Shown here: positions 1 to 64,000 of the stretch, piece after piece | Layout: every line of letters begins with the position of its first letter | How positions within the stretch are numbered: position 1 is the stretch's first letter | Assembly: GCA_018333535.1 (NCBI GenBank) | Contig: JAGXTA010000046.1 | Coordinates: 20,551 to 84,550, forward strand | Length of the DNA stretch: 64,000 nucleotides | Direction: 5' to 3' | DNA from: Deltaproteobacteria bacterium | GTDB lineage: Bacteria > Desulfobacterota > BSN033 > UBA1163 | Notes under the pieces: model-generated | Seen by the model: the letters and a program-made list of their open reading frames with translations, nothing else | Databases searched by the model: none | Told to the model about the DNA's origin: nothing | Translations under genes and position numbers: made by a program

Positions 1-835
1 TCGCCCGATCCTTCTTCTGCTTTCCGCCAGGGCCTGCGGATATCAGGGAGAGGCGCACATCTCCATGGCCAGTTTAATCGAATTCATCCATACCGCCACG
101 CTTCTCCATGACGATGTCGTGGACCGGGCCGAACTCCGGAGGGGAATGGAGTCGGCCAATGCCAAATGGGGAAATGAGGCCTGTGTCCTGGTCGGGGATT
201 TTCTCTTTACAAAATGCTTCTCCCTGCTCGTGGAAAATGGAAATCGAAAAATCCTTCAAACGATTTCCAGGGCGACCACCCTGATGGCAGAAGGAGAACT
301 TGAGGAATTGATTAAAACGAATGACCTTTCCCTGACCCAGGAGGATTACTTTTCCATCATAGCGCGAAAAACAGCGGCGCTCTTCTCTGCCGCCACTCAG
401 GTTGGGGCTATCCTTGGAGAAGCTTCGAAGGAGAAAGAAACGGCTTTAACCCATTTTGGGATGGATCTCGGAATTGCCTTTCAACTGATTGACGACAATC
501 TCGACTACACGTCCAGGGAAGAGGAATTCGGAAAGAAGATTGGGATCGACCTCCAGGATGGAAAGGTCACGCTTCCTCTCATCTATACCCTGAACCACTG
601 CACTGAGAAAGAGTCGGCCATCATCCGTCAGGCCGTCGAATCCGATCCCATGACCAGTGAATCCTTCTCCCAGGTGATAACGATTATTGATAACTATCGT
701 GGTGTAACCTACACCTGGGAAAAGGCGAGAGAATATGTGGCAAGGGCAAAAGGACACCTCCATCATCTTTCCGGCTCAATGGAGAAGGAAGCCCTCCTAA
801 TCCTGGCTGATTATGTGCTGGAGAGAAGGCTGTAG
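1..835 (+). CDS. Polyprenyl diphosphate synthase (trans-isoprenyl diphosphate synthase family), 5'-truncated at the window edge
   Basis: The frame is open from nt 2. Aspartate-rich motifs LLHDDVVD and FQLIDDNLD are present. The length from the first DDxxD is typical of IspB/GGPPS-type enzymes. Confidence 0.85.
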   Translation, partial: RPILLLLSARACGYQGEAHISMASLIEFIHTATLLHDDVVDRAELRRGMESANAKWGNEACVLVGDFLFTKCFSLLVENGNRKILQTISRATTLMAEGELEELIKTNDLSLTQEDYFSIIARKTAALFSAATQVGAILGEASKEKETALTHFGMDLGIAFQLIDDNLDYTSREEEFGKKIGIDLQDGKVTLPLIYTLNHCTEKESAIIRQAVESDPMTSESFSQVITIIDNYRGVTYTWEKAREYVARAKGHLHHLSGSMEKEALLILADYVLERRL

Positions 836-1101
836 ATGAAGAGGGATGAGTCAGTCCTATAGCAATAAGATTATGAGTAAAAGTGACAATAATGTGTTTT
901 ATAACGAGCGCATTTTAAATCCGAAGCACAAAATCCGGGCGAAGCGTCCAGCAGGACCAATTCGAAACAATCTCAAATGGTCCAATATCAAATGTTCAAA
1001 ACGAAAAAAGTTTAAGAAATTTGAATTTTAAGCATTCGAATTTGTTTCGGATTTCGATATTCGAATTTCGAATTTTTTCAATTAAAATAGAGGAGTGAAA
1101 A

Positions 1102-1434
1102 ATGGTGAATGATTCGAGTTTGCTTCATGTAAACGATAAGAATTTTGCCTCGGAAGTCCTTCAGGCCACCGTTCCGGTGTTGGTTGATTTCTGGGCAACC
1201 TGGTGTGGACCCTGCCGTGCCATCAGCCCCATCGTTGAAGAGCTGGCAAAGGAATTTTCAGGCCGGGTCAAAATAACAAAACTCAATGTGGATGAAAACC
1301 CCGCCATACCCGGTCAGTATGGTGTGCGTGGAATACCCACTCTCATCCTCTTCAAAGAGGGAAAGGTTCTTGATCAGATTGTCGGATCCGTCCCTAAGGT
1401 CCGTTTGAAAGCGTTGATCGAAAAAGCCCTGTAA
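1102..1434 (+). CDS. trxA: Thioredoxin
   Basis: 110 aa with the WATWCGPCR active site. RBS GAGGAG lies upstream. Confidence 0.9.
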   Translation: MVNDSSLLHVNDKNFASEVLQATVPVLVDFWATWCGPCRAISPIVEELAKEFSGRVKITKLNVDENPAIPGQYGVRGIPTLILFKEGKVLDQIVGSVPKVRLKALIEKAL

Positions 1435-1435
1435 T

Positions 1436-1600
1436 AAAGGATATCAGGCTACCAGGAAAACAGGAAGCAGGATACCAGAAGCATTAGAATATCAGGTGAC
1501 ATGAAAGGTAAAAGATTCTAAATCTGACACCCTGATATCCTGATTTCCACCACCTGATAGCCCGATTTTCTGATAACCGATGGGCATTGATTCGAATCTT
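1436..1600. repeat. Intergenic ATCAGG...CCTGAT repeat element, copy A
   Basis: The left arm has repeated (N)ATCAGG units. The right arm has repeated CCTGAT units. The same architecture recurs at about 3790-3965 and 11440-11600. Confidence 0.6.
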
Positions 1601-1622
1601 ATATCCGAAAGGTTGAATATTC

Positions 1623-2144
1623 TTGAGACGTTCTAATCTTTTCTTGCCGTTGCTTCTTATCCTGTGCCTGGGATCACTCTTTCCACTCTTCCATTGTGCC
1701 CAAAGAACGAAGGACCCTGCCTCTGCGCCTGACTTCACGCTTAAAACCATCGAAGGTCACGAGGTTGCCCTCTCCGGATTGAGAGGGAAGGTGGTCTTGC
1801 TCGATTTCTGGGCAACCTGGTGCGGACCCTGCAAGGAATCGATCCCCCATCTGATCCAACTCTATAAAAGTTATCAGGACAAGGGATTCGAACTGATCGG
1901 GATGAGTACGGATAAAGCGGGAGACGTGGAGATGGTCCGCCGTTTTGTCAAATCGATGGACATCCCCTATCCCATCATCATGACTCCCGATGAAGTGGCC
2001 AGAAATTACAAAGTGACCGGCCTTCCCACCACTGTTCTGATCGATAAGGAAGGTAAAGTCCGGGAGAAGATCGTTGGATTTAATAGCGCCATCGGCCAAC
2101 AGATTGCAGCGAGGGTCGAAGAACTCACCTCAGAAAAACCCTAA
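1623..2144 (+). CDS. TlpA/ResA-family thiol:disulfide oxidoreductase (thioredoxin-like), secreted
   Basis: N-terminal hydrophobic signal, WATWCGPC motif and a TlpA-like length. The start is TTG in the ORF track, so the exact start is uncertain. Confidence 0.85.
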   Translation: MRRSNLFLPLLLILCLGSLFPLFHCAQRTKDPASAPDFTLKTIEGHEVALSGLRGKVVLLDFWATWCGPCKESIPHLIQLYKSYQDKGFELIGMSTDKAGDVEMVRRFVKSMDIPYPIIMTPDEVARNYKVTGLPTTVLIDKEGKVREKIVGFNSAIGQQIAARVEELTSEKP

Positions 2145-2215
2145 AATAAATCCAAATGATAGATAGTTTTTATCTTCTAATTCATTTGGCATTTGAACTT
2201 TGACATTTGGTATTT

Positions 2216-2809
2216 CTATTTCTTCCCCTTTTCCTGAAACAACTGAAAGTATCCTTCGATTAACTTCTGAGGATCTAAATTGAGCGCACGGGCATAGGCC
2301 TTCAAAAATCCCTTCAGGTAGACCATAGCGGGGAGATGGTCCAGGTCCTCCTCCTCAATCAGCTCCAGGGTCTTCATATTGATCTTCGTTTCAGCGGAGA
2401 CGGCTTTGAGGTCGATCCCCAGCTTCTCGCGGAGCTGTTTCAGCGACCTTCCTCGATAAGTTATCTCTCCGGTCTCCAGCGAAAGGTCCGTAAAAGAGAG
2501 GTCGCTTCTTATCTCCGATGACTTTACGGGTTTCTCCACCTGTTTTTCCCTTGAAGATCTTTCTATCAGATGGGAGTGAGATTGATCATAACTTCTCCGC
2601 AATGCCTCATCCATCAGAACCCTGTAAGCCTCTTCAATGGCCGCCTGTATCTTCCTCATCTCCTCTTCCGAGAAGAGGGAGTAGATGGCCAGTGAATCAG
2701 CATGAAAGGTCTCCCTCGCATGATCATATGCCCGCTGAATTTCTTTTAAGCCGGCATCAGGGCTCACTTCCAAGATTTCATAATAAGTCTGTTCTTCCAT
2801 CCGTTTCAT
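2216..2809 (-). CDS. HTH (RodZ-like HTH_25/XRE) domain protein with a degenerate J-domain-like N-terminus
   Basis: The C-terminal region SLKQLREKLGIDLKAVSAETKINMKTLELIEE...YLKGFLKAYARALNLD resembles the RodZ HTH. The N-terminal YYEILEV...EIQRAY is J-like but lacks HPD. It is adjacent to and co-oriented with a MinD-like ATPase. Confidence 0.55.
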   Translation of the reverse strand: MKRMEEQTYYEILEVSPDAGLKEIQRAYDHARETFHADSLAIYSLFSEEEMRKIQAAIEEAYRVLMDEALRRSYDQSHSHLIERSSREKQVEKPVKSSEIRSDLSFTDLSLETGEITYRGRSLKQLREKLGIDLKAVSAETKINMKTLELIEEEDLDHLPAMVYLKGFLKAYARALNLDPQKLIEGYFQLFQEKGKK

Positions 2810-2820
2810 TTAATGCCCAC

Positions 2821-3750
2821 TTAAATCCCTGGGTTCATTCGGTGGCTGTTCGCTAATCTGGAGGCAATCTCAGTTACGCATTGGGCCGCCTTGGAACGGT
2901 AGTTCTCAAGAACCAACGGCCTTCTTTTCCGTATGGAGTTCCCCACATCCTGATCATAGACGATATAACCCAGATAGTGGAGTTGAATGCCGAAGTACTT
3001 CTGGCATGCGCTTCGAATCGAAAAACCGATCTCAATATCCTTTTTTGACCGAACCTGGTTTAAAATGAGATTGGGGTGAAACGTTGCGGCCTCCTCGACT
3101 ATCTTCAGGGCATCCTCTTCGTTGATACGCCTCACTTCTCTCAGGAGTTCATAAGGGGAGCGGATGCCCGCCTCGTTTTTCTGATCCATAGCTTCGTCAA
3201 TCAGGCTCTTGGCCGAATAGGAGGAAACGGCCTGTCTCAGTCGCCGATAAAAAGCACTTTTTAAAAACCGGTAGGTATTTTCAATGGAGGTTGGTTCGGG
3301 GGTCACCACCAGGATTCCTCCATCCGACATCAAAAAGAAGTCCAGAACGCTCAGGGCGTTGCCTCCACCCAGGTCGACCAGAATATAATCGCTCTCCAGA
3401 CTCTTAATGGATCGAAGGAGCTTCCTTTTCAGGGCGCTCTTCGCATCGGCCGCATTAAGAAGGTCTTGCGCTCCGGTCAGGAGCTGAAGATTGGGTACGC
3501 CGGTGTGGATGAGCGCATCTTTGAGATGGGGAACCCTCTTCTTGATGAAGTCTGAAAGAGAAGTTACGGGCGGTAGAAGGCCCAGAAAGGTGTGGAGGTT
3601 GGCCCCTCCCAGATCGGCATCGATCAGAATGACCCGTGAGCCCAATTTTGAGAGACAGATTCCGATATTGGTGGTGATAAAACTCTTTCCGCTTCCTCCC
3701 TTGCCGCCACCAATCGTCCAGATGACTCTCTGATGTTGATCTCGGGTCAT
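2821..3750 (-). CDS. MinD/ParA-family P-loop ATPase
   Basis: Deviant Walker A GGGKGGSGKS and the MinD/ParA/FlhG-like fold. 309 aa. Confidence 0.8.
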   Translation of the reverse strand: MTRDQHQRVIWTIGGGKGGSGKSFITTNIGICLSKLGSRVILIDADLGGANLHTFLGLLPPVTSLSDFIKKRVPHLKDALIHTGVPNLQLLTGAQDLLNAADAKSALKRKLLRSIKSLESDYILVDLGGGNALSVLDFFLMSDGGILVVTPEPTSIENTYRFLKSAFYRRLRQAVSSYSAKSLIDEAMDQKNEAGIRSPYELLREVRRINEEDALKIVEEAATFHPNLILNQVRSKKDIEIGFSIRSACQKYFGIQLHYLGYIVYDQDVGNSIRKRRPLVLENYRSKAAQCVTEIASRLANSHRMNPGI

Positions 3751-3789
3751 GCTTGCCTAACCTACCATAGCCAGAAGCCAATAAAGGTT

Positions 3790-3965
3790 TGGAATTAAAA
3801 AATTCAGATATCGATTCTGAAAAGGAAATCAGGAGATCAGGGATTCAGGAGGGAGGGTACCAGAACATCAGGGTACCGGAGAGAATCAAAAAAAGAATGA
3901 CTGACCCTGATGTCCTTATATCCTGATACCTGCAACTTGATATCCTGATATTCTGATAACCATGA
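3790..3965. repeat. Intergenic ATCAGG...CCTGAT repeat element, copy B
   Basis: Units aaATCAGG, agATCAGGG, attCAGG, acATCAGGG lead into CCTGATgtcc, atatCCTGATacc, ttgatatCCTGATattCTGATaacc. Confidence 0.6.
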
Positions 3966-4021
3966 AACTTTGCTTCGGATTTAGATCATAATCAATCGCT
4001 AAAAAATTAGAATACTATTGA

Positions 4022-5029
4022 CTACCAAACGCCGTCAATCTTTGCATGGCAATGCAGGCATTCCCCTCCCACCACCTCATTCCTGACAACCCTGAAACCC
4101 ATCCTTTCGATCACCCTTCGTCCACAATGGGGACATAAGGTATCCTCCCCTTCCTGCCCTGGGATATTACCGCAATAAACATATCGAAGCCCTGCCTTCA
4201 TCCCGATCTCCCTTGCCCGGTGAAGGGTTGCCGCTGGAGTTCTCGGAAGGTTGAGCATCTTATACGTGGGATAGAAGGCGGAGAGATGCCATGGAACCTC
4301 CGCCCCCAACGAGAGGATAAACCGGGCGATCTCTTCAAACTCTCTATCAGAATCGTTGAGGGTCGGAATGACGAGCGTGGTGATCTCCACCCAGATCCCC
4401 AACTCTTTCATCAATTTCAGGCTTTCGAGAACGGGCTTGAGCCTCGCTCCGCACACCTCCTTATAAAACTTCTCCTGAGAGCTCTTCAAATCGACATTCG
4501 CCCCATCGAGATAGGGCTGGATCGTTTTCAGAGCCTCCTCCGTCATATAGCCATTGGTGACAAAGACATTCCTGATCCCTTCCTGACTTGCCAGGACCGC
4601 TGTCTCATACGCATATTCAAAGTAAATGGTGGGTTCGGTATAGGTGTAGGAGATGGAACGGCATCGATTCTCCTTTGCGAGAGAAACGATCTTGGATGGC
4701 GGAACTACGGATCCATCAATTCTTTTTCCGTCGATCGGCATCTGGGAGATCTCATGATTCTGGCACTGGAGACAGTGAAAGTTACATCCCACCGTAGCCA
4801 TGGAGAAGGAGGTCGAACCGGGCAGGAGATGAAAAAGAGGCTTCTTCTCAATGGGGTCGACATTTAGGGAGATGGCCTTTCCGAAAACGAGACTGAAGAG
4901 TAGGCCCTCCCTGTTCTCCCTCACCCCGCAGATTCCACTTTTTGAAGGCGGGATGACACATCGATGACTGCAGAGGTGGCACTTGACCTTTCCCTCTTCC
5001 AAGGGACTATAAAGCATGGCCTCCTTCAT
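4022..5029 (-). CDS. AmmeMemoRadiSam-system radical SAM enzyme (AmrS-like)
   Basis: The N-terminal CHLCSHRC, the GICGVREN motif and the CNFHCLQCQNHEIS radical-SAM cluster motif fit pyruvate-formate-lyase-activase-like AmrS. Confidence 0.75.
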   Translation of the reverse strand: MKEAMLYSPLEEGKVKCHLCSHRCVIPPSKSGICGVRENREGLLFSLVFGKAISLNVDPIEKKPLFHLLPGSTSFSMATVGCNFHCLQCQNHEISQMPIDGKRIDGSVVPPSKIVSLAKENRCRSISYTYTEPTIYFEYAYETAVLASQEGIRNVFVTNGYMTEEALKTIQPYLDGANVDLKSSQEKFYKEVCGARLKPVLESLKLMKELGIWVEITTLVIPTLNDSDREFEEIARFILSLGAEVPWHLSAFYPTYKMLNLPRTPAATLHRAREIGMKAGLRYVYCGNIPGQEGEDTLCPHCGRRVIERMGFRVVRNEVVGGECLHCHAKIDGVW

Positions 5030-5077
5030 ATTCCCTTCCTCTGTGCGTGAGCCGTCCCTGCAGGTGAAGGATAAAAC

Positions 5078-6256
5078 CTAAAGATCGAATTTGGGTAACT
5101 GCTGAAGGACATATTTCCGAATGACCTGAGGAGTGGGCAAGTCCTGAACGACCCTTTTATTCTGAATCAGAGGGAGAAGAAGCTCCTGAAAACGCCCTCC
5201 GCATGAACATCGATTTAACCCCTTGGCGGGGAATCTCCCTCTTGGCCGAAGAGGAACCACCCTGTCCTGAAGACATTTGGAGCATCGGAGGACGCTCTTC
5301 GAACCGGACAGCTTTCCCCTCTTCGCTAATGGCTTTCCTTCGATTTCGACGATGTCCATCGCCAGGTCGACGGACCTCGCGTTGGTAATGGAAGTTCCCA
5401 CTCCATAGGCATCCACCACAGGATTCAGGCTTAAGATACGTTTCTCGTCTAATCCCCCACTGACAAATATCTTCACATGACCAAATCCCCTGAGGTTGAG
5501 CTCCCAGCGGATCTCTTCAATAATCTTCCGGAAGTCTCCCCGCCTTGAACTGGGAGTATCGAGTCTGACGGCATAAAGCTTCTTCCCCAGGGCTTCTGCC
5601 ACACGGATGGCCTCTATCTTTTCATCATTGAAGGTATCGATCAGGGAAACCCGCTTTACCTTGGGATCGATCACCTCGTCAAAGGCTTTGGTCGCTTCCA
5701 CTGTATCGCCGATGAGCAGGACCAGGGCATGGGGCATGGTTCCGGAGGGCTCCTCATGGATCATCTCGGCATCCTTGACAACGGCAACACCGTCACATCC
5801 GCCGATAAAAGCATTCCGTTCCACCATTGGCGCAATCGCCGGATGGATTCGTCTCGCCCCGAAACTGATGACCCTCCGGTCTTCCGCCGCCTTTTTACAG
5901 CGGGCTGCCTTGGTGGCTACGCCGGAAGCCTGGCAGAGGAGACCCAGGATCGATGTCTCGAAGAGACCGAATTCCGTATACATCCCTTCGATCTCCATAA
6001 CCGGCTCGTAGGCCCGAAAGATCGTCCCCTCTTTCATGGCCCTCACTTTGACGGGGAGGTCTTTGAGGAGATAGACCGCCTCTTCAATCCCAGCCAGCAC
6101 GGCCCATCCGTATTCCTCAGGAAACCGTTTGGCGATGAATTCAGCCTTGACCCGTTTGTCAATCTTCTTTGCCTTGAGGATCTCCATCGTCCTCGTAAAA
6201 TAGACATCCGTATACTTGCCGGCCTTGATATCCTTTGGATCAGCGATATGAAACAT
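5078..6256 (-). CDS. Nicotinate phosphoribosyltransferase with a C-terminal zinc-ribbon extension
   Basis: The N-terminal MFHIADPKDIKAGKYTDVYFTRT...LKDLPVKVRAMKEGT matches the NAPRTase family. The C-terminal CSKC...CSCG ribbon is an extension. Confidence 0.8.
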   Translation of the reverse strand: MFHIADPKDIKAGKYTDVYFTRTMEILKAKKIDKRVKAEFIAKRFPEEYGWAVLAGIEEAVYLLKDLPVKVRAMKEGTIFRAYEPVMEIEGMYTEFGLFETSILGLLCQASGVATKAARCKKAAEDRRVISFGARRIHPAIAPMVERNAFIGGCDGVAVVKDAEMIHEEPSGTMPHALVLLIGDTVEATKAFDEVIDPKVKRVSLIDTFNDEKIEAIRVAEALGKKLYAVRLDTPSSRRGDFRKIIEEIRWELNLRGFGHVKIFVSGGLDEKRILSLNPVVDAYGVGTSITNARSVDLAMDIVEIEGKPLAKRGKLSGSKSVLRCSKCLQDRVVPLRPRGRFPAKGLNRCSCGGRFQELLLPLIQNKRVVQDLPTPQVIRKYVLQQLPKFDL

Positions 6257-6404
6257 CGTTAATTCTCTATTAATGGAATTAGAATTCCAATCTATATAAC
6301 AGAAATTTCTCGCCCCTGTCTATAAAAATATTCGGCTCCCCTTTTACAATCCCTCCGTCATAGGGATCATTTCATTTCATTGATAGGTGAAGTCGATAGG
6401 CGGG

Positions 6405-6440
6405 ACAGGAATGACCCGCCTATCGGGTGTAATTTATTTT
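6405..6440. other. Perfect 9-bp stem hairpin (ATAGGCGGG...CCCGCCTAT) between two minus-strand genes
   Basis: Seen directly in the sequence. On the plus strand it is followed by a T-rich tract. Confidence 0.4.
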
Positions 6441-6486
6441 ATCAGGAATTTCGTAACCCCCGTAACCACGGACTTGCCATAGTTTC

Positions 6487-8178
6487 TCAAGATCTTTCCC
6501 CGTGCAAAATCTTTCTCTCCCCTTTTCGTATGGGGATCAGAACGGCCGCCGCACAAAGCCCAAGAACCATCGCAAACGAAACAACAATCCACGCCCATTG
6601 AAATGAGGTTAGGCTTTCCTTGCGGACACCTGACATAAAAAGGCTGTAGACAGGGCCTGCTTCGAGAACCACCACCGCCGCAATAAAGCTCATGCAGAGC
6701 GACATATAGATCAACCCCCCCAGGCTGGTTACCGATTGAGTCGGGCTTTCAGGCTTAAAATCAGGGTAGATGGCGCCCAGTCCTATTCCCATCGCCACAA
6801 TCCCGGGAACCATCAAAAAGACCGTAACCACCGAAAGGACCATCATAAAAGGCGTCACATTCAGGAGAATATTGGTGGAAACGATCAATATTTCGGAGAG
6901 AAGAAGAAGGGGAATGAAATAGACAAAGAACTTAATCCAGAGGAAAGTGCGGATCGATAAAGGGGATGATCTCACGATCCAGAAGGCCTCTCCTTCGAGA
7001 CTCACTGCGGGGAAGACAAATCTCACCGCGATGGCGCTCAGGACAAAGGCGGCTAACCCCATATTTAAAAAAGAAAGGAGGTTTTGAAGATAGTCCAGCC
7101 GTAGGGCGCTTCTCTCAAGAGGAAGGACGGAAAAATTGTAGAGGTAGATCACGATCAATCCCATGACCAGAAAGATTTGAGACCACTGGGTCTGGTCGCG
7201 GAAGAAGGTCTTAATCTCCTTTTCGACAAAACCTCTCATGGGCCGGGGAAGATGATTAAGAAGCAAGTCGTATCCGATCCTTCTCCCACCGATAAACGAA
7301 AACATCTTTCCGGCAGAGGTCTGCGACTTTGAAAAACCCTTGAAATAAAAAGCCCCTGATATCCATGTCGAAATAAAAATCAGGCTGAGGGCGCCGCTCC
7401 AGGCGAGGGCCGTATGGAAGAGAGCGCTTTTCCAGGAACCTGAAAGGCTTGCTTTTAATGTGTCGGAGAACCAGGTGGTGGGTAGGATCGGAGAGCTGAG
7501 AGACTCGAGGGTCCTAAGATAGAGGATGAGAGAGGTGAACGATTCCGGATTGACCAATTTCTCCGGTCTGATCAATCGAAAAGAAAGAATTAAAAGGAGA
7601 GCCAGCAAAAGGCCCAGAAAGACAAAGACACTTCGAATTCGTCCTGCTGGCAGAACAATGGCGGCGATCATGACGATGATCGCGCTGAGACTCGAGGCAA
7701 TGAGACAGAAGGGCAGGAGATTGAGGCCTACCATCGCATAATAGAACCCCCCTGCCCTGTAAACGATGGCATAGGAAAGGAAAACAGGAAGGCTGTAGAT
7801 GAGCACCATCCATGAACTGTCGAGAGTCGATTCCATCCAGCGGGCAAGGAACAGCTTCTCCCTGGATACGGGCATCGAATGAACAAGGAAGAGGTCCTTC
7901 GCCAGATAAAGTTTGGCAAGGGAGGTCAGGATGGCGCTGAAGATGAGGAGGGAAAAGAAGGTAATCAGTGTCATGGAGAGAAGTTTGTAAGCAAGAACAT
8001 CACCAAAGCCTTCTATGCTTTGAAAATAGGTGAGAACCCGGTAAAAGAGAACAAACATCCCTCCCCAGAGCGAAAGGCCAATGGCGCCGAAGATCAGCCC
8101 CCGGAGTCTCCGGCTCGACGCCCCCCGGTTTTTAAAAGACAGAAGTCTGGGCCTCAGAAGGATTAGGACTTCTCTCAT
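6487..8178 (-). CDS. ABC transporter permease (large polytopic membrane protein, ABC-2-like exporter component)
   Basis: 563 aa with at least 10 hydrophobic segments. Its stop overlaps the start of the upstream ABC ATPase. Confidence 0.65.
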   Translation of the reverse strand: MREVLILLRPRLLSFKNRGASSRRLRGLIFGAIGLSLWGGMFVLFYRVLTYFQSIEGFGDVLAYKLLSMTLITFFSLLIFSAILTSLAKLYLAKDLFLVHSMPVSREKLFLARWMESTLDSSWMVLIYSLPVFLSYAIVYRAGGFYYAMVGLNLLPFCLIASSLSAIIVMIAAIVLPAGRIRSVFVFLGLLLALLLILSFRLIRPEKLVNPESFTSLILYLRTLESLSSPILPTTWFSDTLKASLSGSWKSALFHTALAWSGALSLIFISTWISGAFYFKGFSKSQTSAGKMFSFIGGRRIGYDLLLNHLPRPMRGFVEKEIKTFFRDQTQWSQIFLVMGLIVIYLYNFSVLPLERSALRLDYLQNLLSFLNMGLAAFVLSAIAVRFVFPAVSLEGEAFWIVRSSPLSIRTFLWIKFFVYFIPLLLLSEILIVSTNILLNVTPFMMVLSVVTVFLMVPGIVAMGIGLGAIYPDFKPESPTQSVTSLGGLIYMSLCMSFIAAVVVLEAGPVYSLFMSGVRKESLTSFQWAWIVVSFAMVLGLCAAAVLIPIRKGERKILHGERS

Positions 8179-8909
8179 GGGAAGGATTCTCCTTCGGTGA
8201 GGATTAGAAAGACTTTCTCAAGATCCCCTTCTTCAACCCGTGCAGAATCTTTCAGATCCTCCACCGTGCCTATCGCGATCAATTTCCCCTTGTGAATGAC
8301 CCCAATCCGGTCACAGACATCCTCTGCCACACTCAGGGTATGGGTTGACATAAATAGGGTCGTCCCTTTCTCTGATAGATCACGAAAAATATTTTTCATC
8401 ATCCGGATACCCGCAGGATCGAGACCGACCATGGGTTCATCGATCACAAGGACTTTTGGATCGTGAAGAAGGGCGGCTGAAATGATCAGCCGTTGTTTCA
8501 TCCCATGAGAATAAGATTCGATCAGTTCGTCTCTCCAATCATAAATGGAGAACTTCGTTAAGAGGGACCCAGATTTCTCTTTGAACAGGCCATCCTCAAC
8601 CCCGAAGAGGTCTGCCGTAAATCTTAAAAATTCCATTCCTGTCAGCTTTTCGTACAGAAAAGGCCTATCAGGGATGTAACCCATCCTCTGCTTTGCCTTC
8701 TCGGGTTGCCCTGCCATATCGATCCCATCGATGGTCACCGAACCCTCTGTGGGCGAAAGAATTCCGCTCATCATTCGAAGGGTGGTTGTCTTACCCGCGC
8801 CATTGGGGCCGATAAAACCGAAAATTTCACCTTCGGATACGGAGAGGTTGATCCGATTGACTGCCGCCAAGCTTCCAAATTTCTTTGTTAGGTTCTTTAA
8901 TTCGATCAT
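8175..8909 (-). CDS. ABC transporter ATP-binding protein
   Basis: Walker A GPNGAGKTT, signature YSHGMKQRL and Walker B LVIDEP. Confidence 0.9.
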   Translation of the reverse strand: MIELKNLTKKFGSLAAVNRINLSVSEGEIFGFIGPNGAGKTTTLRMMSGILSPTEGSVTIDGIDMAGQPEKAKQRMGYIPDRPFLYEKLTGMEFLRFTADLFGVEDGLFKEKSGSLLTKFSIYDWRDELIESYSHGMKQRLIISAALLHDPKVLVIDEPMVGLDPAGIRMMKNIFRDLSEKGTTLFMSTHTLSVAEDVCDRIGVIHKGKLIAIGTVEDLKDSARVEEGDLEKVFLILTEGESFP

Positions 8910-10384
8910 CTTGTCTCCGATAATATTTCCAGTTTAACCTTCCCAATGACCCCCATCAAATCGACCTGTTGCTCCGTGCCCCGCACAAAACGGATGTGCG
9001 TCACATCGGCAGGAAACTGTCCCATGACCGCATCCGCCGTGATCCATCCTCCGAGATGGAGGACATTCCATGCATGATAATAAAATCTTCCGTTCTGATA
9101 GACCAGACCGGCTTCGATCTCCGCAGGTATGCCCGATGCCCTTGCCAGTGCCGCTAACAGGACGGCATGTTCATTGCAGTCGCCGACCCTGTTTCGAAGC
9201 GTCTCCAGGGCATTGGGAACGGAGAGAACCGGCCTTTTTTGAATGTTCTGATGGACCCATGCCACAAGCTTCTTCGCCTGCACAATATCCGAATCTCCCT
9301 CTGAAACGATCTCTTTCGCTTTGGTCCGGAGTTCAGGATGGTCGGACTGGATAAAAGGGGTGGCCTTCAGGTATCTCGTCCGCTCACTTTGAAACTTCTC
9401 CTCCTCTTTTTGGGAAAGGTTCAAAATCGATTCCTTCCGAATCGTCAATACCCTCTCGTTAAACGACTGTCTGCCCCCGTCTAAAAATAATCCATTCGCC
9501 CCTGTTCCTTCCAACCTGATCCTCAATTCTTTCAGTTCATGGACATTCTGAATGGATTTGTTCGCTGACACAGAGACCACTTCGGCAAGATCCGAACTTG
9601 CAAAGAATGTGCCTTTTTTTAGAGCCTCCTCTCTGGTTGTCCGTTCCAGCCTGATACCAAGCGACCCCTCCTCTCTTAATACCGCTCCATCTCTTCCGAT
9701 CCACGCAAACTGAGGAACCCCCATAAAATCGACTGAAACTTTTTTCGCCCTCTCCTCCCGGCTCATCACGGAAATGGTCTCCTCGATCACCACCGTCACC
9801 TTCATGGGCCTCTGTGCCATGCTCATCGGGTCAAAAACATGGAATATCCGGCTATCCCCCGGCTTCAAATTCTCATTCACCATTGATTCAAGTATGCCGG
9901 TCGGGAGATAAATCTCTTTTTCGATCGGAAGATCGATCTTCTGCTCGGACCCTGTCGGACCGCTATAGAGAGTGAGAAGGTTGTCCTTCACGCCCCCTCT
10001 TGCCTTAAACCGGAAAAGGCTCGATTCCAGTTCAAAGTCGAATGCGGAAAGAGCCAGACGATGATTCAGGTCTCCGATCGTTCTGAACCGGATATCCTGG
10101 ACCATTCCCATGGTGTTGATCCGCATGAAGACCGATTCCAGAATTCGATACCCTTCAGCCGTCCTTAAAAATTGGCGGTGGACATAACCGATTTTCTGTT
10201 CTTTCTGGAAGATATTCATCCATGTCTCACGATCCGATGGAGGTTGAGAAACGGATACCAGAGGAGACATCTCCCATTCATCCTTCTGGAACACTCCAAG
10301 ACGAACAACCAGAAGGGAGACAAAGATGAGGCCAAATAAGATTCCAATGACCCGGTTCAGTTTTATTCGTTGCATGGCCATCAA
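8906..10384 (-). CDS. Transglutaminase-like domain protein (membrane-anchored, putative cysteine protease fold)
   Basis: N-terminal TM helix. The C-terminal DCNEHAVLLAALARASGIPA...YHAWNVL...ADAV triad region is transglutaminase-like. It is first in an operon with the ABC ATPase and permease. Confidence 0.7.
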   Translation of the reverse strand: MMAMQRIKLNRVIGILFGLIFVSLLVVRLGVFQKDEWEMSPLVSVSQPPSDRETWMNIFQKEQKIGYVHRQFLRTAEGYRILESVFMRINTMGMVQDIRFRTIGDLNHRLALSAFDFELESSLFRFKARGGVKDNLLTLYSGPTGSEQKIDLPIEKEIYLPTGILESMVNENLKPGDSRIFHVFDPMSMAQRPMKVTVVIEETISVMSREERAKKVSVDFMGVPQFAWIGRDGAVLREEGSLGIRLERTTREEALKKGTFFASSDLAEVVSVSANKSIQNVHELKELRIRLEGTGANGLFLDGGRQSFNERVLTIRKESILNLSQKEEEKFQSERTRYLKATPFIQSDHPELRTKAKEIVSEGDSDIVQAKKLVAWVHQNIQKRPVLSVPNALETLRNRVGDCNEHAVLLAALARASGIPAEIEAGLVYQNGRFYYHAWNVLHLGGWITADAVMGQFPADVTHIRFVRGTEQQVDLMGVIGKVKLEILSETR

Positions 10385-10426
10385 CCTTTATTTATAATAT
10401 ACTATGTATTCCTTCACTTCAACTCA

Positions 10427-10476
10427 CTCTCCCCCTCTCCCCTCCCTCGACGGGAGGGGGCGAGGGGGAGGGTGAG
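10427..10476. repeat. G/C-rich palindromic REP-like element (CTCTCCCCCTCTCCCC...GGGGGCGAGGGGGAGGGTGAG)
   Basis: Inverted repeat seen directly in the sequence. It is a member of the GGGAGAGGGCGAGGG repeat family dispersed in the window. Confidence 0.5.
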
Positions 10477-10577
10477 CAAAACACACGCGACCCATTTAAC
10501 CAAAGGCTTCGCCTAAAGGCGAGGGTTTTTCTCCCATTCCCCGAATGGGAGAAAAAATATTCCTGAAGAAGTTGAAT

Positions 10578-11435
10578 ATGAAAACATACGGTCTCTTTCT
10601 GCTGGCCCTTTTCTTTACACTCTTACCCTCCCAACAGGGACATGCTTCATCTCCCGGCAAACTCCTCCTCTTTGCAGGAGCGGCAAGCAAGCCTGCGACA
10701 GAAGAGGTGATCAAAACTTTCCGGGAGAAATTTAAAATACCGGTCGATGTAATCTTTGGAGGTTCGGGGTTTGTCCTTTCTCAGATGAAATTATCCAGAA
10801 GGGGGGATATCTATTTCCCGGGTTCATCCGACTTCATGGAAGTGGCAAAAAGAGAGGGGCTCGTCTATCCTGAATCCGAAAAAATCGTTGTCTATCTCGT
10901 CCCTGCCATCAATGTTCAAAAGGGAAACCCAAAGAGGATCTCTTCCCTCAAGGATTTAACGAAGAAGAGAATCCGTTTAGCCATCGCCAACCCGGAGATG
11001 GTCTGCGTAGGGACTTATGCGGTGGAAATTATCGAGAGAAACCTGAATTCACAGGAGAAGGAGAGTCTCAGGAGAAATCTAGTTAATTACACGGAAAGCT
11101 GTGAAAAAACCGCCAATGTCATCTCTCTGAGGGCGGTCGATGCGGTGATTGGCTGGCGGGTATTCCAGTATTGGGACCCGGAACGGATTGAAACGGTCTT
11201 CTTGAAACCCGAAGAAATTCCAAGAATCGGCTACATTCCCATCGCTATCTCCAGGTTTACTCAGGACAAGGTCTTGGCTCAAACGTTTGTCGATTTTATA
11301 CTCTCGCCACAGGGAAAATCCATCTTTCAGAGGTATAACTACATAATGGACCTCCAGGAGGCGCGCCGATTTACAAAACCAGATACCCCTGTGGGAGGAG
11401 AATATATTCTGCCAAAGGAATGGAGAACAAGGTAA
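10578..11435 (+). CDS. Molybdate/tungstate ABC transporter substrate-binding protein (ModA/WtpA-like)
   Basis: Signal peptide MKTYGLFLLALFF. A periplasmic binding fold follows an oxyanion-binding-like GGSG segment (ModA-like). Followed by permease and ATPase genes. An alternative start at 10545 lies inside a hairpin. Confidence 0.75.
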   Translation: MKTYGLFLLALFFTLLPSQQGHASSPGKLLLFAGAASKPATEEVIKTFREKFKIPVDVIFGGSGFVLSQMKLSRRGDIYFPGSSDFMEVAKREGLVYPESEKIVVYLVPAINVQKGNPKRISSLKDLTKKRIRLAIANPEMVCVGTYAVEIIERNLNSQEKESLRRNLVNYTESCEKTANVISLRAVDAVIGWRVFQYWDPERIETVFLKPEEIPRIGYIPIAISRFTQDKVLAQTFVDFILSPQGKSIFQRYNYIMDLQEARRFTKPDTPVGGEYILPKEWRTR

Positions 11436-11439
11436 AAAG

Positions 11440-11600
11440 CAATGAAACGGTTATCAGATGATCAGGTTATCAGGAAGTAGACATCAGGATATTGGGATTT
11501 CAGGTCAAACCAAAAGCCGTTATTCTTTACCTGAGATCCAGGTATCCTGATATTCTGCACCCTGTTATCCTGATCACCTGATATCCGTATTTTCCCGCAT
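11440..11600. repeat. Intergenic ATCAGG...CCTGAT repeat element, copy C
   Basis: GGTTATCAG, gATCAGG, ttATCAGG, acATCAGG, atttCAGG lead into atCCTGATatt, ttatCCTGATcaCCTGATatc. Confidence 0.6.
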
Positions 11601-11644
11601 ACTGGTTATTAATTGGTGATTGGAATTTCAACTAAGGAGGACAA

Positions 11645-12421
11645 ATGGGCTTCAGGTACACCATGATTGGCGCTGCCATATGTATCTTCATCTTCTACTT
11701 TGGCCTTCTTGCCTCGCTCCTCTTCTCGGCAAGCCTGAAGGGTTTCTGGGAATCCCTGTTGCATCCTTCCACCCTCTTCTCCATTCGGCTGAGCCTCATC
11801 GCCGCCACCCTCGCCACACTTTTAGCTGTGGCTATCGGTCTCCCGTCAGCCTATGCCCTCTCCCGCTTCCAATTCAGAGGAAAGCAAATCGTGGATACGT
11901 TTCTCGAAATTCCGATCATCATGTCGCCCATTGCCCTGGGCGCCTCATTCCTCGTCTTCTTTAATACTCCCTTGGGGGAAGCCATCCAGAGAAAAGGAAT
12001 CTTCTTCGTATTTGAATTTCCCGGCATCATCCTTGCTCAATTCGCCACCATTGCAGGTCTGGCAACCCGGCTGATGAAAGCCTCCCTTGATGAAATCTCT
12101 CCACGATATGAAGCCGTGGCCCGCTCTCTCGGCTCCTCCTCATGGCAGGCCTTTTATCGTGTTACACTTCCCCTCTCCTTCCGGGGGCTTTTAGCTGCGA
12201 TCATCCTCTCCTGGGCGAAGGCCGCAGGCGAGTTCGGCGCCACCGTGACTCTTGCAGGCGCCATGCCAGGAAAAACCGAGACCATGCCCATTGCCATCTT
12301 TACGGCTCTGGCTTCAGCCAACATAGAAAAGGCGATTGTTTTGATTCTCATCCTCGTCTTCCTTGGTTTGGTCGCACTCTACGCTGTCCGATTTACCGGA
12401 AAGATCTATCGTTATGATTAA
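11645..12421 (+). CDS. Molybdate/tungstate ABC transporter permease (ModB-like)
   Basis: Six TM segments and the EAA-like loop ...SWAKAAGEFGATVTLAG typical of ModB/CysTW permeases. RBS AAGGAGG lies upstream. Confidence 0.85.
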   Translation: MGFRYTMIGAAICIFIFYFGLLASLLFSASLKGFWESLLHPSTLFSIRLSLIAATLATLLAVAIGLPSAYALSRFQFRGKQIVDTFLEIPIIMSPIALGASFLVFFNTPLGEAIQRKGIFFVFEFPGIILAQFATIAGLATRLMKASLDEISPRYEAVARSLGSSSWQAFYRVTLPLSFRGLLAAIILSWAKAAGEFGATVTLAGAMPGKTETMPIAIFTALASANIEKAIVLILILVFLGLVALYAVRFTGKIYRYD

Positions 12422-12499
12422 GGGATCTTCTCCCAGTCGAGTGGGTAAAAACCTCATGCAGATATGGCTATTTATTATCCCCCTTTGGAAAAGGGCAAA

Positions 12500-12540
12500 C
12501 ACTAACATTCCCCCCCTTTGGCAAAGGGGGGCGAGGGGGG
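12500..12540. repeat. Palindromic hairpin CCCCCCCTTTGGCAAAGGGGGGCGAGGGGGG
   Basis: Perfect palindrome. A related copy lies at 12672-12712 (CCCCCTCTTTGCCAAAGAGGGGG) and another at 50985-51025. Confidence 0.5.
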
Positions 12541-12751
12541 ATTTTAAGAACAAATGCTTTCTTACGATAAACAGTTGAAAATATTTTCCCAGCATCTCAG
12601 AAAAAATATTACAGAGATGTCTTTGAGAATATGGGCGGAGTGATGGAAGGGATATGGAGTTGCTTATGATTTACAAAATCTCCCCTGCCCCCTCTTTGCC
12701 AAAGAGGGGGAGAGAAAAACCAGATATGACCCACTCGATAGGGAAAAGATT

Positions 12752-13846
12752 ATGATTAAGATTGAGGGGCTTACCATCCTTCTCGGTTCTTTTCGTTTAA
12801 AGGATTTCCACATTGAAATTGCGGAGGGAGAGTTTCACTTTCTCCTCGGTCCCACGGGTAGCGGGAAAACCCTGATCCTGGAGTCGATTATCGGACTGCA
12901 TAAACCCAAAAAAGGAAAGATATGGATTGGCGAAAAGGAGGTTCAAAACCTGCCTCCTGAGCGGAGGGAGATTTCTTATGTTCCTCAAGACCTGGCTCTC
13001 TTCCCGCATCTAAGTGTGAAGGAGAATATCCTTTATGGAATTAGGGCAAAAAATCACTCCTTAAAAACCTATGAGGAATATGTCGGGTCTCTCATTCAGG
13101 TCATGAAAGTTGGACATCTTCTCGAACGATACCCGGCCAATCTTAGCGGAGGGGAGAAGAAACGGGTGGCGCTTCTCAGAGCGCTGGCTCCAAAGCCAAA
13201 ACTCCTTTTGCTTGACGAGCCCCTCTCCGGTCTGGACCCCTCCATCAAATTTGAAATTCAGCAACTCTTAAAAACCCTCCACGCCTCTTTTCATCCAACG
13301 GTTTTATGTGTTTCCCATGACTTCGAGGAAGCCTACCTCCTGGGAGATAAGATGACCATTTTCATTGATGGAAAAGTGGAGCAGGTCGGAAAAAGAGACG
13401 ATGTTTTTTTAAAACCCAGATCCCAAAAGGTGGCACAATTTCTGGGGTTAAAGAATCTTTACAGGGGCAAAGTCCTGACAAAGGGGGAGGCCGATCAACG
13501 ATGGGTTCTCGACATCAACGGTCTCCGATTTTCCGTACCGGGCAGTGCCTGTCAGGATCAGATGGAGATAGGAAAAGAGGTGGACATCTACATCCGACCT
13601 GAAGAGGTGATGATCCTCCGTGAAGGGAAGTCTGTCAAAGAATCTCTGAAGAAGAATATCTTCGAGGGGAAAATTTCGGATATTGCCAATAGAGGCAGAC
13701 ACCATACCGTGGCATTCCAGGATGAAGAAAGACGGATCTTTTTCGAAATCTCCATTCCCAATTACGCCTTCCGGAATCTCGATCTGTCGATTGGTAAAAC
13801 CACAAAGGTCGCCCTCCGCGACGAATCCCTCTGGGTGATGGAATAA
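12752..13846 (+). CDS. Molybdate/tungstate ABC transporter ATP-binding protein with a C-terminal TOBE-like domain (ModC-like)
   Basis: Walker A GPTGSGKT, signature LSGGEKKRVAL and Walker B LLLDEP. The roughly 130-aa C-terminal extension is typical of ModC. Confidence 0.85.
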   Translation: MIKIEGLTILLGSFRLKDFHIEIAEGEFHFLLGPTGSGKTLILESIIGLHKPKKGKIWIGEKEVQNLPPERREISYVPQDLALFPHLSVKENILYGIRAKNHSLKTYEEYVGSLIQVMKVGHLLERYPANLSGGEKKRVALLRALAPKPKLLLLDEPLSGLDPSIKFEIQQLLKTLHASFHPTVLCVSHDFEEAYLLGDKMTIFIDGKVEQVGKRDDVFLKPRSQKVAQFLGLKNLYRGKVLTKGEADQRWVLDINGLRFSVPGSACQDQMEIGKEVDIYIRPEEVMILREGKSVKESLKKNIFEGKISDIANRGRHHTVAFQDEERRIFFEISIPNYAFRNLDLSIGKTTKVALRDESLWVME

Positions 13847-13878
13847 TTTAAGAGGATGCTGAAAAAGCCAACCGCCAT

Positions 13879-13947
13879 GTCACTCCCGCGAAAGCGGGAG
13901 TCCAGAAGACCTTTGAAAAACTGGATTCCTGCTTCCGCAGGAATGAC
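13879..13947. repeat. Structured inverted-repeat module IR-a (outer stem GTCAC.../...GTGAC enclosing two hairpins)
   Basis: The hairpins are TCCCGCgaaaGCGGGA and TCCTGCttccGCAGGA, within the outer stem GTCACTCC...GGAATGAC. Confidence 0.55.
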
Positions 13948-14077
13948 CTTCTTCAGCCAGAATGGACTTTTTCAGCAACCTCCTAATAAAACCTCCTAAT
14001 AAATCTTGACGAAGCCGTAGTTTTATGAGATGTTTACAGCACAATGATAGTTGGCACAAACCAAAGGAGAAACTGCG

Positions 14078-14521
14078 ATGGGCGCCCGTGACGAATTCGC
14101 AACCAAAGATGATTTAGAAAAATCCTTAGGAAAATTTAAAGAAGAGATTATCCATGAATTTCATATTGTTGCTGAGGGACTGACTGACCATATGAAACTT
14201 CTGGCTGAAGGCCATTCAGGTTTAGCCCAAAGACTTGACCGGGTGGAAACAAGGCTTGGCGGAGTAGAGATCAGACTTGATCGAACAGAAGCAGGTCAGT
14301 TGGGAATCGTTCAACGACTTGATCATATGGAAACAAGGTTTGACCATATGGAAACAAGGTTTGACCATATGGAAGCAGAAAACGTACGTCAGCACATGGA
14401 AACTCGCTCACTCATTAAACTCTCCTTTTCCGAACTGGACAACCGACTCTCCAGTCTGGAGTTACAGGTCAAAGAACTGCAAGAATGGAGAAAACAGGTC
14501 CAGGATAGGCTTCAAATTTAA
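14078..14521 (+). CDS. Hypothetical coiled-coil protein with tandem heptapeptide-like repeats (RLDHMETRFDHMETRFDHMEAE)
   Basis: RBS AAAGGAG lies 7 nt upstream of ATG 14078. Heptad-like charged repeats. Contains a 21-bp tandem DNA repeat. Confidence 0.5.
   Translation: MGARDEFATKDDLEKSLGKFKEEIIHEFHIVAEGLTDHMKLLAEGHSGLAQRLDRVETRLGGVEIRLDRTEAGQLGIVQRLDHMETRFDHMETRFDHMEAENVRQHMETRSLIKLSFSELDNRLSSLELQVKELQEWRKQVQDRLQI
14321..14383 (+). repeat. Tandem 21-bp repeat x3 (GACCATATGGAAACAAGGTTT) inside the coiled-coil ORF
   Basis: Seen directly in the sequence. The third unit is degenerate. Confidence 0.8.
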
Positions 14522-14805
14522 CATTCCTCTTTTAAACCATTATATCTATCCATCATTATCTTTTCCCTACCCATCAGAAAATACAACCCCTTATTTGCAT
14601 AGAAAATAGCTTCCTTAAATCCCTCCCCGCCTCCCTTTGCCCTCCAGTTCAGAGACCGCTCTGGGTCGGAGACCAAAGGGAGGTGTAATTATCCCCCTTT
14701 GCAAAACTGATCCTTACCCATAACCTGGGTTGCTGGACACAAGGGTTAAGTTGAATATTGTTAACAGGTCGATATCATTATTAATTTTTAAGTTTGTCAT
14801 TCCTG

Positions 14806-14864
14806 CGGAAGCAGGAATCCAGATGTTTCTGTTGGTCCTGGATTCCCGTTTTCACGGGAATGAC
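14806..14864. repeat. Structured inverted-repeat module IR-b (reverse complement of IR-a)
   Basis: The hairpins are TTCCTGCggaaGCAGGAA and TTCCCGttttcACGGGAA, within the outer stem GTCATTCC...GGAATGAC. Confidence 0.55.
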
Positions 14865-15311
14865 ACCTAAATACAGAATGCAAAACCTTCAATTACACCG
14901 GTCATGCCCCCCTTCCTTGTGTTCAGCCCCCCGACTTATGGGACACGGTTAGTTTGCAAAAGGGGGACTGAGGGGGATTTTCATGGTTCGTGCCTGTCCC
15001 GTATAAACGGGAGGTGTCGCTCCGTCATGAAGGATTGCTCTGAAATAAATCCCTCTGGGTGATGAGCTAACTTAAAATCAGAGGAAGTTTGCTACGATTT
15101 TCATGGTTTTTGGTAACCAATTGTACGTGGTCAATTTCCATGATTTTTCAGAATTATTCCCTAAGATTTCTTCCTGAATTATTCAGTTCCTTAATTTCTA
15201 AAAAAGGTGTATATTACAACCCATAAGCAGCGGAATGGTATTTTCTTCATAACAAGATAATTTTCATTTATTGATTTAAAAAATTCCTATTTGGTCATTG
15301 GAGAGCCTGGA

Positions 15312-15608
15312 GTGAAAAAATTATTGGGTTCACTACTTGGCATATTGGTTTTGATTGCAGGATTATACCTTGAATTTTTTGGGATTTATCATTCATTTAG
15401 CAGGCACGGTGTAAAGGATGGGTTAATATCTGTTTTTATTCCACCTTACGGATGGTACCGAGCAATTGAATATTGGTGGCATGATGATTATGCTGGTATA
15501 GAGACCATGAACCCAGTGTGGGAGGCTTTGGGCCCGACAACGATGGTGGATGGAGAAGAAAGGTACTCGGGGGATTCTTTTTTGATAGAAAGAGTATGGA
15601 GAGAATAG
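15312..15608 (+). CDS. Hypothetical small membrane protein
   Basis: GTG start preceded by GGAGAG. One long hydrophobic segment LLGSLLGILVLIAGLYLEFFGI. AT-rich island context. Confidence 0.3.
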   Translation: MKKLLGSLLGILVLIAGLYLEFFGIYHSFSRHGVKDGLISVFIPPYGWYRAIEYWWHDDYAGIETMNPVWEALGPTTMVDGEERYSGDSFLIERVWRE

Positions 15609-15862
15609 AAGGGAAGATCAAATTGTGGGTGAGGATCAAAATACATAATCCAATGGTTCGACGGGAAGGAAAAGAAACTTTTAGATGTGATGAAATCATC
15701 CTAAAATGGATTGTCGATTGTGAAACGAAGGAAGTAAAAACAGATTATATTGTGCTCTATTGGCAGGCGAAGAAACAGTATAGTAAAAAGAAAGATGATT
15801 TGAAGTGGCCTATAATGAAGAACACAAATGCTTATCTGATATACGAATTATTTTGTTTTTAG
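15596..15862 (+). CDS. Hypothetical protein
   Basis: ORF in the AT-rich island, taken from the internal ATG (MERIEGKIKLW...). No recognisable domain. Confidence 0.25.
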   Translation: MERIEGKIKLWVRIKIHNPMVRREGKETFRCDEIILKWIVDCETKEVKTDYIVLYWQAKKQYSKKKDDLKWPIMKNTNAYLIYELFCF

Positions 15863-16626
15863 TGATGAAAGGAGGTAAACTGATAAACTATTTTCAGGTC
15901 GATGGCCGAAGAGAGTAAGATTTGGGGTCTGAATTGACTTCAAGAGGAATGGGTAGCGCTTAACAAATCAGCGGATGGTTTACAAACACCGCTGAATTAA
16001 GTCTTCGGACGGAAGAGATAATGAAAGAAGATGATTACAAACTGACTAAGGCTCAAGGAACCGATTAAGAAGCAGAAAGGACGATGCGCTCTTTCTGGAG
16101 CCGAGATGATTTTTGAGAAGGAATACGGAAATCCAAATATTAACACCAGCGGGTGTCACCCGCTCTATGTGACTATCGACCATATCTCCCCAAATAATGA
16201 TAAATATGGGCACCAGCTTGTGTGCTATGATCTGAACGATCTATTACTCTGGCCAGAATAATGGTAACGTTTTATTCTGAGATAGCTTGCCCACTTCTGA
16301 CCGTATTTTATTGGCCAAAAGCACAATTTCAAAGACATTTTTGGAAGTACCCTTGATCTGTGTGCTCTATGATAAGGATGTTACCTAAATTCAGGCCAAG
16401 GTAGTAAAAGGCTGTCTTCCAAACAAAATTTTCAAGGAACTCCAGGTCACGGAAGCATGGCGACAACTGATGAACGAGTGGCGGTCGCTTGCTAAAAAAA
16501 GACCCTATGGACATAGAGGCGTTCAAGAAGGTGCTTGGAGACTAAAGGTTATTCCAACAGGCGGCTACCTGATCGCCGATAGATCCGGTTTCCAGTGAGC
16601 CGCAATAAACTCATTCGAGGTGATGT

Positions 16627-17337
16627 GTGGTTTTTAATGTAGGATTTTGGGACAGATTTATTCGGGATCAATTAATGCACCAAATAACTATTTTCGTTGA
16701 AAATATAGAGGGACGTCTTCTTCCAACATTTCATGATATAGAAAGTGAGGCTGAAAAAGTTCAAGAGCAGGAATGGAATAGATTGTGTTCCTCGTGTTCC
16801 TCCCCAGATATCGATCTTGCTGATTTAGCGGAGAAAGCCCGTGATGCTGGGATCGATTACTATATGATGGTTTCCGGCGTTAAACAATCCCTTTTGAATG
16901 TTTCGGCAACGAGCTTGTATCACCTTTTTGAGCAACAACTCTTATTTTTTTTACGCCGTGAAATCCTTCATCAATCTGAAGAAAATAATATTGATCTAAT
17001 AAAGATATCTATTTTAAAAGAGCGATGTCTCCAACACAACATCGACGTTGAGATATTTTCATCTTGGCAGACAATAAATGAAATGAGGCTTGTGGCTAAC
17101 ACCGTAAAGCATGCTGAAGGTAAATCTGCCATTGATCTTCGTAAAATCAGACCGGACCTCTTCAGAAATCCTGTCCTGGAAAAATTTGGTCCTAAACTTG
17201 GTGGTAACTTTCGTTGTTTGTATATGCCACTCGCAGGTGAAGATTTGTACCTATCAATTGAGGATCTGAAAAAATACGGTAGAGCTATTACAAGGTTCTG
17301 GGACGAAATGATTTCTGCTATGTACGAACGAAACTGA
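16627..17337 (+). CDS. Hypothetical protein (236 aa, no recognisable domain) in the accessory island
   Basis: Long ORF in an AT-rich region. Confidence 0.45.
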   Translation: MVFNVGFWDRFIRDQLMHQITIFVENIEGRLLPTFHDIESEAEKVQEQEWNRLCSSCSSPDIDLADLAEKARDAGIDYYMMVSGVKQSLLNVSATSLYHLFEQQLLFFLRREILHQSEENNIDLIKISILKERCLQHNIDVEIFSSWQTINEMRLVANTVKHAEGKSAIDLRKIRPDLFRNPVLEKFGPKLGGNFRCLYMPLAGEDLYLSIEDLKKYGRAITRFWDEMISAMYERN

Positions 17338-17479
17338 CTGAAATGCCTCACCTAAAGAATTATTCCAGCGGATGGATTACAGTCACTGCTGTTTTTAGCT
17401 GTTAATGTCCGCTTTCAAAGCGTAATCCTCATCCTCAAGGATCACACTCGGAACAACATTTGTAGGTGCTATAGGCACT

Positions 17480-17704
17480 CTGAAAACTGGAAAGTATAAA
17501 ATAGAGCTTCTGTTAACCCCGTTTGAAGGCCCCAGCATTCCTGCCTGTCGGCAGACAGGTATGCTTGAGGATGGTAGAAATAGAAAGCATCCCTGCCTGT
17601 CGGCAGACAGGAGCTCCTCATTTAGTGTGGGGTTAAACCCCTGCCTCTTCTAACGGGGTTTACTCGCCCTCCATCTGAATCTCAATCTTTTTGGGTTTCT
17701 CGCA
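17480..17704. repeat. Direct repeat DR1 (about 225 bp). It contains two CCTGCCTGTCGGCAGACAGG palindromes and a copy of the last 15 codons of mobB.
   Basis: Near-identical to 18428-18650. The end of the repeat encodes ...CEKPKKIEIQMEGE*, compared with ...IEIQIEGE* for authentic mobB. Confidence 0.75.
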
Positions 17705-17747
17705 ATGGGAGGAAGAATCTGTTGAGAAGAAATAGGTTTAACAACTC

Positions 17748-17778
17748 TTGACAATGATATCAGTAATGGTACTATAAT
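17748..17778 (+). promoter_or_regulatory. Near-consensus sigma-70 promoter upstream of hicA
   Basis: TTGACA, then a 17-19 nt spacer, then a -10 element that is either ACTATA (17-nt spacer) or TATAAT (19-nt spacer), ending about 5 nt before the hicA GTG start. Confidence 0.45.
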
Positions 17779-17781
17779 AAT

Positions 17782-18042
17782 GTGGCTAAAATAGATGATA
17801 TACTTGCACAAATTAAGCAAAATCCAAGAGATGTTCGATTCAGTGATTTGTGCAAGGTATGTAATCATTTTTTTGGGGAGCCTCGCCAAAGTGGGAGCAG
17901 TCATCGAATTTACAAAACCCCGTGGCAGGGTGATCCTCGAATAAATATCCAGAACCATAAAGGAAAGGCCAAGGCATATCAGGTGAAGCAGGTGCTATTG
18001 GCAATTGACAGATTGGAGGTAAGTCATGGCCCTGAAAAATGA
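17782..18042 (+). CDS. hicA: HicA-family toxin (mRNA interferase)
   Basis: Small basic protein with the ...SGSSHRIYKTPWQGDPRINIQNHKGK... motif typical of the HicA/YcfA fold. Overlaps the downstream hicB. Confidence 0.75.
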   Translation: MAKIDDILAQIKQNPRDVRFSDLCKVCNHFFGEPRQSGSSHRIYKTPWQGDPRINIQNHKGKAKAYQVKQVLLAIDRLEVSHGPEK

Positions 18043-18355
18043 TCGATATACCTATCGGGTAACCTGGTCTGAAGATGATAACGAGTATGTGGGTTTGTGC
18101 GCTGAATTTCCCAGCTTGAGTTGGCTGGCTAAGACTCCAGGTATAGCCTTAAAAGGAATCCGTAAATTAGTTGAAGATGTCGTGAAGGATATGCATAACG
18201 CAGGTGAAGCTGTTCCTGATCCAATCGCTTGCAGGCATTACAGTGGAAAATTCATAGTGCGGGTTCCTCCACAAGTTCATCGAAAACTCGCAATCCAAGC
18301 AGCCGAGTCTGGAGTCAGCCTGAACCGTCTTGCCAGTTCAAAGTTAAGTCAATAA
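18026..18355 (+). CDS. hicB: HicB-family antitoxin
   Basis: N-terminal HicB fold (YRVTWSEDDNEYVGLCAEFPSL). C-terminal RHH-like DNA-binding tail (VHRKLAIQAAESGVSLNRL). Confidence 0.75.
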   Translation: MALKNDRYTYRVTWSEDDNEYVGLCAEFPSLSWLAKTPGIALKGIRKLVEDVVKDMHNAGEAVPDPIACRHYSGKFIVRVPPQVHRKLAIQAAESGVSLNRLASSKLSQ

Positions 18356-18427
18356 AGCTCTGCGCCTATCATAACCTTCAATTCCTGAACATGGTTGCAG
18401 TAATGACTTGGAGGTGAAATACGCAAA

Positions 18428-18650
18428 CTGAAAACTGGAAAGCATAAAATAGATATCATGTTTACCCCGTTAGAAAGCCTCAGCATTCCTGCCTGTCGGC
18501 AGACAGGTATGCTGAGGATGGTAGAAATAGAAAGCATCCCTGCCTGCGGCAGGCAGGAGCTCCTTATTTAGGGCGAGGTCAAACCCCTGCCCTTTCTGAC
18601 GGGGTTTACTCGCCCTCAATCTGAATCTCAATCTTTTTGGGTTTCTCGCA
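18428..18650. repeat. Direct repeat DR2 (about 223 bp) overlapping the authentic 3' end of mobB
   Basis: See DR1. Together the repeats bracket the hicAB cassette. Confidence 0.75.
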
Positions 18651-19256
18651 TCCCTTCAATGAACGGACCATTCCCTTAATCGACCCTAACAGGAAATCTC
18701 TGATAAAAGGTTTTAACGGAACGGCCCTGTCATCTACCCTTAGAGTGATTTGTTCTTCCTTTTTTGACTTTAAAAACTTCTTTTCGATAAAATCACCCAC
18801 TCCTTTGACATCATCAAGAAAGAAGCAGGAGACCCCGACATTGAACTCCTTGTCCGATACAATGGCGATGAGGTTATCCTCTTTGGTGCAGAGAAGCTCC
18901 TTGTGCTTTTCCGTTCTGAAGATTTCGATCTTCGGTTGGACATCCTTTTTGTAGCCCTCTGAAAGAATAAGGTCTACATCCTGAACCAACTTGTCCCGGA
19001 TTTCATCCAACCGTAAATCCTTCTCCACATCCCGGATCAGCGCCACTTTGGCAGGAGAGGAGATGATCGTTGTATGGGCGCCTGCCTGCTTATGCCGCCA
19101 GCTATCCTTCCCCTCCCGGTCCACCTCAAACCCGTGAACATCGTGCTTCACGGTTGCGATCCGGTAACCCCTGCGGACTAGCTCAGGCAAAAGTTTCTCG
19201 ATAAATGTGGTCTTTCCGCTATCTGACTTACCAACAATAGAAATGATGGGAATCAC
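18606..19256 (-). CDS. mobB: Molybdopterin-guanine dinucleotide biosynthesis adapter protein MobB
   Basis: IVGKSDSGKTTFIEKL...VKH Walker-A region. Probable GTG start with RBS AAAGGAG 6 nt upstream. The ORF track extends a further 25 codons upstream. Confidence 0.85.
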   Translation of the reverse strand: MIPIISIVGKSDSGKTTFIEKLLPELVRRGYRIATVKHDVHGFEVDREGKDSWRHKQAGAHTTIISSPAKVALIRDVEKDLRLDEIRDKLVQDVDLILSEGYKKDVQPKIEIFRTEKHKELLCTKEDNLIAIVSDKEFNVGVSCFFLDDVKGVGDFIEKKFLKSKKEEQITLRVDDRAVPLKPFIRDFLLGSIKGMVRSLKGCEKPKKIEIQIEGE

Positions 19257-19262
19257 GCTAAA

Positions 19263-19375
19263 CTCCTTTGGAATATTGGAATGTTGGAACAATGGAATAA
19301 TGGGGAAGGCTGAGAAGATTCTTTTCGACACAACATTCCATCATTCCATAATTCCATTCTTCCATGATCAAAAGT
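19263..19375. promoter_or_regulatory. Array of inverted TGGAAT/ATTCCA repeats between moeA and mobB
   Basis: GGAATATTGGAATGTTGGAACAATGGAATAATGG faces CATTCCATCATTCCATAATTCCATTCTTCC. This is either a long imperfect hairpin or an array of protein-binding sites. Confidence 0.45.
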
Positions 19376-20582
19376 TTCGTTCCAGCAATTGCACCTTCAC
19401 TTTCTCCCCTGCCCTGACAATCTCTTGGCTTTCGGGGATGACGATAAGGCCATTGGCCCTGACCATGGATCTCAATATCCCTGACCCCTGTGGACCTGTC
19501 GTTGTCACCGAATAGCCGTCGTTTTCAAATGAGACCATGGCCCGGATAAAATGTTTTTTCCCCGGCTCTTTACGAATTTCCTCCTTTAGAACAGCCTCGA
19601 TAACAGGCTGAAAGATTTGCCGATGGCCCATCATCTTCAAGAGCGATGGCCTTACAAACTGTTCAAAGGTGATCATGGAGGAAACAGGGTTTCCCGGAAG
19701 GCTGAAGGCTGGCTTCTTATCAAACATCCAGAAAGCCACGGGTTTCCCTGGTTTCATTGCGACTCTCCAGAATATCATCTCCACGCCCAGTTCCTTCAGG
19801 ACATCCCTGACGAAATCATAATCCCCTACGGAGACACCCGCTGACGAAATAAAAACATCAGACCGAAGCCCCTGAAGAATCTTCTTTTTAATCTCATCTT
19901 TTTGGTCTTTCGCAATTCCCAATTGAATCGGGATCGCTCCGCACTCCCTGACCTGGGCGGCCAATGTGTAGGAATTGCTGGAGACAATCTTCACCCCATC
20001 CAGGCTCTCACCCACATCCACCAGTTCCTCACCAGTACAGAGGACCGCCACTGATGGCCTTTGATAAACCGAGACGAATGACCTTCCCATAGAGGCAAGC
20101 ATCCCGATTTCTGATGGACGGATGATATCCCCTTTGGTGATCACCCGATCTCCCCTCTTTACATCCTCCCCTGCCCTTCGGATGTACCCACCGGGAAAAC
20201 CAGCCTTCAGAATGATGACAAAACCGTTTCCCCTTTCCGTCTCCTCAACAGGCACAACCGCATCAGCGCCTTTTGGGATGGGGGCGCCGGTCATAATTCT
20301 TATGGCCTGACCCTTTTGGACTGTTTTTTCCGAAATGAATCCAGCGCGAAGATCTTCAATCACTTCTAAGCGGACAGGATTCTTTTCAGAAGCATCCGGA
20401 ATATCTTCATACCTGACCGCATAACCGTCCATCCCCGAATTATCATAAGGGGGAAGATCACGAGGGGCAATCATATCCTCCGCAATCACCCGGCCCAGGG
20501 CATCCAGAATGGATACCTTCTCAAACCCCATGGGCTGGATGTGAGAAAGGGTTTTATCTAAGGCTTCTTCTACGGTGATCAT
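19368..20582 (-). CDS. moeA: Molybdopterin molybdotransferase MoeA
   Basis: 404 aa. MoeA N-terminal and MoCF-biosynthesis domains. SGMDGYAV motif. Confidence 0.9.
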   Translation of the reverse strand: MITVEEALDKTLSHIQPMGFEKVSILDALGRVIAEDMIAPRDLPPYDNSGMDGYAVRYEDIPDASEKNPVRLEVIEDLRAGFISEKTVQKGQAIRIMTGAPIPKGADAVVPVEETERGNGFVIILKAGFPGGYIRRAGEDVKRGDRVITKGDIIRPSEIGMLASMGRSFVSVYQRPSVAVLCTGEELVDVGESLDGVKIVSSNSYTLAAQVRECGAIPIQLGIAKDQKDEIKKKILQGLRSDVFISSAGVSVGDYDFVRDVLKELGVEMIFWRVAMKPGKPVAFWMFDKKPAFSLPGNPVSSMITFEQFVRPSLLKMMGHRQIFQPVIEAVLKEEIRKEPGKKHFIRAMVSFENDGYSVTTTGPQGSGILRSMVRANGLIVIPESQEIVRAGEKVKVQLLERNF

Positions 20583-20697
20583 GGTCGGTATTTATAACAT
20601 AAAACAATTCATATGAAAATTCGAGGATGTTCTTGGGCCCTCATAAGCCATATTCATTTTTTGTTTGGAAATTATTCAAAACTTTCTAAAATACTCC

Positions 20698-20726
20698 TTG
20701 ACAAGTTATGAGCATATGCTTATAAT
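20698..20726 (+). promoter_or_regulatory. Consensus sigma-70 promoter whose spacer contains the palindrome AGCATATGCT
   Basis: TTGACA at 20698-20703, a 17-nt spacer, then TATAAT at 20721-20726. About 25 nt upstream of the DUF134 ATG. Lies in the divergent region with moeA. Confidence 0.6.
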
Positions 20727-20750
20727 TTAGCCTAAAAGTGGGTAATTTGA

Positions 20751-21227
20751 ATGGCAAGGCCAAGACATTGCAGGCGAGTAGAGTGTATTCCTGGAAGCAG
20801 ATACTTTAAACCCAGAGGTATCCCTCTTTCTTCATTAGAGGAAGTCATTTTAACTGTTGATGAATTCGAGGCTATCAGACTGGCTGACCTTGAGGGTTTA
20901 TATCAGGAGCAGGCAGCAGAAAAGATGAACATTTCTCGCCAAACCTTTGGAAGGATTATCGAATCAGCACATCAAAAGGTGGCCGATGCGTTGGTTCAGG
21001 GGAAGGCATTAAAGATTGAAGGAGGTGAGTTTGAAATGGCAGAGAGGAGAAAGTTTAAATGTTATGACTGCCAACACACCTTGGAACTTCCTTACGGAAC
21101 GGGTAGACCGGAGAATTGTCCTTCCTGCAAAAGTGGCAACATTCGCAGAGCAGAAGAAGACAGGGGGAGTGCAAGAGGTTTTGGCAATAGGCAAAAGAGG
21201 GATTGTTTTCGATCTCAGGCAAAATAG
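20751..21227 (+). CDS. DUF134 (UPF0251) family predicted DNA-binding protein with a C-terminal zinc ribbon
   Basis: Hallmark N-terminus MARPRHCRRV. The C-terminus has CYDCQ...CPSCKSG. Confidence 0.8.
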   Translation: MARPRHCRRVECIPGSRYFKPRGIPLSSLEEVILTVDEFEAIRLADLEGLYQEQAAEKMNISRQTFGRIIESAHQKVADALVQGKALKIEGGEFEMAERRKFKCYDCQHTLELPYGTGRPENCPSCKSGNIRRAEEDRGSARGFGNRQKRDCFRSQAK

Positions 21228-21292
21228 CAATGAAGAAAACATTATCGAAGCGTGACAAAATAAATGGACACCCAATAAGAAAGGAGAAAATC

Positions 21293-21532
21293 ATGAAAGT
21301 AGGTTTTGCAGTTCAGACGAACGAAGGAATGGAAAGCAGGGTTTATGATCATTTTGGCTCGGCCCCGGCATTCATCATTGTCGATACCGAAGGGAAAGAG
21401 GTCTTAACAATTAATAATAAGGACTTGCACCATCTTCACGGCGCATGCAATCCAATCATGGCGCTTGATGGGAAGAGCGTCGATGCAATGGTCGTGGGTG
21501 GCATAGGAGCAGGCGCATTGACGAAGTCAGAC
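21293..21532 (+). pseudogene. NifX/NafY-like (dinitrogenase FeMo-cofactor biosynthesis domain) gene, N-terminal fragment interrupted by an IS200/IS605 insertion
   Basis: RBS AAGGAGA. MKVGFAVQTNEG...HFGSAPAFIIVD...MVVGGIGAGAL matches the intact paralogs at 25201 and 25587. The sequence after GAGALTK diverges into IS-end hairpins. Confidence 0.7.
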
Positions 21533-22170
21533 ACCCCCCGCAAAGCGGGTGGCTTGATGAGCGGGGCTGCCTCAAAGGCAGTCGACCCGATAGCTAAACG
21601 TTGCGCTAAAGCGCACCTCAGTTGCCAAATTAAAAATGTTCTCCCGTTCCATCCGCTTCCTCTTGATCGCGGATGTATTGGCGAACTTGCTCTATCTGAA
21701 ATCCAACGGTGGATACCGCATATCCCCGAGCCCAAAGATGTTCCCCTGTGAAATTCCTCTCCTTGCCGCATAGCTGCCTTGAGATCGCAATCGCACTCTT
21801 CCCTTTCAAAAAACCGATCACAGAAGCAACCGCATACTTTGGGGGAATCGCAATACACACATGAACATGATCGGGCATCAGATGACCTTCCAGAATTTGG
21901 CATTCTTTCTGCCGAGCCAAGGCATGAAATATTTCACCTAGGTGGCGTCGTGCCTGCCCAAACAGGGCTCTCCGTCTCTTCTTTGGGATAAACACCACAT
22001 GGTATTTGCAATCCCATTTCGAATGAGATAAGCTTCGATAACCCTGAAAACTTTCTTCCATAACATCCTCCTGTGCCGTTTGCTTTTCTCATCAAGCCAC
22101 GGGAGGATGTTATGCTCAACGGTCAAACCTTTTCAAGTCGCACTGGTAAAACCAGTGGCTTACCTAAATT
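21533..22170. mobile_element. IS200/IS605-family insertion sequence (TnpA only)
   Basis: Contains the HuH Y1 transposase ORF. Subterminal hairpins CCCGCaaaGCGGG, CTGCCtcaaaGGCAG and TGCGCtaaaGCGCA lie at one end, and CACTGGtaaaaCCAGTG at the other. The element splits the NifX-like gene. Confidence 0.8.
21630..22061 (-). CDS. tnpA: IS200/IS605 family transposase TnpA (HuH Y1)
   Basis: 143 aa with SKWDCKYHVVFIPKKRR and the HVHVCIAIPPKY HuH motif. Confidence 0.9.
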   Translation of the reverse strand: MEESFQGYRSLSHSKWDCKYHVVFIPKKRRRALFGQARRHLGEIFHALARQKECQILEGHLMPDHVHVCIAIPPKYAVASVIGFLKGKSAIAISRQLCGKERNFTGEHLWARGYAVSTVGFQIEQVRQYIRDQEEADGTGEHF

Positions 22171-22324
22171 CGAGTTAAACGCATCGGGGATAAGAGTATA
22201 CGGAGCCGGGGCTTCAACCGTAAAAGAAAACCTTTTCCTATTAAGCGAAAATAAGCTCCAGGAGCTTTCGGCGTACAATGCCTGCCGAGCCCATCAGGGC
22301 GGATGCGGACATCAACAAGAATAG
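22166..22324 (+). pseudogene. NifX-like gene, C-terminal fragment displaced by the IS insertion
   Basis: ELNASGIRVYGAGASTVKENLFLLSENKLQE aligns with ALSASGIKVYLVPGGTIREVTEAFKDGKLQE of the paralog at 25587. Confidence 0.65.
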
Positions 22325-22353
22325 TTTGTGAATCAGACAGTTGAGGAATCTTC

Positions 22354-23691
22354 GTGAAAGGGAAAGAGCCGGATAAATTTTTTAATGTCATTCTCAATAG
22401 CATTGCCGATGGGGTGTTCACCACCGACAATGATGGCAAAATCACCTTTATGAATAAAGCTGCTGAGGAGATTACGGGATTTTCGAATAAGGAGGCTATC
22501 GGCCGTTACTGCTTTGACATCTTTCGGGCAGATATCTGTCAGACCAGATGTGCGTTGAAAGAAACCCTCCAGACAAAAAAAGAGATCATCAATCTCAATG
22601 CTACCATTTTGAAGAAGGGAGGCCAAAAAGTCCCCATCAGTATTAGCACTGCTGTATTGAAGAATGAGCGAGGACAAATCATAGGAGGAGTTGAAACCTT
22701 TCGGGATCTCTCTGTCATTGAAGAACTTAAGAAAGAACTCGCCGAAAAATATTCGATTGGCGATATCATAAGTAAAAATCACCTGATTTATGACATCTTC
22801 AACATTCTTCCCGATGTCGCAGAGAGCGATAGCACGGTTCTGATTCAAGGGGCCAGCGGCACGGGAAAAGAGCTTTTTGCAAAGGGCATTCACCATTTGA
22901 GCCGGAGAAAAGAAAAACCTTTCATCAAGGTAAATTGTGGCGCCCTTCCGGATACTCTCCTTGAGTCGGAACTCTTCGGGTACGTCAAGGGAGCCTTTAC
23001 GGATGCGAAAAAAGACAAACCGGGAAGGTTTGCCCTGGCCAACGGGGGAACCTTATTTCTCGATGAGGTAGGGGATATGTCCCCTTCCCTTCAGGTGAAG
23101 TTGCTTCGTGTTCTCCAAGAAAAAGAGTTCGAACCCCTGGGTTCGACGAGTCCCAGAACAACCGATGTCCGAATCATTGCGGCCACCAACAAAGACCTTT
23201 TAAAACTGATGGAAATAGGAAAATTCAGGGACGACCTCTTTTACCGGATCAATGTGGTGAAAATCGAGCTTCCTCTCCTTTCACAGAGAAAGGAGGACCT
23301 CCCCCTGCTCATTGATAGCTTTATTAGGAAATTCAACGCAAAGATGGGAAAACGCATCACCAGGGTATCCGATCAGGCCTTAAGGGTTCTTTTGCGATAT
23401 GATTATCCCGGGAATGTGAGAGAACTTGAAAATATCCTGGAGCATGCCTTTGTTCTCTGTAGGGGAAATCTGATCGATCTTGATTGTCTTCCAAAAGAAA
23501 TGACAGGTGACCAAACGGAAATCGCCTCCTCTTTGCTAACCGATGAGAAGAACCCTCTCGATCAAGCCGAGGCAGAAACCATCCGGCAGGTGTTGAAGAA
23601 ATATGGAGGAGACCGAACCAAAGCAGCCAACGAATTGAGTGTCGGCCGCACAACCCTCTGGAGGAAAATGAAAAAGTATCGGCTTGCCTGA
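22354..23691 (+). CDS. Sigma-54-dependent transcriptional activator with an N-terminal PAS domain and a C-terminal Fis-type HTH
   Basis: PAS region (FNVILNSIADGVFTTDNDGKITFMN), AAA+ sigma-54 interaction domain (GASGTGKELFA...GAFTDA...ESELFG) and C-terminal HTH (RTKAANELSVGRTTLWRKM). Confidence 0.85.
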   Translation: MKGKEPDKFFNVILNSIADGVFTTDNDGKITFMNKAAEEITGFSNKEAIGRYCFDIFRADICQTRCALKETLQTKKEIINLNATILKKGGQKVPISISTAVLKNERGQIIGGVETFRDLSVIEELKKELAEKYSIGDIISKNHLIYDIFNILPDVAESDSTVLIQGASGTGKELFAKGIHHLSRRKEKPFIKVNCGALPDTLLESELFGYVKGAFTDAKKDKPGRFALANGGTLFLDEVGDMSPSLQVKLLRVLQEKEFEPLGSTSPRTTDVRIIAATNKDLLKLMEIGKFRDDLFYRINVVKIELPLLSQRKEDLPLLIDSFIRKFNAKMGKRITRVSDQALRVLLRYDYPGNVRELENILEHAFVLCRGNLIDLDCLPKEMTGDQTEIASSLLTDEKNPLDQAEAETIRQVLKKYGGDRTKAANELSVGRTTLWRKMKKYRLA

Positions 23692-23841
23692 AGGTGCTGA
23701 GACTGGCCTGTCTCATTCTAGCAACTGTTTCATTCAATCCGTTTCATTTATGAAACACAATAAAATCTCCCTTCTTTTCCCCCATAACTTGCATCTCCTC
23801 TAACCTTTTGATATCTCATCTTTTTTATTAAAGCTGATGTT

Positions 23842-23856
23842 TGGCACCTATCTTGC
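23842..23856 (+). promoter_or_regulatory. Sigma-54 (-24/-12) promoter TGGCAC-N5-TTGCT
   Basis: Exact match to the core consensus. It sits 14-20 nt upstream of the two candidate start codons of the NifB/NifX-like gene and directly downstream of the sigma-54 activator gene. Confidence 0.5.
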
Positions 23857-23875
23857 TCTTAATAAGCTCATGGAG

Positions 23876-24256
23876 ATGAAGATTGCAATTCCACTTTTTG
23901 GAACTCGGATTTCACCCCGTTTTGACTTCTCCCAAGAGATTCGGATCATTACGGTAGAGGATGGGAAAGTGGTCCGGAAAGAGAACTTCCCGGTTGCTCA
24001 TCTTAACCTCAGTCAGCGTCTCGACCAATTGGCTTCCAACGGAGTGAGCAAGGTGATTTGTGGCGGAATTGATGGATTCTGCTTAAATCAATTGGGAAGT
24101 AAAGGGATTGAGGTTGTCCACAATGTGGCAGGAGAGGCTGAAATCGCCTCCGACCTTTTCATGAAAGGAAAGCTTCGGACAGGCTTTTGCTGTGAAGGAA
24201 GAGGAAGAAGACGTTTTTGTGTTTGGAAGAAAGGTTCCAGAGGAAGGAGGATATAA
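23876..24256 (+). CDS. NifB/NifX-like dinitrogenase FeMo-cofactor biosynthesis domain protein with a Cys-rich tail
   Basis: MKIAIPLFGTRISPRFDFS...VICGGI...GIEVV. The C-terminus has FCCEGRGRRRFC. The alternative ATG at 23870 is in frame. Confidence 0.75.
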   Translation: MKIAIPLFGTRISPRFDFSQEIRIITVEDGKVVRKENFPVAHLNLSQRLDQLASNGVSKVICGGIDGFCLNQLGSKGIEVVHNVAGEAEIASDLFMKGKLRTGFCCEGRGRRRFCVWKKGSRGRRI

Positions 24257-25204
24257 ATGGCCGAAGAAAAATGTAAAAAAGATGCAGTCTGCGATACCTG
24301 TAACGAATCCAGCTCTTGCAGTCAGCAGGAAAAAGAGGCCCATGCCCAGGAGAGATTGAAATCGAAACTCTCGCATATCCAACATCGAATCATGGTGATG
24401 AGCGGAAAGGGCGGCGTCGGGAAAAGTACCGTATCGACTAATTTGGCTGTTGCACTATCTCTGGATGGGTTCAACGTCGGGCTCCTCGATGCGGACATTC
24501 ATGGCCCCAACATTCCCAAGATGCTTGGAATTGAATCCAAGCATGTGGAGGGATCAGACAAGGGGATGATTCCGGTTGAGGTCTTTCCGAACTTGAAGGT
24601 CATTTCCATGGCCTTTTTCATCGGTGATCGGGATAATCCAGTGGTCTGGAGAGGTCCCCTTAAGCATGGCGCCATCAGCCAATTTCTTGGAGAAGTGGAC
24701 TGGGGAAACCTCGATTTTCTCGTCGTCGATCTTCCTCCTGGGACGGGGGATGAACCGTTAAGTGCAGCTCATCTCATTAAGAATGTGGATGGCTCTATTA
24801 TCGTAACCACTCCTCAGGATGTTGCCCTGCTCGATTCTCGAAAGGCTGTTACCTTCAGTCGGATGCTCAGTATTCCTGTGATTGGGATTGTTGAAAACAT
24901 GAGTGGATTGGAATGTCCTCACTGCCATAAAGAGATTCCTCTTTTTAAGATCGGTGGAGGAGAAAAGGCTGCCCGTGACATGAAGGTTCCCTTTCTTGGA
25001 AGGATCCCTATCGATTCAGAGATGGTTATCGATTGTGATAGAGGAATGCCGTTTGTTATGGCTCATCCAAAATCGGAGGCAGCTAAGGCCTTTAAGGAGA
25101 TAGCCCACCGCTGTAAGGAGTATGTGGGATTCAAGGAGACAGAGAAACAATCTGAAAGGGAAAAATTTCCCTATCATTTCAAAGAACAGGAGGTGAAGAG
25201 ATGA
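24257..25204 (+). CDS. mrp: Mrp/NBP35 (ApbC) family Fe-S cluster carrier ATPase
   Basis: Walker A SGKGGVGKST, CPHCHKEIPLF cluster-binding motif and N-terminal CDTCNESSSC. Confidence 0.9.
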   Translation: MAEEKCKKDAVCDTCNESSSCSQQEKEAHAQERLKSKLSHIQHRIMVMSGKGGVGKSTVSTNLAVALSLDGFNVGLLDADIHGPNIPKMLGIESKHVEGSDKGMIPVEVFPNLKVISMAFFIGDRDNPVVWRGPLKHGAISQFLGEVDWGNLDFLVVDLPPGTGDEPLSAAHLIKNVDGSIIVTTPQDVALLDSRKAVTFSRMLSIPVIGIVENMSGLECPHCHKEIPLFKIGGGEKAARDMKVPFLGRIPIDSEMVIDCDRGMPFVMAHPKSEAAKAFKEIAHRCKEYVGFKETEKQSEREKFPYHFKEQEVKR

Positions 25205-25590
25205 AAAGAATTGCATTAGCTTCTGAAGATGGTTCTGGCCTCGATGGATTGCTGAGTGCCCATTTTGGCAGATGCCCTTTCTATACCTTTGTCAATGTGG
25301 AAGGAGATCGGATTCTGGGATCTGAAGTAGTCAAGAATCCTTACTTTCCAAACCATACACCGGGAGTCATTCCCGAGTTTATCCATTCACAAAAGGCGAA
25401 TGTGATGATCGCAGGAGGAATGGGGCCGAGGGCCATCGACTTTTTCACCCAATTTGGGATTGACGTCGCTACAGGGGCCCAGGGGAAAGTGAAGGATATT
25501 GTTGAGGCCTATTTGAGAGGCGAAATTCAGGGAATCGTTGCTTGTGAGCATCACGGGCATGATCATGAATGTCAGGAGGAGAAACGATGA
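25201..25590 (+). CDS. NifX-like dinitrogenase FeMo-cofactor biosynthesis domain protein
   Basis: MKRIALAS...HFGRCPFYTFVNV...MIAGGMGPRAIDFFTQFGIDV. Start overlaps the mrp stop. Confidence 0.8.
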   Translation: MKRIALASEDGSGLDGLLSAHFGRCPFYTFVNVEGDRILGSEVVKNPYFPNHTPGVIPEFIHSQKANVMIAGGMGPRAIDFFTQFGIDVATGAQGKVKDIVEAYLRGEIQGIVACEHHGHDHECQEEKR

Positions 25591-26126
25591 AAGTTGCTGT
25601 CAGCGCAACAGGAAAAGACCTCAATTGCCAAATCGATCCAAGGTTTGGAAGATGCCAGTATTTTATCTTTATCGATCCTGAGACCATGGAGTTTGATGCC
25701 TTTGGGAATGAAGGGTTAATGGCAATGGGTGGTGCCGGGGTTCAGGCCGCACAGCTTATTGTCCAAAAAGGGGCAAGCGCTCTGATTACGGGCAATCTTG
25801 GACCCAATGCCGCTTCAGCTCTCTCAGCATCAGGAATCAAAGTCTACTTAGTTCCTGGAGGGACAATAAGGGAAGTTACCGAAGCATTCAAGGATGGAAA
25901 ACTTCAGGAGGCAAGTGGGCCTACGGTTCCTCCTCATTTTGGAATATCCCCTTCTCCATCCCTCTCCCCCAAGAGACTGTGTCGTAATTCCGTTCATGGT
26001 TCGAGAGCCTCACCACGAACGGATTATGACATGTTGAAAATCAATCACTTAGCCGTTCGTCCTGAGCGTGTCGAAGGGCGAATGGCTAATTATGACACAG
26101 TCTCCAAGGGGAGAGGGCGAGGGTGA
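25587..26126 (+). CDS. NifX-like domain protein with a low-complexity C-terminal tail
   Basis: MKVAVSATGKDLNCQIDPRFGRCQYFIFID...ITGNLGPNAASAL...GIKVY. The last about 200 nt are highly structured DNA, so the true C-terminus is uncertain. Confidence 0.65.
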   Translation: MKVAVSATGKDLNCQIDPRFGRCQYFIFIDPETMEFDAFGNEGLMAMGGAGVQAAQLIVQKGASALITGNLGPNAASALSASGIKVYLVPGGTIREVTEAFKDGKLQEASGPTVPPHFGISPSPSLSPKRLCRNSVHGSRASPRTDYDMLKINHLAVRPERVEGRMANYDTVSKGRGRG

Positions 26127-26257
26127 GGGGGAGTATGGGTGGCCGTAGAGGTTAAAGAACGAATATTACGAATAGCTACGAATTATTCGAATAAAATCCT
26201 TTCGTTAAATTCGGTACCATTTGAATAATTCGCCTGTGAAAGAAAGGAAGGATAATT

Positions 26258-26470
26258 ATGCCTTACGGAATGGGACCTGCTGGATGGAGACACCATCCTT
26301 ATGGATATGGGAGAGGCTGGTGTTGGAACCCCGGGTCGTACGGAGCGCCTGTTCCACCATGGGGATCTCCAACCAAAGAAGATGAAATCCGATTTCTTGA
26401 AGAGGAAGCCAATTTCCTTCGAGGAGAGTTAGGCCAGATTGAAAAAAGGCTCGACGAACTGAAAAAATAA
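26258..26470 (+). CDS. DUF5320 family small protein, paralog 1
   Basis: Gly/Pro/aromatic-rich N-terminus (MPYGMGPAGW...GYGRGWC). C-terminal coiled helix (EEEANFLRGELGQIEKRLDELKK). RBS GGAAGG. Confidence 0.65.
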   Translation: MPYGMGPAGWRHHPYGYGRGWCWNPGSYGAPVPPWGSPTKEDEIRFLEEEANFLRGELGQIEKRLDELKK

Positions 26471-26478
26471 AAATGCTT

Positions 26479-26615
26479 TAGGGTAAAGGTTAGGAAGCCG
26501 GTTTAGTATTTGGTCATAGGGTTACGGCTTAAAAATTTTAAGCCCCGACTACGTAACCCTTTAACGAAACCGGCATCTTAACCCTAACCTTCCGACTAAC
26601 GACTTTTATTCGAAG
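26479..26615 (+). other. Nested palindromic RNA/DNA structure between DUF5320 paralogs
   Basis: The outer arms TTAGGGTAAAGGTTAGGAAGCCGGTTT and AAACCGGCATCTTAACCCTAACC enclose AGGGTTACG-[GCTTAAAAATTTTAAGCC]-...CGTAACCCT. Confidence 0.4.
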
Positions 26616-26628
26616 GGAGGTGTTTTCT

Positions 26629-26889
26629 ATGCCAGGATTTGATGGAACAGGGCCACGAGGGATGGGCCCAATGACTGGAGGAGGCAGAGGCTTTTGTGCA
26701 ATGCCAAACAGAGGCTACGGTCCATCCGGGTATAGCATGCAGGCACCTTATTATCCACCTTCCGGTGGTTATCCATTTTATGGAAGATCATTTTCCGGCC
26801 CCGTCTTTGGCGCAGGCCGTGATGGCCTCCCATGGGGTGGAGGCCGCGGAAGATGTTTTGGTGGCGGGCGAGGGTTCCGTCGTTGGTAG
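26629..26889 (+). CDS. DUF5320 family small protein, paralog 2
   Basis: MPGFDGTGPRGMGPMTGGGRGFC hallmark. RBS GGGAGGTG. The ORF track begins at an upstream GTG at 26620. Confidence 0.7.
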   Translation: MPGFDGTGPRGMGPMTGGGRGFCAMPNRGYGPSGYSMQAPYYPPSGGYPFYGRSFSGPVFGAGRDGLPWGGGRGRCFGGGRGFRRW

Positions 26890-27047
26890 TGGCAATTTGT
26901 AGTGATTGCATGGGGGCCATCGATGGAACCCAACCCCCTAACCCCTTTAGGGGAGAAGGGAGACCTGCCTACCGGCAGGCATGGGGAGTATTTCTTGCGC
27001 TATACTCTGTGCGCTATGCGGTTTTGTAGGTATAGGAGGTGATAAAA

Positions 27048-27278
27048 ATGCCAAGAGGAGACGGAAAATGTCCCCCCGGAGGCAGTGGTCCAGGAACAGG
27101 AAGGGGTGCCGGAATGGGTGGATCTCGTAAGGGAAGAATGGGTGGTTCCAAAGCAGGTGCAGGCCCTGGAGGAGAATGTATGTGTCCAAAATGCGGGACG
27201 ACTGCTCCTCATGAGGCTGGAGGGCCTTGTTCATTTAAGAACTGCCCGAAATGCGGTGCAAAGATGGTGAGAAAATAA
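27048..27278 (+). CDS. DUF5320-like small protein, paralog 3, with a C-terminal CxxC...CxxC zinc ribbon
   Basis: MPRGDGKCPPGGSGPGTGRGAGMGG... followed by CPKCG...CPKCG. RBS TAGGAGGTG. Confidence 0.65.
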   Translation: MPRGDGKCPPGGSGPGTGRGAGMGGSRKGRMGGSKAGAGPGGECMCPKCGTTAPHEAGGPCSFKNCPKCGAKMVRK

Positions 27279-27300
27279 TTTATTCGATAAGAAAACGAAA

Positions 27301-27777
27301 TTGGATTTAAAAATAGGGGAATCCATGAATGAAATGTTGACCGGTCAAAAAAGGCAGGGAGAAGTCAATCTACACAGAAATTGTTTTGCCTGTGGTTCAA
27401 ATGTCGGAATAGGTTTAGGACTAAAGTTTTATAAGAATGAAGATGGAGCTGTCTTCGGAAGTTTCTTTGCAGATTCGAAGTTTGAAGGTTATTCGGGCAT
27501 CATTCATGGAGGAATTATAGCTACTCTGTTGGATTCTGCGATGACCCACTGTCTCTTAATGAAAGATATCCCTGCCCTCACGGGAAGATTGTCGATCAAG
27601 TATTCTACCCCCATTCGAACAGGAACAGTTGTGAAGTTAGAAGCAAGGATTGTTGACCAAGTCCATGAAATGTTCATTTTACAAGGGAAGGCTTGGGTGG
27701 ATGGGAAGAAGGTGGCAAGTGCAGAGGCCAAATATAGGAGCATGAAAAGAAGGGGCAATCAAGAGGCGAAGAAATGA
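27301..27777 (+). CDS. PaaI/hotdog-fold thioesterase family protein
   Basis: GIIHGGIIATLLDSAM motif and length. Confidence 0.75.
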   Translation: MDLKIGESMNEMLTGQKRQGEVNLHRNCFACGSNVGIGLGLKFYKNEDGAVFGSFFADSKFEGYSGIIHGGIIATLLDSAMTHCLLMKDIPALTGRLSIKYSTPIRTGTVVKLEARIVDQVHEMFILQGKAWVDGKKVASAEAKYRSMKRRGNQEAKK

Positions 27778-27992
27778 CGCTTTTCCCATCTAAGGATCCT
27801 TCTTTAGAAAATAAATTGATCGGGAATATTCTAAGGGAATATCCCCGGATGGCCAGGATCATGGAAAGATATTTTGGTGGACATTGCCTGGAAAGGTCTG
27901 GCTTTAAGATCCAGACACTCGGGATGGCCTGCATCCTATTCGGCGTCGATCAGAAGCAGTTGCTTCAAGAATTTGAGAAAATCCAAAATTGA
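27774..27992 (+). CDS. DUF1858 domain protein (hybrid-cluster-protein-associated redox disulfide-like)
   Basis: IGNILREYPRMARIMERYFGGHCLERSGFKIQTLGMACILFGVD matches the DUF1858 pattern (Y-P...HC...C...TL.EA....G.D). Confidence 0.6.
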   Translation: MTLFPSKDPSLENKLIGNILREYPRMARIMERYFGGHCLERSGFKIQTLGMACILFGVDQKQLLQEFEKIQN

Positions 27993-28951
27993 TAGACATG
28001 ACAAAAAACCCAAGTGGCCCGAAATACATCTTTGGACCGGTTCCTTCCAGAAGATTGGGAAGATCCTTGGGAGTCGATCTTGTCCCATATAAAACCTGTA
28101 CCTTTGATTGCATCTATTGCGATTTGGGAAGGACCACTTTTAAAACAACCTCTCGAAAATCTTATGTATCAACTGAGGAAGTCCAAAGGGAACTGGATCT
28201 TACTTTATCTCCCTTAGAAAAGAAGCCAGATTACATTACTCTCTCCGGGTCAGGGGAGCCCACATTGAATCAAAATATTGGAGATATCATCCACACCATC
28301 AAGCATTGGACTTCTATCCCTGTGGCAGTTCTAACGAACGGCTCTCTCCTCTCTATCGAAGAAGTCAGAAAAGATTTAATTGATGCCGATGTGGTTTTGC
28401 CTTCTCTCGATGCCATCAACGACGTGACTTTCCAGTGTTTGAACAGACCTCACCCGTCGTTAAAAATAGATGAAATCATTTTGGGTCTCATTCAATTTCG
28501 AAATCAGTATCGAGGCCAAATCTGGCTCGAAGTGGTCTTTTGCAGAGGGATAAACGACGATAAAGAGGAGATTGAAAGACTCAAAGGGATCATCGAAAGA
28601 ATCCAGCCCGATAGGGTTCAATTGAACACACCCGTCAGGCCGCCTGCTGAAGAATTTGCTTATCCCTTAACAACAACTCAGATTGAAGAAATAAGGAAAA
28701 AATTGGGAGATAAGGCGGAGATTATTTCTGAATTTACTGCTCCCCTGGGAGAAGAATTTAACTCCGTGAAGGATACAGAGATTCTTAACTTGATCAAGAG
28801 AAGACCTTGCACAACGGAAGATATTTCTAAAGCTCTTGGACTCCGTATAGATGAAGTTGTGAAGCATTTAGATCATCTTACAAAAACAGGGCCAATCCGA
28901 TATCGAATGTATGAGCACCATTGTTATTACGAGTTTAATGTAACTAATTGA
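27989..28951 (+). CDS. Radical SAM protein (COG0731-like) with a C-terminal winged-helix-like region
   Basis: CTFDCIYCDLG CX3CX2C motif near the N-terminus. 320 aa. Confidence 0.8.
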   Translation: MIDMTKNPSGPKYIFGPVPSRRLGRSLGVDLVPYKTCTFDCIYCDLGRTTFKTTSRKSYVSTEEVQRELDLTLSPLEKKPDYITLSGSGEPTLNQNIGDIIHTIKHWTSIPVAVLTNGSLLSIEEVRKDLIDADVVLPSLDAINDVTFQCLNRPHPSLKIDEIILGLIQFRNQYRGQIWLEVVFCRGINDDKEEIERLKGIIERIQPDRVQLNTPVRPPAEEFAYPLTTTQIEEIRKKLGDKAEIISEFTAPLGEEFNSVKDTEILNLIKRRPCTTEDISKALGLRIDEVVKHLDHLTKTGPIRYRMYEHHCYYEFNVTN

Positions 28952-29023
28952 AAAAACCCTCCCCTTTTCCCCTCTCCCTGCTGGGGATAGGGTAAGGGTG
29001 AGGGGTGACAGGTAACGAAGATC

Positions 29024-29890
29024 ATGATCATTTCAATCGCAAGCGGGAAAGGAGGGACCGGAAAGACCACCATCGCCGTTAATTTAGCTCTCTCTCTATC
29101 AAAAGGGACTGTCCAACTAATTGATTGCGATGTGGAGGAACCTAATTCCCACCTTTTTCTATCCCCCACCATCCACCAGGTTACCTCTATGGGAATTCCG
29201 GTCCCCCGAATTGATGAATCAAAATGTACATATTGCGGCAAATGTGGAAAGGTCTGTGAATACCATGCAATTGCTGTCATTTTGAAAAACGTTCTGGTTT
29301 TCGACGAGCTCTGCCACGGATGCGGTGCCTGCTCTTACTTATGCCCAGAAAAAGCCATATTCGAAGTGGAAAGAGAGATTGGAATTGTCCAGGAAGGAAG
29401 TGCGGATGGAATTCCATTCGTTAATGGAGTTCTTAATATTGGAGAACCCATGGCTTCTCCACTGATCCGGAAGGTAAAGGAGAGTATTCAAAAGGATAAA
29501 ACCGTCATTCTCGATGCCCCTCCAGGGACAGCCTGCCCTGTTATTGAAACCGTCAAAGGAAGTGATTTTTGCGTCCTCGTTACAGAGCCGACCCCCTTTG
29601 GGCTGAATGATTTAGAGTTAGCTGTAGGAATGTTGGAAAAATTAGGAATTTCGATGGGAGTTGTAATCAACAAGGCGGATGTTGGGGACCGAGAAGTCTG
29701 GGATTACTGCCAATCGAAAAATATCCCTATTTTAATGGAAATTCCCATGGATCGGAGGATTGCTGAATCCTATTCAAGGGGAGTTCCAATTGTTGTCGAA
29801 TATCCTTCTTACAAGCAGGGATTCAAAGGTCTATTTGAAAAGGTGGAGAAACTCCATGAGTCAAGTCGAAGAAATGGAGCAGTTAAGTGA
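29024..29890 (+). CDS. MinD/ParA-type P-loop ATPase with a 2x[4Fe-4S] ferredoxin insert
   Basis: Walker A ASGKGGTGKTT, then CTYCGKCGKVCEYHA and CHGCGACSYLCP ferredoxin motifs. Confidence 0.85.
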   Translation: MIISIASGKGGTGKTTIAVNLALSLSKGTVQLIDCDVEEPNSHLFLSPTIHQVTSMGIPVPRIDESKCTYCGKCGKVCEYHAIAVILKNVLVFDELCHGCGACSYLCPEKAIFEVEREIGIVQEGSADGIPFVNGVLNIGEPMASPLIRKVKESIQKDKTVILDAPPGTACPVIETVKGSDFCVLVTEPTPFGLNDLELAVGMLEKLGISMGVVINKADVGDREVWDYCQSKNIPILMEIPMDRRIAESYSRGVPIVVEYPSYKQGFKGLFEKVEKLHESSRRNGAVK

Positions 29891-30320
29891 TGAGGTGGGC
29901 TACCTCGTCTATAATGAAACGTTGATCGATCACTTTATGCATCCCAGAAATGCGGGAGAAATAGAAAACCCCGATGCAATGGCGACCGTTGGTGATCCTA
30001 CCTGCGGGGATTTTATTAGGGTGTACCTGAAGGTGGAAGCCGGGAAGATATCCGTCTTTAAATTTTTGACCCAGGGTTGTCCTGGAGCCATTTCCACTTC
30101 CAGCATTGCCACAGAAATGGCTATTGGTAAGACTCTCGATGAGGCGTTGAAATTGACAGACAACGATGTGATCGAAGCTGCCGGTGGCATCCCGTCAAGA
30201 AAAGCCCACTGCTCCCTTCTGGCAATCAGAGGATTGCATCAGGCCATTTTGAATTATCACACCTCATCCCATCCCTCGCCCCAAGAAGGAAGGGGGGAGG
30301 GTGAAGAGGAAAGGAAGTAG
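29856..30320 (+). CDS. NifU N-terminal/IscU-like Fe-S cluster scaffold domain protein
   Basis: HFMHPRNAG...GDPTCGD...TQGCPGAISTSSIATEM...GKTLDEA. RBS GGTGGAG. The C-terminal 17 aa are encoded by a G-rich REP element. Confidence 0.8.
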   Translation: MSQVEEMEQLSDEVGYLVYNETLIDHFMHPRNAGEIENPDAMATVGDPTCGDFIRVYLKVEAGKISVFKFLTQGCPGAISTSSIATEMAIGKTLDEALKLTDNDVIEAAGGIPSRKAHCSLLAIRGLHQAILNYHTSSHPSPQEGRGEGEEERK

Positions 30321-30323
30321 TAA

Positions 30324-31205
30324 GTGGAACAAAATGAAATTAAACAATTAGCCATTGTCAGTGGAAAAGGTGGAACAGGAAAAACCACTCTTGCTGCTGC
30401 TTTTGCCGCTTTAGCTAAGAATAAAGTGATGGTGGACTGCGATGTGGACGCGGCAGACCTGCATCTCTTGCTTCAGCCGAAGATCCTAATGCAAGAGAAG
30501 TACTTTGGGGGAAGATCACCGCATGTCGATTTGGATAAATGCACCCAGTGTGGGCTCTGTACTGAGGTATGCCGCTTCCATGCCATTGATAATGGGGTGG
30601 TTGATCCTGTTTCGTGTGAGGGGTGTGGCTTTTGTAGACACATTTGCCCTGAAGAAGCCATTGTGATGGAAGAGGCTTTTTCAGGAGATTGGTTTGTCTC
30701 CGAAACACCCTATGGTCCATTTGTCCATGCACGATTGGGAATAGGAGAGGAGAATTCCGGTAAACTCGTAACTGTCGTCCGAAAAAAAACGGTTGAGATT
30801 GCAAAAGAGAAGAACCTTGACCTCATACTGATCGACGGCCCCCCAGGCATCGGATGTCCGGTCACGGCCTCGTTGACCGGAGTGAATCTGGTCTTAGCCA
30901 TCACAGAGCCTACTCTTTCAGGAATTCATGATTTGGAAAGAATCTTGAAACTCTCCGATCACTTTAAAATTCCCTCGATGGTCTGCGTCAATAAATTCGA
31001 CATTAACCTTGAGAATACGGCCCAAATAGCATCCTACTGCAAGAAGAACGGTTCCCGCCTCATCGGTCAAATTCCTTACGAGCCAAAAGTGGTCGAGGCA
31101 CTGGTTCAAAGGAAGACAGTGATAGACTACCCTTGCAATGAAGTTCAGGGGATTTTGCTCAAGATGTGGCAGGGCATAGAGATGACTCTGCGGGGCGAAG
31201 CATGA
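30324..31205 (+). CDS. MinD/ParA-type P-loop ATPase with a 2x[4Fe-4S] ferredoxin insert (second paralog)
   Basis: Walker A VSGKGGTGKTT, then CTQCGLCTEVCRFHA and CEGCGFCRHICP. Confidence 0.85.
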   Translation: MEQNEIKQLAIVSGKGGTGKTTLAAAFAALAKNKVMVDCDVDAADLHLLLQPKILMQEKYFGGRSPHVDLDKCTQCGLCTEVCRFHAIDNGVVDPVSCEGCGFCRHICPEEAIVMEEAFSGDWFVSETPYGPFVHARLGIGEENSGKLVTVVRKKTVEIAKEKNLDLILIDGPPGIGCPVTASLTGVNLVLAITEPTLSGIHDLERILKLSDHFKIPSMVCVNKFDINLENTAQIASYCKKNGSRLIGQIPYEPKVVEALVQRKTVIDYPCNEVQGILLKMWQGIEMTLRGEA

Positions 31206-31942
31206 CCGAATACAAGAAATATTGTTATTGGTTGGATTCGAACAGGTTCACATTGGTCAAGAAAGTTCTTGAGGAAGAAGGGAATCAAGGGACCGATGAA
31301 ACTCATTTGCCATGTCGCGTCATCAAAACCTCGACGGAGCTGGGTTATATCGCCCCTTCTGCCTGGAACGGGTTCTGTAAAAGAAGAACTTCCTGGTATT
31401 GGAAGTCTGATAAGGCAGAAAAATTCCTGATTGTCAGTAACAAACCAATGGACATTGCAGGGCGTAAAGATCCAATTACGATTGTGGAGTCGAATTTCAA
31501 ACCCGATCGCTTACCTTCCGAGAAAGAGATTCTTGAATTGATCGAATTAGACGAATACCGCAAGAGAAAACCGAAGGGATGGGACAAGCCTGAGGCTATC
31601 GAAAAGGATTTCTACCAGATATACTTTGAGCGCTATGGGGCCACAGACTCTTTTGATTTCGAAAAACTCCTTAAATACCATTCGGCAAATCATGCCAATT
31701 TCATCGATCCTCAATTCTTCGAAAATATCAAGGGAGAAAAGGCGCCTTATTCGATTTCGGATAGCTTTTATGTCTGTTCCTCATGTCTTGAATTTTTCAA
31801 CATTCTGGGAGAAAAATGGCCAATCAAATATGTAGTGCCGTGCATTGGTGCGGTTAAGTTTGCTGGCCTTCCAATGAACCATTATTTTGAAGTCAAAACT
31901 TTTGGGGCCGTTAACTCAGATGGTAGAGTATCTGCCTTTTAA
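31202..31942 (+). CDS. Hypothetical protein (246 aa, no recognisable domain). The 3' end overlaps tRNA-Lys.
   Basis: Long ORF starting at MTEYKKY, overlapping the stop of the upstream gene. Its last 38 nt run into the tRNA and the stop codon falls in the anticodon loop, so the true 3' end is uncertain. Confidence 0.45.
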   Translation: MTEYKKYCYWLDSNRFTLVKKVLEEEGNQGTDETHLPCRVIKTSTELGYIAPSAWNGFCKRRTSWYWKSDKAEKFLIVSNKPMDIAGRKDPITIVESNFKPDRLPSEKEILELIELDEYRKRKPKGWDKPEAIEKDFYQIYFERYGATDSFDFEKLLKYHSANHANFIDPQFFENIKGEKAPYSISDSFYVCSSCLEFFNILGEKWPIKYVVPCIGAVKFAGLPMNHYFEVKTFGAVNSDGRVSAF

Positions 31943-31977
31943 GCAGAGAGTCGTGGGTTCGAGTCCCGCACGGCCCA
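31905..31977 (+). tRNA. tRNA-Lys (anticodon UUU)
   Basis: Manual cloverleaf fold. Acceptor stem GGGCCGT/ACGGCCC (7/7 bp). D arm ACTC/GAGT. Anticodon stem TCTGC/GCAGA with loop CTTTTAA. T arm GTGGG-TTCGAGT-CCCGC. Discriminator A. CCA is not encoded. Confidence 0.85.
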
Positions 31978-31989
31978 CTATTCTAATAA

Positions 31990-32292
31990 ATGGAACAAAG
32001 ATTCAGTCACGAGATGAAAATGGTCCCCATTGAGTTGAAACCCAATCTATCGAGTTGTATTGAAACCCTATCGAAAAGAGAATATGAAAGGACACTCAAT
32101 CTCCTTCTTAAAGAAGGGAGTGTGGACAAAAGGCTTGGAGAAAGGCTTGAAGTTTTAAGGCTGTTTCTGGAGTCAACAGATTTTGGTCACCTTCGAAGTC
32201 AATATGAAGGATATCTCACGGAGGGGAAAAAGGTCACATTCCTCATCTATCCCGAAGAGGGGAAAGCGAGGTATAAGTTGGTAGTGGAATGA
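31990..32292 (+). CDS. Hypothetical protein
   Basis: 100-aa ORF downstream of the tRNA. No recognisable domain. Confidence 0.35.
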   Translation: MEQRFSHEMKMVPIELKPNLSSCIETLSKREYERTLNLLLKEGSVDKRLGERLEVLRLFLESTDFGHLRSQYEGYLTEGKKVTFLIYPEEGKARYKLVVE

Positions 32293-32407
32293 TAGGGTGT
32301 TACGACAAGCTGATCTGATAGAGGGTTTTTTGCAGCGGGTTGGTGAATTTGCAGGGAAATAATCTAACTGACGAGTCACTCTCTTCAGTTTTTGGAAGGA
32401 GGATTAT

Positions 32408-32641
32408 ATGCCGATTTATGAGTACCGTTGTGAGAGGTGTGGTCAAGAGAATGAATTTCTAATTATAGGAAGGAAGGAGAAACTCCGATGCAAACAATGC
32501 GGGAGCGAGGATTTGACGAAGCTGCTGTCTGCCCATAATACATCCAACAGCTCTTCGCGAAGATCTTCTGAACCCGGTCCCGGAGGCTGTTGCGGGGCGC
32601 CTAATTCCTGCGGAACACCGGGGAGTTGTTGTTCTGGGTAG
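32408..32641 (+). CDS. FmdB-family zinc-ribbon protein with a Cys/Gly/Ser-rich tail
   Basis: MPIYEYRCERCG...CKQCGS hallmark. RBS GGAAGGAGG. Confidence 0.7.
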   Translation: MPIYEYRCERCGQENEFLIIGRKEKLRCKQCGSEDLTKLLSAHNTSNSSSRRSSEPGPGGCCGAPNSCGTPGSCCSG

Positions 32642-32713
32642 GTATGGCACTTCTACGGTTCTTTTCTTAAGAGGGTGTTCGGGTAGTAAAAAGATAAAAA
32701 GGAGGTGAAAACC

Positions 32714-32998
32714 ATGTTATCAAATATACCCATCAATCTTGAGCTTGTTGGAAAGGGAGACACGGACAAAGAAATACTAAGGGCCGGGGTCATCGCGGAA
32801 CTGGACGCTATCAACCTTTACGAACAAATGGCCGCCATGGCCAAAGATAAGAATCTCAAAAAAATTCTGCTTGATATAGCCAAAGAAGAGAAAACTCATG
32901 TCGGAGAATTCCTGACACTGCTCCTGAGAAAAGACGGAGAGCAAGAAGCGGAGCTAGAAAAGGGAAAAAAAGAGGTTGAAGAGTTGATGGAAAAGTAG
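32714..32998 (+). CDS. Ferritin-like/rubrerythrin-like small protein (EncFtn-like)
   Basis: ELDAINLYEQMA...IAKEEKTHVGEF, with the E..H di-iron ligand pattern. Strong RBS AAGGAGGTG. An alternative GTG lies at 32705. Confidence 0.6.
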   Translation: MLSNIPINLELVGKGDTDKEILRAGVIAELDAINLYEQMAAMAKDKNLKKILLDIAKEEKTHVGEFLTLLLRKDGEQEAELEKGKKEVEELMEK

Positions 32999-33131
32999 GA
33001 ATGGTAGGACGTTTCTAAGGATGTTGTCGCCGAGGATATTCATTGTCATATTGAAGATATTGTTTCAAATTCCAAATTGGATTCTAAAAGTGATAAAATG
33101 AGACTAGAACGAAGACCAAAGGAGGTGTCTT

Positions 33132-33839
33132 ATGGCCGAAGCAATAGATGGATGCGTGAAACCGGCAAAAGGGCCAATTATGGCTGGAGAATCGAAAGCC
33201 TCTCAACTGTCACCAATTCAAAAGGAGGAAATCAAAATGATCGCTCGAGTTGGCAAACCGGCGCCCGATTTTGAGGCAAGCGCCTATGTGGATGGGGGAT
33301 TCAAGAACATTAAGCTTTCAAATTATAAAGGAAAGTGGGTCGTCCTTTGCTTTTACCCTGGAGATTTTACCTTTGTCTGACCTACTGAATTGTCGGCAGT
33401 TGCCGCCAAATATCAAGAATTCAAGTCCCTTGGCGTAGAATTTTTATCATTCAGCACAGACAGTCGTTTTACCCACAAGATCTGGCAGGAGGAGGAGCTC
33501 TCAAAAATGGTTCCAGGTGGAGTGCCATTTCCAATGCTGTCAGATGCAGGTGGTCGTATTGGTAGTGTCTATGGAGTCTACGATGAAGATGCAGGGGTGG
33601 ACATTCGGGGTCGTTTTTTAATCGATCCGGATGGAGTCATTCAAGCCATGGAGACGGTCACGCCACCGGTGGGCCGGAACGTTTCTGAACTGATCCGACA
33701 GGTCAAGGCTTTTCAGCATACACGCGTTACAGGTGAGGTGATGCCTTCCGGATGGCAGCCTGGAAAACCGACCTTAAAGCCCGGTCCTGATTTGGTGGGA
33801 AAAGTTTGGAAGGTCTGGAAACCGGAAATGGCCTATTAA
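33132..33839 (+). CDS. Peroxiredoxin (AhpC/Tsa family) with in-frame UGA (selenocysteine predicted) at the peroxidatic-Cys position. Copy 1.
   Basis: ...FYPGDFTFV[TGA 33378-33380]PTEL... where the family has FVCPTE. The ORF track shows two same-frame ORFs split only by this TGA. The N-terminal 35-aa extension is conserved by synonymous changes in copy 2. Confidence 0.8.
33392..33407 (+). promoter_or_regulatory. Candidate bacterial SECIS hairpin 11 nt downstream of UGA in copy 1
   Basis: GTCGGCAGTTGCCGCC, a small stem-loop with GUU in the loop. Conserved in copy 2 at 38734-38749. Confidence 0.4.
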
Positions 33840-33878
33840 ATTTTTTCTGGATATGTCCCAGGGAGGCGGTCACGATCA

Positions 33879-34853
33879 ATGAACGATATCATTCAAGTGA
33901 GAGATCTAACGAAGTTCTATGGGAACACCCCTGCTATTGACCATATCTCCTTTGAAGTCAAAAAAGGGGAGGTCTTTGGTTTCCTTGGACCAAATGGAGC
34001 AGGGAAAACGACCACCATTCGGATGATGGTAGGCCTGACCCAACCCAGTTCCGGCACCGCATTGGTCGATGGCCACGATATTTTGAAGGAACCCGTGGAG
34101 GTCAAAAAGACAATTGGCCTTGTACCTGAAACCTCAAACCTCTATGGGGAGCTTACCGCACTTGAAAACCTTATCTATCAGGCAGAGATCTATGGAGTTC
34201 CAAGAAAAGAGCGCCGAATTAAAGCGATCCAGCTTCTTGAGGAATTCGGTTTGAAGGAACATCAAGACAAATCTTTTCAGAAATTATCGAGAGGATTAAA
34301 GCGAAGGCTAACGATTGCCGCTGCATTGATCCACCATCCCAAAATCCTCTTCCTTGATGAACCCACTACAGGTCTGGATGTGATGAGTGCAAGGGGGCTG
34401 AGGAAACTTATCCTTGATTCAAAAAAGAAAGGATTAACCATCTTTCTCACCACTCATTATATCCCTGAAGCAGAAAGCCTTTGTGATCGTATTGCTATTA
34501 TTGTTCAAGGGAAAATACGGGTCGTGGATACCCCCGAAAATATAAGAGACCAGATGAAGGAGGCCGAAGTCCTTGAGATCGGACTGGATCGCACTCCAGA
34601 GGATTTAAAGAGTAAGCTCCCTTCCGTGGATGGGATCGACAAGATTGTGATAGACGAAAACCGTATCCGTTTTCATACCAGGAGACTCGATCAGGTTGCA
34701 TCTCCTGTTATGAGATTCCTTGAAGGACACGGGGCCAAAATTAAATCGATTAATACGTTGAGTCCAAGCCTTGAAGATGCTTTTGTGAAAATAACCGGTC
34801 TCGATTCAGAGTTGATGAAGATCGATAAGCCAATGAAAGCAGGTCCGGAATAA
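33879..34853 (+). CDS. ABC transporter ATP-binding protein (ABC-2 type exporter)
   Basis: Walker A GPNGAGKTT, signature LSRGLKRRLTIA and Walker B LFLDEP. Confidence 0.9.
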   Translation: MNDIIQVRDLTKFYGNTPAIDHISFEVKKGEVFGFLGPNGAGKTTTIRMMVGLTQPSSGTALVDGHDILKEPVEVKKTIGLVPETSNLYGELTALENLIYQAEIYGVPRKERRIKAIQLLEEFGLKEHQDKSFQKLSRGLKRRLTIAAALIHHPKILFLDEPTTGLDVMSARGLRKLILDSKKKGLTIFLTTHYIPEAESLCDRIAIIVQGKIRVVDTPENIRDQMKEAEVLEIGLDRTPEDLKSKLPSVDGIDKIVIDENRIRFHTRRLDQVASPVMRFLEGHGAKIKSINTLSPSLEDAFVKITGLDSELMKIDKPMKAGPE

Positions 34854-34920
34854 TTTCCTCTCTCTCCCCCATGCGCCTGCCTGCCGGTAGGCAGGGGAGA
34901 GGGCGAGGGTGAGGGGGAAT

Positions 34921-35658
34921 ATGGAAGAACTCAAAAAAGTCTATTTCATAGCTAAAAAAGATATGGGGGCCTACTACCTCAAGCCTCCCTTAATCAGTTG
35001 GGGATTGATGCTTCCCATCGTCTTTGTATTAGCTTTCTATTTCAGAAATCCGGCGGGAATCAAAGAGGTCGTCCCAGGATTGATTGGTTTGACCCTTCTC
35101 TTCTCATGCACGTCCATGGCAGCCATCGTGATTACCTTTGAGAAAAGAATAGGTGCTCTGGAGCGGCTCCTCCTGGCACCATTGGAGATCAGAACGATCC
35201 TCTTCGGCAAGACCCTTGGAAGTTCTGTATTCGGGTTGGTTATCACCATCGTCATCACAATATTTCTCATTCCAATTATAGGCCTTTCTATTAATTATCC
35301 CTTTTCTTTTTCTCTCATTATCATCCTTTCTGGTATCGCCTTCTCACTCCTTGGAATCCTTATTTCTGTAGGAGTAAAGGAAGTCTTCGAAGCCATGACC
35401 ATGTCCAATTTCTTTCGATTCCCAATGATATTTTTATGCGGGGTCTTCTTTCCTGTGCCTTCCATGCCCTTCCCTCTTCCTATCCTCTCTTATCTCCTAC
35501 CATTGACCTATACGGTTGATGGTTTGAAACATTGCCTGTTGGAAGATAAAGGAATGATCCCTTTTTATCTGGATTTATTAATTTTATTAGGATTCGTTTT
35601 TTTACTCTTTAGTCTCTCGTTATTCATTTTTAAGAAAAGAATTCGCCAAGAATTCTGA
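34921..35658 (+). CDS. ABC-2 family transporter permease
   Basis: Six TM segments with an ABC-2-like topology. The ORF track begins at 34909 inside a REP element. Confidence 0.8.
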   Translation: MEELKKVYFIAKKDMGAYYLKPPLISWGLMLPIVFVLAFYFRNPAGIKEVVPGLIGLTLLFSCTSMAAIVITFEKRIGALERLLLAPLEIRTILFGKTLGSSVFGLVITIVITIFLIPIIGLSINYPFSFSLIIILSGIAFSLLGILISVGVKEVFEAMTMSNFFRFPMIFLCGVFFPVPSMPFPLPILSYLLPLTYTVDGLKHCLLEDKGMIPFYLDLLILLGFVFLLFSLSLFIFKKRIRQEF

Positions 35659-35673
35659 AAGGAGGTGAAAACC

Positions 35674-35814
35674 ATGTGCCAAAGTAAATCTGGTTGCACC
35701 CAACCCGAAAATCTGAAGGGAACCCCAAAGGATTGCTCGGCCGAGCAGATCAACGTCTGTCATCCTGGAGAGAAGGGGCATCCCTGTGAGGCTGAGGAAA
35801 CGGAAAGAAAATAG
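35674..35814 (+). CDS. Small Cys-rich protein (46 aa, 5 Cys)
   Basis: Strong RBS AAGGAGGTG, then a 7-nt gap, then ATG. MCQSKSGCTQPENLKGTPKDCSAEQINVCHPGEKGHPCEAEETERK. Below the 60-aa ORF-track cutoff. Confidence 0.4.
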   Translation: MCQSKSGCTQPENLKGTPKDCSAEQINVCHPGEKGHPCEAEETERK

Positions 35815-36093
35815 ATGATGTTTTATAAAAAAGAATGTATCATCAGTTCCGTTGAGACTCAGATTATCTTCACTTAAAAATCCCTCCGAACTTCCCTTTA
35901 GAGAGATGGTGGGATTTGATTTGCAGGGCGAGGCTTTAGCTTTGCATCAAGCAACCCTAAAGAGCTGCCCTACAAATAATTGGAGAAGGGGGTGTATTTG
36001 TTATTTGATCATATGGAAAGGAGGTGATGGACTGAAGATTAAATTCGGTTGGGTGGGGATGAATCTATAAAAATTAAAAGGGAGGTGGAAGTC

Positions 36094-37155
36094 ATGTTAA
36101 AGGAGATGAATCGAAGGGACTTTTTAAAGACAACAGCAGCGACAGGTGCGGTATTGATGGCAGGAGATGTTTTGAAAGGAGGTGCTACAATGGCATATGG
36201 TTCTGTAAAAATCCCAGAGGTTGAAAAATTGGTTATTACCGTCATAACGGACAATTACTATGATTGCCTGAGGCCAAATTACAAGGTGGCTAAGAGATAT
36301 TTCATCATTCCTGGTACATCTATCCATTCAGAGCATGGCTTGGCTTATTACATCGAGACGGCCATCAATGGCAAGCCCAATACCTTTATGTTTGATTATG
36401 GATTGGATTTCCAGGGGGTCGGTAAAAACATGGAGCTTCTCGACATCGACGTGAAGAGAGTAGAGGCACTAGGGATAAGCCATGGCCATTTTGACCATTG
36501 GGGAAATCTTATTGCCATTCTCAAATATAATAGAACGAAAATCAGGAAGGGGATCCCCTTGTATGTAGGTGAGGAAACCTTTTCTCACAGGTTTGCCAAA
36601 CTGCCACCCGGACCTTTCGAAGTAAGTGGTCTCATTGATCTGGAGCAGTTGAGAAGGGATGAGATCGAAAGCCTCGGCACGGTTAAGATTGTAGAGGTAA
36701 AAGATCCGACTCTTATTGTTCCTGGAGCATATCTGACTGGAAATATTGAAAGAGTTACCGAATATGAGAAAGGGTCGCCGATTTTATTAATCAAAAGAGG
36801 AGATAAAATGGATCTCGATCTCTTCATGGGAGAGCAGGCACTGGTATTTAATGTAAAGGGAAAGGGTTTGGTAGTTGTCTCATCCTGTGCCCATGCCGGG
36901 ATTGTCAACACAGTAAAACACGCCCAGAAAATGACTGGAATAGATAAAGTCCATGCCATCATCGGAGGATTTCATTTGAGCGGTGCCAAACCTGAGGTAA
37001 TCCAGAGGACGATTGCCGACATCAAGGCTGTTACTCCAGAATACATCGTTCCCATGCACTGTACTGGATTTGAGGCCGTCACAGCATTCGCCAGAGAAAT
37101 GCCAGGGCAATTTATCATTAACACTGCCGGAACCAGATACATCTTTACAGCTTAG
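36094..37155 (+). CDS. MBL-fold metallo-hydrolase with a twin-arginine (Tat) signal
   Basis: MLKEMNRRDFLKTTAATGAVLMA Tat motif. HGHFDHWG metallo-beta-lactamase motif. RBS GGGAGGTGG. Confidence 0.8.
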   Translation: MLKEMNRRDFLKTTAATGAVLMAGDVLKGGATMAYGSVKIPEVEKLVITVITDNYYDCLRPNYKVAKRYFIIPGTSIHSEHGLAYYIETAINGKPNTFMFDYGLDFQGVGKNMELLDIDVKRVEALGISHGHFDHWGNLIAILKYNRTKIRKGIPLYVGEETFSHRFAKLPPGPFEVSGLIDLEQLRRDEIESLGTVKIVEVKDPTLIVPGAYLTGNIERVTEYEKGSPILLIKRGDKMDLDLFMGEQALVFNVKGKGLVVVSSCAHAGIVNTVKHAQKMTGIDKVHAIIGGFHLSGAKPEVIQRTIADIKAVTPEYIVPMHCTGFEAVTAFAREMPGQFIINTAGTRYIFTA

Positions 37156-37163
37156 ATTGACCC

Positions 37164-37203
37164 GGGGCGTTGAGGTTTCATTCACCTCAACGCCCCCTTT
37201 TTT
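37164..37203 (+). terminator. Rho-independent terminator
   Basis: The stem GGGGCGTTGAGG-tttcatt-CCTCAACGCCCC is followed by CTTTTTTT. Confidence 0.8.
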
Positions 37204-37307
37204 ACAGGGCTTTTTGAGATTGAGATTCAAGTTCTGCTGAATATTTTTGGAGCGAAAAGGTGAGATCCTTTTATCTAAATCAGAAGAGGTGAGGAGGGGG
37301 ATTTTAT

Positions 37308-38459
37308 ATGAGATCTTTTCTTAATCAATATGTTAAATTACCCATCGTTTTATTTGCCTTAATTCTTCCCTTATTTTTTACTATATCAATCTCTCTCGCT
37401 TTAGACTTCGCTCCCATTCGAACCCCGTCCACCGGCTATCAACCTCAATTTCAAGTCTCAGGGAACAAAATCTACTATGTCTGGCATGAGTACGATGGTC
37501 CCTATCGGCAGATTTTCACTGCGGAAATGAACACTGATGGGACAGGATGGAGGTCAGAAAAAAGAACTTCTGGCCAATTTGATAAAGTCTTTCCTCAACT
37601 TCAGGTTGCGAATGACAAGATCTATTATGTTCGTCAGCAACCTGATCTAACAATAAATCGCCAGATCTGGACGATGGAGATGAGCATTGACGGAACAGGA
37701 TGGAAAGAGGTTCAGAGGACGAATACCCCCTTTGATAAGCAGTTTCCCCAGCTACAGGTGGTTGGCAATAAAATTTATTATACCTGGAATGAATCAGATG
37801 GAAAACACCGCCAGGTATGGACAGCAGAGATGAATTTAGATGGGTTGGGCTGGGAGGCAGTGAAAAGGACCTCAACACCTTATGACAAATTTGAGCCTCA
37901 GCTTCAGGTCGTGGGTGAAAAAATCTATTTCGTTTGGAGGGAGTTTGACGGAAGACATTTTCAGATCTGGACGGCTGTCATGGATATTGATGGGAAAGGG
38001 TGGCAAGAAGTGAAGCGGACAAATACCCTGTTCGACAAACATAACCCGCAACTCCAGGTGGATGAAGGAAGAATCTACTATACCTGGCATGAAGCAGATG
38101 GCCCGGATTGGCAAAAAGCAAGATATCAGATATGGACAGCTCAGATGAACATCAATGGAACAGGATGGCTGGCGAATCAAAGAACCTTTGTAGGCTTTGA
38201 TAAGTATACCCCCCAATTACAAGTTCAACGAGGAAGAATTTATTATATCTGGGAGGAATCTGATGGGAAATATCGTCAGATTTGGACGGCTGTGACGAGT
38301 AAGGATGGAACGGGATGGATATCTGAAAAGAGGACGACATCTCCTTATGGAAAATACGACCCCCAATTTCAGATTGTTGGGAATAGAGTTTATTATGTGT
38401 GGCACGAAGACCACGGACCTACTGAACCCATCTGGGTGGCTATAGAGACACTAAAATAG
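37308..38459 (+). CDS. Secreted repeat protein with about 6.5 tandem copies of a roughly 46-aa unit (beta-propeller-like)
   Basis: Signal peptide. Repeats of [48 protein letters not shown]. Confidence 0.7.
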
Positions 38460-38473
38460 AAAGGAGGTTAAAT

Positions 38474-39181
38474 ATGGCTGAAGCAAAAGATGGATGTGTG
38501 AAGCCGGCAAAGGGGCCCATCGGTTTGGCGGAAACCAAAACCTCTCAAACCGCACAAATCCAAAAGGAGGAATTGAAGATGATGGCTCAAGTTGGAAAAC
38601 CAGCACTGGATTTTGAAGCGAGTGCCTATATCGACGGGGGTTTTAAAAATATCAAATTATCTGATTATAAAGGCAAATGGGTAGTCCTCTGTTTTTATCC
38701 CGGTGATTTCACGTTCGTTTGACCTACCGAGTTGTCGGCAGTTGCCGTCAAATACGATGAGTTCAAATCGCTCGGAGTTGAGGTTTTGTCATGCAGTACA
38801 GATAGCCGCTTCATCCACAAGATCTGGCAGGAAGAAGAACTCTCGAAGATGGTGAAAGGTGGGGTTCCCTTTCCGATGCTGTCGGATGCAGGAGGCCGCA
38901 TCGGGAGTGCCTACGGCGTCTACGATGAAGAAGCAGGAGTCAATATTCGGGGTCGTTTTTTGATCGATCCGGATGGGGTCATCCAGGCAATGGAGACTGT
39001 TGCTCCACCGGTCGGCAGGAACGTTCCCGAACTGATCCGGCAGGTCAAGGCCTTTCAGCATGTGCGTGCAACGGGTGAGGTCATGCCTTCCGGATGGCAA
39101 CCTGGGAAACCGACCCTAAAACCCGGACTGGATTTGGTTGGCAAAGTATGGAAAGTCTGGAAACCCGAGATGGCTTTTTAA
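38474..39181 (+). CDS. Peroxiredoxin (AhpC/Tsa family) with in-frame UGA (selenocysteine predicted) at the peroxidatic-Cys position. Copy 2.
   Basis: ...FYPGDFTFV[TGA 38720-38722]PTEL.... About 75-80% nt identity to copy 1 across the whole gene, including the N-terminal extension. Confidence 0.8.
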
Positions 39182-39272
39182 CACTATTCCCTGACCCCCT
39201 GCCTACCGCGAGGCAGGCATCCCTCTCCCCCTGCCTACCGGCAGGCAGGCGCTGGGGAGAGGGAGAGGTAAA

Positions 39273-39734
39273 ATGTACAGATGTATGATGGATAAGGAAG
39301 CTCATCAACTTAAAGATTTTTTAGAATTGGGTGGACTAAAAAGTACCAAAGAAAGAGAAACGATTCTCAAAGAACTTGAAGTTCTGGAGGAACATTTCAA
39401 CGCTGAAAAACTATATTCAATTCTCAGCAGAAAGGGAACGAAGGTCTCACGACCTACTATTTATCGAACGCTAAAGCTTCTTGAACGATTCCATCTCATT
39501 GAAAGGCTCGATGTTAAAAAGAACTGTTTCTATTACGAGCCTATGTCTCATAAAAAGGACCATGGCCATCTGGTTTGCGAGCATTGTGGGAGGATTATTG
39601 ATTTTGCAAGTGAGAGTATTCAAGATTTGAAATCGGAGGTATTCGAGGGGAAGAACTTCAAACTGGACAATATTTCCATTCAGATATTCGGCATATGCGA
39701 GACATGTCAGAAAACATCTAAAATTAAAAGCTAA
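39273..39734 (+). CDS. Fur-family transcriptional regulator (PerR-like by context)
   Basis: HGHLVCEHCG...CETCQ metal sites and the Fur fold. It lies between the Sec-peroxiredoxin and the Sec-NADH-oxidase-like gene. Confidence 0.8.
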   Translation: MYRCMMDKEAHQLKDFLELGGLKSTKERETILKELEVLEEHFNAEKLYSILSRKGTKVSRPTIYRTLKLLERFHLIERLDVKKNCFYYEPMSHKKDHGHLVCEHCGRIIDFASESIQDLKSEVFEGKNFKLDNISIQIFGICETCQKTSKIKS

Positions 39735-39750
39735 ATATGAGGAGAGGAAG

Positions 39751-41118
39751 ATGTTAAAGAAAGAGAAACTTGTCATCATTGGCGGATCGGCCGCTGGCCC
39801 CAGTGCAGCAGCCAGGGCAAAGCGAGTTAATCCTGATCTTGAAGTGACTATGTTCGAACAGGGTCGATTCGTATCCTATGGCTCCTGAGAAACTCCTTAT
39901 TACATCGGTGATGTAGTAAAAGATCAGAGCAAATTGATAGTCCGGACACCCCAACAGTTTAAAGAAATGCAAGATATTGATGTGAAGACCGAGCATCGCG
40001 TCACTAAAATTGATTCCAAAGAGAAAAGGATTGAAGTTGTGAATTTATCAAAATCCGAAACTCAATGGTTTTCTTACGACAAACTTATCGTTGCTACAGG
40101 TGCCCGATCCAGACGTCTCAATATTCCCGGAAGCAATGCCAAGAACATATTCACCCTGAAAGATCTTGATGACGGCATCCGTATTAAGAATTATATCGAT
40201 GAAAAAAGGCCGAAAAGGGTTGCTATCCTCGGTGGTGGCTTTATTGCATTGGAGATGTGCGAGGCTTTTCGGTTAAGAAATTGTGAGACCTTTCTATTCT
40301 GCCGCAGAGATTTACCCGCGGGTAATCTCGAAAGGGAAATCTCTGAAAAAATATTGAAGGAGTTAGAAGAGAATGGCATTCATTTCCTCGCCCATCATGA
40401 ACCCGCAGCATTTAAGATGAATAGTAATGGAGAAGCCATCTCCTTCGAAACCAATAAAGCCGAATATCCTGTGGATATGGTCTTGATGGCCATTGGAGTC
40501 ATTCCGAATGTGGAAATAGCTAAAGAGGCAGGTATTGAGCTTGGAAAGACCGGAGCGATTCGAACAGACACGGCTCAAAGGACTAATCTTACAGACATTT
40601 ATTCGGCAGGAGACTGCTCAGAAGTTTTTAATCTCGTGAGTCAGGATTGGGTTCATACACCCCTTGGAGATATTGCGAACAAACAGGGCCGGGTGGCAGG
40701 TGAGAACGCTGCCGGTGGAAAGGCCACTTTTTCCGGTGCAGTGGGGTCAGCTGCTTTTAAGGTTTTTGAATTGGAGGTGGCCTTCACAGGTTTAGGAACA
40801 CAGACTGCCCGAGGATATGGTTTTGATGTGGATTCACAGATCATTGAGGCTGAATCGAAGGTAGGATATATGCCGGGATCAAAATGGATGCTCATTAAGT
40901 TGATTTTTGATAGAAGGAGTGGAAGGCTTTTGGGTGCTCAGATGGTCGGGAAGGAAGGAGTGGCTCGGAGGATCAACGCCCTTGCGGTCGCGGTTCATCA
41001 GAAGATGAGCGTGGACGAAATTGCACGGCTCGATTTTGCTTATGCGCCTCCTTTCTCCGCTCCCTTGGATCCGATTTTAATAGCTGCCGAGCAGGCAGCG
41101 AAGAAAATCGTTAGGTAG
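39751..41118 (+). CDS. NADH oxidase/CoA-disulfide reductase-family FAD-dependent oxidoreductase with in-frame UGA (selenocysteine predicted) at the redox-active Cys position
   Basis: RBS GAGGAGAGG. N-terminal FAD motif LVIIGGSAAGPSAAARAKR. FVSYGS[TGA 39886-39888]ETPYYIGDVV compares with the family motif ISFANCGLPYYIGG. The frame is continuous with ORF 39934-41118. Confidence 0.75.
39896..39919 (+). promoter_or_regulatory. Candidate bacterial SECIS hairpin beginning about 10 nt after UGA
   Basis: Stem TTATTACATC/GATGTAGTAA with one mismatch. Apical loop GGU. Confidence 0.45.
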
Positions 41119-41164
41119 AAAATACAGGATTCTGAATTTAATAAAAATCCAAAAGGAGGAGAAC

Positions 41165-41341
41165 ATGGCAGTCATTATTGATCTGGAAAAATGCACAGGA
41201 TGCGGTACTTGTGAAGAGGGTTGTCCGGTAGAGGCCATTAAGATTGAGAATGAGAAGGCTGTAGTCGATGCAGAGACCTGCGTTGATTGTGGCACCTGTA
41301 TCGATGAATGTGCTGAAAAAGCCATCAGCGAAGGAACATAA
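41165..41341 (+). CDS. 2x[4Fe-4S] ferredoxin (58 aa)
   Basis: CTGCGTCEEGCP and CVDCGTCIDEC motifs. RBS AAAGGAGG. Below the ORF-track size cutoff. Confidence 0.8.
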   Translation: MAVIIDLEKCTGCGTCEEGCPVEAIKIENEKAVVDAETCVDCGTCIDECAEKAISEGT

Positions 41342-41347
41342 GGAGCA

Positions 41348-41797
41348 ATGAAAAAGTCTGGAAAAGTTGTCGGTGTGTGTACGAGTCAAAGGAGGGCTGA
41401 TCCAAAGATAAATGTTGGTAGGGGTCTCCTCAAAATGGGTCATGGGCTAGTAGGCGATTCTCATGCCGGGACTGAGAAAGAGGTTAGCCTTTTGGCGATG
41501 GAGAGTATCCAAAAACTTTGCCAGGAGACGGGGCTCTCGGCTGGGCCTGGATCCTTTGCTGAAAATATCACCACGGAAGGGATTGATTTGACCTCTCTCC
41601 CCGCAGGTACCCAATTACAGATCGGACAAACAAAACTCAAGGTTATTCAAATTGGAAAAGATCCATCTCAAGCTCACACTTACAACTATCAGGGATTTTC
41701 CATTTTACCGAAGGAAGGCGTGTTTTGTAAGGTCATTGAAGGTGGGGAGATAAAAGTAGGAGATTCTATAAAGATACTCAAAAACCAAGAGGTTTAG
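41348..41797 (+). CDS. MOSC domain protein
   Basis: 149 aa, YiiM/MOSC-like, with GDSHAG and VIEGGEIKVGD. Confidence 0.65.
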   Translation: MKKSGKVVGVCTSQRRADPKINVGRGLLKMGHGLVGDSHAGTEKEVSLLAMESIQKLCQETGLSAGPGSFAENITTEGIDLTSLPAGTQLQIGQTKLKVIQIGKDPSQAHTYNYQGFSILPKEGVFCKVIEGGEIKVGDSIKILKNQEV

Positions 41798-41800
41798 AAG

Positions 41801-42271
41801 ATGATCGGGATAGACATTCCTGGTTGGGGAAATATCAAGATTGAGAATATCGTTCTGGATCTAAACGGGACGATTGCTACGGATGGAAAAATTCCTTCCG
41901 AAGTGAAGGAGAAAATAAATTCCCTATCCAAGAAAACAAAAATTTATATTCTGACGGCGGATACTCAAGAAACTGCCAGCGTCGAGATTTCAGATATGGA
42001 GGTGGTATTGCTAAAGGTTTCAGAAATAGATAGTACTGAAGTGAAATTAAGAGTTTTGGAATCCCTTGACCCGACGAGGACAATTGCTATCGGAAACGGA
42101 AACAATGATCATCTCATTCTGAAAGAGGCTGCTTTGGGCATTGCAGTGTTAGGGGATGAAGGAATGTCTGTCTTAGCGATGAAGAATGCAGATATCGTTG
42201 TAAAGAGTATCTCTGATGCATTGGATATCTTTTTGAAACCCAAAAGATTAATTGCCACATTGCGCGAGTAA
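41801..42271 (+). CDS. HAD-superfamily hydrolase-like protein
   Basis: DLNGTIA...ILTADT...GNGNND motif pattern. Confidence 0.6.
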   Translation: MIGIDIPGWGNIKIENIVLDLNGTIATDGKIPSEVKEKINSLSKKTKIYILTADTQETASVEISDMEVVLLKVSEIDSTEVKLRVLESLDPTRTIAIGNGNNDHLILKEAALGIAVLGDEGMSVLAMKNADIVVKSISDALDIFLKPKRLIATLRE

Positions 42272-42281
42272 GGAGAGGAAT

Positions 42282-43361
42282 ATGTTTCTATTCGATCTTG
42301 GTAAGCTTCCAGGCCAGCAGTCAATGCTAATCTTCCACGCCCTTGCCCGAATGGGAATCGAAGCCCTTATAATCGTATCGCCCATGAGCCCTCTCGTCAG
42401 TATCGGATATTTTCAAGACGCTGAACAGGAAGTGGATATCTCTTACTGTAGGGCCAGCGGTGTCCCGTTCATGCGAAGAGAGGTGGGTGGAGGAGCCACC
42501 TATCTAGATGAGAATCAAATTTTCTATCAACTCATCTGGAGGAAGGACAACCCCAGATTTCCAAAAATCATTCAGGACATTTACCCCTGGTTTTCGGAGG
42601 CTCCTGTGGAGACTTATAGAACCTTCGGAATAAAGGCAGAATATCGAGCCATCAATGACATTGTAACCAAGGAAGGAAAAAAGATTGCAGGTGAAGGTGG
42701 AGGAGATATCGGAGGATGCATGGTCTTTGTGGGCGGCATCCTTCTCGATTTTGATTACAATGCCATGAGCAAAATATTGAAAGTTCCCGATGAAAAATTC
42801 AGGGACAAGGTTTTTAAGACGATGGAAGAAAATTTGACAACGATGAAGAGGGAGCTGGGAGGCATTCCTACGAGGGATGAGGTGGCTGCTGTGCTCAAGG
42901 AGAGATTCGAAAAGAAACTGGGCAAGTTTGCACGGGCCTCTTTAAACTCAGAAATCCTTGGAAAGATGAAACAGTTGGAATCTTGGATGACCTCTGAAGA
43001 ATTTCTCTATAAAAAGACTCCCAAAATCCCGAAAGGGGTGAAAATCAGAGAAGGGGTTGAGATCTTTTATGGCCTTCACAAGGCCAGGGGAGGGCTAATT
43101 CGAGCGGCTGAGGAAATTTCTGAAAAGAAGATTGAAGACATCACCCTTTCAGGGGATTTCACATTTTATCCAAAAGAATATCTAAAGGGGTTGGAAGAAT
43201 CATTGAAAAAGGTACCTCTCGAAGAAAATCAGATCGTTGAAAGGGTGGAGGATTATTACGAAGAAAAGGGGATTGAATCCCCAGGGGTTGAATCCAAGGA
43301 CTTCGCACTGACCATTTTGAACCCTATCCAAGAATTCAAAGAAGATGGGGAGAAAGCTTGA
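42282..43361 (+). CDS. Lipoate-protein ligase A family (biotin/lipoate A/B ligase) protein
   Basis: BPL/LPL catalytic domain region (RREVGGGATYLDENQIFYQLIW...KIAGEGG) plus a C-terminal LplA-like domain. RBS AAGGAGAGG. Confidence 0.75.
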   Translation: MFLFDLGKLPGQQSMLIFHALARMGIEALIIVSPMSPLVSIGYFQDAEQEVDISYCRASGVPFMRREVGGGATYLDENQIFYQLIWRKDNPRFPKIIQDIYPWFSEAPVETYRTFGIKAEYRAINDIVTKEGKKIAGEGGGDIGGCMVFVGGILLDFDYNAMSKILKVPDEKFRDKVFKTMEENLTTMKRELGGIPTRDEVAAVLKERFEKKLGKFARASLNSEILGKMKQLESWMTSEEFLYKKTPKIPKGVKIREGVEIFYGLHKARGGLIRAAEEISEKKIEDITLSGDFTFYPKEYLKGLEESLKKVPLEENQIVERVEDYYEEKGIESPGVESKDFALTILNPIQEFKEDGEKA

Positions 43362-43362
43362 T

Positions 43363-44004
43363 ATGAGGTCAAACAGACAGCGTTACTACGAACTCTTTTC
43401 AAAAGTCTATGACTTCGTCATCCGTTTACACTCTGGGGATAGAGAAGGTTCGCTCAGGGAATTTATCACTGAAAAGGCTAATCTATCAAGGGGAGACAAG
43501 GCTTTAGACCTTTGCACCGGGACGGGTTCAGTGGCTATCGAATTGGCGAGGCGAGCAGGGGAGAATGGATTGGTAATAGGCCTTGATTTCTCTCGGGGGA
43601 TGATTGAGAAGGCGAAAGAGAAAGCTAAGAGAGCTGGGATGGTTCGACTTTATCTGGTCCAGGCCAATGCCAGCCAGCTCCCTTTTCAAAATGCCTCTTT
43701 TCACGGTGTGACCTGCTCCCATGCCTTCTATGAATTAAAAGAAGAAGAAAGAGCCATGGCCATTGATGAGGTGGCAAGGGTTCTCAGGCAGAAGGGAAGA
43801 TTCTGTCTCATGGAGCATGCAAAGCCAGAGAGACCTATACCCAGATTGCTTTTCTACATTCGCCTGCTCTTTCTGGGCTCAAGAGATGTGAGAAAATTTC
43901 TTTCCGAGGAAAATTCTGTCTTTGGAGAAAGTTTCAAAAATATAACAAAGGTGATGAGTCCAACTGGAAAATCAAAACTAATCTATGGAGAGAAAGGGGG
44001 ATAA
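43363..44004 (+). CDS. Class I SAM-dependent methyltransferase (UbiE/COQ5-like)
   Basis: LDLCTGTGSVAIELARR motif I. The ATG at 43345 is an alternative start. Confidence 0.8.
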   Translation: MRSNRQRYYELFSKVYDFVIRLHSGDREGSLREFITEKANLSRGDKALDLCTGTGSVAIELARRAGENGLVIGLDFSRGMIEKAKEKAKRAGMVRLYLVQANASQLPFQNASFHGVTCSHAFYELKEEERAMAIDEVARVLRQKGRFCLMEHAKPERPIPRLLFYIRLLFLGSRDVRKFLSEENSVFGESFKNITKVMSPTGKSKLIYGEKGG

Positions 44005-44008
44005 CGCG

Positions 44009-44476
44009 ATGGAATTATCTATTGAGGAAAAATGGAAACGTTCCAGGGCTGCTCTGTCTATGCTACTGGGGACGTCCATTAAGGCCATATCTGAATCGTA
44101 TGGAAAAGAAGGTCTCGAAAAGGTTGCAAAGGCCTGGGAAGAGAATAATAAAAAGGCGTCCAAAAGGCTGATGGAAATTGTTGGGAGGCAGGAAAGGAAT
44201 CTCGAAACCGTGGCACGAATCATTGATTTTACCGATTCGATATATGGTGTGGAAGGGGAATGGACAGAGATTGGACTAAAAAGAGCTATCAAAATCGAAA
44301 AATCTTGCCCCCTTGCCAAACAATTTCCTTCTGAAACCTGCACGCTATGTTTTTCTGGATCGATGCAGGGAATTGCTCGAGGGGTCTTGGGCCATGATCA
44401 GGTGATCTGTAGAATGCCCAAGTCTCTTCCTGGTGGCGATGACTGTTGTGAAATTATCATTGAAGTTAAAGAATGA
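44009..44476 (+). CDS. Hypothetical protein
   Basis: RBS AAGGGGG. A Cys cluster CPLAKQFPSETCTLCF is its only feature. Confidence 0.45.
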   Translation: MELSIEEKWKRSRAALSMLLGTSIKAISESYGKEGLEKVAKAWEENNKKASKRLMEIVGRQERNLETVARIIDFTDSIYGVEGEWTEIGLKRAIKIEKSCPLAKQFPSETCTLCFSGSMQGIARGVLGHDQVICRMPKSLPGGDDCCEIIIEVKE

Positions 44477-44509
44477 GATCTTGATTTCGGGACTTGCTTA
44501 GAAATCTCA

Positions 44510-45232
44510 ATGAAGATTCTCGACCATCTCCTGTTCAGTCTTAAGGATAATGATTTTCAGGTGAAGAGTGTTCATGCCTGTGTCTTCTGGACGGCTGTGA
44601 TCAGCAAGCATTGTGGCCTTTCCTCCACCTTCAGAGATGAAGGCCCTTCCCATGATCGGGGTGTGAGAGATGTGGGAAAACTCACACAAAAGACTGCCCT
44701 GGAATTGGCAGAATATGCCAGATCAGATAGCCTTTTGGAGGCATCCCTTGGAATGGCAACCATCAATTCACTGATCGATATCGATGAATCGAAATGCGTT
44801 GAGAAAAATGCCTTTGAGATCATTCTGGAAAAGGGAGAGGGGAAACATGTTGCTGTCGTTGGCCACTTCCCCTGGATTCCGAAATTGAGAGAAAGGATAA
44901 AAGACTTTTGGATTCTTGAACAGAGACTCCGGGAAGGAGATTTACCTGCAGAAGAGGCAGAAAGAATTTTACCTCAACGCGATGTTGTAGGTATCACAGG
45001 GACATCCTTCATCAATCACACCCTAGAGGGGCTTTTAAGTCTTTGCAAAGGGGCTTATGTTGTTCTGATCGGTCCCACCTCACCCCTCTCCCCTATTCTC
45101 TTTGATTACGGAATTGATGCCATCTGTGGCTCAAAGGTGATCGATCCTGACCAATTGATTCGTTCCATCAGCGAAGGCGCTACTTTTAAGGAGGTCACTG
45201 GGGTGAGACTTCTCACCTTAACTAAAAAGTAA
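44510..45232 (+). CDS. DUF4213/DUF364 (Rossmann-like, putative metal-chelation) domain protein
   Basis: Domain order and the conserved VAVVGHFPW...GITGTSFIN...VVLIGPTSP pattern. Confidence 0.55.
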   Translation: MKILDHLLFSLKDNDFQVKSVHACVFWTAVISKHCGLSSTFRDEGPSHDRGVRDVGKLTQKTALELAEYARSDSLLEASLGMATINSLIDIDESKCVEKNAFEIILEKGEGKHVAVVGHFPWIPKLRERIKDFWILEQRLREGDLPAEEAERILPQRDVVGITGTSFINHTLEGLLSLCKGAYVVLIGPTSPLSPILFDYGIDAICGSKVIDPDQLIRSISEGATFKEVTGVRLLTLTKK

Positions 45233-45246
45233 TAGGGAGATGGAAT

Positions 45247-45612
45247 ATGCTTGCCCAGTGTGCCAGATGCGGCAAGAAAATAGAAAAGCACCAATGCTAT
45301 GAATACCAGGGCAATTTATTTTGTGAAGATTGTTATATGGATACCCTATCTCCCCCGAAAGCCTGTGATCCATGGGCCGTTCATTCAGCCAAAACCTTTT
45401 TAAGAGGGAAGGACAAACTTTCTGCTTTGACACCTTTGCAGTCGAAGATCGTCGACTACATCAGGGAAAAAGGGGAGGCTACTATAGAAGAAATGGTGGA
45501 GAATCTAAATCTCGCTGAAGAGATATTGAGAAGAGAGTTTGCTGTGCTGAGGCACATGGAAATCCTTAAGGCAACTAAAAAGGGAGATAAGATTTTTTGT
45601 ATACTGTTTTAG
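45247..45612 (+). CDS. Zinc-ribbon plus winged-helix small protein (putative regulator)
   Basis: CARCGKK...CEDCY ribbon. The C-terminal region resembles a wHTH. Confidence 0.45.
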   Translation: MLAQCARCGKKIEKHQCYEYQGNLFCEDCYMDTLSPPKACDPWAVHSAKTFLRGKDKLSALTPLQSKIVDYIREKGEATIEEMVENLNLAEEILRREFAVLRHMEILKATKKGDKIFCILF

Positions 45613-45643
45613 AAACACTACCTCAAAAGGGTTTTTTTAAGAT

Positions 45644-46654
45644 ATGGCCGAGATCAGACAGAATCCCACCACGAAAGATTGGGTCATCATCGCCAGCGAG
45701 AGGACTAAAAGGCCCGATGATTTCAAAGAGCCTCCTTCCCACTCTCACCTACACGAGTATCGGCCTGATTGTCCTTTTTGCCCTGGAAATGAAAAGCTGA
45801 CTCCGAAAGCCATTTTGGTTTTTCCTGGCAACATGGCTCAAGGCTGCCAATCGGAATGGAGCATTCGCGTTGTGGAGAATAAATTCCCCGCACTCCTTCC
45901 ACAGGGCACGGTAGAACGAAAGAGAATGGGACGATTCCATCTCAAAATGAATGGTTGCGGAAGGCATGAGGTCATCATTGAAAGCCCGAAACACAATGCG
46001 ACCATCGGCACCCTTTCTGACCCGGAAGTGGAGATGATTCTACGCGCCTGGCGTTCTCGTTTCCTGGAACTCGGCCAGGATGAACGCATCAGACTGATCA
46101 CCCTCTTTCGTAACCATGGCCTCAAAGCGGGGACCTCCCTGGAACACCCGCATTCACAGATTGTGGCTACGCCAGTGCTTTCCAGCCTGATTCGTCAGCG
46201 GATGGAAGAGGCCACGCGCCATTTGGACACGTATGGAACCTGTCTTTTCTGCGATCTTCTCCGGGAAGAAAAAAAATTGCAGGAAAGGGTGGTGTTAGAG
46301 AGCGAGCATTTTCTGGCCTTTGTTCCCTACGCGCCCCAGGCGACTTATGAGACATGGGTTATTCCCAAGACCCACAAGCCTTCCTTTGGACTGATCGATG
46401 ACACCGAGGTAATTGACCTGGCAAGGAACCTGAATCAAATCCTTGGCATCATGTATCGAAGGCTGAATGACCCGGACTATAATCTGACCCTCAACACGCC
46501 CCCAGTTCGGGAGGCGCGGCAGGAATGTTGCCACTGGCATATCCGAATTCTCCCCCGCATGAGTTATTTATCGGGCTTTGAACTGGGTTCAGGAATTTAC
46601 ATTACCACCACTTACCCCGAAGAGGCAGCCCAATTTCTGCGAGCGGCCAATTAA
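45644..46654 (+). CDS. Galactose-1-phosphate uridylyltransferase (GalT) family nucleotidyltransferase
   Basis: CPFCPGNE zinc site and the HPHSQ active-site His-Pro-His. Confidence 0.8.
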   Translation: MAEIRQNPTTKDWVIIASERTKRPDDFKEPPSHSHLHEYRPDCPFCPGNEKLTPKAILVFPGNMAQGCQSEWSIRVVENKFPALLPQGTVERKRMGRFHLKMNGCGRHEVIIESPKHNATIGTLSDPEVEMILRAWRSRFLELGQDERIRLITLFRNHGLKAGTSLEHPHSQIVATPVLSSLIRQRMEEATRHLDTYGTCLFCDLLREEKKLQERVVLESEHFLAFVPYAPQATYETWVIPKTHKPSFGLIDDTEVIDLARNLNQILGIMYRRLNDPDYNLTLNTPPVREARQECCHWHIRILPRMSYLSGFELGSGIYITTTYPEEAAQFLRAAN

Positions 46655-46682
46655 ATTATATGGGTCTAAATGGAGATAGTTT

Positions 46683-47360
46683 GTGAAGATTCTATTTAAT
46701 GAGAGGGTGGCGCAGGTTTACGACAGATGGTTTGAGATGAAAAAAGGATCGCTGGCAGACTGGTTTGAAAAGGAACTGATGTCGAGAATTGTGGAGCTTA
46801 ACCCGGGAGGGAAAATTTTGGATGTTGGTTGTGGAACCGGGAATCATCTCCAATTCTTCGGGGCAAAAGGAATGAAGGCTATTGGAATTGACATCTCTCT
46901 CCCTATGCTTCGCGTAGCCCAGAAAAAATTAGGTCAGCCGAATGTGTTGTGCCTGGGTAAAGCGGGGGCTCTCCCTTTCAAAGAGAAATCCTTCGACTCT
47001 GTCTCCCTAATCACCACTTTGGAGTTTGTGGAGGATCCATTGAAGGCTTTGCGGGAGGCGGTCCGCGTATCGAGGAAGAAGATCATATTAGGGGTTCTGA
47101 ATAAATACTCTCTTATTGCTATAAGCAGAAGAATAAAAGGGATATTCCGTCCAAGCATTTATAATGAAGCCAAATTTTACAGCATCTGGGAATTGAAGAA
47201 ACTGTTAATTAAAGTTTTAGGGAAAGGCAATCTGAACTGGGGAAGTGCCCTCATGCTACCATTAAGCTTTCAAGAGTGGTTTGGAGGTCTCGAAAGGATC
47301 ATATCCTTCAGAAAGAATCCCTTTGGTGCATTTTTAGTCGTGGGGGTTTGGGCTAAATAA
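46683..47360 (+). CDS. Class I SAM-dependent methyltransferase
   Basis: ILDVGCGTGNH motif I. GTG start. Confidence 0.7.
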   Translation: MKILFNERVAQVYDRWFEMKKGSLADWFEKELMSRIVELNPGGKILDVGCGTGNHLQFFGAKGMKAIGIDISLPMLRVAQKKLGQPNVLCLGKAGALPFKEKSFDSVSLITTLEFVEDPLKALREAVRVSRKKIILGVLNKYSLIAISRRIKGIFRPSIYNEAKFYSIWELKKLLIKVLGKGNLNWGSALMLPLSFQEWFGGLERIISFRKNPFGAFLVVGVWAK

Positions 47361-47391
47361 AAACTTAAAGTTCGAGTGAGAGGGATAGAAA

Positions 47392-48864
47392 ATGGAACAG
47401 ATGGAGACCGAAGTTTTGATCATCGGTGGAGGGGTCTTGGGAGCGGCAGTGGCCAGGGAACTTTCCCGTTACAAGGTGGATGTTATTTTAGTGGAAAAGG
47501 AGGCTGACTTTGGCTGGGGTAGCACCAAGACCAATATGTGTATCGTCTGCCAGGGCGGAGATACCCTGGAGTTCCGTCCGGAATACCACCGTAGCAAACT
47601 CGTCTGGGACAGCATTCCTTTGATGGAGCTTCTCTGTCAGGAGCTTGATGTTCCCTTCAAACGGGTAGGAGAACTCGCCCTCATCCGTAATAATGAGGAG
47701 TTGGGTAAATTCCGAAAGCTGAAATCGAAGGCCGAAAAGTTCGGCCTCGCAGGCCATCAGTTCATAGATCAAGACACACTCAGACAGATGGAACCCAACA
47801 TCACCCGGGAAGCCATCGCGGCACTGTACGATCCAAACATTGCCATTGTTGATCCTGTCAGGCTTACCATCGCCCTCATAGAGAATGCCGGTCAAAACGG
47901 AGTTAAAGTGATGCGGGAGACCGAGGTTCTGAATATCTCTCAGAAAGGTAACCAGTTCGAAGTTGGGACCAATCGCGGCTCGATGAAGTGCCGCTTCATC
48001 GTCAACGCCGCGGGGACCTCGGTGGACAAGATAGCCCGATTGGTGAATTCGGATGATTTTGTTCTTTATCCGATTAGGGGATATGTAGGGATTCTCGATA
48101 AAAACTTAGGGGACTTGATTAAACATGAAATCCATATGCGGCCGGATGCGCCCGGTCAGATGAATATCCTGACGCCCAGCGTCCACGGCAACCTTTTCTT
48201 CGGCACGACCATGCAACCAGCCCGGAGGGGAGATTACTCCACGACCAGGAGAATTGCTCAAATCGGCTTGCAAAATGTCAGGAAAATCATTCCCGACCTT
48301 TCTGAAAAGGACATCATCCATTCCTTTGCTGGATTCCTTATGTTTCGAAACTGGGAAGTCGGCTGGCACGAGTGCGTGGTTCAGGCCTCCCGCAAAGTGT
48401 CACGTTTTATAAGCATATGTATTGGTTACCCCGGGGTGAGCGCAGCTCCGGGGACTGGCCGAGAGGTGGCAGAATTGCTTCGGAGAGAAGGTTTAAGATT
48501 GGAATCAAATCCAGGATTCAGTCCTTTCAGAAAAGCTTCACCGAATTTTAGCAAGCTTTCTGAGGAGCAACAAAAGGAATTGATCGCTCAGGACAGCCGA
48601 TATGGTCATGTGGTCTGTCGTTGCGAGACCGTGACGGAGGGAGAAATCGTTGAGGCAGTCCGCAGAGGGGCCACGACTCTCGATGGGATTAAATTCAGAA
48701 CCAGAGCTGGGATGGGGCGGTGCCAGGGTGGTTTTTGTACTCCTCGTGTCACAAAAATATTAGGTCGAGAACTGGGCCTGCCGGAAGAAAAAATAACCAA
48801 GAAAGGTCGGAAATCCCGACTCTTACTTTATAAGACGAAGGAATTACTTGGGGGAGAGTTATGA
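47392..48864 (+). CDS. FAD-dependent oxidoreductase (GlpA/LhgO-like) with a C-terminal BFD-like [2Fe-2S] domain
   Basis: N-terminal GxGxxG. C-terminal VVCRCETVTEGEI...RAGMGRCQGGFC. Confidence 0.8.
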   Translation: MEQMETEVLIIGGGVLGAAVARELSRYKVDVILVEKEADFGWGSTKTNMCIVCQGGDTLEFRPEYHRSKLVWDSIPLMELLCQELDVPFKRVGELALIRNNEELGKFRKLKSKAEKFGLAGHQFIDQDTLRQMEPNITREAIAALYDPNIAIVDPVRLTIALIENAGQNGVKVMRETEVLNISQKGNQFEVGTNRGSMKCRFIVNAAGTSVDKIARLVNSDDFVLYPIRGYVGILDKNLGDLIKHEIHMRPDAPGQMNILTPSVHGNLFFGTTMQPARRGDYSTTRRIAQIGLQNVRKIIPDLSEKDIIHSFAGFLMFRNWEVGWHECVVQASRKVSRFISICIGYPGVSAAPGTGREVAELLRREGLRLESNPGFSPFRKASPNFSKLSEEQQKELIAQDSRYGHVVCRCETVTEGEIVEAVRRGATTLDGIKFRTRAGMGRCQGGFCTPRVTKILGRELGLPEEKITKKGRKSRLLLYKTKELLGGEL

Positions 48865-50114
48865 AATTCTCGGATGTAGATGTTGCGGTGATTGGCTCTG
48901 GACCAGCTGGAATGGCCGCTGCGATAAAGGCAAAGGAAGAAGGAGCAGAGCATGTCCTTATATTGGAACGTCAGGAACAGCTCGGTGGCCTCCTTCACCA
49001 GTGTGTGCACAATGGTTTTGGACTCCTTTATTTCGGTCAAGACCTGACCGGACCAGAATATGCCTGTCGATTTGTTGAGAAAGTTAGGGATTTAGGAATT
49101 GAGGTACTCCTTGAAACCATGGTGACTCAAATATCCGTTGATCGAAAGCTGACCGCTGTCAACAGTCGCGAGGGACCTATTCACTTGCAGCCGAAGTCTA
49201 TCGTTTTGGCCATGGGATGTCGGGAACGGAGCCGAGGGCAATTGTCCATCCCCGGCACTCGACCCGCTGGAATCTTCACCGCCGGGACTGCCCAGCGACT
49301 GGTCAATGTTGAAGGATTCATCCCTGGGAAAAAAGTGGTCATTTTGGGTTCAGGTGATATAGGCATGATCATGGCTCGTCGCCTCTCATTGGAAGGGGTC
49401 GAGGTGAAAGCGGTTGTTGAGATCCTGCCCTATGTCGGAGGCTTGATCAGAAATGAGGTTCAGTGCCTCCATGATTTCGATATTCCTCTTCTTCTCGAAC
49501 ACACCGTAACACAGATCCATGGTGAACAGCGTGTGGAAGCGGTCACCCTCGCTAAAGTGGACAAGAATAAGAGGCCTGTCGATGGCACTGAACAAAATAT
49601 TGAGTGCGATACTCTGCTGTTGTCGGTCGGCTTGATCCCCGAAAATGAACTTTCGAGAATGGCGGGGGTAGATCTCGATCCGTTGGCCGGTGGGCCCGTC
49701 GTAGATGAACGGAGGGAGACGAACATTCCAGGTATCTTTGCAGGTGGAAACGTGGTTCACGTTCACGACTTAGTCGACGACGTCTCCTGGGAAGCCGAGA
49801 TAGCCGGGGCTTGGGCGGCCAGGCTTCCACAAAAAGGAGATCTTGAAAAGAAAGGGAAAACCATCCTCAGGCCTGGAAGAAATATCCGTTCCATCGTCCC
49901 CCAAACGATCAGTGATCAAAGTGACGTTACCTTCTATATTCGAGTAAAAGAAATGGAAGAAAAAGTTCGGCTGAGGATAGGTGATATTTATCATCGGGCA
50001 TTCAGGGTGGTGAAGCCCAGCGAGATGATCAAGGTCGATCTTCTCAAGAAGGAATTGAAACGGTTGAAGGAAAGAACAACCGAACTAGACGTGGAGTGTG
50101 AAAAGGGAGAATAA
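48861..50114 (+). CDS. NAD(P)/FAD-dependent pyridine nucleotide-disulfide oxidoreductase-fold protein
   Basis: Two Rossmann motifs: VAVIGSGPAGMAAA and ILGSGDIGMIMA. Confidence 0.75.
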   Translation: MKFSDVDVAVIGSGPAGMAAAIKAKEEGAEHVLILERQEQLGGLLHQCVHNGFGLLYFGQDLTGPEYACRFVEKVRDLGIEVLLETMVTQISVDRKLTAVNSREGPIHLQPKSIVLAMGCRERSRGQLSIPGTRPAGIFTAGTAQRLVNVEGFIPGKKVVILGSGDIGMIMARRLSLEGVEVKAVVEILPYVGGLIRNEVQCLHDFDIPLLLEHTVTQIHGEQRVEAVTLAKVDKNKRPVDGTEQNIECDTLLLSVGLIPENELSRMAGVDLDPLAGGPVVDERRETNIPGIFAGGNVVHVHDLVDDVSWEAEIAGAWAARLPQKGDLEKKGKTILRPGRNIRSIVPQTISDQSDVTFYIRVKEMEEKVRLRIGDIYHRAFRVVKPSEMIKVDLLKKELKRLKERTTELDVECEKGE

Positions 50115-50116
50115 AG

Positions 50117-50482
50117 ATGGTGGAAGAAAAAATCATATGTATCGGCTGTCCTCTCGGCTGTGAGACGAATCTAAAGATCGATGATCAGGGAGAGGTGATT
50201 AAAATCACAGGGTACAAATGTAAAGAGGGACGGCAATATGTTCTTGAGGAATATAGGAGTCCGGTTCGCGTGCTTACCGCCACCGTCCTTACCCAAAGCA
50301 GCGCTCGCCCCCTTTTCCCAGTGCGGTCAAATAGACCTCTGCTCAAAACGCAACTCAAGGAGGCAGCGAAAGCGCTTGCAGGAGTGAAGGTCAAACCACC
50401 CATCAGAGTGGGCCAGACCATTTTGTCAAATTTAATGAATACCGGCGTAGATGTGATTGCTACAGATGATCTGACTTATTAG
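50117..50482 (+). CDS. DUF1667 domain protein
   Basis: CIGCPLGCETNL hallmark. Conserved trio with the two upstream flavoproteins. Confidence 0.7.
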   Translation: MVEEKIICIGCPLGCETNLKIDDQGEVIKITGYKCKEGRQYVLEEYRSPVRVLTATVLTQSSARPLFPVRSNRPLLKTQLKEAAKALAGVKVKPPIRVGQTILSNLMNTGVDVIATDDLTY

Positions 50483-50514
50483 AGATATTCGCCTATGATA
50501 AAGAAGGAGCCAAT

Positions 50515-50961
50515 ATGAATGAATTAACCTTGGAGCAGGCCTTAAAAATGATCGAAGCCGCTGAGAGGTGGGCAAGGGATATTGCGGGGTCCCCTTGCAG
50601 CATCGCTGTGGTGGACAAGGCGGGCGCAGCCATCGCTGTCCACCGTATGGATGGAGCGGGCATGGCCACGACAGATATTGCTATTGAAAAAGCCTGGACA
50701 GCAGTTGCCTTTAAAATGCCCACATTAATGGGCTCTCGCTGGCTCGATCCTCGCAACATAGGAAAGCTTTTAGGGGATCACGCCATGGGAATGATTGGAA
50801 GGGGAAAAGGAAGGCTTTGTTTCATTCCTGGTGGGATCCCCGTTACCAACGAAGAAAACGAGGTAATCGGCGCCATCGGTTGCAGCGGTGTTCCATCCGG
50901 TGTGGGAGACATCAGTGATACCTCAGCCAGCCAGGCCGGTGTGACGGCTCTTTATGAATAA
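50515..50961 (+). CDS. GlcG/HbpS-like (DUF336) heme-binding protein
   Basis: DUF336 pattern ...AVVD..G..IA..RMDGA....IAI.KA.TA.... Confidence 0.7.
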   Translation: MNELTLEQALKMIEAAERWARDIAGSPCSIAVVDKAGAAIAVHRMDGAGMATTDIAIEKAWTAVAFKMPTLMGSRWLDPRNIGKLLGDHAMGMIGRGKGRLCFIPGGIPVTNEENEVIGAIGCSGVPSGVGDISDTSASQAGVTALYE

Positions 50962-51033
50962 AGTTGAGAATTTATAATCCCCCCTACCCCCCTTTAGAAA
51001 AGGGGGGGTGGGGGGATTTGAAGGAGATTTTTT

Positions 51034-51465
51034 ATGATGATGAATTTAGAGGCAGCTAAGAAACTACTCCAAACAGGTATTGAGAATGCGAAAGAGATGG
51101 GCAGACCCTGCAGCATCGCTATCGTGGATGAAAACGGATGGTTGGTGGCACTTCATCGTATGGATGGCGCTCCTATCCCTACACCAGAAATCGCCCGCGA
51201 TAAAGCTTGGACAGCCGCCGTTTTTCGGCGACCCAGTTCTGAAGTTTCAGCGTATGGCGATCCCAGGGCGCCGGGATTTGGGCTAAACGCCCAAAACTGG
51301 AACGAACGCCTGACCACCATTCCAGGAGGCATGCCCATCTGGAATGAAAGCCACTTCATCGGGGCGATAGGTGTTTGCAGCGAAACCCCGGAGGAGGACG
51401 TAATTCTCTGCCAGAAAGTGATCAAAGAGATGGGTGCAATACTTAATCGGAAGGTTGGGATATGA
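51034..51465 (+). CDS. GlcG/HbpS-like (DUF336) protein, second paralog
   Basis: Paralog of the preceding gene (SIAIVDENGWLVALHRMDGA). Confidence 0.7.
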   Translation: MMMNLEAAKKLLQTGIENAKEMGRPCSIAIVDENGWLVALHRMDGAPIPTPEIARDKAWTAAVFRRPSSEVSAYGDPRAPGFGLNAQNWNERLTTIPGGMPIWNESHFIGAIGVCSETPEEDVILCQKVIKEMGAILNRKVGI

Positions 51466-51692
51466 CAACTCTGGATCAGGTTTACGAGAATAAGAAAGCA
51501 ACGGTGATCGATATTCAAGGAGGTCAAAGGATAAGGCAACGTCTCGGCCAGATGGGTATTCATCCTGGCGATACGATAACGATGTTGAGGTATGGGGCAC
51601 TCCGAGGTCCTATACTGATTGAGGTGCATGGCAGTCAGGTGGCTCTTGGAAGGGGGATTGCCTCCCGAATCATTGTGGAGAAATTGGAATGA
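51462..51692 (+). CDS. feoA: Ferrous iron transport protein A
   Basis: 76-aa FeoA SH3-like domain. Start overlaps the previous stop, and its own stop overlaps the feoB start. Confidence 0.85.
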   Translation: MTTLDQVYENKKATVIDIQGGQRIRQRLGQMGIHPGDTITMLRYGALRGPILIEVHGSQVALGRGIASRIIVEKLE

Positions 51693-53614
51693 GAATCGCT
51701 CTGGCTGGCCAGCCAAACTGTGGCAAGAGCACCATATTCAACCATATCGCCGGGTACAAAGCGATCACTTCTAACTTTCCTGGAACGACCGTTAAATATA
51801 CCGAAACCAAAACCCATATCGAGGGCTATACCTGTAATTGTATCGATCTTCCAGGAACCTATTCGCTGACTTCGTCAGACCCCGCCGAATTGGAGGCACG
51901 AAAGCATCTCCTTTCCGGAGAAGTGGATGTGATCATTAATGTGGTCGATGCCTCGCTGCTCTGCCGAAGCCTGGAACTGACACTACAGCTTCTTGAGCTT
52001 GAGGTTCCTATGGTCCTTTGCCTGAATATGATGGACGAGGCCCAGAGAAAAGGAATCCAGATTGATGCACAAAAACTCTCGAACCTTCTCGGAGTCCCTG
52101 TTATTTCCACCATAGCCACAACTGGAAAAGGGCTGAAGGAGCTATTTATTGAAGTTTTAAGGGTCCGGGAAGAAAGGAGGATAGGGAAAACCCCAAAATT
52201 CAGCAAAGACATTGAAGAAATCGTAAGTCAATTGGACTCCATACTCAACTCTGAATGGCCAGTAAAAGAAAAGGTTCCCCCTCGGTTTCTTTCCATAAAA
52301 CTCCTTGAAAATGATCAGTTCTTCATTAATGAAACAAAGCGGAATAGTAACGCTATCAATCGAATCAGACCCCTTCAGGAAAAATTGGAGCAAATTCATG
52401 GCGGTCCATCGGATGAAGTTATTTCCTCTGAACGTCATGCCCTGACGATGAATTTATTTGAGAAGGTCTCTACAGTCATCCATCCTCCTAAAAAAGACAT
52501 TCGTATCGTTATCGATCACTGGGTGATGCATAAATTCTTCGGCTATTTAATTCTGGTGGGTGTCTTCTATGGTTTTTTCAATTTCATCTTTGGAATTGGC
52601 GGATATATCGAAGAACCCCTGATGGAGCTCTTTGACCAATGGATCGGTCAGCTGGAGATCGTTTTCGGAAAAGGTACTCTGTCCCACTCTATCTCGAAAG
52701 GAGTCATTCAGGGAATTGCAGGTGGAATTGCGATCGTCCTCCCTTACCTTGTCCCTTTTCTCATCGGGCTTTCCTTGCTTGAGGACATCGGATATCTCCC
52801 GAGAGTGGCTTTCCTGATGGATGTTTTTATGCACCGGATTGGTCTTCATGGGAAATCCATTATTCCATTTATTCTGGGGTATGGGTGCAGCGTTCCTGCT
52901 GTGATGGCCACTCGAATTTTGGAATTCCCTCAACACAGATTTATCGTCTCTATCCTCGCCACCATGATCCCTTGTGCGGCTCGAATCACGATCATCTTCG
53001 GCCTGGTTGCTTTTTTCATCAGCCCCAATGCCGCGCTGGCGATTTTTGCCCTTAACATTCTGGTCGTGGCTATCTCAGGGAAGATCCTCTCCACCCTCTA
53101 TCCAGAACCCGGAAGTCTTGGATTGATTCTCGAAATCCCTGCATACCAATTACCGCCTTTGAAAAATACCTTGAAGAAATCCTGGTATCGAATAAAGGAA
53201 TTTATCGTTATTGCATGGCCTATTCTTATTGTCGGGAGTGCCATTCTGTCCCTGATGGAGTATGGCAAGGTAGACCTTTATTTCAATCGTTTTCTGTCTC
53301 CCCTCACTCACCTCCTCGGCCTGCCGGTTTCTGTGGGGACGACCCTCATTTTCGGCTTATTAAGAAAAGAACTCTCCCTGATCATGCTGACCCAGGCATT
53401 GGGAACCTCCCAGGTCCTTACGGTGATGACCAAAACTCAAATCATTGTCTTTACTGTCTTTGTCACTTTCTATATTCCCTGTCTTGCCACGATTGCTACA
53501 CTCTGGAGAGAGATCGGTAAAAAAGGAGCGCTCCTGGCGATCTTTTTCACTCTATCTGTGGCCATTATTCTGGCGTTGGCAACTCGAATCTTCTTAGGGA
53601 TTTTTTTCTGGTGA
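51689..53614 (+). CDS. feoB: Ferrous iron transport protein B
   Basis: N-terminal G domain IALAGQPNCGKST and the C-terminal polytopic gate domain. Confidence 0.9.
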   Translation: MRIALAGQPNCGKSTIFNHIAGYKAITSNFPGTTVKYTETKTHIEGYTCNCIDLPGTYSLTSSDPAELEARKHLLSGEVDVIINVVDASLLCRSLELTLQLLELEVPMVLCLNMMDEAQRKGIQIDAQKLSNLLGVPVISTIATTGKGLKELFIEVLRVREERRIGKTPKFSKDIEEIVSQLDSILNSEWPVKEKVPPRFLSIKLLENDQFFINETKRNSNAINRIRPLQEKLEQIHGGPSDEVISSERHALTMNLFEKVSTVIHPPKKDIRIVIDHWVMHKFFGYLILVGVFYGFFNFIFGIGGYIEEPLMELFDQWIGQLEIVFGKGTLSHSISKGVIQGIAGGIAIVLPYLVPFLIGLSLLEDIGYLPRVAFLMDVFMHRIGLHGKSIIPFILGYGCSVPAVMATRILEFPQHRFIVSILATMIPCAARITIIFGLVAFFISPNAALAIFALNILVVAISGKILSTLYPEPGSLGLILEIPAYQLPPLKNTLKKSWYRIKEFIVIAWPILIVGSAILSLMEYGKVDLYFNRFLSPLTHLLGLPVSVGTTLIFGLLRKELSLIMLTQALGTSQVLTVMTKTQIIVFTVFVTFYIPCLATIATLWREIGKKGALLAIFFTLSVAIILALATRIFLGIFFW

Positions 53615-53801
53615 GGCCACGAATATTCGAGATTCTTCGCTTCGCCTTGAACCTAATAGGGTTCAGGGCTTCGCTCAGAAGAATGATAGAAAAGGGAATT
53701 CGACGTGTCATTCTGAAGAAGTCACACGTTTGCGGGACGACTGAAGAATCTCATCATTTTTAACGGATTTGCTGAATTAAGAATTCACTGAAATAAGAGG
53801 A

Positions 53802-54107
53802 TTGGGAACATTGATAGAAAATTGGTTTATCCTCCTCTCAAAAAAAATGAAGGGTTGTTCGAAAACCTTTCGAGAGATCCTGTATGGAATGACGGTCCAT
53901 GAAATGGATCTGGAACTGAAAAAGGAAAGGGGAAACTTAGATCACCTTTTTATGCTGATCGTCTTTGGAGATCTTGTAGGATTGCCTTTGCTTCCTCCTT
54001 ATTACTCGATGCGACTTTTGCCTTATATTTTCCCTTCTATTGAGACATGGAAGAGAAGCCTTTTAAGGGAGAGAGATCTGACCGATTTCGCTTCGATGGA
54101 TATTTAA
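53802..54107 (+). CDS. Hypothetical protein
   Basis: ORF only. Confidence 0.3.
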   Translation: MGTLIENWFILLSKKMKGCSKTFREILYGMTVHEMDLELKKERGNLDHLFMLIVFGDLVGLPLLPPYYSMRLLPYIFPSIETWKRSLLRERDLTDFASMDI

Positions 54108-54126
54108 TTTCAATAAGGGAAAGAGC

Positions 54127-54816
54127 ATGGGAAATGAATTGATTTTAAAAGTAAGAAACTTGAATGTAAGGTTGGACCATCAAGGTATCATTGAAAATCT
54201 GTCCTTTGAAGTGAAAAAGGGAGAGGTTCTTACAATTTTAGGGCCAAACGGTGCTGGGAAGTCCGTTTTGCTGAAAACCTTAATCGGGTTATTGCCCTAT
54301 AAGGGAGAAATAGAGTGGGCAAAGGAGTTGAAGATCGGCTACGTCCCGCAGAGGTTACCTTTTATAAAAGATATTCCTCTAAACATTAGAGATTTTTTCA
54401 ATTTAAAAGGATCTCCTGAAAAGGAGACAGAGGCAATTTTAAACTCAGTGGGGTTTCAGAGGGATTTTTTACGAAAAAAAATAGGAGATTTATCTTCAGG
54501 ACAATTCCAGAGGGTATTAATCGCCTGGGGCCTGGTCGGAAAACCGCAGGTTTTACTTTTTGATGAACCGACTACCGGAGTGGATATCAGTGCAGAGGAG
54601 ACCATCTATAATCTTTTGGCAGGGTTGAAAGAGGAGAAGGATTTGACCATTCTATTGGTGACCCACGATTTAAGTGTCGTTTATAAATTTTCTACCGATG
54701 TGATTTGCTTAAATAGACAACCGATATGTTATGGGTCTCCACAGGAGGTGTTGACTCCGGAAAGTTTACAAAAACTTTATGGAGGAGAAGTGAAATATTA
54801 TCAACACAAACATTAG
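54127..54816 (+). CDS. Metal (Zn/Mn-type) ABC transporter ATP-binding protein
   Basis: GPNGAGKS Walker A, LSSGQFQRVLIA signature, ZnuC-like length. Confidence 0.85.
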   Translation: MGNELILKVRNLNVRLDHQGIIENLSFEVKKGEVLTILGPNGAGKSVLLKTLIGLLPYKGEIEWAKELKIGYVPQRLPFIKDIPLNIRDFFNLKGSPEKETEAILNSVGFQRDFLRKKIGDLSSGQFQRVLIAWGLVGKPQVLLFDEPTTGVDISAEETIYNLLAGLKEEKDLTILLVTHDLSVVYKFSTDVICLNRQPICYGSPQEVLTPESLQKLYGGEVKYYQHKH

Positions 54817-54825
54817 GGGCGTAAG

Positions 54826-55590
54826 ATGGATAATCAATTTTTATTGAGTCTAATCGTAGGAATTTGTGTCGGAGGGGTAGCCGGATTCTTAGGATCTCTG
54901 ATGTTAGGCAGAAGAATGGCCCTGGTGGCGGGCCCCCTTGGCCATTTGACCTTGCCGGGGATAGCTCTGGCTTTGATGTATGGTTTCGATGTTTCACTGG
55001 GCGCATTCCCATTTGTTATTTTTGGAATCGTTTTGATCTGGCTCTTTGAGATGAGAACAAAGCTGCCCATGGAGGCTTTAACAGCCGTCGTCTTCGCCTC
55101 AGGAGTGGCTATCGCTTTTTTGCTTTTGCCCATTAAGCAGGCAGAGGCAGTCCTGGTGGGCGATATTACAAAAGTGAGTTTTGCAGAAGCAGCCGTTTCG
55201 GTTATTTTAATCCTTCTTCTTTTCTTTGTGGTAAAGAAAATTTATTCCAAAATCGTCTTGATCAATATTTCTGAAGAGTTGGCCAAATCGGAGAAAATAG
55301 ACATCAGAAGATATAATCTCATTTATTTGGGTTCAATTGCTATCATTGTTGCCTTAGGAGTTAAAATGGTGGGTGGTCTTTTAACCGCAGCTTTGGTGGC
55401 GATTCCGGCTTCCGCTGCCAGAAACCTGAGTCGAAATTTGGCCCAATATGCCTTTGGGGCGATGATCATCGGGGGGCTATCTTCTTCCTTGGGGATTTTA
55501 ACTTTCAAACTTACAGGATTTCCAGCAGGGCCTTTGATCATTTTGGCGAGCACTTTAATCTTTTTGATTTCGATAATCTTCAAAAGATAA
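54826..55590 (+). CDS. Metal ABC transporter permease (ZnuB/MntB-like)
   Basis: 254-aa polytopic protein of the ZnuB family. Confidence 0.8.
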   Translation: MDNQFLLSLIVGICVGGVAGFLGSLMLGRRMALVAGPLGHLTLPGIALALMYGFDVSLGAFPFVIFGIVLIWLFEMRTKLPMEALTAVVFASGVAIAFLLLPIKQAEAVLVGDITKVSFAEAAVSVILILLLFFVVKKIYSKIVLINISEELAKSEKIDIRRYNLIYLGSIAIIVALGVKMVGGLLTAALVAIPASAARNLSRNLAQYAFGAMIIGGLSSSLGILTFKLTGFPAGPLIILASTLIFLISIIFKR

Positions 55591-55627
55591 ATAAGCGGCT
55601 GTGCGCTTGGAGAACGAAAGGACACCT

Positions 55628-56650
55628 ATGAAGAAGATTAGGATCGAAGATGCCGTGGGAATGATTCTCGGCCATGATGTGACCCAGATTATCCCGGGAC
55701 AATACAAGGGACCCCGCTTCAGACGAGGGCACCTGATCAAGGAAGGAGACATTCCTGAATTTATAAAAATCGGCAAGGAACATGTATATGTAATGGAATT
55801 AAAAGCCGGGGTCATTCATGAGGATGAGGCCGCGCTTCGGTTAGGAAGGGCATTCTCTGGAGAAAATATTGACTTGACCGGGCCATCCGAAGGTAAGGTA
55901 ACGTTCCTATCAAAAATAAGCGGAATATTAAAGGTAAACTTATCCTTACTTCACCGTATCAACCTCTCAGGTAATATCATCCTTTCTACCCTTCACCGGC
56001 ATACTCCCTGCTCCCAAAGGATGGCAGTTGGGGCAACCCGAATTATATCTCTCACTGCTCCGGAAAGGCAGATTGAAAAAATAGAAAACTGGCGTGATAA
56101 ATATGGGCCGGTCGTCGAAATTCTTCCTTATCGGACGCTGAATGTCGGTGTGGTGGTAACGGGAAATGAATTCTTTCACGGAAGAACCGAGGACCGATTT
56201 GATGATAGGGTGGGGAAAAAGATTTTAAATTTTGGATCGCAGGTGGTGAAGAAGCAGATCGTTCCAGATGATATTCAACAAATCTCTAAAGCTTTATTAG
56301 AGTTTCAAGATGCCAATATTGACCTCATCTTGATCACAGGAGGGCTTTCTGTTGATCCTGATGATGTCACACGAGCAGGAATCAAAAAGTCTGGCGCCAA
56401 GATCATATTTTATGGTACTCCCGTTCTTCCCGGAGCAATGTTTCTCTATGGGATGCTCGATGGGAAACCAATTCTGGGCCTTCCAGCCTGCGTATTCTAT
56501 CATAAAGCAACTCTTTTTGACGTGATCTTCCAGAGAATTCTGGCGGGTGAAGTGCTCAGCAGGAGAGAAATTAGTCTTCTTGGCCACGGAGGCTTTTGCC
56601 AAGGCTGTGATCCATGTCATTTCCCAGTGTGTCCTTTTGGGAAGGGATAG
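55628..56650 (+). CDS. Molybdopterin-binding (MoCF-biosynthesis) domain protein with a C-terminal Cys cluster
   Basis: LITGGLSVDPDDVT motif. C-terminal GHGGFCQGCDPCHFPVCPFG. Confidence 0.55.
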   Translation: MKKIRIEDAVGMILGHDVTQIIPGQYKGPRFRRGHLIKEGDIPEFIKIGKEHVYVMELKAGVIHEDEAALRLGRAFSGENIDLTGPSEGKVTFLSKISGILKVNLSLLHRINLSGNIILSTLHRHTPCSQRMAVGATRIISLTAPERQIEKIENWRDKYGPVVEILPYRTLNVGVVVTGNEFFHGRTEDRFDDRVGKKILNFGSQVVKKQIVPDDIQQISKALLEFQDANIDLILITGGLSVDPDDVTRAGIKKSGAKIIFYGTPVLPGAMFLYGMLDGKPILGLPACVFYHKATLFDVIFQRILAGEVLSRREISLLGHGGFCQGCDPCHFPVCPFGKG

Positions 56651-56678
56651 ATTCAATTTACGGAAAGGAGGAGTTGCG

Positions 56679-57455
56679 ATGGCTTTTGAAACGATTCTTC
56701 TCGAAAAGAAAGAGCAGGTAGGTCTCATTACACTTAACCGTCCACAAAAGTTCAATACTTTTAGCACACAAATGGCCGAAGAATTAAATGCTACCTTGCG
56801 CCAATTGGATGAAGACACCGAGGTCCGAGTTGTCATCATCAAAGGAGCTGGCAAAGCCTTTTCAACAGGGATTGATGTTAGTGAATTTCACGGAAAGACA
56901 CCTTCCGAGTACCATCGATGGCTTACCCTCATGGATCAGATGCACTTCACCATCGCTTCCATAGGAAAACCCGTGATCGCCATGGTTCATGGATATGCGG
57001 TTGCTAACGGCGCCGGATTGGTGGCGGCTGCGGATTTTGCTATTGTGGCTGAAGGGACTCAAATCGGAACCACAGCGATTAATGTAGGATTGCTATGTAC
57101 CGGACCAATCATCCCCATGAGTTATGGCCTTGGCAAGAAGAAAACCCTGGAGATGCTCTTAAGCGGTGACATGATTGATGCCAGAGAGGCAGAGCGATTA
57201 GGTCTGGTGAATAAGGTCGTGCCAGCAGAAAAACTTGAAGAGGAAACTTTTGCCTTTGCCCAAAAGCTTATTGCAAAAAGTCCTGTGGCAATCGAAATAG
57301 GGAAAAAATTCTACTATCAGATGATCGATATGCCTTTCCGTCAAAGATTTGTGCTCAATAGCGAAATCATGGCCAGGTTGTGCATCACAGAGGATGCCCA
57401 AGAAGGTGTCAAGGCTTTTATTGAAAAACGGAAACCGGTATGGAAAGGGAAATAG
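56679..57455 (+). CDS. Enoyl-CoA hydratase/isomerase (crotonase family)
   Basis: RBS GGAAAGGAGG. ITLNRP...VIIKGAGKAFSTGIDV...MVHGYAVANG. Confidence 0.85.
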   Translation: MAFETILLEKKEQVGLITLNRPQKFNTFSTQMAEELNATLRQLDEDTEVRVVIIKGAGKAFSTGIDVSEFHGKTPSEYHRWLTLMDQMHFTIASIGKPVIAMVHGYAVANGAGLVAAADFAIVAEGTQIGTTAINVGLLCTGPIIPMSYGLGKKKTLEMLLSGDMIDAREAERLGLVNKVVPAEKLEEETFAFAQKLIAKSPVAIEIGKKFYYQMIDMPFRQRFVLNSEIMARLCITEDAQEGVKAFIEKRKPVWKGK

Positions 57456-57508
57456 GCTGTGTAAGAGTATCCCATTTCCCACTTTACGGGAATTGAAGAA
57501 AGGCAAAT

Positions 57509-58894
57509 ATGAAAAAAGGATATCAGGTTGCCATTGTCGGATCAGGGCCATCGGCCCTCTTTGCTGCCCTCACCTTAATGAAGGTGGGTGTGAGGGACAT
57601 CGCCATCTTTGAAAAGGGAAAAGATATCCAGGAAAGAAAGAGAGGGCGAGGAATGGAACTCTTGTGCGGGTGGGGAGGAGCCGGTGCCTTCAGTGATGGG
57701 AAACTTACACTCTCAACAAAGGTGGGTGGTTTCTTAAACGACTTCATCCCCCAAACCGAATTGACAAACCTTCTCAAAAAGGCTGATGAGACTTATCTTT
57801 CCTTTGGCGCTCCAAAGAAAATCCATGGCCAATCCTCTGATAAAACCGAAGCCCTCTATCAGGAGGCAAAACTTGCAGGATTGGAATTCATTCCCATGGA
57901 GATTAGACATCTGGGAACAGAAAATTGTGCGCCCCTTCTCGAAGAGATTCGAGGGGCCATGAGAGACAACGTGGATATTTTCTTCGAAACCCCCGTGAAA
58001 GAAATCCTTGTAGATGGAGGGAAAATCACAGGTGTTCTCCTTCAGAATGGAAGTCGAGCCGAAGCCCAATATGTGATCTGTGGTCCTGGACGGGTTGGAG
58101 CGGAATGGATCAAGAAGGAAGTAGAGCGTCTCGGAATCCCGTCCGTTCCAAGTCCAGTGGATATTGGGCTCCGTGTGGAAGCCCCTGCCTCTATTCTTCT
58201 GAAACTCACCGATATCGCCTATGAAGCAAAATTCATTTACTATTCCAAAACATTTGATGATAGAGTTCGAACTTTCTGTATGAATCCTTATGGAGAGGTG
58301 GTCACGGAAACGATCGATGAGATTGTTACAGTGAATGGACATAGTTATGCTAAAAGGAAAACAGAGAATACTAACTTTGCCATCCTTGTCTCAAGCACCT
58401 TTACCGAGCCCTTCAAGGATCCCATCGGTTATGGGAGGTATATTGCAAGGCTGGCCAATCTCCTGGGTAATGGCGTGATCATCCAAAGACTGGGAGATCT
58501 CCTTGATGGCAGACGCTCCACACCTGAGCGCATCAATCGGTGTATTACGCAACCCACCCTTCCTTCGGCCACTCCGGGCGATCTCAGCTTTGTTCTGCCC
58601 TACCGACATCTGAAGAGCATTATCGAGATGCTGGAAGTCTTGGATCGAATAACGCCCGGCATCTATTCGAGACATACTCTCCTTTACGGCGTAGAGGTGA
58701 AATTCTATACCAATCGGTTGAAACTCTCCCCCACCTTAGAGACTGACATACAGAATTTTTTTCTAATCGGTGATGGGGCAGGTATTACGAGGGGACTCAT
58801 CCAAGCTTCCATCAGCGGGATGATCGCTGCCAATGAAATCTTAAGGAGAATGGGGAAACAAATTAAAGGAAAGGGAGGTAATTACTATGTATAA
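57509..58894 (+). CDS. FAD-dependent dehydrogenase (COG2509-like)
   Basis: N-terminal VAIVGSGPSALFAAL. Confidence 0.7.
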   Translation: MKKGYQVAIVGSGPSALFAALTLMKVGVRDIAIFEKGKDIQERKRGRGMELLCGWGGAGAFSDGKLTLSTKVGGFLNDFIPQTELTNLLKKADETYLSFGAPKKIHGQSSDKTEALYQEAKLAGLEFIPMEIRHLGTENCAPLLEEIRGAMRDNVDIFFETPVKEILVDGGKITGVLLQNGSRAEAQYVICGPGRVGAEWIKKEVERLGIPSVPSPVDIGLRVEAPASILLKLTDIAYEAKFIYYSKTFDDRVRTFCMNPYGEVVTETIDEIVTVNGHSYAKRKTENTNFAILVSSTFTEPFKDPIGYGRYIARLANLLGNGVIIQRLGDLLDGRRSTPERINRCITQPTLPSATPGDLSFVLPYRHLKSIIEMLEVLDRITPGIYSRHTLLYGVEVKFYTNRLKLSPTLETDIQNFFLIGDGAGITRGLIQASISGMIAANEILRRMGKQIKGKGGNYYV

Positions 58895-60059
58895 TTTTCA
58901 ACTTTCAGAAGAGAGGCACCAATTTCAAGAGATGGCAAGGAAATTTGCCGAGAAAGAGATAAAACCTCTAAATGACAAGTTTGAGGACGACTGGGAAACC
59001 CACAGATATATGACCCAGGTATTAAAGAAGGCTGCAGAATTGGGTTTCATGGGGTTAACGATCGATCCTAAGTATGGAGGTATAGGGTCGGACGGAATGA
59101 CGACCATGGCAGTCCTGGAAGAGCTTGCTGCCGTCAATGGGGGTGTAGCGACTGTGATCGGAGATACATGGTTTGCCCAGACGCCGATCATCATTGCTGC
59201 CAATGAGGAACAGAGAGAGCGTTTTCTCAGACCTTTAGCCTCTCGAGAAGAGGTCAATCTTGGGTGCATCTGTATGACAGAACCGGATTCCGGTTCAGAT
59301 ATTGAAGACGAGCGGATGCGTTTCAGGACCGTGAAGACCATTCTTAAAGAGGATGGAGAGCATTATATCCTGAATGGTCTCAAGGCATGGCCCAGCAATG
59401 CGGGGATTGCCTCTCACTATATCGTGGTGGCCACAACGGACCCGAAAATGGAGGAGAAAGGCTCCGGCATCCTTGTTGTAGAAAAGGATAGACCTGGTCT
59501 CTCGTTTGGCAAGATTGAAAGAAAGATGGGAATGGCAGAAGATCAGAATCGCGAGGTGGTATTCGAAAATGTCCGTGTTCCAAAGAGCAATCTACTCGGG
59601 AAGATAGGAGATGGCCTTAGAATCCTCCAAACGACGGTGGCTTATAATAGGTTGGGGGCTGGAATGATTTCCGTTGGGATGGCCAGGGGTGCCTTTGAAT
59701 ATGCCTTACAATATTGCAAGAATCGAGTCGTAGGGGGAAAAGTTCTCGTCAAACACAGTCTAATTTCTGCGATGTTCGCAGATATGGCCACAAAGATTGA
59801 TGCAGCAAGACTGCTTGTATATAGAGCATCATGGGCCCTTAAAAGGAAAGATCCAAATAGAGCAAGGTATTCCAATATGGCAAAGGTCTTTGCCACAAAT
59901 ATGGCAATGGAAGTTACATCCAATTGCGTCCAGGTCATGGGATCCTATGGATACTCAAAAGAATACCCCGTGGAAAAGTATATGAGGGATGCAAAAATAG
60001 TACAGATCTATCTTGGCCCGAATGAGATGGTGCAGCAACTCATTGGAGAAAATCTATAA
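58887..60059 (+). CDS. Acyl-CoA dehydrogenase
   Basis: 390 aa with the ACAD N, middle and C domains. Confidence 0.85.
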   Translation: MYNFQLSEERHQFQEMARKFAEKEIKPLNDKFEDDWETHRYMTQVLKKAAELGFMGLTIDPKYGGIGSDGMTTMAVLEELAAVNGGVATVIGDTWFAQTPIIIAANEEQRERFLRPLASREEVNLGCICMTEPDSGSDIEDERMRFRTVKTILKEDGEHYILNGLKAWPSNAGIASHYIVVATTDPKMEEKGSGILVVEKDRPGLSFGKIERKMGMAEDQNREVVFENVRVPKSNLLGKIGDGLRILQTTVAYNRLGAGMISVGMARGAFEYALQYCKNRVVGGKVLVKHSLISAMFADMATKIDAARLLVYRASWALKRKDPNRARYSNMAKVFATNMAMEVTSNCVQVMGSYGYSKEYPVEKYMRDAKIVQIYLGPNEMVQQLIGENL

Positions 60060-60329
60060 AAGGAAAATGGATCTAGTAGTGGGGTGTTTGAGAATTTAAC
60101 TTTGAAGGAACATTCATATGGATGGCTTAACTTAGTGCTTCGATTCGCAAATACTATCACGTATCCTCATGCTGCGAATTGAAATAATTGCTCACTCAGC
60201 ACTAAGTCCTGAGTAAATAAATACGTTACCGAATTTATGAATCGATGGACTTAGTTTTACACTTCGAAGAAAGGAGGGGTGGGAAAGAAGAGATCGAAGT
60301 AATGGATCGGTACCAACAAAGGATCGATG

Positions 60330-60554
60330 TTACTGAGGATGATTCCTTGAGGAAAATTCTTGAACATAATCGGGATGAAGAGAAGGAACCGACGCCTTGA
60401 ATGGATACCGAAGACCTGTGAACTGGTTTCCTTCAATCTGACCCACAGGAATGTTAAGGTCGATTTTAACCGCCTCACGAACAGGAACACCCGCACATCC
60501 CACCAGAAGTACGAACATTATATGGAAAAGCCATGGACCCAACACCTTTTTCAT
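60330..60554 (-). CDS. Small lipoprotein (74 aa) translationally coupled to znuB
   Basis: The ATG overlaps the znuB TGA as ATGA. MKKVLGPWLFHIMFVLLVGC has a lipobox. Confidence 0.5.
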   Translation of the reverse strand: MKKVLGPWLFHIMFVLLVGCAGVPVREAVKIDLNIPVGQIEGNQFTGLRYPFKASVPSLHPDYVQEFSSRNHPQ

Positions 60555-61378
60555 AAAAGCCTCCTTTTCTTGATATTGTATCTTCTGTGGGCAAACACCA
60601 ACATAAAGATAAAAAAATTGAACAGAACGATCGTTGCACCCGTAGGCAAATTCAACCAAAAAGAAATAAATATCCCTCCGATGACTGACAGAACACCCAC
60701 CAGAGAAGAGATAAGGAGGGAGGCCTTGAAGCCTTTTGAAACCTGTAATGAGGTGACTGCGGGTAGAATCAGAAGGGCAGAGGTCAACAGGATTCCCACG
60801 GCCTTCATCGTTAAGACCACTGTCACGGCGGTCAGAAGGAACAGGAGCGTATTAATCCTCCGTGTCTTGACTCCCGCTGCCTTTGCCGATTCTTCATCGA
60901 AAGTGACGGATAGAAGGTCATGGTAGAAAAAGATAATGACCAAAAACACGACCCCGGAAAGAAGGATCGAGAGGATCATTTCTTCCCGGCTGATCGCCAG
61001 GATATTTCCAAAGAGATAACTGAAGAGATCAATGTTAAAACCGCCTGCCAGACTTGCCAAAAGGATGCCTATGGCAATTCCGAGAGACGACACGATCCCG
61101 ATGGCCGCATCGCCGTGTAGTTTTGCCTTCTCAATCAGTCTCAGGATCCCTAAAGCGCTTATCATCACCACGGGAATGGATACATAAAGGGCAAAGGTTT
61201 TGAAAAACAGCGCCACTGCCACGCTCCCAAAGGTAACATGGGCCAGACCATCGCCGATCAGGGAAAGGCGTCTCAAGACCAAAAAGAAGCCGAGGAAAGA
61301 GCACAAGAGGGCGATAAAAAACCCCGTAATCAGAGCCCTCTGGATAAACCCGTAACTCAAGAAATCGATCATCTCCAT
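60551..61378 (-). CDS. znuB: Zinc/metal ABC transporter permease
   Basis: ZnuB-family polytopic protein. Operon with znuC and znuA. Confidence 0.85.
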   Translation of the reverse strand: MEMIDFLSYGFIQRALITGFFIALLCSFLGFFLVLRRLSLIGDGLAHVTFGSVAVALFFKTFALYVSIPVVMISALGILRLIEKAKLHGDAAIGIVSSLGIAIGILLASLAGGFNIDLFSYLFGNILAISREEMILSILLSGVVFLVIIFFYHDLLSVTFDEESAKAAGVKTRRINTLLFLLTAVTVVLTMKAVGILLTSALLILPAVTSLQVSKGFKASLLISSLVGVLSVIGGIFISFWLNLPTGATIVLFNFFIFMLVFAHRRYNIKKRRLL

Positions 61379-61381
61379 ACG

Positions 61382-62137
61382 TTATTCATGCCTGTGACAG
61401 ATGAGATGCTGAGAGAGACTTCCAAAAAGACTGGACATATCCGTTGAACGACAGAATTCTTCGAAGGTCCCGTAAAAGATGACCCTCTTATCGAGGTACA
61501 TCATCTTGGAGGCATACTTTCCAATACTCCCCATGTCATGGGTCACCAGGATAATCGTGGTTCGCTTCTGATGATTGAGATTCTCCAGGAGATTGAAAAA
61601 TCGTTCCCTCGTCTCCGGGTCGACCGCCGCGGTCGGTTCGTCAAGGATCAGAAGATCAGGTTCGTTAACAATCGTCCTTGCGATGAAGACCCGCTGCTGT
61701 TGCCCTCCGGAAAGCTCGTGAATCAGTTTGTCTTTGATATCGACGATATCCATGCATTCCAAAGCCTTCTCGATAGCCATTTCATCGGAGGACCCCATCC
61801 GTTTTGGAAATCGCTTTTTCGAGAGGAGCCCCATGGAAACAATCTCTTTCACGGTTGCCGGAAAATGATGATAGGAAGCCATGAACCTCTGGGAGAGATA
61901 ACCAACTTTGTACCATTCGCGGAAATCCAAGGAGCTCCTCCCAAATAGGGATACCGTTCCTGCGGATGGCATTAGAAGACCAAGGAGGATTCGGATCAAC
62001 GTTGTTTTGCCGGAACCATTCGGCCCAACAAGACCGATATAGTCTCCGGGCGTGACATCAAAGGATACTTCAGCCAATACCTCTGCCGAGTTATATTGAA
62101 AAGAAAGTTCTCGCACTGAAATGATAGTTACTGACAT
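61382..62137 (-). CDS. znuC: Zinc/metal ABC transporter ATP-binding protein
   Basis: GPNGSGKTT, LSGGQQQRVFIA, LILDEP. Confidence 0.9.
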   Translation of the reverse strand: MSVTIISVRELSFQYNSAEVLAEVSFDVTPGDYIGLVGPNGSGKTTLIRILLGLLMPSAGTVSLFGRSSLDFREWYKVGYLSQRFMASYHHFPATVKEIVSMGLLSKKRFPKRMGSSDEMAIEKALECMDIVDIKDKLIHELSGGQQQRVFIARTIVNEPDLLILDEPTAAVDPETRERFFNLLENLNHQKRTTIILVTHDMGSIGKYASKMMYLDKRVIFYGTFEEFCRSTDMSSLFGSLSQHLICHRHE

Positions 62138-63153
62138 TGAAGTCCAGCCTCAAGATTCTTGCGGTTTTCCTCCATCAATGAGATAAAAGTGACCCCCTTC
62201 TCAAATTCATCTTTGGTCAGATTATGGGCCCCATGGAGCATTAAAAGGGTTGCCCCAGTTTCTTTAGAGAGTGTCTCTGCCACTCTCGGTGTGATCAACT
62301 CCTCATAGTAGATGTGTTTGAGGCCGTGCTTCTTCATGGTCTTCGTTAATTCGATCAGTCTTTTTGGAGACGGCTCCGCATCGGGAGAGAAACCATAGGC
62401 AGCGACGTATTGCAAACCATATCTTCTGGCCAGATATCCAAAGGCGAAGTGCCCGGCATGGATGAATATCTTCTTTTTACAACGGGATAGCGTTTCTTTG
62501 AATTTCTGGTCAAGATCGTTCAACTTCGATTTGTATTGCTCTGCATTCTTGGAATAGAGTTCCTTGTTGGTGGGATCCTTCTTGACAAGACCTTCCAGGA
62601 TATGGTCTACCATCTTCTGGGCATTTGCAAAATTAAGCCAAATATGGGGATCCATTTCATGATCATGCTTGTGCCCTTTTTCATGACTGTGCCTATGTTC
62701 CTTTTCGTGTACTTCCTTCTTCTTTTCATGGTCATGACCGTGCTTCCCCTTTTCTCCCATCAAGGAAATATCCTTGGAAGAATCGACCACGATGAGACTC
62801 TTATTATCTAACCCTTTCAGAATATCGGCCGCCCAGGGTTCCATGAATGGACCCGTATAGATAAAAAGATCCGCTTTGTTGATCCGAACGATGTCATCCG
62901 GCTTCGGCTCAAAGCTGTGAGGCTCAACGCCGGGCGGCAACAAAAGAACAGCATCGACCTTGTCCTGACTTATATTTTTGACAAAGTCATAGAGAGGGAA
63001 AAGGGTTGTGATGACTTGTATCTTTTGAACTTTCTCTACCTTTTGTTCCTTCTTTTGGCAAGATGTAAATGCGAACGCAGCGATCAAAATCAAGGTGAGT
63101 ATAAAAATCCATTTTTGCCGGCGGATAGACATTTTTATAACCTCCTTCTTCAC
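62128..63153 (-). CDS. znuA: Zinc ABC transporter substrate-binding protein with a His-rich loop
   Basis: Lipoprotein signal. HGHDHEKKKEVHEKEHRHSHEKGHKHDHEMDPH is the His-rich loop typical of ZnuA. Confidence 0.85.
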   Translation of the reverse strand: MKKEVIKMSIRRQKWIFILTLILIAAFAFTSCQKKEQKVEKVQKIQVITTLFPLYDFVKNISQDKVDAVLLLPPGVEPHSFEPKPDDIVRINKADLFIYTGPFMEPWAADILKGLDNKSLIVVDSSKDISLMGEKGKHGHDHEKKKEVHEKEHRHSHEKGHKHDHEMDPHIWLNFANAQKMVDHILEGLVKKDPTNKELYSKNAEQYKSKLNDLDQKFKETLSRCKKKIFIHAGHFAFGYLARRYGLQYVAAYGFSPDAEPSPKRLIELTKTMKKHGLKHIYYEELITPRVAETLSKETGATLLMLHGAHNLTKDEFEKGVTFISLMEENRKNLEAGLQCQ

Positions 63154-63502
63154 ATCGGTGAGACAAAAGAGATGGAATCGAACCTGACGTGATACTGTTC
63201 TTTTATGGATAGAAAGTTAGAAGGTTATGCAGGCGGAGCCCGAATGAGGAATTGACCGTGGAAAGTTGAAGGGAATATGAAACGACTCTCCAAAAAAATA
63301 GGAAGATTACAATGAGAGAGTAAAACCGGTTGATCATCCTGAAGAACGATATCTGAATGATGGGCGATGTAAACACAGAGAAGACAGGTGTCATGTACCT
63401 GGCCGTTCTCATGATGGTGAAAGACTGAGACAAGAACAACGAGAAAGAATGCAACCAATAAAACGGAAGCGAACTTTCTGAATATGGAGCCGGGCAACAG
63501 TA

Positions 63503-63940
63503 TCACTGGCAATCCCCACAAAGGCCGTAGAATTCAAGCAGATGATCCAAGACCTTGAAATCCTTTCGCTGAGAGATCTCGTTCTCCTGGCTCAACAAGG
63601 GTTTTTTGAATACCATGGGTTCCACCTTGTTACAGCGAACACAAATGAGATGATGATGATGTACGTCCTGGCAAACCTTGTATCCCCTTTTACTCCCCCC
63701 GACAGGTATCTCGCAAATCATCTTTTTTCCTTTTAAGAAAATGACTTCTCTATAAATGGTGGTTCTATCTGCCCTAATATTATTCCTCGTGAGATTCTCC
63801 TTGATCTCAGAAAGGGAGACAGGGGCTTGACTATTTGCAAGCAAATCAACGATAAATTGCCGGACTTTCGTGAGGCGGTACCCTTGGATCTTGAGTTTTC
63901 TTAGAAGTGGATTCTGTTGAATTTGATCTGAGTGGGTCAT
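63503..63940 (-). CDS. zur: Fur-family regulator (Zur-like by context)
   Basis: Fur fold with HHHLICVRC...CGDCQ. Lies upstream of znuACB. Confidence 0.8.
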   Translation of the reverse strand: MTHSDQIQQNPLLRKLKIQGYRLTKVRQFIVDLLANSQAPVSLSEIKENLTRNNIRADRTTIYREVIFLKGKKMICEIPVGGSKRGYKVCQDVHHHHLICVRCNKVEPMVFKKPLLSQENEISQRKDFKVLDHLLEFYGLCGDCQ

Positions 63941-63953
63941 AAAAAATATTAAC

Positions 63954-63966
63954 GCAACATTGTTGC
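63954..63966. promoter_or_regulatory. Palindrome GCAACA-T-TGTTGC upstream of zur (candidate Fur/Zur-type operator)
   Basis: 13-bp perfect palindrome 14 nt upstream of the zur start, followed by TTGTCA...TATGAT-like promoter elements. Confidence 0.35.
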
Positions 63967-64000
63967 ATTTGTCAAGTATGATGTTAGACCCAAATCCCTA

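Follow-up and report, generated by a model that had tools for sequence, protein, structure and literature searches.

Two tandem genes of an uncultured Syntrophaceae-like anaerobe very probably encode PrxU-type selenocysteine peroxiredoxins

The products of two tandem genes, here called prxU-1 and prxU-2, are very probably selenocysteine peroxiredoxins of the PrxU type, and the UGA codon that interrupts each gene is almost certainly read as selenocysteine (Sec). Both genes lie in the window, the 64,000-nucleotide stretch of DNA that was analyzed as a whole, which is metagenomic sequence of an uncultured Syntrophaceae-like bacterium. A selenocysteine peroxiredoxin had been proposed at this locus in an earlier note, and this reading is supported by the score of the proteins against the PrxU family, by a covarying hairpin, by selection downstream of the UGA, and by the use of TGA as a normal stop codon elsewhere in the window. 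The genes and their signals are the following:

33120 to 33125, + strand: Shine-Dalgarno sequence AGGAGG of prxU-1, read from the sequence, 6 nt before the ATG at 33132 (long-form start)
33132 to 33839, + strand: prxU-1, long frame of 235 codons including Sec83 (NF040737, 400.2 bits; matches to PF00578 and PF10417)
33378 to 33380, + strand: UGA of prxU-1, predicted Sec codon at the peroxidatic position, FTFV-U-PTE (sequence, orthologs, alignment to peroxiredoxin-2)
38474 to 39181, + strand: prxU-2, paralog of 235 codons including Sec83 (NF040737, 401.3 bits; alignment to prxU-1)
38720 to 38722, + strand: UGA of prxU-2, predicted Sec codon (sequence, scan for in-frame TGA)

Direct reading of prxU-1 gives an 82-codon ORF (33132–33380), followed by a 152-codon in-frame continuation up to the TAA at 33837–33839, confirming that a single in-frame TGA at 33378–33380 splits the peroxiredoxin ORF. 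A strong Shine-Dalgarno sequence at the equivalent long-form start is also present in prxU orthologs. The second copy, which the note had likewise reported to carry the TGA, is prxU-2, and the context of the codon is the same in both (FTFV-U-PTEL). The two genes are found 5.3 kb apart, and because they are 88% identical in DNA and 87% identical in protein (pairwise alignment), they are true paralogs rather than a duplication introduced during assembly. When the whole window was scanned for TGA codons separating long ORFs in the same frame, one further credible case was returned, at 39886–39888.

The read-through proteins were assigned to a family with NF040737 (“peroxi_PrxU”), an NCBIfam equivalog model for a thioredoxin-dependent peroxiredoxin with a cutoff of 270 bits. 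With U replaced by C in the queries, both proteins scored far above this cutoff and covered positions 2–233 of the 233 in the profile. The AhpC model TIGR03137 reached only 196–209 bits, under its cutoff of 272, and Pfam reported the domains AhpC-TSA (PF00578, E = 9e-39) and 1-cysPrx_C (PF10417). The family profiles aligned straight across the UGA of the prxU genes. The best relative in the PDB was human peroxiredoxin-2 (Prx2; 5ijt, E = 6e-56), which aligned without gaps and placed its Cys51 on the UGA. This comparison with a Cys-containing homolog, a check that the note had suggested, agrees with its claim that the UGA stands where the family has its peroxidatic Cys, the last position of the PxxxTxxC motif; P76, T80, U83, and R159 are invariant in the PrxU family alignment.

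The same alignment places the resolving Cys172 of Prx2 (GEVCPAGW) on Met204 (GEVMPSGW). The C-terminal resolving Cys of the VCP motif is thus absent from both window copies, and nearly all clade members examined carry Thr (most relatives), Ala, Leu, or Met at this site. The AhpC-type C-terminus described in the note is therefore only partly borne out: the frame and the Prx fold do continue past the UGA, but the resolving Cys is Met. Because of this replacement, the PrxU proteins would fall mechanistically outside the typical 2-Cys peroxiredoxins, despite their Pro-Thr-(Sec)-Arg set.

Orthologs were sampled from one genome per GTDB species, yielding 80 loci and 81 close homologs. The peroxidatic codon is TGA in 80 of these 81 closest orthologs and TGC in the remaining one. 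The sequences come from Syntrophaceae, Anaerolineae, Nitrospiraceae, Ignavibacteria, Zixiibacteriota, Actinomycetota, Acidobacteriota, Bacillota, and other groups, and the closest genome, that of Syntrophaceae bacterium UBA2188, has 95% amino-acid identity and a syntenic locus. Sec-peroxiredoxins had been considered rare in the earlier note, a view that does not hold for this clade, in which Sec is the rule. Many homologs in protein databases show a W at the Sec site, most simply explained by translation with a code in which TGA stands for Trp, while others consist of 149-residue C-terminal fragments.

Comparison of prxU-1 with prxU-2 yielded a pN/pS of 0.06 before the UGA (codons 36–82) and of 0.08 after it (codons 84–235). 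The protein sequence encoded behind the UGA is therefore constrained as strongly as that in front of it. As such, the continuation of the reading frame claimed in the note is accompanied by purifying selection downstream of the codon.

A hairpin is predicted directly 3′ of the UGA in both genes:

33390 to 33409, + strand: SECIS hairpin of prxU-1, 33390–33398 paired with 33401–33409 with one U·C mismatch, GU at 33399–33400 (folds, covariation, codon bias)
38732 to 38751, + strand: SECIS hairpin of prxU-2, 38732–38740 paired with 38743–38751 with one U·U mismatch, GU at 38741–38742 (folds, alignment, covariation)

In both copies the hairpin follows the UGA after a 9-nt spacer, and its apical GU lies 19–20 nt downstream of the UGA. 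This position agrees with that of G23/U24 in the E. coli fdhF SECIS. If the U of UGA is numbered 1, the stem is formed by positions 13–21 and 24–32 around G22-U23, and this register is the same in the 81 distinct sequences that made up the covariation set. Tested against 500 shuffles and against slid registers, 87.7% of the cells in this set hold standard pairs, with compensatory changes at 6 of the 9 pairs and 70 doubly changed cells; none of the 500 shuffles matched the observed pairing, and all slid registers were much worse. G22 and U23 are invariant in all 81 sequences. The loop occurs in the contexts AGUU (52), GGUC (28), and GGUU (2) and in no others, AGUC being absent, and the pair that closes it is A-U (51), G-C (28), or G-U (2), never unpaired. 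In one ortholog (L078), the whole stem has been swapped for a different, perfectly complementary sequence, with accompanying amino acid changes. The hairpin pointed out in the note is thus real, covarying, and of SECIS type, but it begins after a spacer of 9 nt (33390–33398 paired with 33401–33409) and not of 11.

In the codons that it spans, codon choice is distorted to preserve this hairpin. The third base of codon +6 is A or G in 82 of 82 genes (GCA or GCG in 79, ACA or ACG in 3), with GCC and GCT never used, and codon +7 is GTT or GTC in all 82. In the rest of the same genes, the commonest Ala codon is GCC (43%) and the commonest Val codon is GTG (39%). Part of the nucleotide conservation in the hairpin comes from coding constraint, because the amino-acid motif AVA overlaps it. 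Of the relatives with Cys in place of Sec, three have a decayed hairpin with 4, 5, and 7 of the 9 pairs, and one has an intact hairpin with 8 of 9; in this small sample (n = 4), the direction is the one that would be expected if the hairpin were kept only where a UGA must be recoded.

Taken as a single sequence, the prxU-1 hairpin folds unremarkably (z-score of 0.0 over 60 nt and of −2.0 over 40 nt); it is small, and both window hairpins have a 1x1 mismatch in the stem. Rfam matched only tRNA-Lys when the whole window was searched at the gathering threshold, and a search of 33300–33500 at E ≤ 10 gave no SECIS match, the only hit being a chance match to DicF on the opposite strand. The minimal upper stem-loop of E. 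coli fdhF comprises 17 nt and is positioned 11 nt after the UGA. Like bacterial SECIS elements of this SelB-bound type, the prxU hairpin is a coding-region stem-loop directly 3′ of the UGA, with an exposed apical G-U (+22/+23 from the U of UGA) and a covarying stem. It differs from them in being shorter (9 pairs), in its loop, which formally has 2 nt and is closed by a pair that covaries between A-U and G-C, and in carrying neither an identified conserved bulged U nor a match in Rfam.

The interrupted frames could also be accounted for by a pseudogene or an error, the TGA being a nonsense mutation or a miscalled TGC or TGT, although we consider this exceedingly improbable. Gene callers split each prxU gene into two ORFs in both public assemblies of the region. 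These assemblies agree with the window: positions 25973–44853 are 100% identical to contig k141_32745 of ENA ERZ27300255 and to a contig of JGI 3300001813, two datasets that may share reads, and left of 25973 the window is found on different contigs in both. A read error, which the earlier note had itself raised, would nevertheless have to explain not only these identical 18.8 kb of flanking sequence, but also the same TGA in two paralogs with differences at 12% of the bases. Decay of the gene is further contradicted by the presence of TGA in 80 of the 81 orthologs, which represent many phyla, by the pN/pS of 0.08 after the stop, and by the covarying hairpin 3′ of it. An alternative genetic code (code 4 or 25), in which the residue would be Trp or Gly instead of Sec, is hardly credible either. 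While the W in many public homolog calls would be in line with such a code, 13 of the 34 well-supported genes in the window use TGA as their ordinary stop, and this codon is found internally only in the two prxU genes and in the flavoprotein gene described below, each time at a catalytic-Cys position. In addition, a peroxiredoxin with Trp as its peroxidatic residue would be dead, and the host is Syntrophaceae-like, a group for which no reassignment of TGA is known.

We also judge very improbable a read-through that is independent of a SECIS, with Cys or Trp inserted by near-cognate tRNAs at a leaky UGA-C and no part played by Sec machinery. UGA-C is a weak termination context, and a C does follow the UGA in 82 of 82 genes. 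This C is forced by the Pro codon, however, a specific hairpin is apparently under selection only in UGA forms, and in one Anaerolineaceae locus selC is adjacent to prxU. Slightly more plausible, yet still very improbable, is that the UGA mainly terminates translation, leaving an N-terminal fragment of 82 residues, a C-terminal fragment with an initiation of its own, or both, or that it serves as a selenium-sensing attenuator. As a rule, bacteria insert Sec inefficiently and in a manner that depends on selenium supply, and a TTG with an open frame is present at 33390. This TTG, however, has no Shine-Dalgarno sequence, neither fragment holds a complete Prx fold, and the hairpin covaries and has the GU-loop geometry of a SECIS. 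Moreover, the native homolog of Eubacterium acidaminophilum was purified as a Sec-containing protein, according to the citation of Söhling et al. (2001) in PMC13188914. Decoding of the UGA as Sec thus remains the preferred reading for both genes.

No selA, selB, selD, or tRNA-Sec was detected in the 64-kb window, where ARAGORN found tRNA-Lys only and about 35 of about 60 genes were compared with Pfam/NCBIfam. Among the ortholog loci, the only sel gene beside prxU was that of the Anaerolineaceae locus mentioned above (L058), in which prxU is preceded at a distance of 53 nt by a tRNA-SeC gene and the other neighbors encode unrelated enzymes. We infer a Sec-decoding trait of the host from the three window genes that combine a UGA with a hairpin, from its affiliation with Syntrophaceae, a lineage noted for its many selenoproteins, and from PMC1794560, in which 19 selenoproteins, a peroxiredoxin among them, were reported for Syntrophus aciditrophicus.

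For the window PrxU, we also infer that Sec is inserted, that the enzyme acts as a peroxidase, and how it is reduced and regulated. In the proposed mechanism, the UGA at 33378 (38720 in prxU-2) would be recoded as selenocysteine during translation, with the hairpin acting as a bacterial SECIS that recruits SelB·GTP·Sec-tRNA(Sec) to the ribosome through the exposed G-U on its A-U/G-C closing pair. Sec83 (Sec48 when counted from an internal start) would be placed in the PxxxTxxU site of a Prx1/AhpC fold, together with the conserved Arg159, and would reduce H2O2 or organic hydroperoxides, itself being converted to a selenenic acid. Since the canonical resolving Cys is Met (Thr in most relatives), the oxidized Sec would have to be resolved by another thiol, either by thioredoxin directly or possibly by the invariant Cys8 of an N-terminal CxxPxxGP arm. 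A more speculative extension, which we consider rather doubtful, is that PrxU genes make two in-frame products: a long form in which the Cys8 arm would resolve the Sec through a Se-S bond, replacing the missing C-terminal Cys, and a short form that would act as a 1-Sec enzyme and have thioredoxin as its direct reductant. No description of two such isoforms or of a Cys8 arm was found in the searchable literature, a body that does not include the original PrxU paper of 2001.

PrxU is an established protein family that occurs commonly among anaerobic bacteria, and the window genes are new, unannotated members of it. A Sec-peroxiredoxin was purified from E. acidaminophilum in 2001 (Söhling et al., as cited in PMC13188914 and PMC9312934), and NF040737 is the curated NCBI model dedicated to its family. 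By 2006, Prx was the fifth most frequent selenoprotein family in bacteria, with 2–3 copies in several genomes (PMC1794560), and Sec-Prx counts among the commoner selenoprotein families of bacteria (PMC1794560, PMC13188914). In one review, which cites the E. acidaminophilum paper, Prx (TxxU) is listed outside the group of families “predicted with high confidence” (PMC13188914).

With the PrxU of Eubacterium (Peptoclostridium) acidaminophilum, the window proteins have in common the Sec at the peroxidatic position of FTFV-U-PTE, the Prx1/AhpC fold, the absence of a canonical C-terminal resolving Cys, and an N-terminal extension within the NF040737 profile. They are approximately 60–65% identical to Firmicutes-type members. 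Unlike the E. acidaminophilum protein, they have Met instead of Thr at the site of the lost resolving Cys and occur as two tandem paralogs in a Syntrophaceae-like genome. The E. acidaminophilum PrxU is said to have approximately 203 residues, which would correspond to a short form starting at an internal Met. Typical 2-Cys peroxiredoxins, such as human Prx2 (5ijt, 1qmv) and bacterial AhpC (1yep, 4ma9), share with the window proteins the PxxxTxxC motif, the Arg, and the GEVxPxGW arm. In contrast to these enzymes, the window PrxU has Sec for the peroxidatic Cys, Met for the resolving Cys (Cys172 of Prx2), and an extra N-terminal extension of 35 residues with an invariant Cys.

The surroundings of the two genes include a regulator and the third gene with an internal UGA:

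39273 to 39734, + strand: Fur-family regulator, PerR-like by context (PF01475, E = 5e-31; synteny in a Syntrophaceae MAG, L004)
39751 to 41118, + strand: CoA-disulfide-reductase (CoADR)/NADH-oxidase-like flavoprotein, with a UGA at 39886–39888, VSYGS-U-ETPYY (translation, TIGR03385)
39897 to 39919, + strand: hairpin of the CoADR-like gene, 10 bp, loop GGU at 39907–39909 (predicted fold)

The CoADR-like gene is located 700 bp downstream of prxU-2, with the Fur-family gene between them. Its hairpin begins 11 nt behind the UGA, the GGU is located at +22 to +24, and both the TGA and the hairpin are kept in two Syntrophaceae MAGs (L003 and L004). TIGR03385 aligns across the UGA over positions 1–439. 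As in CoA-disulfide reductase, the UGA is found at the redox-active Cys and the alignment to the model is full-length; the window motif is U-E-T-P, however, rather than U-G-x-P. With 427 bits, the gene does not reach the equivalog cutoff of 578.8, and it therefore belongs to a related subfamily and is not a proven CoADR. The CoADR family has already been predicted to contain selenoproteins (PMC13188914; as “NADH oxidase” in PMC1794560).

Upstream of prxU-1 are a zinc-ribbon gene and a gene for a ferritin-like protein of the EncFtn/rubrerythrin type, and downstream of it are genes for an ABC-2 transporter pair, a metallo-beta-lactamase-like protein with a TAT signal, and a repeat protein. Altogether, the region looks like a selenium-dependent peroxide-stress island, in which the position of the Fur-family gene would suggest a PerR-type role. 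While these genes add nothing conceptually new on selenoproteins, recognizing PrxU together with a Sec flavoprotein points to such an island for peroxide defence in an uncultured syntrophic anaerobe. The practical value lies in correcting the annotation of PrxU homologs that have been split, truncated, or given a false Trp. Work on the PrxU mechanism could start from the SECIS alignment of 82 sequences and from the conserved internal start and N-terminal Cys arm.

The following internal features were observed near the 5′ end of the two genes:

33223 to 33228, + strand: internal AGGAGG of prxU-1, 8 nt before an in-frame ATG at 33237 (conserved in orthologs)
33237 to 33239, + strand: internal ATG (Met36) of prxU-1, putative short-form start, at the beginning of the canonical Prx domain (sequence, orthologs)
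38565 to 38570, + strand: internal AGGAGG of prxU-2, 8 nt before an in-frame ATG at 38579

An in-frame ATG, GTG, or TTG precedes VGKPAPDF, the start of the Prx domain, by 1–6 codons in 79 of 83 genes, and 57 of those 79 have an exact AGGAGG 5–11 nt upstream of this internal start. The AGGAGG occurs in all three frames, being translated as KEV, KEE, QEV, RR, KGG, or GGG, so that conservation is at the level of the RNA and not of the peptide. The 35-codon N-terminal extension is itself coding: between the paralogs, pN/pS is 0.05 over the first 16 codons and 0.63 in the linker. The CxxPxxGP motif with its invariant Cys (Cys8) is present in 78 of the 83 genes, in some lineages behind a signal peptide. 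The idea that the N-terminal Cys and a C-terminal resolving Cys are mutually exclusive was considered and rejected, as one protein (P0076) has both. AlphaFold modeled the long protein of a natural Cys form with good overall confidence (pLDDT of 85.8); confidence was moderate (76) for residues 11–20, the C-terminal half of the motif, and poor (49) for the linker.

Next to prxU-2, the second of the two selenocysteine peroxiredoxin (PrxU) genes of the window, lie two further genes:

39273-39734, +, Fur-family regulator, between prxU-2 and the flavoprotein gene
39751-41118, +, CoA-disulfide-reductase/NADH-oxidase-like flavoprotein gene, with a UGA at 39886-39888 and a hairpin at 39897-39919

The flavoprotein is a candidate third selenoprotein of the window, judging from its sequence: its redox-active cysteine position is encoded by TGA (VSYGS-U-ETPYY), and the UGA is followed after 11 nt by a 10-bp hairpin with a GGU loop. 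Both the TGA and the hairpin are kept in two Syntrophaceae MAG loci (L003 and L004). The motif of the window protein reads U-E-T-P; the published motif is UGxP. The neighboring Fur-family gene is PerR-like by context only. At the right end of the window, a second ORF (63503-63940, −) has a C-terminus (...GLCGDCQ) that resembles those of Fur-family proteins.

Within the PrxU genes themselves, two N-terminal features were located in both paralogs:

33132-33179 (prxU-1) and 38474-38521 (prxU-2), +, N-terminal extension, codons 1-16
33223-33239 (prxU-1) and 38565-38581 (prxU-2), +, internal ribosome-binding site and in-frame start codon, just upstream of the Prx domain

The extension carries a CxxPxxGP motif with an invariant cysteine in 78 of 83 orthologs. 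Its first 16 codons are under strong purifying selection (pN/pS of 0.05 between the two window paralogs), and it is attached through a fast-evolving linker. It is possible that the invariant cysteine serves as a stand-in for the absent C-terminal resolving cysteine. The internal ribosome-binding site and in-frame start just before the Prx domain were found in 79 of the 83 PrxU genes (ortholog loci L003-L082), with an exact AGGAGG in 57 genes and all three reading frames represented. This conservation suggests a short isoform alongside the long one.

The misannotation of PrxU genes is a systematic artefact. Among the protein database matches listed, 46 of 120 homologs carry a tryptophan at the Sec position, which is most simply explained by translation with a genetic code in which TGA means Trp; other listed homologs are 149-residue fragments. 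In the public gene calls for the window's own contig, each prxU is cut into an 82-residue and a 101-131-residue piece.

In one ortholog locus (L058, Anaerolineaceae bacterium HK-STAS-CHLO-41), prxU is preceded, at a distance of 53 nt, by a tRNA-SeC gene (5852-5947); the genes around them have no relation to Sec synthesis.

The window also contains repeats and a mobile element:

17540, 17592, 18488, 26964, 34876, 39198 and 39230, REP-like palindrome copies, ~19 nt each
21630-22061, −, IS200/IS605-type Y1 transposase (PF01797 according to L083's precomputed gene table)

The palindrome, CTGCCTACCGGCAGGCAGG and variants, has seven copies, against a chance expectation of none. Among the sites compared with gene positions, two fall immediately 3' of the stop codon of prxU-2, and another separates the ABC transporter genes. 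The transposase overlaps the end of an opposite-strand Nitro_FeMo-Co (PF02579) gene and is located upstream of a sigma-54 activator gene. Two public metagenome assemblies (ENA ERZ27300255 and JGI 3300001813) both split into two contigs at ~25973-26113, where the ENA contigs share a ~141-bp overlap. The window crosses this join and therefore derives from a different or better-resolved assembly.

Follow-up and report, generated by a model that had tools for sequence, protein, structure and literature searches.

Two genes in the 64-kb window (the whole stretch of DNA that was analysed) encode peroxiredoxins that appear to begin about 35 codons upstream of the usual N-terminus of such enzymes. The added segment contains a Cys, and the position normally taken by the resolving Cys is occupied by Met. 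Is this segment really part of the protein and, if so, what could its Cys do in an enzyme of this type? The original prediction had offered two answers: an N-terminal Cys that resolves the oxidised peroxidatic selenocysteine (Sec), or dual starts that yield a long and a short isoform. The genes, here called prxA and prxB, are located as follows.

33132..33839, + strand: prxA, long-form CDS of a PrxU-type selenoperoxiredoxin, 235 codons plus stop (NF040737 and Prx2 alignments)
38474..39181, + strand: prxB, paralogous long-form CDS with the same layout as prxA (paralog comparison)

The prxA frame reaches its stop codon (33837-33839) by readthrough of an in-frame TGA located between FTFV and PTE. 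The encoded protein matched the NCBIfam equivalog model NF040737 (peroxi_PrxU) with 400.2 bits against a cutoff of 270, which places it in PrxU. The alignment pairs residues 6-233 with profile positions 2-233 of 233, which means that the N-terminal extension is already covered by the curated PrxU model. Pfam analysis identified AhpC-TSA (8.8e-39) and the C-terminal peroxiredoxin domain 1-cysPrx_C, and human Prx2 was matched at 6e-56. The best solved structures were Prx2, Prx4, Prx1 and AhpC, and every one of these alignments started only at residue 36-40. A Foldseek search with the model of a 71%-identical homolog gave TM values of ~0.9 to Prx2, Prx3, Prx4 and AhpC over ~190 columns that cover the core only. 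Similarity in sequence and in structure thus assigns the thioredoxin-fold core to the Prx1/AhpC subfamily. The active-site motif PxxxTxxC is present as P76-G-D-F-T80-F-V-U83, in which Sec replaces Cys, and both T80 and R159 were invariant in an alignment of 82 sequences. Overall, prxA and prxB encode Prx1/AhpC-fold peroxiredoxins of the PrxU family. Thioredoxin-dependent peroxidase activity is expected of PrxU and is putative for the two proteins of the window. Two Syntrophaceae metagenome-assembled genomes are syntenic with the window, at a nucleotide identity of 79-89%.

The elements concerned with decoding of the in-frame UGA are listed below.

33378-33380, + strand: UGA codon for Sec83, the peroxidatic residue of prxA (PGDFTFVUPTE; Prx2 alignment)
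33390..33409, + strand: SECIS-like hairpin UUGUCGGC-AGUU-GCCGCCAA, which starts 9 nt past the prxA UGA (covariation)
38720-38722, + strand: Sec UGA of prxB
38732-38751, + strand: the corresponding hairpin of prxB

Sec at the peroxidatic position had been proposed for both paralogs, and this was borne out: the TGA codons are aligned and the hairpin is present in each gene. TGA was found at this position in 79 of 80 homolog genes; a Cys codon (TGC or TGT) occupies it in L014, L081 and L082. The stem of the hairpin has 8 bp, and its loop reads AGUU or GGUC. RNAalifold alone predicted just 3 base pairs in the region downstream of the UGA, and the covariation test was applied to the named 8-bp hairpin, which was chosen after that result. 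In 29 sequences 83% of the cells were paired, 14 cells were changed on both sides, and the covariation score was matched by none of 500 shuffles. A UGA with a covarying hairpin downstream identifies the peroxidatic residue as Sec, and in prxA and prxB this residue is Sec83. An Rfam search of the window returned one tRNA only and no match to a SECIS family, and no tRNA-Sec was found within the 64 kb. A third UGA-containing gene in the window also supports the use of Sec.

Peroxiredoxin mechanisms are classified by the location of the resolving Cys, and this position was analysed in both proteins.

33741..33743, + strand: codon of Met204 in prxA, the canonical resolving-Cys position (Prx2 alignment)
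39083-39085, + strand: codon of Met204 in prxB

In a residue-for-residue alignment GEVMPSGW is matched by GEVCPAGW of human Prx2, which puts Met204 where the canonical resolving Cys would be, as had been suggested from the window sequence. The resolving Cys of the typical 2-Cys mechanistic class (VCP motif) is therefore absent. Across the clade this position is Thr in most members and Met here, with or without the tail. Cys was counted there in about 5 of 196 clade members, a figure obtained from database proteins and contaminated by gene-calling errors. Three tailed genes (L056, L077 and L080) have retained the canonical Cys.

The next question was whether the extension is translated. The relevant features are given below.

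33132..33179, + strand: conserved tail motif, codons 1-16 of prxA, with Cys8 at 33153-33155 (paralog dN/dS; 79-gene comparison)
33180..33236, + strand: variable linker, codons 17-35 of prxA (paralog dN/dS)
33121..33125, + strand: Shine-Dalgarno sequence (SD) of the upstream start of prxA, GGAGG core (AAAGGAGGTG)
38463..38467, + strand: SD of the upstream start of prxB, GGAGG core (paralog comparison)
38495-38497, + strand: codon of Cys8 in prxB

The segment 33132-33236 comprises exactly codons 1-35 of prxA, and both proteins start with MAEA(I/K). Nei-Gojobori counts for prxA versus prxB gave six synonymous changes and one non-synonymous change in codons 1-16 (dN/dS 0.027). The value for the core was 0.026 and that for the linker 0.50. 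Since codons 1-16 are as low in dN/dS as the core, the extension must be translated and its first 16 residues constrained like the core. On the 5′ side of codon 1 the similarity between the paralogs is limited to the SD, the GGAGG core of which is the sole upstream stretch that they share. In 76 of 79 homologs the upstream start is led by an SD of at least 5 nt, and the frame of the extension is open in about 75 of 80 species. Both parts of the original prediction that concern translation, namely conservation of the extension through synonymous changes and a start with an RBS-like sequence of its own, were thus upheld.

It could be argued that the segment is an untranslated RNA or regulatory element and that translation proceeds from the internal AUG only, in view of the strong SD found there (see below) and of the choice of the internal start by at least one gene caller. 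This has next to no chance of being right. Conservation operates at the level of amino acids, no Rfam match was found in the segment, and in exported variants of the protein a signal peptide precedes the tail motif in the same frame. Judged by its pattern of substitution, the extension is translated and is under purifying selection.

We then considered how widely the tail occurs. Presence in database homologs had been proposed as a check on the extension, and each of the best 120 database matches to the first 82 residues contained the extension with its invariant Cys; nearly all of these matches were 82-aa ORFs ending at the UGA. The extension is accordingly no chance ORF. A scan of one genome per species yielded 80 loci, about 75 of them with the tail, from Syntrophaceae, Nitrospirota, Anaerolineae, Dehalococcoidia, Ignavibacteria, Desulfobacterota, Acidobacteriota, Zixibacteria, Armatimonadota, Bacillota, Actinomycetota, Myxococcota and others. 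These loci were picked with a tailed query on the basis of similarity, so that the frequencies are biased, and related sequences among them are not independent observations. The tailed genes checked at the DNA level numbered 79 and came from about 78 species, spread over many phyla, Chloroflexota included.

Database proteins proved to be a poor guide to the distribution of the tail. Those examined were cut at the UGA, had the UGA read as Trp or began at the internal ATG, and a census of tail against resolving Cys made on them was contaminated by such errors and by truncations at contig ends. At locus L084, for example, the gene caller had picked the internal start although an in-frame tail is encoded upstream. 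Owing to these artefacts "tail-less" counts taken from databases are unreliable, and only the loci checked at the DNA level can be relied on. Genuinely tail-less Sec genes do exist (L078, L063b, L083 and L086), which means that the tail thiol is not required for this type of enzyme.

Alignment of the 79 genes identified the tail motif as [D/E]-[G/S]-C-V-x-P-A-[K/R/A/G]-G-P-[I/L]. The Cys and the Gly at +6 are invariant; V(+1), present in 77 of 79, is near-invariant, and the same holds for P(+3), A(+4) and P(+7). The Cys is at codon 8 in 58 of the 79 genes. The linker that follows is 17-22 residues long in all genes except one; its sequence is hypervariable and rich in A/P/E/S/T. In the sister clade the tail reads GCARPTGGPVG, and the peroxidatic residue is followed by Ala. 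An apparent covariation of the residue after the tail Cys (V versus A/G/S/Q) with the residue after the peroxidatic position (P versus A) tracks this clade split and has exceptions, and was given no weight. In exported variants (L047, L056 and planctomycete proteins such as P0147) the signal peptide precedes the motif, which indicates that the tail belongs to the mature protein. In the exported variant of Neorhodopirellula (L081) the peroxidatic residue is encoded by a genuine Cys codon, TGT, so the tail is not restricted to Sec forms. The motif was found on no other protein family in a search with a profile built from tails only and in a motif scan of all loci. The profile recovered N-terminal fragments of PrxU only; the short matches proved to be frameshifted fragments of the same gene.

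The sister-clade sequence bears on one further claim, that the tail is a transplanted C-P-A-G resolving motif. The resemblance on which this was based is gone in GCARPTGGPVG. Nor do the tail and the canonical Cys replace each other one for one, the latter having been lost clade-wide. The idea of a transplanted motif was therefore abandoned.

The end of the linker (QKEE.KM in this lineage) is its sole conserved part, and the following elements are found there.

33222..33228, + strand: internal SD AAGGAGG of prxA, inside codons K31-E32-E33
33237..33239, + strand: internal in-frame ATG (Met36) of prxA, putative start of a 200-aa short form
38564-38570, + strand: internal SD of prxB
38579-38581, + strand: internal ATG of prxB

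In prxA and prxB alike AAGGAGG is located 8 nt on the 5′ side of the internal ATG. Analysis of the tailed genes revealed an SD of at least 5 nt at the codon-36 position in 72 of 79 (91%), compared with 10.5% of 15-nt windows of the core CDS and 20% of other in-frame ATGs. With a threshold of at least 6 nt the figures were 63 of 79 (80%) versus 3.7% of windows and 5% of other in-frame ATGs. Codon 36 itself is a start codon in 75 of the 79 genes (ATG in 59, GTG in 11 and TTG in 5), and the spacing between SD and start is 5-11 nt with a mode of 8. An in-frame RBS with a start codon, the arrangement of internal initiation, is thus present in both paralogs and in the 72 homologs. Around the site the RNA is predicted to fold less stably than in other parts of the CDS (-6.1 versus -8.8 kcal/mol, p = 9e-12), a difference to which base composition contributes. 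The sister-clade gene L082 (Desulfoferula mesophila, checked at the DNA level) has a tail and also has the internal SD. In Desulfothermobacter acidiphilus (L067) the tail motif is of the type found in the window, the upstream start codon being unreadable at that locus.

The residues encoded at the internal SD vary: K/Q/E/R/L/P/V/M is followed by E and then by V/E/A/G/D, and G-GAG-G is constant. GGAG occupies codon phase 2 in 66 genes; in 5 genes it is in phase 0 and encodes Gly-Gly. Varied residues and two codon phases mean that it is the nucleotides which are conserved here and not the protein sequence.

The tail-less relatives L063b, L083 and L086 have an ordinary RBS at the very spot of the internal SD, which shows that the internal element descends from an ancestral RBS. 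This observation could also be explained if the long form alone were made and the SD and ATG were a relic of the tail-less gene, or an SD-like pause site. A relic would be expected to decay like the linker, which is saturated with substitutions; here the SD is kept in 91% of genes and in two codon phases, with a start codon at the correct spacing in 95%. A role in pausing or folding should persist in exported variants, and the element is missing in all three that were checked at the DNA level (L047 and L056 of the 79-gene set, and L081 in a separate check). Its absence there fits a role in initiation, since a short form confined to the cytoplasm would be pointless in the case of an exported protein. 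Production of the long form alone is accordingly considered unlikely.

From the comparative nucleotide evidence we conclude that selection maintains an internal initiation site. Conservation of SD and start as nucleotides in 72 of 79 genes, and their loss in exported variants, make long and short isoforms likely, with the 200-aa short form probably made alongside the 235-aa long form. That the internal start is actually used is, on these alignments, fairly probable. The alternative answer of the original prediction, dual starts with long and short isoforms, has thereby gained strong comparative support. Dual starts are compatible with the tail having a function.

What this function may be is suggested by the conservation of the tail. 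That Cys8 is the resolving Cys for the selenenic acid of Sec83 is chemically reasonable, and by analogy we regard it as possible at slightly less than even odds. Points in favour are that Cys8 is invariant, that it stands in a conserved motif on a tether of constrained length, that the canonical Cys is absent, and that precedents are offered by MsrB1 and by Ahp1 and Asp f3 (see below). Points against are the clade-wide loss of the canonical Cys, the tail-less Sec genes, the three tailed genes that keep the canonical Cys, the non-catalytic N-terminal Cys of human PrxIV (see below) and a further conserved thiol.

33348..33350, + strand: codon of Cys73 in prxA (LCFYPGDF), ten residues before Sec, a Cys conserved in the clade

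Cys73 is Cys in 100% of tailed and in 83% of tail-less sequences, and is an alternative candidate for the thiol role. AlphaFold monomer models of homologs P0146 (71% identical) and P0231 (sister clade) had pLDDT >90 in the core. Their tails were modelled with moderate confidence, the means of successive 10-residue blocks being 54, 75, 53, 64 and 72, 71, 63, 66.

The tail Cys could, on the other hand, be a structural staple that forms Cys-Cys disulfides between subunits or dimers at the centre of the ring, the enzyme being a one-Sec peroxiredoxin that takes its electrons straight from a thiol partner. A precedent is provided by human PrxIV, where Cys51 in a disordered 40-residue extension forms interchain disulfides, the N-termini are directed towards the inside of the ring, and the C51A replacement leaves activity and decamer formation intact (PMC3234919). 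The existence of genuine tail-less Sec homologs agrees with such a role. A staple needs nothing except the Cys, and here V+1, P+3, A+4, G+6, P+7, I/L+8, D-2 and G/S-1 are conserved across phyla together with the length of the tether. Conservation of eight flanking positions and of tether length suggests docking to a defined site. Furthermore, the cytoplasm of anaerobes is reducing and stable structural disulfides are unlikely in it. We consider the staple quite unlikely for these reasons.

A docking site may of course be on another protein. The tail would then be a handle for a reductase or a target, linked to it via a mixed disulfide of Cys8; the peroxiredoxin would be a redox relay or sensor, or would draw electrons through the tail as a swinging arm, without prior attack of Cys8 on Sec83. 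A conserved motif with an invariant Cys on a flexible tether fits a recognition peptide well. The genes found near prxA and prxB encode an EncFtn-like protein, a Fur/PerR-like regulator and a Sec-containing CoA-disulfide-reductase-like protein. Clustering of the 80 loci identified a Fur/PerR-like regulator, rubrerythrin, a Nox/CoADR-like protein, a flavodiiron protein and desulfoferrodoxin as recurrent neighbours, which is an oxidative-stress set of anaerobes. The recurrence of Fur/PerR-family regulator genes, one of them directly downstream of prxB, speaks for this reading. Against this, no partner gene adjoins prx in a conserved manner across the 80 loci, none for a dedicated reductant included, and the motif was found on no other protein family. 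A handle of this kind is decidedly improbable.

Taking these data together, we favour a scheme that combines the two starts with a thiol function of the tail. Each mRNA would have two in-frame starts, each led by an SD. Initiation at codon 1 would give the 235-aa long form, in which a 16-residue motif with the invariant Cys (C-V-x-P-A-x-G-P) is carried on a disordered tether of ~20 residues. Initiation at codon 36 would give the 200-aa short form, equivalent to the products of the tail-less genes. The tail Cys would most likely be a tethered resolving or relay thiol: Sec83 would be oxidised to the selenenic acid, Cys8 of the same or of a neighbouring subunit in the oligomer would attack it to form a selenenylsulfide, and this would then be reduced by a thioredoxin-type reductant. 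As a whole, this is the best explanation of the observations, and we put its probability at roughly 0.5.

The scheme can be taken one step further. We infer that long and short subunits may co-assemble, in which case a sub-stoichiometric number of long subunits could use the Cys of their swinging arms to resolve several Sec sites and pass the oxidising equivalents to thioredoxin. This more specific proposal about the two PrxU proteoforms is speculative, and we regard it as doubtful. If it were true, the location of the resolving Cys, on an N-terminal tether appended to a Prx1-type enzyme, would be new to peroxiredoxins. PrxU would also be the first peroxiredoxin, in the literature searched, with a mechanism dependent on alternative translation initiation, and the trait would be ancient and spread over many anaerobe phyla. 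Independently of co-assembly, the analysis has identified a conserved tethered Cys motif and a conserved second start on peroxiredoxins across many phyla of anaerobes. To our knowledge the recycling of selenenic acid in Sec-peroxiredoxins has received almost no study.

Sec-peroxiredoxins and the PrxU family are already known (PMC13188914), and the first PrxU to be described came from Eubacterium acidaminophilum (Sohling et al. 2001, as cited in PMC13188914). The window proteins share with PrxU a Prx1/AhpC-type core, Sec in PxxxTxxU and the lack of a canonical resolving Cys, and the 233 positions of NF040737 include the tail. PrxU of E. acidaminophilum is ~203 aa long with Sec at position 47, and would thus be a short, tail-less form. 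Neither an N-terminal Cys motif nor a second start in PrxU was found in the literature searched, the coverage of which was incomplete. With human Prx2 and Salmonella AhpC the window proteins have in common the fold, the active-site motif, the conserved Arg and a C-terminal arm with GEVxPxGW. They differ from these enzymes in having Sec, in having Met (Thr in most relatives) in place of the resolving Cys, and in the added Cys tail.

Initiation at in-frame internal sites that gives N-terminal proteoforms has been documented in bacteria by a Ribo-RET survey (bioRxiv 10.1101/520783) and reviewed (PMC13515050). As in those cases, an SD-led in-frame start in prxA and prxB would yield a shorter protein without its N-terminal module; for these two genes the evidence is comparative. 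A full-text literature search found no peroxiredoxin among the cases of internal initiation.

PrxIV is a member of the Prx1 subfamily with a disordered N-terminal extension of ~40 residues and a single, non-catalytic Cys in it (PMC3234919). The likeness to PrxU lies in this single-Cys extension, which in the exported bacterial variants likewise follows a signal peptide. PrxIV differs in that it keeps the canonical resolving Cys, Cys51 being dispensable, and its extension has no sequence similarity to the PrxU tail; we know of no internal start in PrxIV. In Ahp1 and Asp f3, which are of the Prx5 type, the resolving Cys precedes the peroxidatic Cys in the sequence and works across the dimer (PMC5022050). 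The position N-terminal to the peroxidatic residue is the one proposed for Cys8 of PrxU, but these proteins belong to another subfamily with another dimer interface, and their Cys31 belongs to a loop within the fold instead of being carried by an added tether.

A chemical parallel is found in mammalian MsrB1, where the selenenic acid of Sec95 cannot be reduced by thioredoxin without the flexible N-terminal Cys4, which acts via a selenenylsulfide (PMC1278935). Here too a selenoenzyme has a flexible N-terminal Cys, and its Cys-type relatives use another resolving arrangement or none. MsrB1 is, however, a monomeric protein with an unrelated fold and reaction, and a corresponding role of the PrxU tail would be an extrapolation. 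What is new in relation to all these systems is that a Prx1-type selenoperoxiredoxin, of a family itself known, combines a Cys tether added to its N-terminus with an alternative start that is conserved.

In a number of PrxU-clade proteins the tail, which is the N-terminal 35-codon extension with its Cys motif and variable linker, is absent. One such group of database proteins (P0173, P0180, P0186, P0188, P0193 and others) starts with MTCRIGKPAPDF and carries Cys at the peroxidatic position. Thr occupies their canonical resolving position, and residue 3, immediately N-terminal to the first strand, is a Cys. The residue-3 Cys is another N-terminal Cys within the PrxU clade.

A tail-less gene that encodes Sec was found at locus L083, where a TAA stop followed by the codons NQREEPK-M is located upstream (positions 1-37 of the locus). 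In sequence these codons look like a remnant of the linker end, which suggests that the tail was lost recently at this locus.

Other PrxU-like proteins are exported (loci L047, L056 and L081; proteins P0135, P0139, P0141, P0147, P0149 and P0161). In these, the Cys motif comes right after a signal peptide, and the K-E-x / SD element, i.e. the linker-end codons that carry the internal Shine-Dalgarno, is absent. The peroxidatic codon of L081 (Neorhodopirellula) is TGT, encoding Cys, and the gene adjoins genes for a rhodanese and a sulfur transporter.

Annotation artefacts are frequent in the PrxU family (proteins P0121-P0240; loci L084 and L085). Many JGI calls translate UGA as Trp; in addition, UGA splits open reading frames into 82-aa and 149-aa pieces, and the internal ATG is called as a start.

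The following genes were located around the two selenoperoxiredoxin paralogs, prxA and prxB.

Genes around prxA and prxB
32408..32641, + strand: FmdB-type zinc-ribbon protein, C-terminus Cys-rich (GPGGCCGAPNSCGTPGSCCSG)
32705..32998, + strand: EncFtn-like / rubrerythrin-like ferritin-fold protein, 97 aa, just 5′ of prxA
36049..37155, + strand: metallo-beta-lactamase-fold protein with Tat signal, between prxA and prxB
37308..38459, + strand: repeat protein, 383 aa, directly 5′ of prxB
39273..39734, + strand: Fur-family (PerR-like) regulator, directly 3′ of prxB and 5′ of the Sec flavoprotein gene
39751..41118, + strand: CoA-disulfide-reductase/NADH-oxidase-like flavoprotein, third selenoprotein gene, in-frame TGA at 39886-39888

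No encapsulin was seen near the EncFtn-like gene. Homologs of the metallo-beta-lactamase-fold protein are present near PrxU in 10 loci, and Fur-family genes recur in the vicinity of PrxU (9 loci). The 383-aa protein consists of a repeat unit, IYY.W.E.DG...QIWTA.M..DG.GW....RT, that occurs roughly seven times. It has a hydrophobic N-terminus and a weak match to DUF5050, and it is also kept in the Syntrophaceae locus L002.

In the flavoprotein, UGA occupies the position of the redox-active Cys (VSYGS*ETPYY), and a hairpin starts 8 nt past this codon. The protein scores 427 bits against TIGR03385, under the cutoff of 579. Its homologs are found close to the peroxiredoxin in 11 of the 80 loci, and Sec forms of the CoA-disulfide-reductase/NADH-oxidase-like family are listed in PMC13188914.

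Follow-up and report, generated by a model that had tools for sequence, protein, structure and literature searches.

A modular selenoprotein locus with a PerR-like regulator in an uncultured Syntrophaceae-like anaerobe

PerR proteins hold Asp at the position of Asp104 in B. subtilis PerR (BsPerR), while Fur proteins hold Glu there; one PerR-like protein that carries Glu where BsPerR has Asp85 is reported to be oxidised by H2O2 (PMC4866751). In delta-proteobacteria, PerR regulons are described as local, with autoregulation and with operators specific to the lineage (Rodionov et al., 2004, PMC545781). Selenocysteine peroxiredoxins (Sec-Prx) and a Sec-containing NADH oxidase, the latter from Geobacter metallireducens, have been reported as selenoprotein families (Zhang et al., 2006, PMC1794560). 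Here we describe a locus that combines such genes in an uncultured Syntrophaceae-like anaerobe, within a window of 64,000 nucleotides, the whole stretch of DNA that was analysed (Table 1). Every enzyme family in the cluster is already known, and the locus is a real, lineage-specific and modular gene neighbourhood: the same gene order was seen on two independent metagenome contigs, and variants of it are present in about 35 related loci.

The initial annotation had proposed that positions 33132-41341 form one selenium redox island of an anaerobe under one PerR-like regulator. All of the features that it named were confirmed in position on the plus strand, the anaerobe context agrees with our findings, and the genes proved to be linked in relatives too. 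As judged from the DNA, the region nevertheless appears to hold two adjacent, separately transcribed systems, split by an intrinsic terminator that folds at -26.1 kcal/mol (z = -8.55) and is also kept 3' of the MBL gene in relatives. Unit A comprises PrxU1, the ABC-2 exporter, a 46-aa Cys peptide (CysPep) and the Tat-MBL protein, whereas unit B, extending from 37212 to at least 41797, comprises the seven-bladed propeller (Rep7), PrxU2, the Fur-family regulator, Sec-Nox, the ferredoxin and onward. Since a strong terminator separates the units and the sole conserved operator-like site heads unit B, the region does not form a single regulatory unit, and the PerR-like repressor appears to control no more than half of the cluster. 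Thus, the PerR-like character of the regulator stood, while its reach did not, as a scan of the 64-kb window revealed no copy of the conserved element at unit A. We favour, with moderate confidence, the reading that unit B works as a peroxide and oxygen defence operon with local autoregulation and that unit A is a separate export system without such an operator. Just beyond the cluster edge lies the EncFtn-like gene, which is possibly co-transcribed with PrxU1. Seven sites of the REP-like element family lie in the window, where 0.01 would be expected.

Table 1. Features of the locus, in window coordinates
Feature	Position	Strand	Evidence or detail
EncFtn-like ferritin-like protein, 97 aa	32705..32998	+	NCBIfam EncB_fam 68.9 bits; Pfam EncFtn-like
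3'-end relic of DUF89/ARMT1-like gene, ~25 codons	33020..33100	+	holds palindrome TCCAA-A-TTGGA at ~33080
PrxU1, putative selenocysteine peroxiredoxin, 235 aa	33132..33842	+	UGA 33378-33380; NCBIfam NF040737
ABC transporter ATPase, DrrA type	33879..34853	+	TIGR01188 drrA 318.9 bits, cut-off 312; Pfam ABC_tran, DrrA1-3_C
REP-like nested palindrome between ATPase and permease genes	34854..34917	+	folds at -38 kcal/mol
ABC-2 type permease, 245 aa	34921..35658	+	Pfam ABC2_membrane 2.4e-29
CysPep, 46-aa cytoplasmic Cys/His-rich protein	35674..35814	+	preceded by AAAGGAGGTG
Tat-signal MBL-fold protein, 353 aa	36094..37155	+	HGHFDH motif; Pfam TAT_signal 29.6 bits, Lactamase_B
Intrinsic terminator, end of unit A	37164-37200	+	13-bp stem, then T run
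Candidate operator of Fur-family regulator, 24-nt	37212..37236	+	conserved motif heading unit B, ATTGARATTGAGATTCAAAYTCT / TTTTGAGATTGAGATTCAAGTTCTG
Rep7, exported or membrane-anchored seven-bladed beta-propeller, 383 aa	37308..38459	+	seven repeats of ~50 aa
PrxU2, putative selenocysteine peroxiredoxin	38474..39184	+	UGA 38720-38722
Two REP-like palindromes between PrxU2 and regulator gene	39188..39271	+	-46.8 kcal/mol, z = -3.7, without T tract
Fur-family regulator	39285..39734	+	Pfam FUR (PF01475) 5e-31
Sec-Nox, putative selenocysteine Nox/Npx/CoADR-type flavoprotein, 455 aa	39751..41121	+	UGA 39886-39888; Pfam Pyr_redox_2, Pyr_redox_dim
2x[4Fe-4S] ferredoxin, 58 aa	41165..41341	+	Pfam Fer4
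MOSC-domain gene, next in same string after ferredoxin	41348-41797	+	Pfam MOSC

The selenoprotein readings of the initial annotation were supported throughout, as the TGA codons lie at catalytic Cys positions, are kept in all orthologues and are followed by conserved hairpins; on this basis we read the three in-frame TGA codons of the cluster as selenocysteine codons. With U written as C, PrxU1 scores 400.2 bits against NF040737 (PrxU; cut-off 270), its residues 6-233 lying on profile positions 2-233. The PrxU TGA aligns with the peroxidatic Cys (FTFV-U-PTE) and is retained in 9/9 orthologues, as is a hairpin, GUCGGC-AGUU-GCCG, 15 nt 3' of the UGA, which is invariant while nearby wobble positions vary; as its stem never varies among the nine, no covariation is possible. 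PrxU1 also has a 35-aa N-terminal extension carrying an invariant DGCVKPAKG motif. Sec-Nox combines FAD/NAD(P) two-dinucleotide-binding domains with a dimerisation domain (Pyr_redox_2, 3.6e-59; Pyr_redox_dim, 3.6e-16), and alignment of its VSYGS-U-ETPY to VSYGA-C-GLPY of the best solved relative, the NADH oxidase 6ruz, places U at the redox-active Cys. Its TGA is retained in all 14 orthologues, and a ten-bp SECIS-like hairpin with a GGU loop lies 11 nt 3' of the UGA. This hairpin is backed by covariation at one compensatory pair: the stem UACUACAUC/GAUGUAGUA is UAUUACAUC/GAUGUAAUA in one relative (L004), a C-G to U-A change of which the window carries the U·G intermediate.

The 24-nt candidate operator overlaps a promoter-like -35 box, TTGAGA (37220), accompanied by a -10 box, TATTTT (37242-37247). 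It is a 6-bp-periodic ATT array with TTGAR-N7-TTCAA and is not a canonical Per box; the lack of a clean 7-1-7 palindrome weighs against our reading. The element is single-copy in the window (33 bits; next-best match 17 bits), and each of 14/14 related loci has it once, invariably 5' of the operon that includes the regulator and between flanks that are not conserved, whether the first gene is Fur itself or the order is PrxU-Fur, Rep7-PrxU-Fur or YedE…PrxU-Fur. Also against our reading, the promoter geometry is less clear in several relatives (L009, L010, L012, L014), where the element, as measured by PWM-window coordinates, ends just 4-6 nt before a Fur start codon that lacks a Shine-Dalgarno sequence. 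A different operator had been suggested earlier, namely a PerR-box-like palindrome at about 33080. We rejected this candidate, which is unlike the conserved operator and falls inside a gene relic whose frame (DVVAEDIHCHIEDIVSNSKLDSK) matches the C-termini (…VIAEDIHCDIGDIVLK…) encoded by the intact gene that L004, L007 and L014 carry 5' of the ABC ATPase; only L092, bearing the same relic, shares the palindrome.

In our model, unit B would be read in the order operator/promoter, beta-propeller, PrxU2, Fur-family repressor, Sec-Nox, ferredoxin and MOSC. The metal-loaded repressor would bind the element overlapping the -35 box, H2O2 would bring about metal-catalysed oxidation of His and release of the repressor, and expression of the enzymes would then rise. 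A selenolate would serve PrxU2 in reducing peroxides and Nox in the NAD(P)H-dependent reduction of O2 or H2O2 (or a disulfide). The Rep7 propeller was predicted by AlphaFold with a pLDDT of 90.3 and a pTM of 0.85, as an N-terminal helix and 28 strands; its search against the PDB returned generic propeller matches only, and of its more than 230 homologues, the 120 best listed include none with an informative name. This exported propeller is always paired with PrxU. The ferredoxin downstream of Nox is conserved in relatives.

Whether the regulator of unit B senses peroxide or metal can be weighed from its ligands. Residues H37, E85, H93, H95 and D106, invariant in 22 orthologues, align with H37, D85, H91, H93 and D104 of BsPerR, and the equally invariant Cys4 Zn site (C98, C101, C138, C141) corresponds to C96, C99, C136 and C139. 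The site thus combines three His with two carboxylate residues, the one aligned with Asp104, to which PerR owes its sensitivity to H2O2, being Asp. This is the ligand pattern described for PerR (PMC4866751), and the diagnostic Asp bears out the "PerR-like" label given at the outset. It is fairly unlikely, in our estimate, that the protein is instead a metal-sensing Fur, Mur or similar, tying Prx and Nox expression to iron or manganese status. Such a role would fit the Glu at the BsPerR Asp85 position and the best solved relatives, which are Fur proteins (a PDB profile search gave C. jejuni Fur first, at 97.6 bits, and BsPerR at 73.8 bits). It would also fit the fact that no curated PerR cut-off is reached, the best NCBIfam match being NF052545 (PerR of Clostridium; 82.6 vs 180 bits); yet Fur models score the protein similarly to PerR models, and the Fur equivalogs of NCBIfam are likewise far under their cut-offs. 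The Fur hallmark, a Glu aligned with BsPerR Asp104 and BsFur Glu108, is absent, and across about 35 loci no iron-uptake gene is linked, the linked genes being those of peroxide and oxygen enzymes.

Gene order bears on two further alternatives. Only the nearest relatives, about 25 PrxU loci, show the cluster, PrxU genes under ~82% identity lying in other contexts, and a terminator separates units A and B; both would be expected if we were looking at the inherited gene order of a narrow clade, in which the modules have no functional or regulatory coupling. We hold this to be unlikely, as the modules have been repeatedly reshuffled and have yet stayed together, and the operator always moves with whichever gene opens the Fur operon. 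Among the arrangements, L100 and L107 have PrxU ahead of the ABC genes, L090 and L101 carry PrxU-Nox but no Fur, and L009, L010, L012 and L014 show ABC-CysPep-MBL-Fur-Nox. Fur-Nox adjacency is found in 13/14 relatives and PrxU directly upstream of Fur in half of them (7/14). A further point against our model is that in L090, L091 and L101 the regulator is absent or only a remnant while PrxU and Nox are kept, and the regulator thus seems, from these sequences, to be dispensable in some relatives. The other alternative, that the Prx duplication framed the acquisition of the whole 8-kb region as a horizontal island, is highly improbable and already contradicted. The presence of two Prx copies in direct orientation at a distance of 5.3 kb, of a tRNA-Lys 1.1 kb upstream and of the gene relic beside PrxU1 might suggest it; however, DNA identity between the copies is 79%, with a dS of ~1.8, and their homology does not reach past the coding sequence, its limits being precisely the Shine-Dalgarno sequence and the stop codon. 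Each copy is nearer to copies in other genomes than to its partner, PrxU2 being 93.7% identical to that of L007 and 90.7% to that of L005 vs 86.8% to PrxU1, and PrxU2 is the orthologue of the regulator-adjacent PrxU in relatives. At a dS of this size, the two are old paralogues. Moreover, base composition equals that of the flanks (GC 0.43-0.46 inside vs 0.44-0.48 outside), no integrase or transposase was found at 31-44 kb, and the intervening and downstream housekeeping genes are syntenic in single-Prx relatives.

Unit A, which we regard as separate from the peroxide defence operon of unit B, resembles the DrrAB-type ABC-2 exporters under ArsR/SmtB control, its ATPase passing the drrA subfamily cut-off. 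CysPep, with the motif C-x5-C…PENLKG-P-DCS-EQI-CH-G…HPC, belongs to a family of 145 clusters at 50% identity, distant members of which are fused to or adjoin ArsR HTH regulators, followed by a homologous ABC-2 transporter; the distant ATPase/permease pairs that come after an ArsR gene are 44% and 41% identical to those here. The present locus differs in that an ArsR gene is absent and that the Cys/His-rich domain stands alone as a 46-aa protein, its gene coming after that of the permease. By their arrangement, exporter and CysPep form a conserved pair, which elsewhere appears to be governed by ArsR-type regulators, and unit A is probably a separate export system responding to thiol-reactive ligands, headed in this lineage by a second PrxU gene. 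The closest solved structures of the MBL-fold protein are the uncharacterised MBL hydrolases 2p4z and 3h3e. A bolder proposal, to which we assign a low probability, is that CysPep founds an undescribed family of ligand-sensing domains working with the DrrAB-type exporter. In other genomes the domain would form the sensor at the C-terminus of ArsR-type repressors or accompany AhpD-like proteins, and in this lineage the system would have been joined to selenoprotein peroxide defence. If so, the system would handle thiol- or selenol-reactive species, e.g. selenium, arsenic or a reactive sulfur compound, and metalloid or selenium homeostasis would be linked to peroxide defence at this locus.

Our findings are consistent with existing descriptions of these families and do not overturn current knowledge. 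They provide a concrete model for the control of selenium-dependent peroxide and oxygen defence in an uncultured syntrophic-type anaerobe, in which operator, repressor ligands and targets are named, and they point to three conserved, uncharacterised parts: the N-terminal Cys extension of PrxU, the PrxU-paired exported propeller and the Cys/His domain tied to ABC-2/ArsR. Like other members of the PrxU family (NF040737; Sec-Prx of Zhang et al., 2006, PMC1794560), which occurs in Syntrophus-type anaerobes, the proteins match the profile over their full length and far over the curated cut-off, carry Sec at the peroxidatic position and lack a C-terminal resolving Cys (VMPSGW). They differ in that two paralogues share one locus, that one of them leads an ABC-2 exporter operon, and that the 35-aa extension with its invariant Cys is conserved. 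Sec-Nox has the domain set of the Sec-NADH oxidase (PMC1794560) and of Nox/Npx/CoADR flavoproteins (6ruz, 1joa, 1yqz), with Sec replacing their single redox-active Cys, but it lies below the NCBIfam Nox and CoA-disulfide reductase equivalog cut-offs (for the latter, TIGR03385, 426.9 vs 578.8; NF007123, 422.3 vs 458), so that O2, H2O2 and CoA disulfide are candidate substrates, and it is co-operonic with a Fur-family gene.

The regulator shares its His3/carboxylate2 site and PerR-type Asp with BsPerR (PDB 2fe3) and PerR3 of B. licheniformis (PMC4866751), while differing from BsPerR in the Glu at the Asp85 position and scoring under all of the curated PerR models. The candidate operator has the TTG-N11-CAA spacing of the predicted Geobacter box AatTGnnATnnnATnnCAatt, and its sequence is new compared with the Per box TTATAATNATTATAA. 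As in the local delta-proteobacterial regulons, perR-rbr-rdl of Desulfovibrio and perR-rbr-roo of Geobacter (Rodionov et al., 2004, PMC545781), a Fur-family gene lies inside a putative peroxide-defence operon with a single upstream operator candidate; in contrast to those regulons, the proposed targets of the PerR-type regulator here are selenoproteins, PrxU and Sec-Nox, rather than rubrerythrin or AhpC.

Every gene in the initial annotation was recovered in place and on the plus strand by ORF listing and through-stop translation, and the cluster genes were identified with Pfam and NCBIfam (see the table). That annotation had read them as one peroxide/selenium module under a PerR-like regulator. 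The selenocysteine (Sec) codons and the enzyme identities uphold a selenium-dependent peroxide/oxygen defence locus of an anaerobe, but not a single unit under one regulator, since a terminator splits the cluster, the sole credible operator-like site heads its second half, and the pair formed by a 46-aa Cys-rich peptide (CysPep) and the ABC exporter occurs elsewhere with ArsR. We distinguish unit A (PrxU1, exporter, CysPep and Tat-MBL protein), which resembles a self-standing exporter system that has acquired a PrxU, from unit B (the propeller protein Rep7, PrxU2, the regulator, Sec-Nox, ferredoxin and onward), the only one that the PerR-like regulator plausibly controls. The exact locus was seen on two independent metagenome contigs, and one of its proteins carries an annotation in an NCBI 'Deltaproteobacteria bacterium' MAG; the nearest genomes are MAGs of uncultured Syntrophaceae and Deltaproteobacteria. 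Rfam, searched with both gathering and E-value thresholds, gave nothing beyond tRNA-Lys and spurious miRNA matches to palindromes.

Features of the locus, with coordinates counted from the start of the window
Feature	Coordinates	Strand	Remarks
FmdB-type zinc-ribbon protein	32408-32641		Cys-rich C-terminal tail (…GGCCGAPNSCGTPGSCCSG); with EncFtn gene immediately 5' of PrxU1
EncFtn-like ferritin domain protein	32705-32998		with FmdB gene immediately 5' of PrxU1
DUF89/ARMT1-like gene relic	33020-33100		3' end, ~25 codons; within 130 nt 5' of PrxU1
PrxU1	33132-33842	+	extension 33132-33236; Prx core start 33237
DrrA-type ABC ATPase and ABC-2 permease		+	Pfam/NCBIfam
46-aa Cys-rich ORF (CysPep)		+	AAAGGAGGTG ahead; matches no family
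CysPep-MBL spacer	35815-36093		hairpin 35919-35977; promoter-like match 35852-35881
MBL-fold protein with Tat signal		+	Pfam/NCBIfam
Candidate operator	37212-37236		ATTGAGATTGAGATTCAA, within 37190-37260
383-aa repeat protein (Rep7)	37308-38459	+	Pfam/NCBIfam run
PrxU2	38474-39184	+	extension 38474-38578; Prx core start 38579
Fur-family regulator	39285-39734	+	Pfam/NCBIfam
Nox/CoADR-type flavoprotein		+	Pfam/NCBIfam
2x[4Fe-4S] ferredoxin, then MOSC protein		+	Pfam/NCBIfam
REP-like palindromes	17540-17611, 18488-18507, 26964-26983, 34854-34917, 39188-39271		7 sites in window vs 0.01 expected

PrxU1 scored 400 bits against the PrxU equivalog NF040737 (cut-off 270), which PrxU2, 86.8% identical to PrxU1, matches as well. 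Two of the three TGA codons lie at the peroxidatic Cys of PrxU1 and PrxU2 (FTFV-U-PTE), and the third takes the place of the only redox-active Cys of Nox (VSYGS-U-ETPY against VSYGA-C-GLPY in the NADH oxidase 6ruz). Among the orthologues recovered, TGA was retained in PrxU (9/9) and Nox (14/14), with a hairpin 3' of each: that of PrxU has an invariant GUCGGC/GCCG stem and variable neighbouring wobble positions, and that of Nox, with a stem of 9-10 bp and a GGU loop, has undergone a compensatory C-G to U-A change in the related locus L004, with the U·G intermediate in the window. Both PrxU and Sec-Nox are already-known selenoprotein families (PMC1794560). In L004 (6146-6670) and L003 (1225-1700), the first gene after the candidate operator is of YedE/YeeE type (Sulf_transp) and carries an in-frame TGA at the conserved G-C-x-SG motif (ADG-U-PSGHG); its membrane-protein product is probably a selenoprotein transporter, encoded in one operon with PrxU-Fur-Nox. 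A 468-aa di-CxxCH protein of L003 matched no family in Pfam.

Both PrxU proteins carry a 35-aa N-terminal extension, the first 16 residues of which are invariant across six orthologues (dN/dS 0.03). Neither protein has the canonical C-terminal resolving Cys, and Cys8 of the extension could therefore be the resolving residue. A second strong Shine-Dalgarno sequence and in-frame ATG where the Prx core begins make two isoforms possible.

The two Prx genes had also been proposed to frame an acquisition or rearrangement. Their DNA homology runs from the Shine-Dalgarno sequence to the stop codon at 79% identity (dS ~1.8, dN/dS 0.04), and each has a nearer relative elsewhere, PrxU2 at 94% in L007 and PrxU1 at 92% in L107; they are old paralogues, not recombination-competent repeats, and do not frame the region. 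(The PrxU identities of 42-45% in L003 are artefactual, caused by frameshifts in its long-read contig.) PrxU1 was itself the site of a rearrangement: an intact DUF89/ARMT1 gene directly precedes the ABC ATPase in relatives, and its relic beside PrxU1 implies both a deletion of MBL-def-DUF89 and the placing of PrxU1 ahead of the ABC ATPase. The palindrome at about 33080, previously suggested as a PerR-box-like candidate, falls inside this relic and is common only to L092, where the same relic is present; comparison of the window with L100, L107, L093 and L103 revealed no shared motif 5' of PrxU1-type genes beyond the Shine-Dalgarno sequence.

The locus is organized as two transcription units, not one. 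The MBL gene is followed by a terminator with a 13-bp stem and T run, and gene spacing is tight both ahead of and beyond it, Rep7 ending 14 nt from PrxU2. REP-like nested palindromes within both units (34854-34917 in A, 39188-39271 in B) are without T tracts; this G+C-rich family (core CCTGCCTRCCGGYAGGCAGG, flanks CCCTCTCCCC/GGGGAGAGGG) occupies intergenic spacers, including inside two operons. The CysPep-MBL spacer, 279 nt in the window and ~55 nt in L012, includes a long, imperfectly paired hairpin, whose folding energy of -23.8 kcal/mol does not beat shuffled sequence (z = -0.59), and a promoter-like match, and may be an inserted element supplying the MBL gene's own promoter. Most rearrangements of the cluster fall at the junction that separates the MBL terminator/operator from the propeller gene, where L005 has a DDE transposase insertion (4500-5804).

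The content of unit A likewise argues for a system separate from the PerR-like regulon. CysPep has invariant C2, C8, C21, C29 and H30 and near-invariant H36 and C38, and falls in no Pfam family; a profile search gathered 145 clusters (at 50% identity) of this unannotated family, with L167, L168, L169 and L171 among the loci; they are mostly of 40-110 aa and some in tandem, a few members being fused to ArsR HTH domains or, in one member, a CMD/AhpD-like domain. Five distant members have an ArsR-family HTH either fused to them or as immediate neighbour, and wherever enough DNA follows (three contexts) homologues of the window's ABC ATPase (44-50% identity) and permease (41%) come next. CysPep and exporter thus form a conserved pair with its own usual regulator type, which speaks for a unit A outside the PerR-like regulon. 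The FmdB and EncFtn pair likewise precedes the ABC module of L004 and L090.

Mapping of the window proteins onto 14 regulator-anchored and 80 PrxU-anchored loci revealed synteny among relatives, with modules that were repeatedly reshuffled yet stay together. The Fur-Nox pair occurs in 13 of the 14 regulator-anchored relatives, usually followed by ferredoxin, MOSC, a cytoplasmic MBL or HAD protein, LplA and a methyltransferase. On the 5' side of Fur the gene content is modular: Rep7-PrxU (L003, L005-L007, L087, L096), PrxU alone (L004, L008, L011) or, directly 5', ABC permease-CysPep-TatMBL (L009, L010, L012, L014). In L100 and L107, the PrxU nearest PrxU1 (~92%) lies immediately ahead of the ABC ATPase, and in L090, L091 and L101 the regulator is absent or a mere remnant. 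Among the PrxU-anchored loci, PrxU below ~82% identity, from other lineages, lacked all of these neighbours; the neighbourhood is thus real but clade-specific. For Rep7, a confident AlphaFold model (pLDDT 90.3) shows an N-terminal hydrophobic helix and then a seven-bladed propeller. We draw no function from the PDB fold search, because all it matched, at 9-15% identity, were propellers of generic kinds (lyases, sialidases, Kelch); of more than 230 homologues, the best 120 listed are all at least 70% identical and none has an informative name.

Evidence on whether the regulator is a PerR points both ways. In an alignment of 22 orthologues H37, E85, H93, H95, D106 and four Cys are invariant, aligning to H37, D85, H91, H93, D104 and C96, C99, C136 and C139 of B. 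subtilis PerR (reference sequence confirmed as 2fe3). The Asp104 position is kept as Asp in PerR proteins and is Glu in Fur proteins, and H2O2 is reported still to oxidise a PerR-like protein from B. licheniformis in which the Asp85 position is Glu (PMC4866751). Against these PerR-type ligands stand the model scores, as the regulator passed none of the curated PerR models (best 82.6 bits vs 180) and Fur models were nearly equal, and the PDB profile search, in which C. jejuni Fur came out on top. With moderate confidence, and judging from sequence, we consider the regulator PerR-like in mechanism, though not to be filed as a curated PerR. Poribacteria Fur homologues (~39% identity, 70 loci) were uninformative because none has Prx or Nox neighbours.

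Inspection of intergenic DNA yielded the element (T)ATTGA(A/G)ATTGAGATTCAAA(T/C)TCT as candidate operator. With up to three mismatches allowed, a 17-mer search recovered it from all the related loci, always 5' of the first gene of the regulator operon (Fur, PrxU, Rep7 or YedE-like) and with unconserved flanks. A PWM scan gave one candidate per related locus (34-40 bits) and one in the 64-kb window (37210-37236, 33 bits; runner-up 17 bits), where no credible second site was detected; 1.3 Mb of unrelated control loci gave only 12 matches of at least 12 bits. The 17-bit match, at 22375, falls within a sigma-54 activator gene, and a marginal 16-bit match (6274-6300, minus strand) just 5' of a 392-aa gene (5078-6256, minus strand) is possibly due to chance. 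In the window the candidate operator overlaps a promoter-like TTGAGA-16-TATTTT. Where Fur comes first (L009, L010, L012, L013, L014), the PWM window ends 4-6 nt 5' of the inferred Fur start, with no Shine-Dalgarno sequence; a leaderless promoter was rejected, as sigma-70 spacing does not fit.

All the enzyme families and the regulatory logic of this locus are of known kinds; what is new is the sequence of the candidate operator, together with three conserved parts that are uncharacterised. The candidate operator's 6-bp periodicity (ATT-GAR-ATT-GAG-ATT-CAA-ATT-C) recalls the hexamer reading of Fur boxes; the element also includes TTGAR-N7-TTCAA, and its TTG-N11-CAA spacing is that of the predicted Geobacter PerR box (Rodionov et al., PMC545781), delta-proteobacterial PerR regulons being local and autoregulated, with variable operator sequences (PMC545781).
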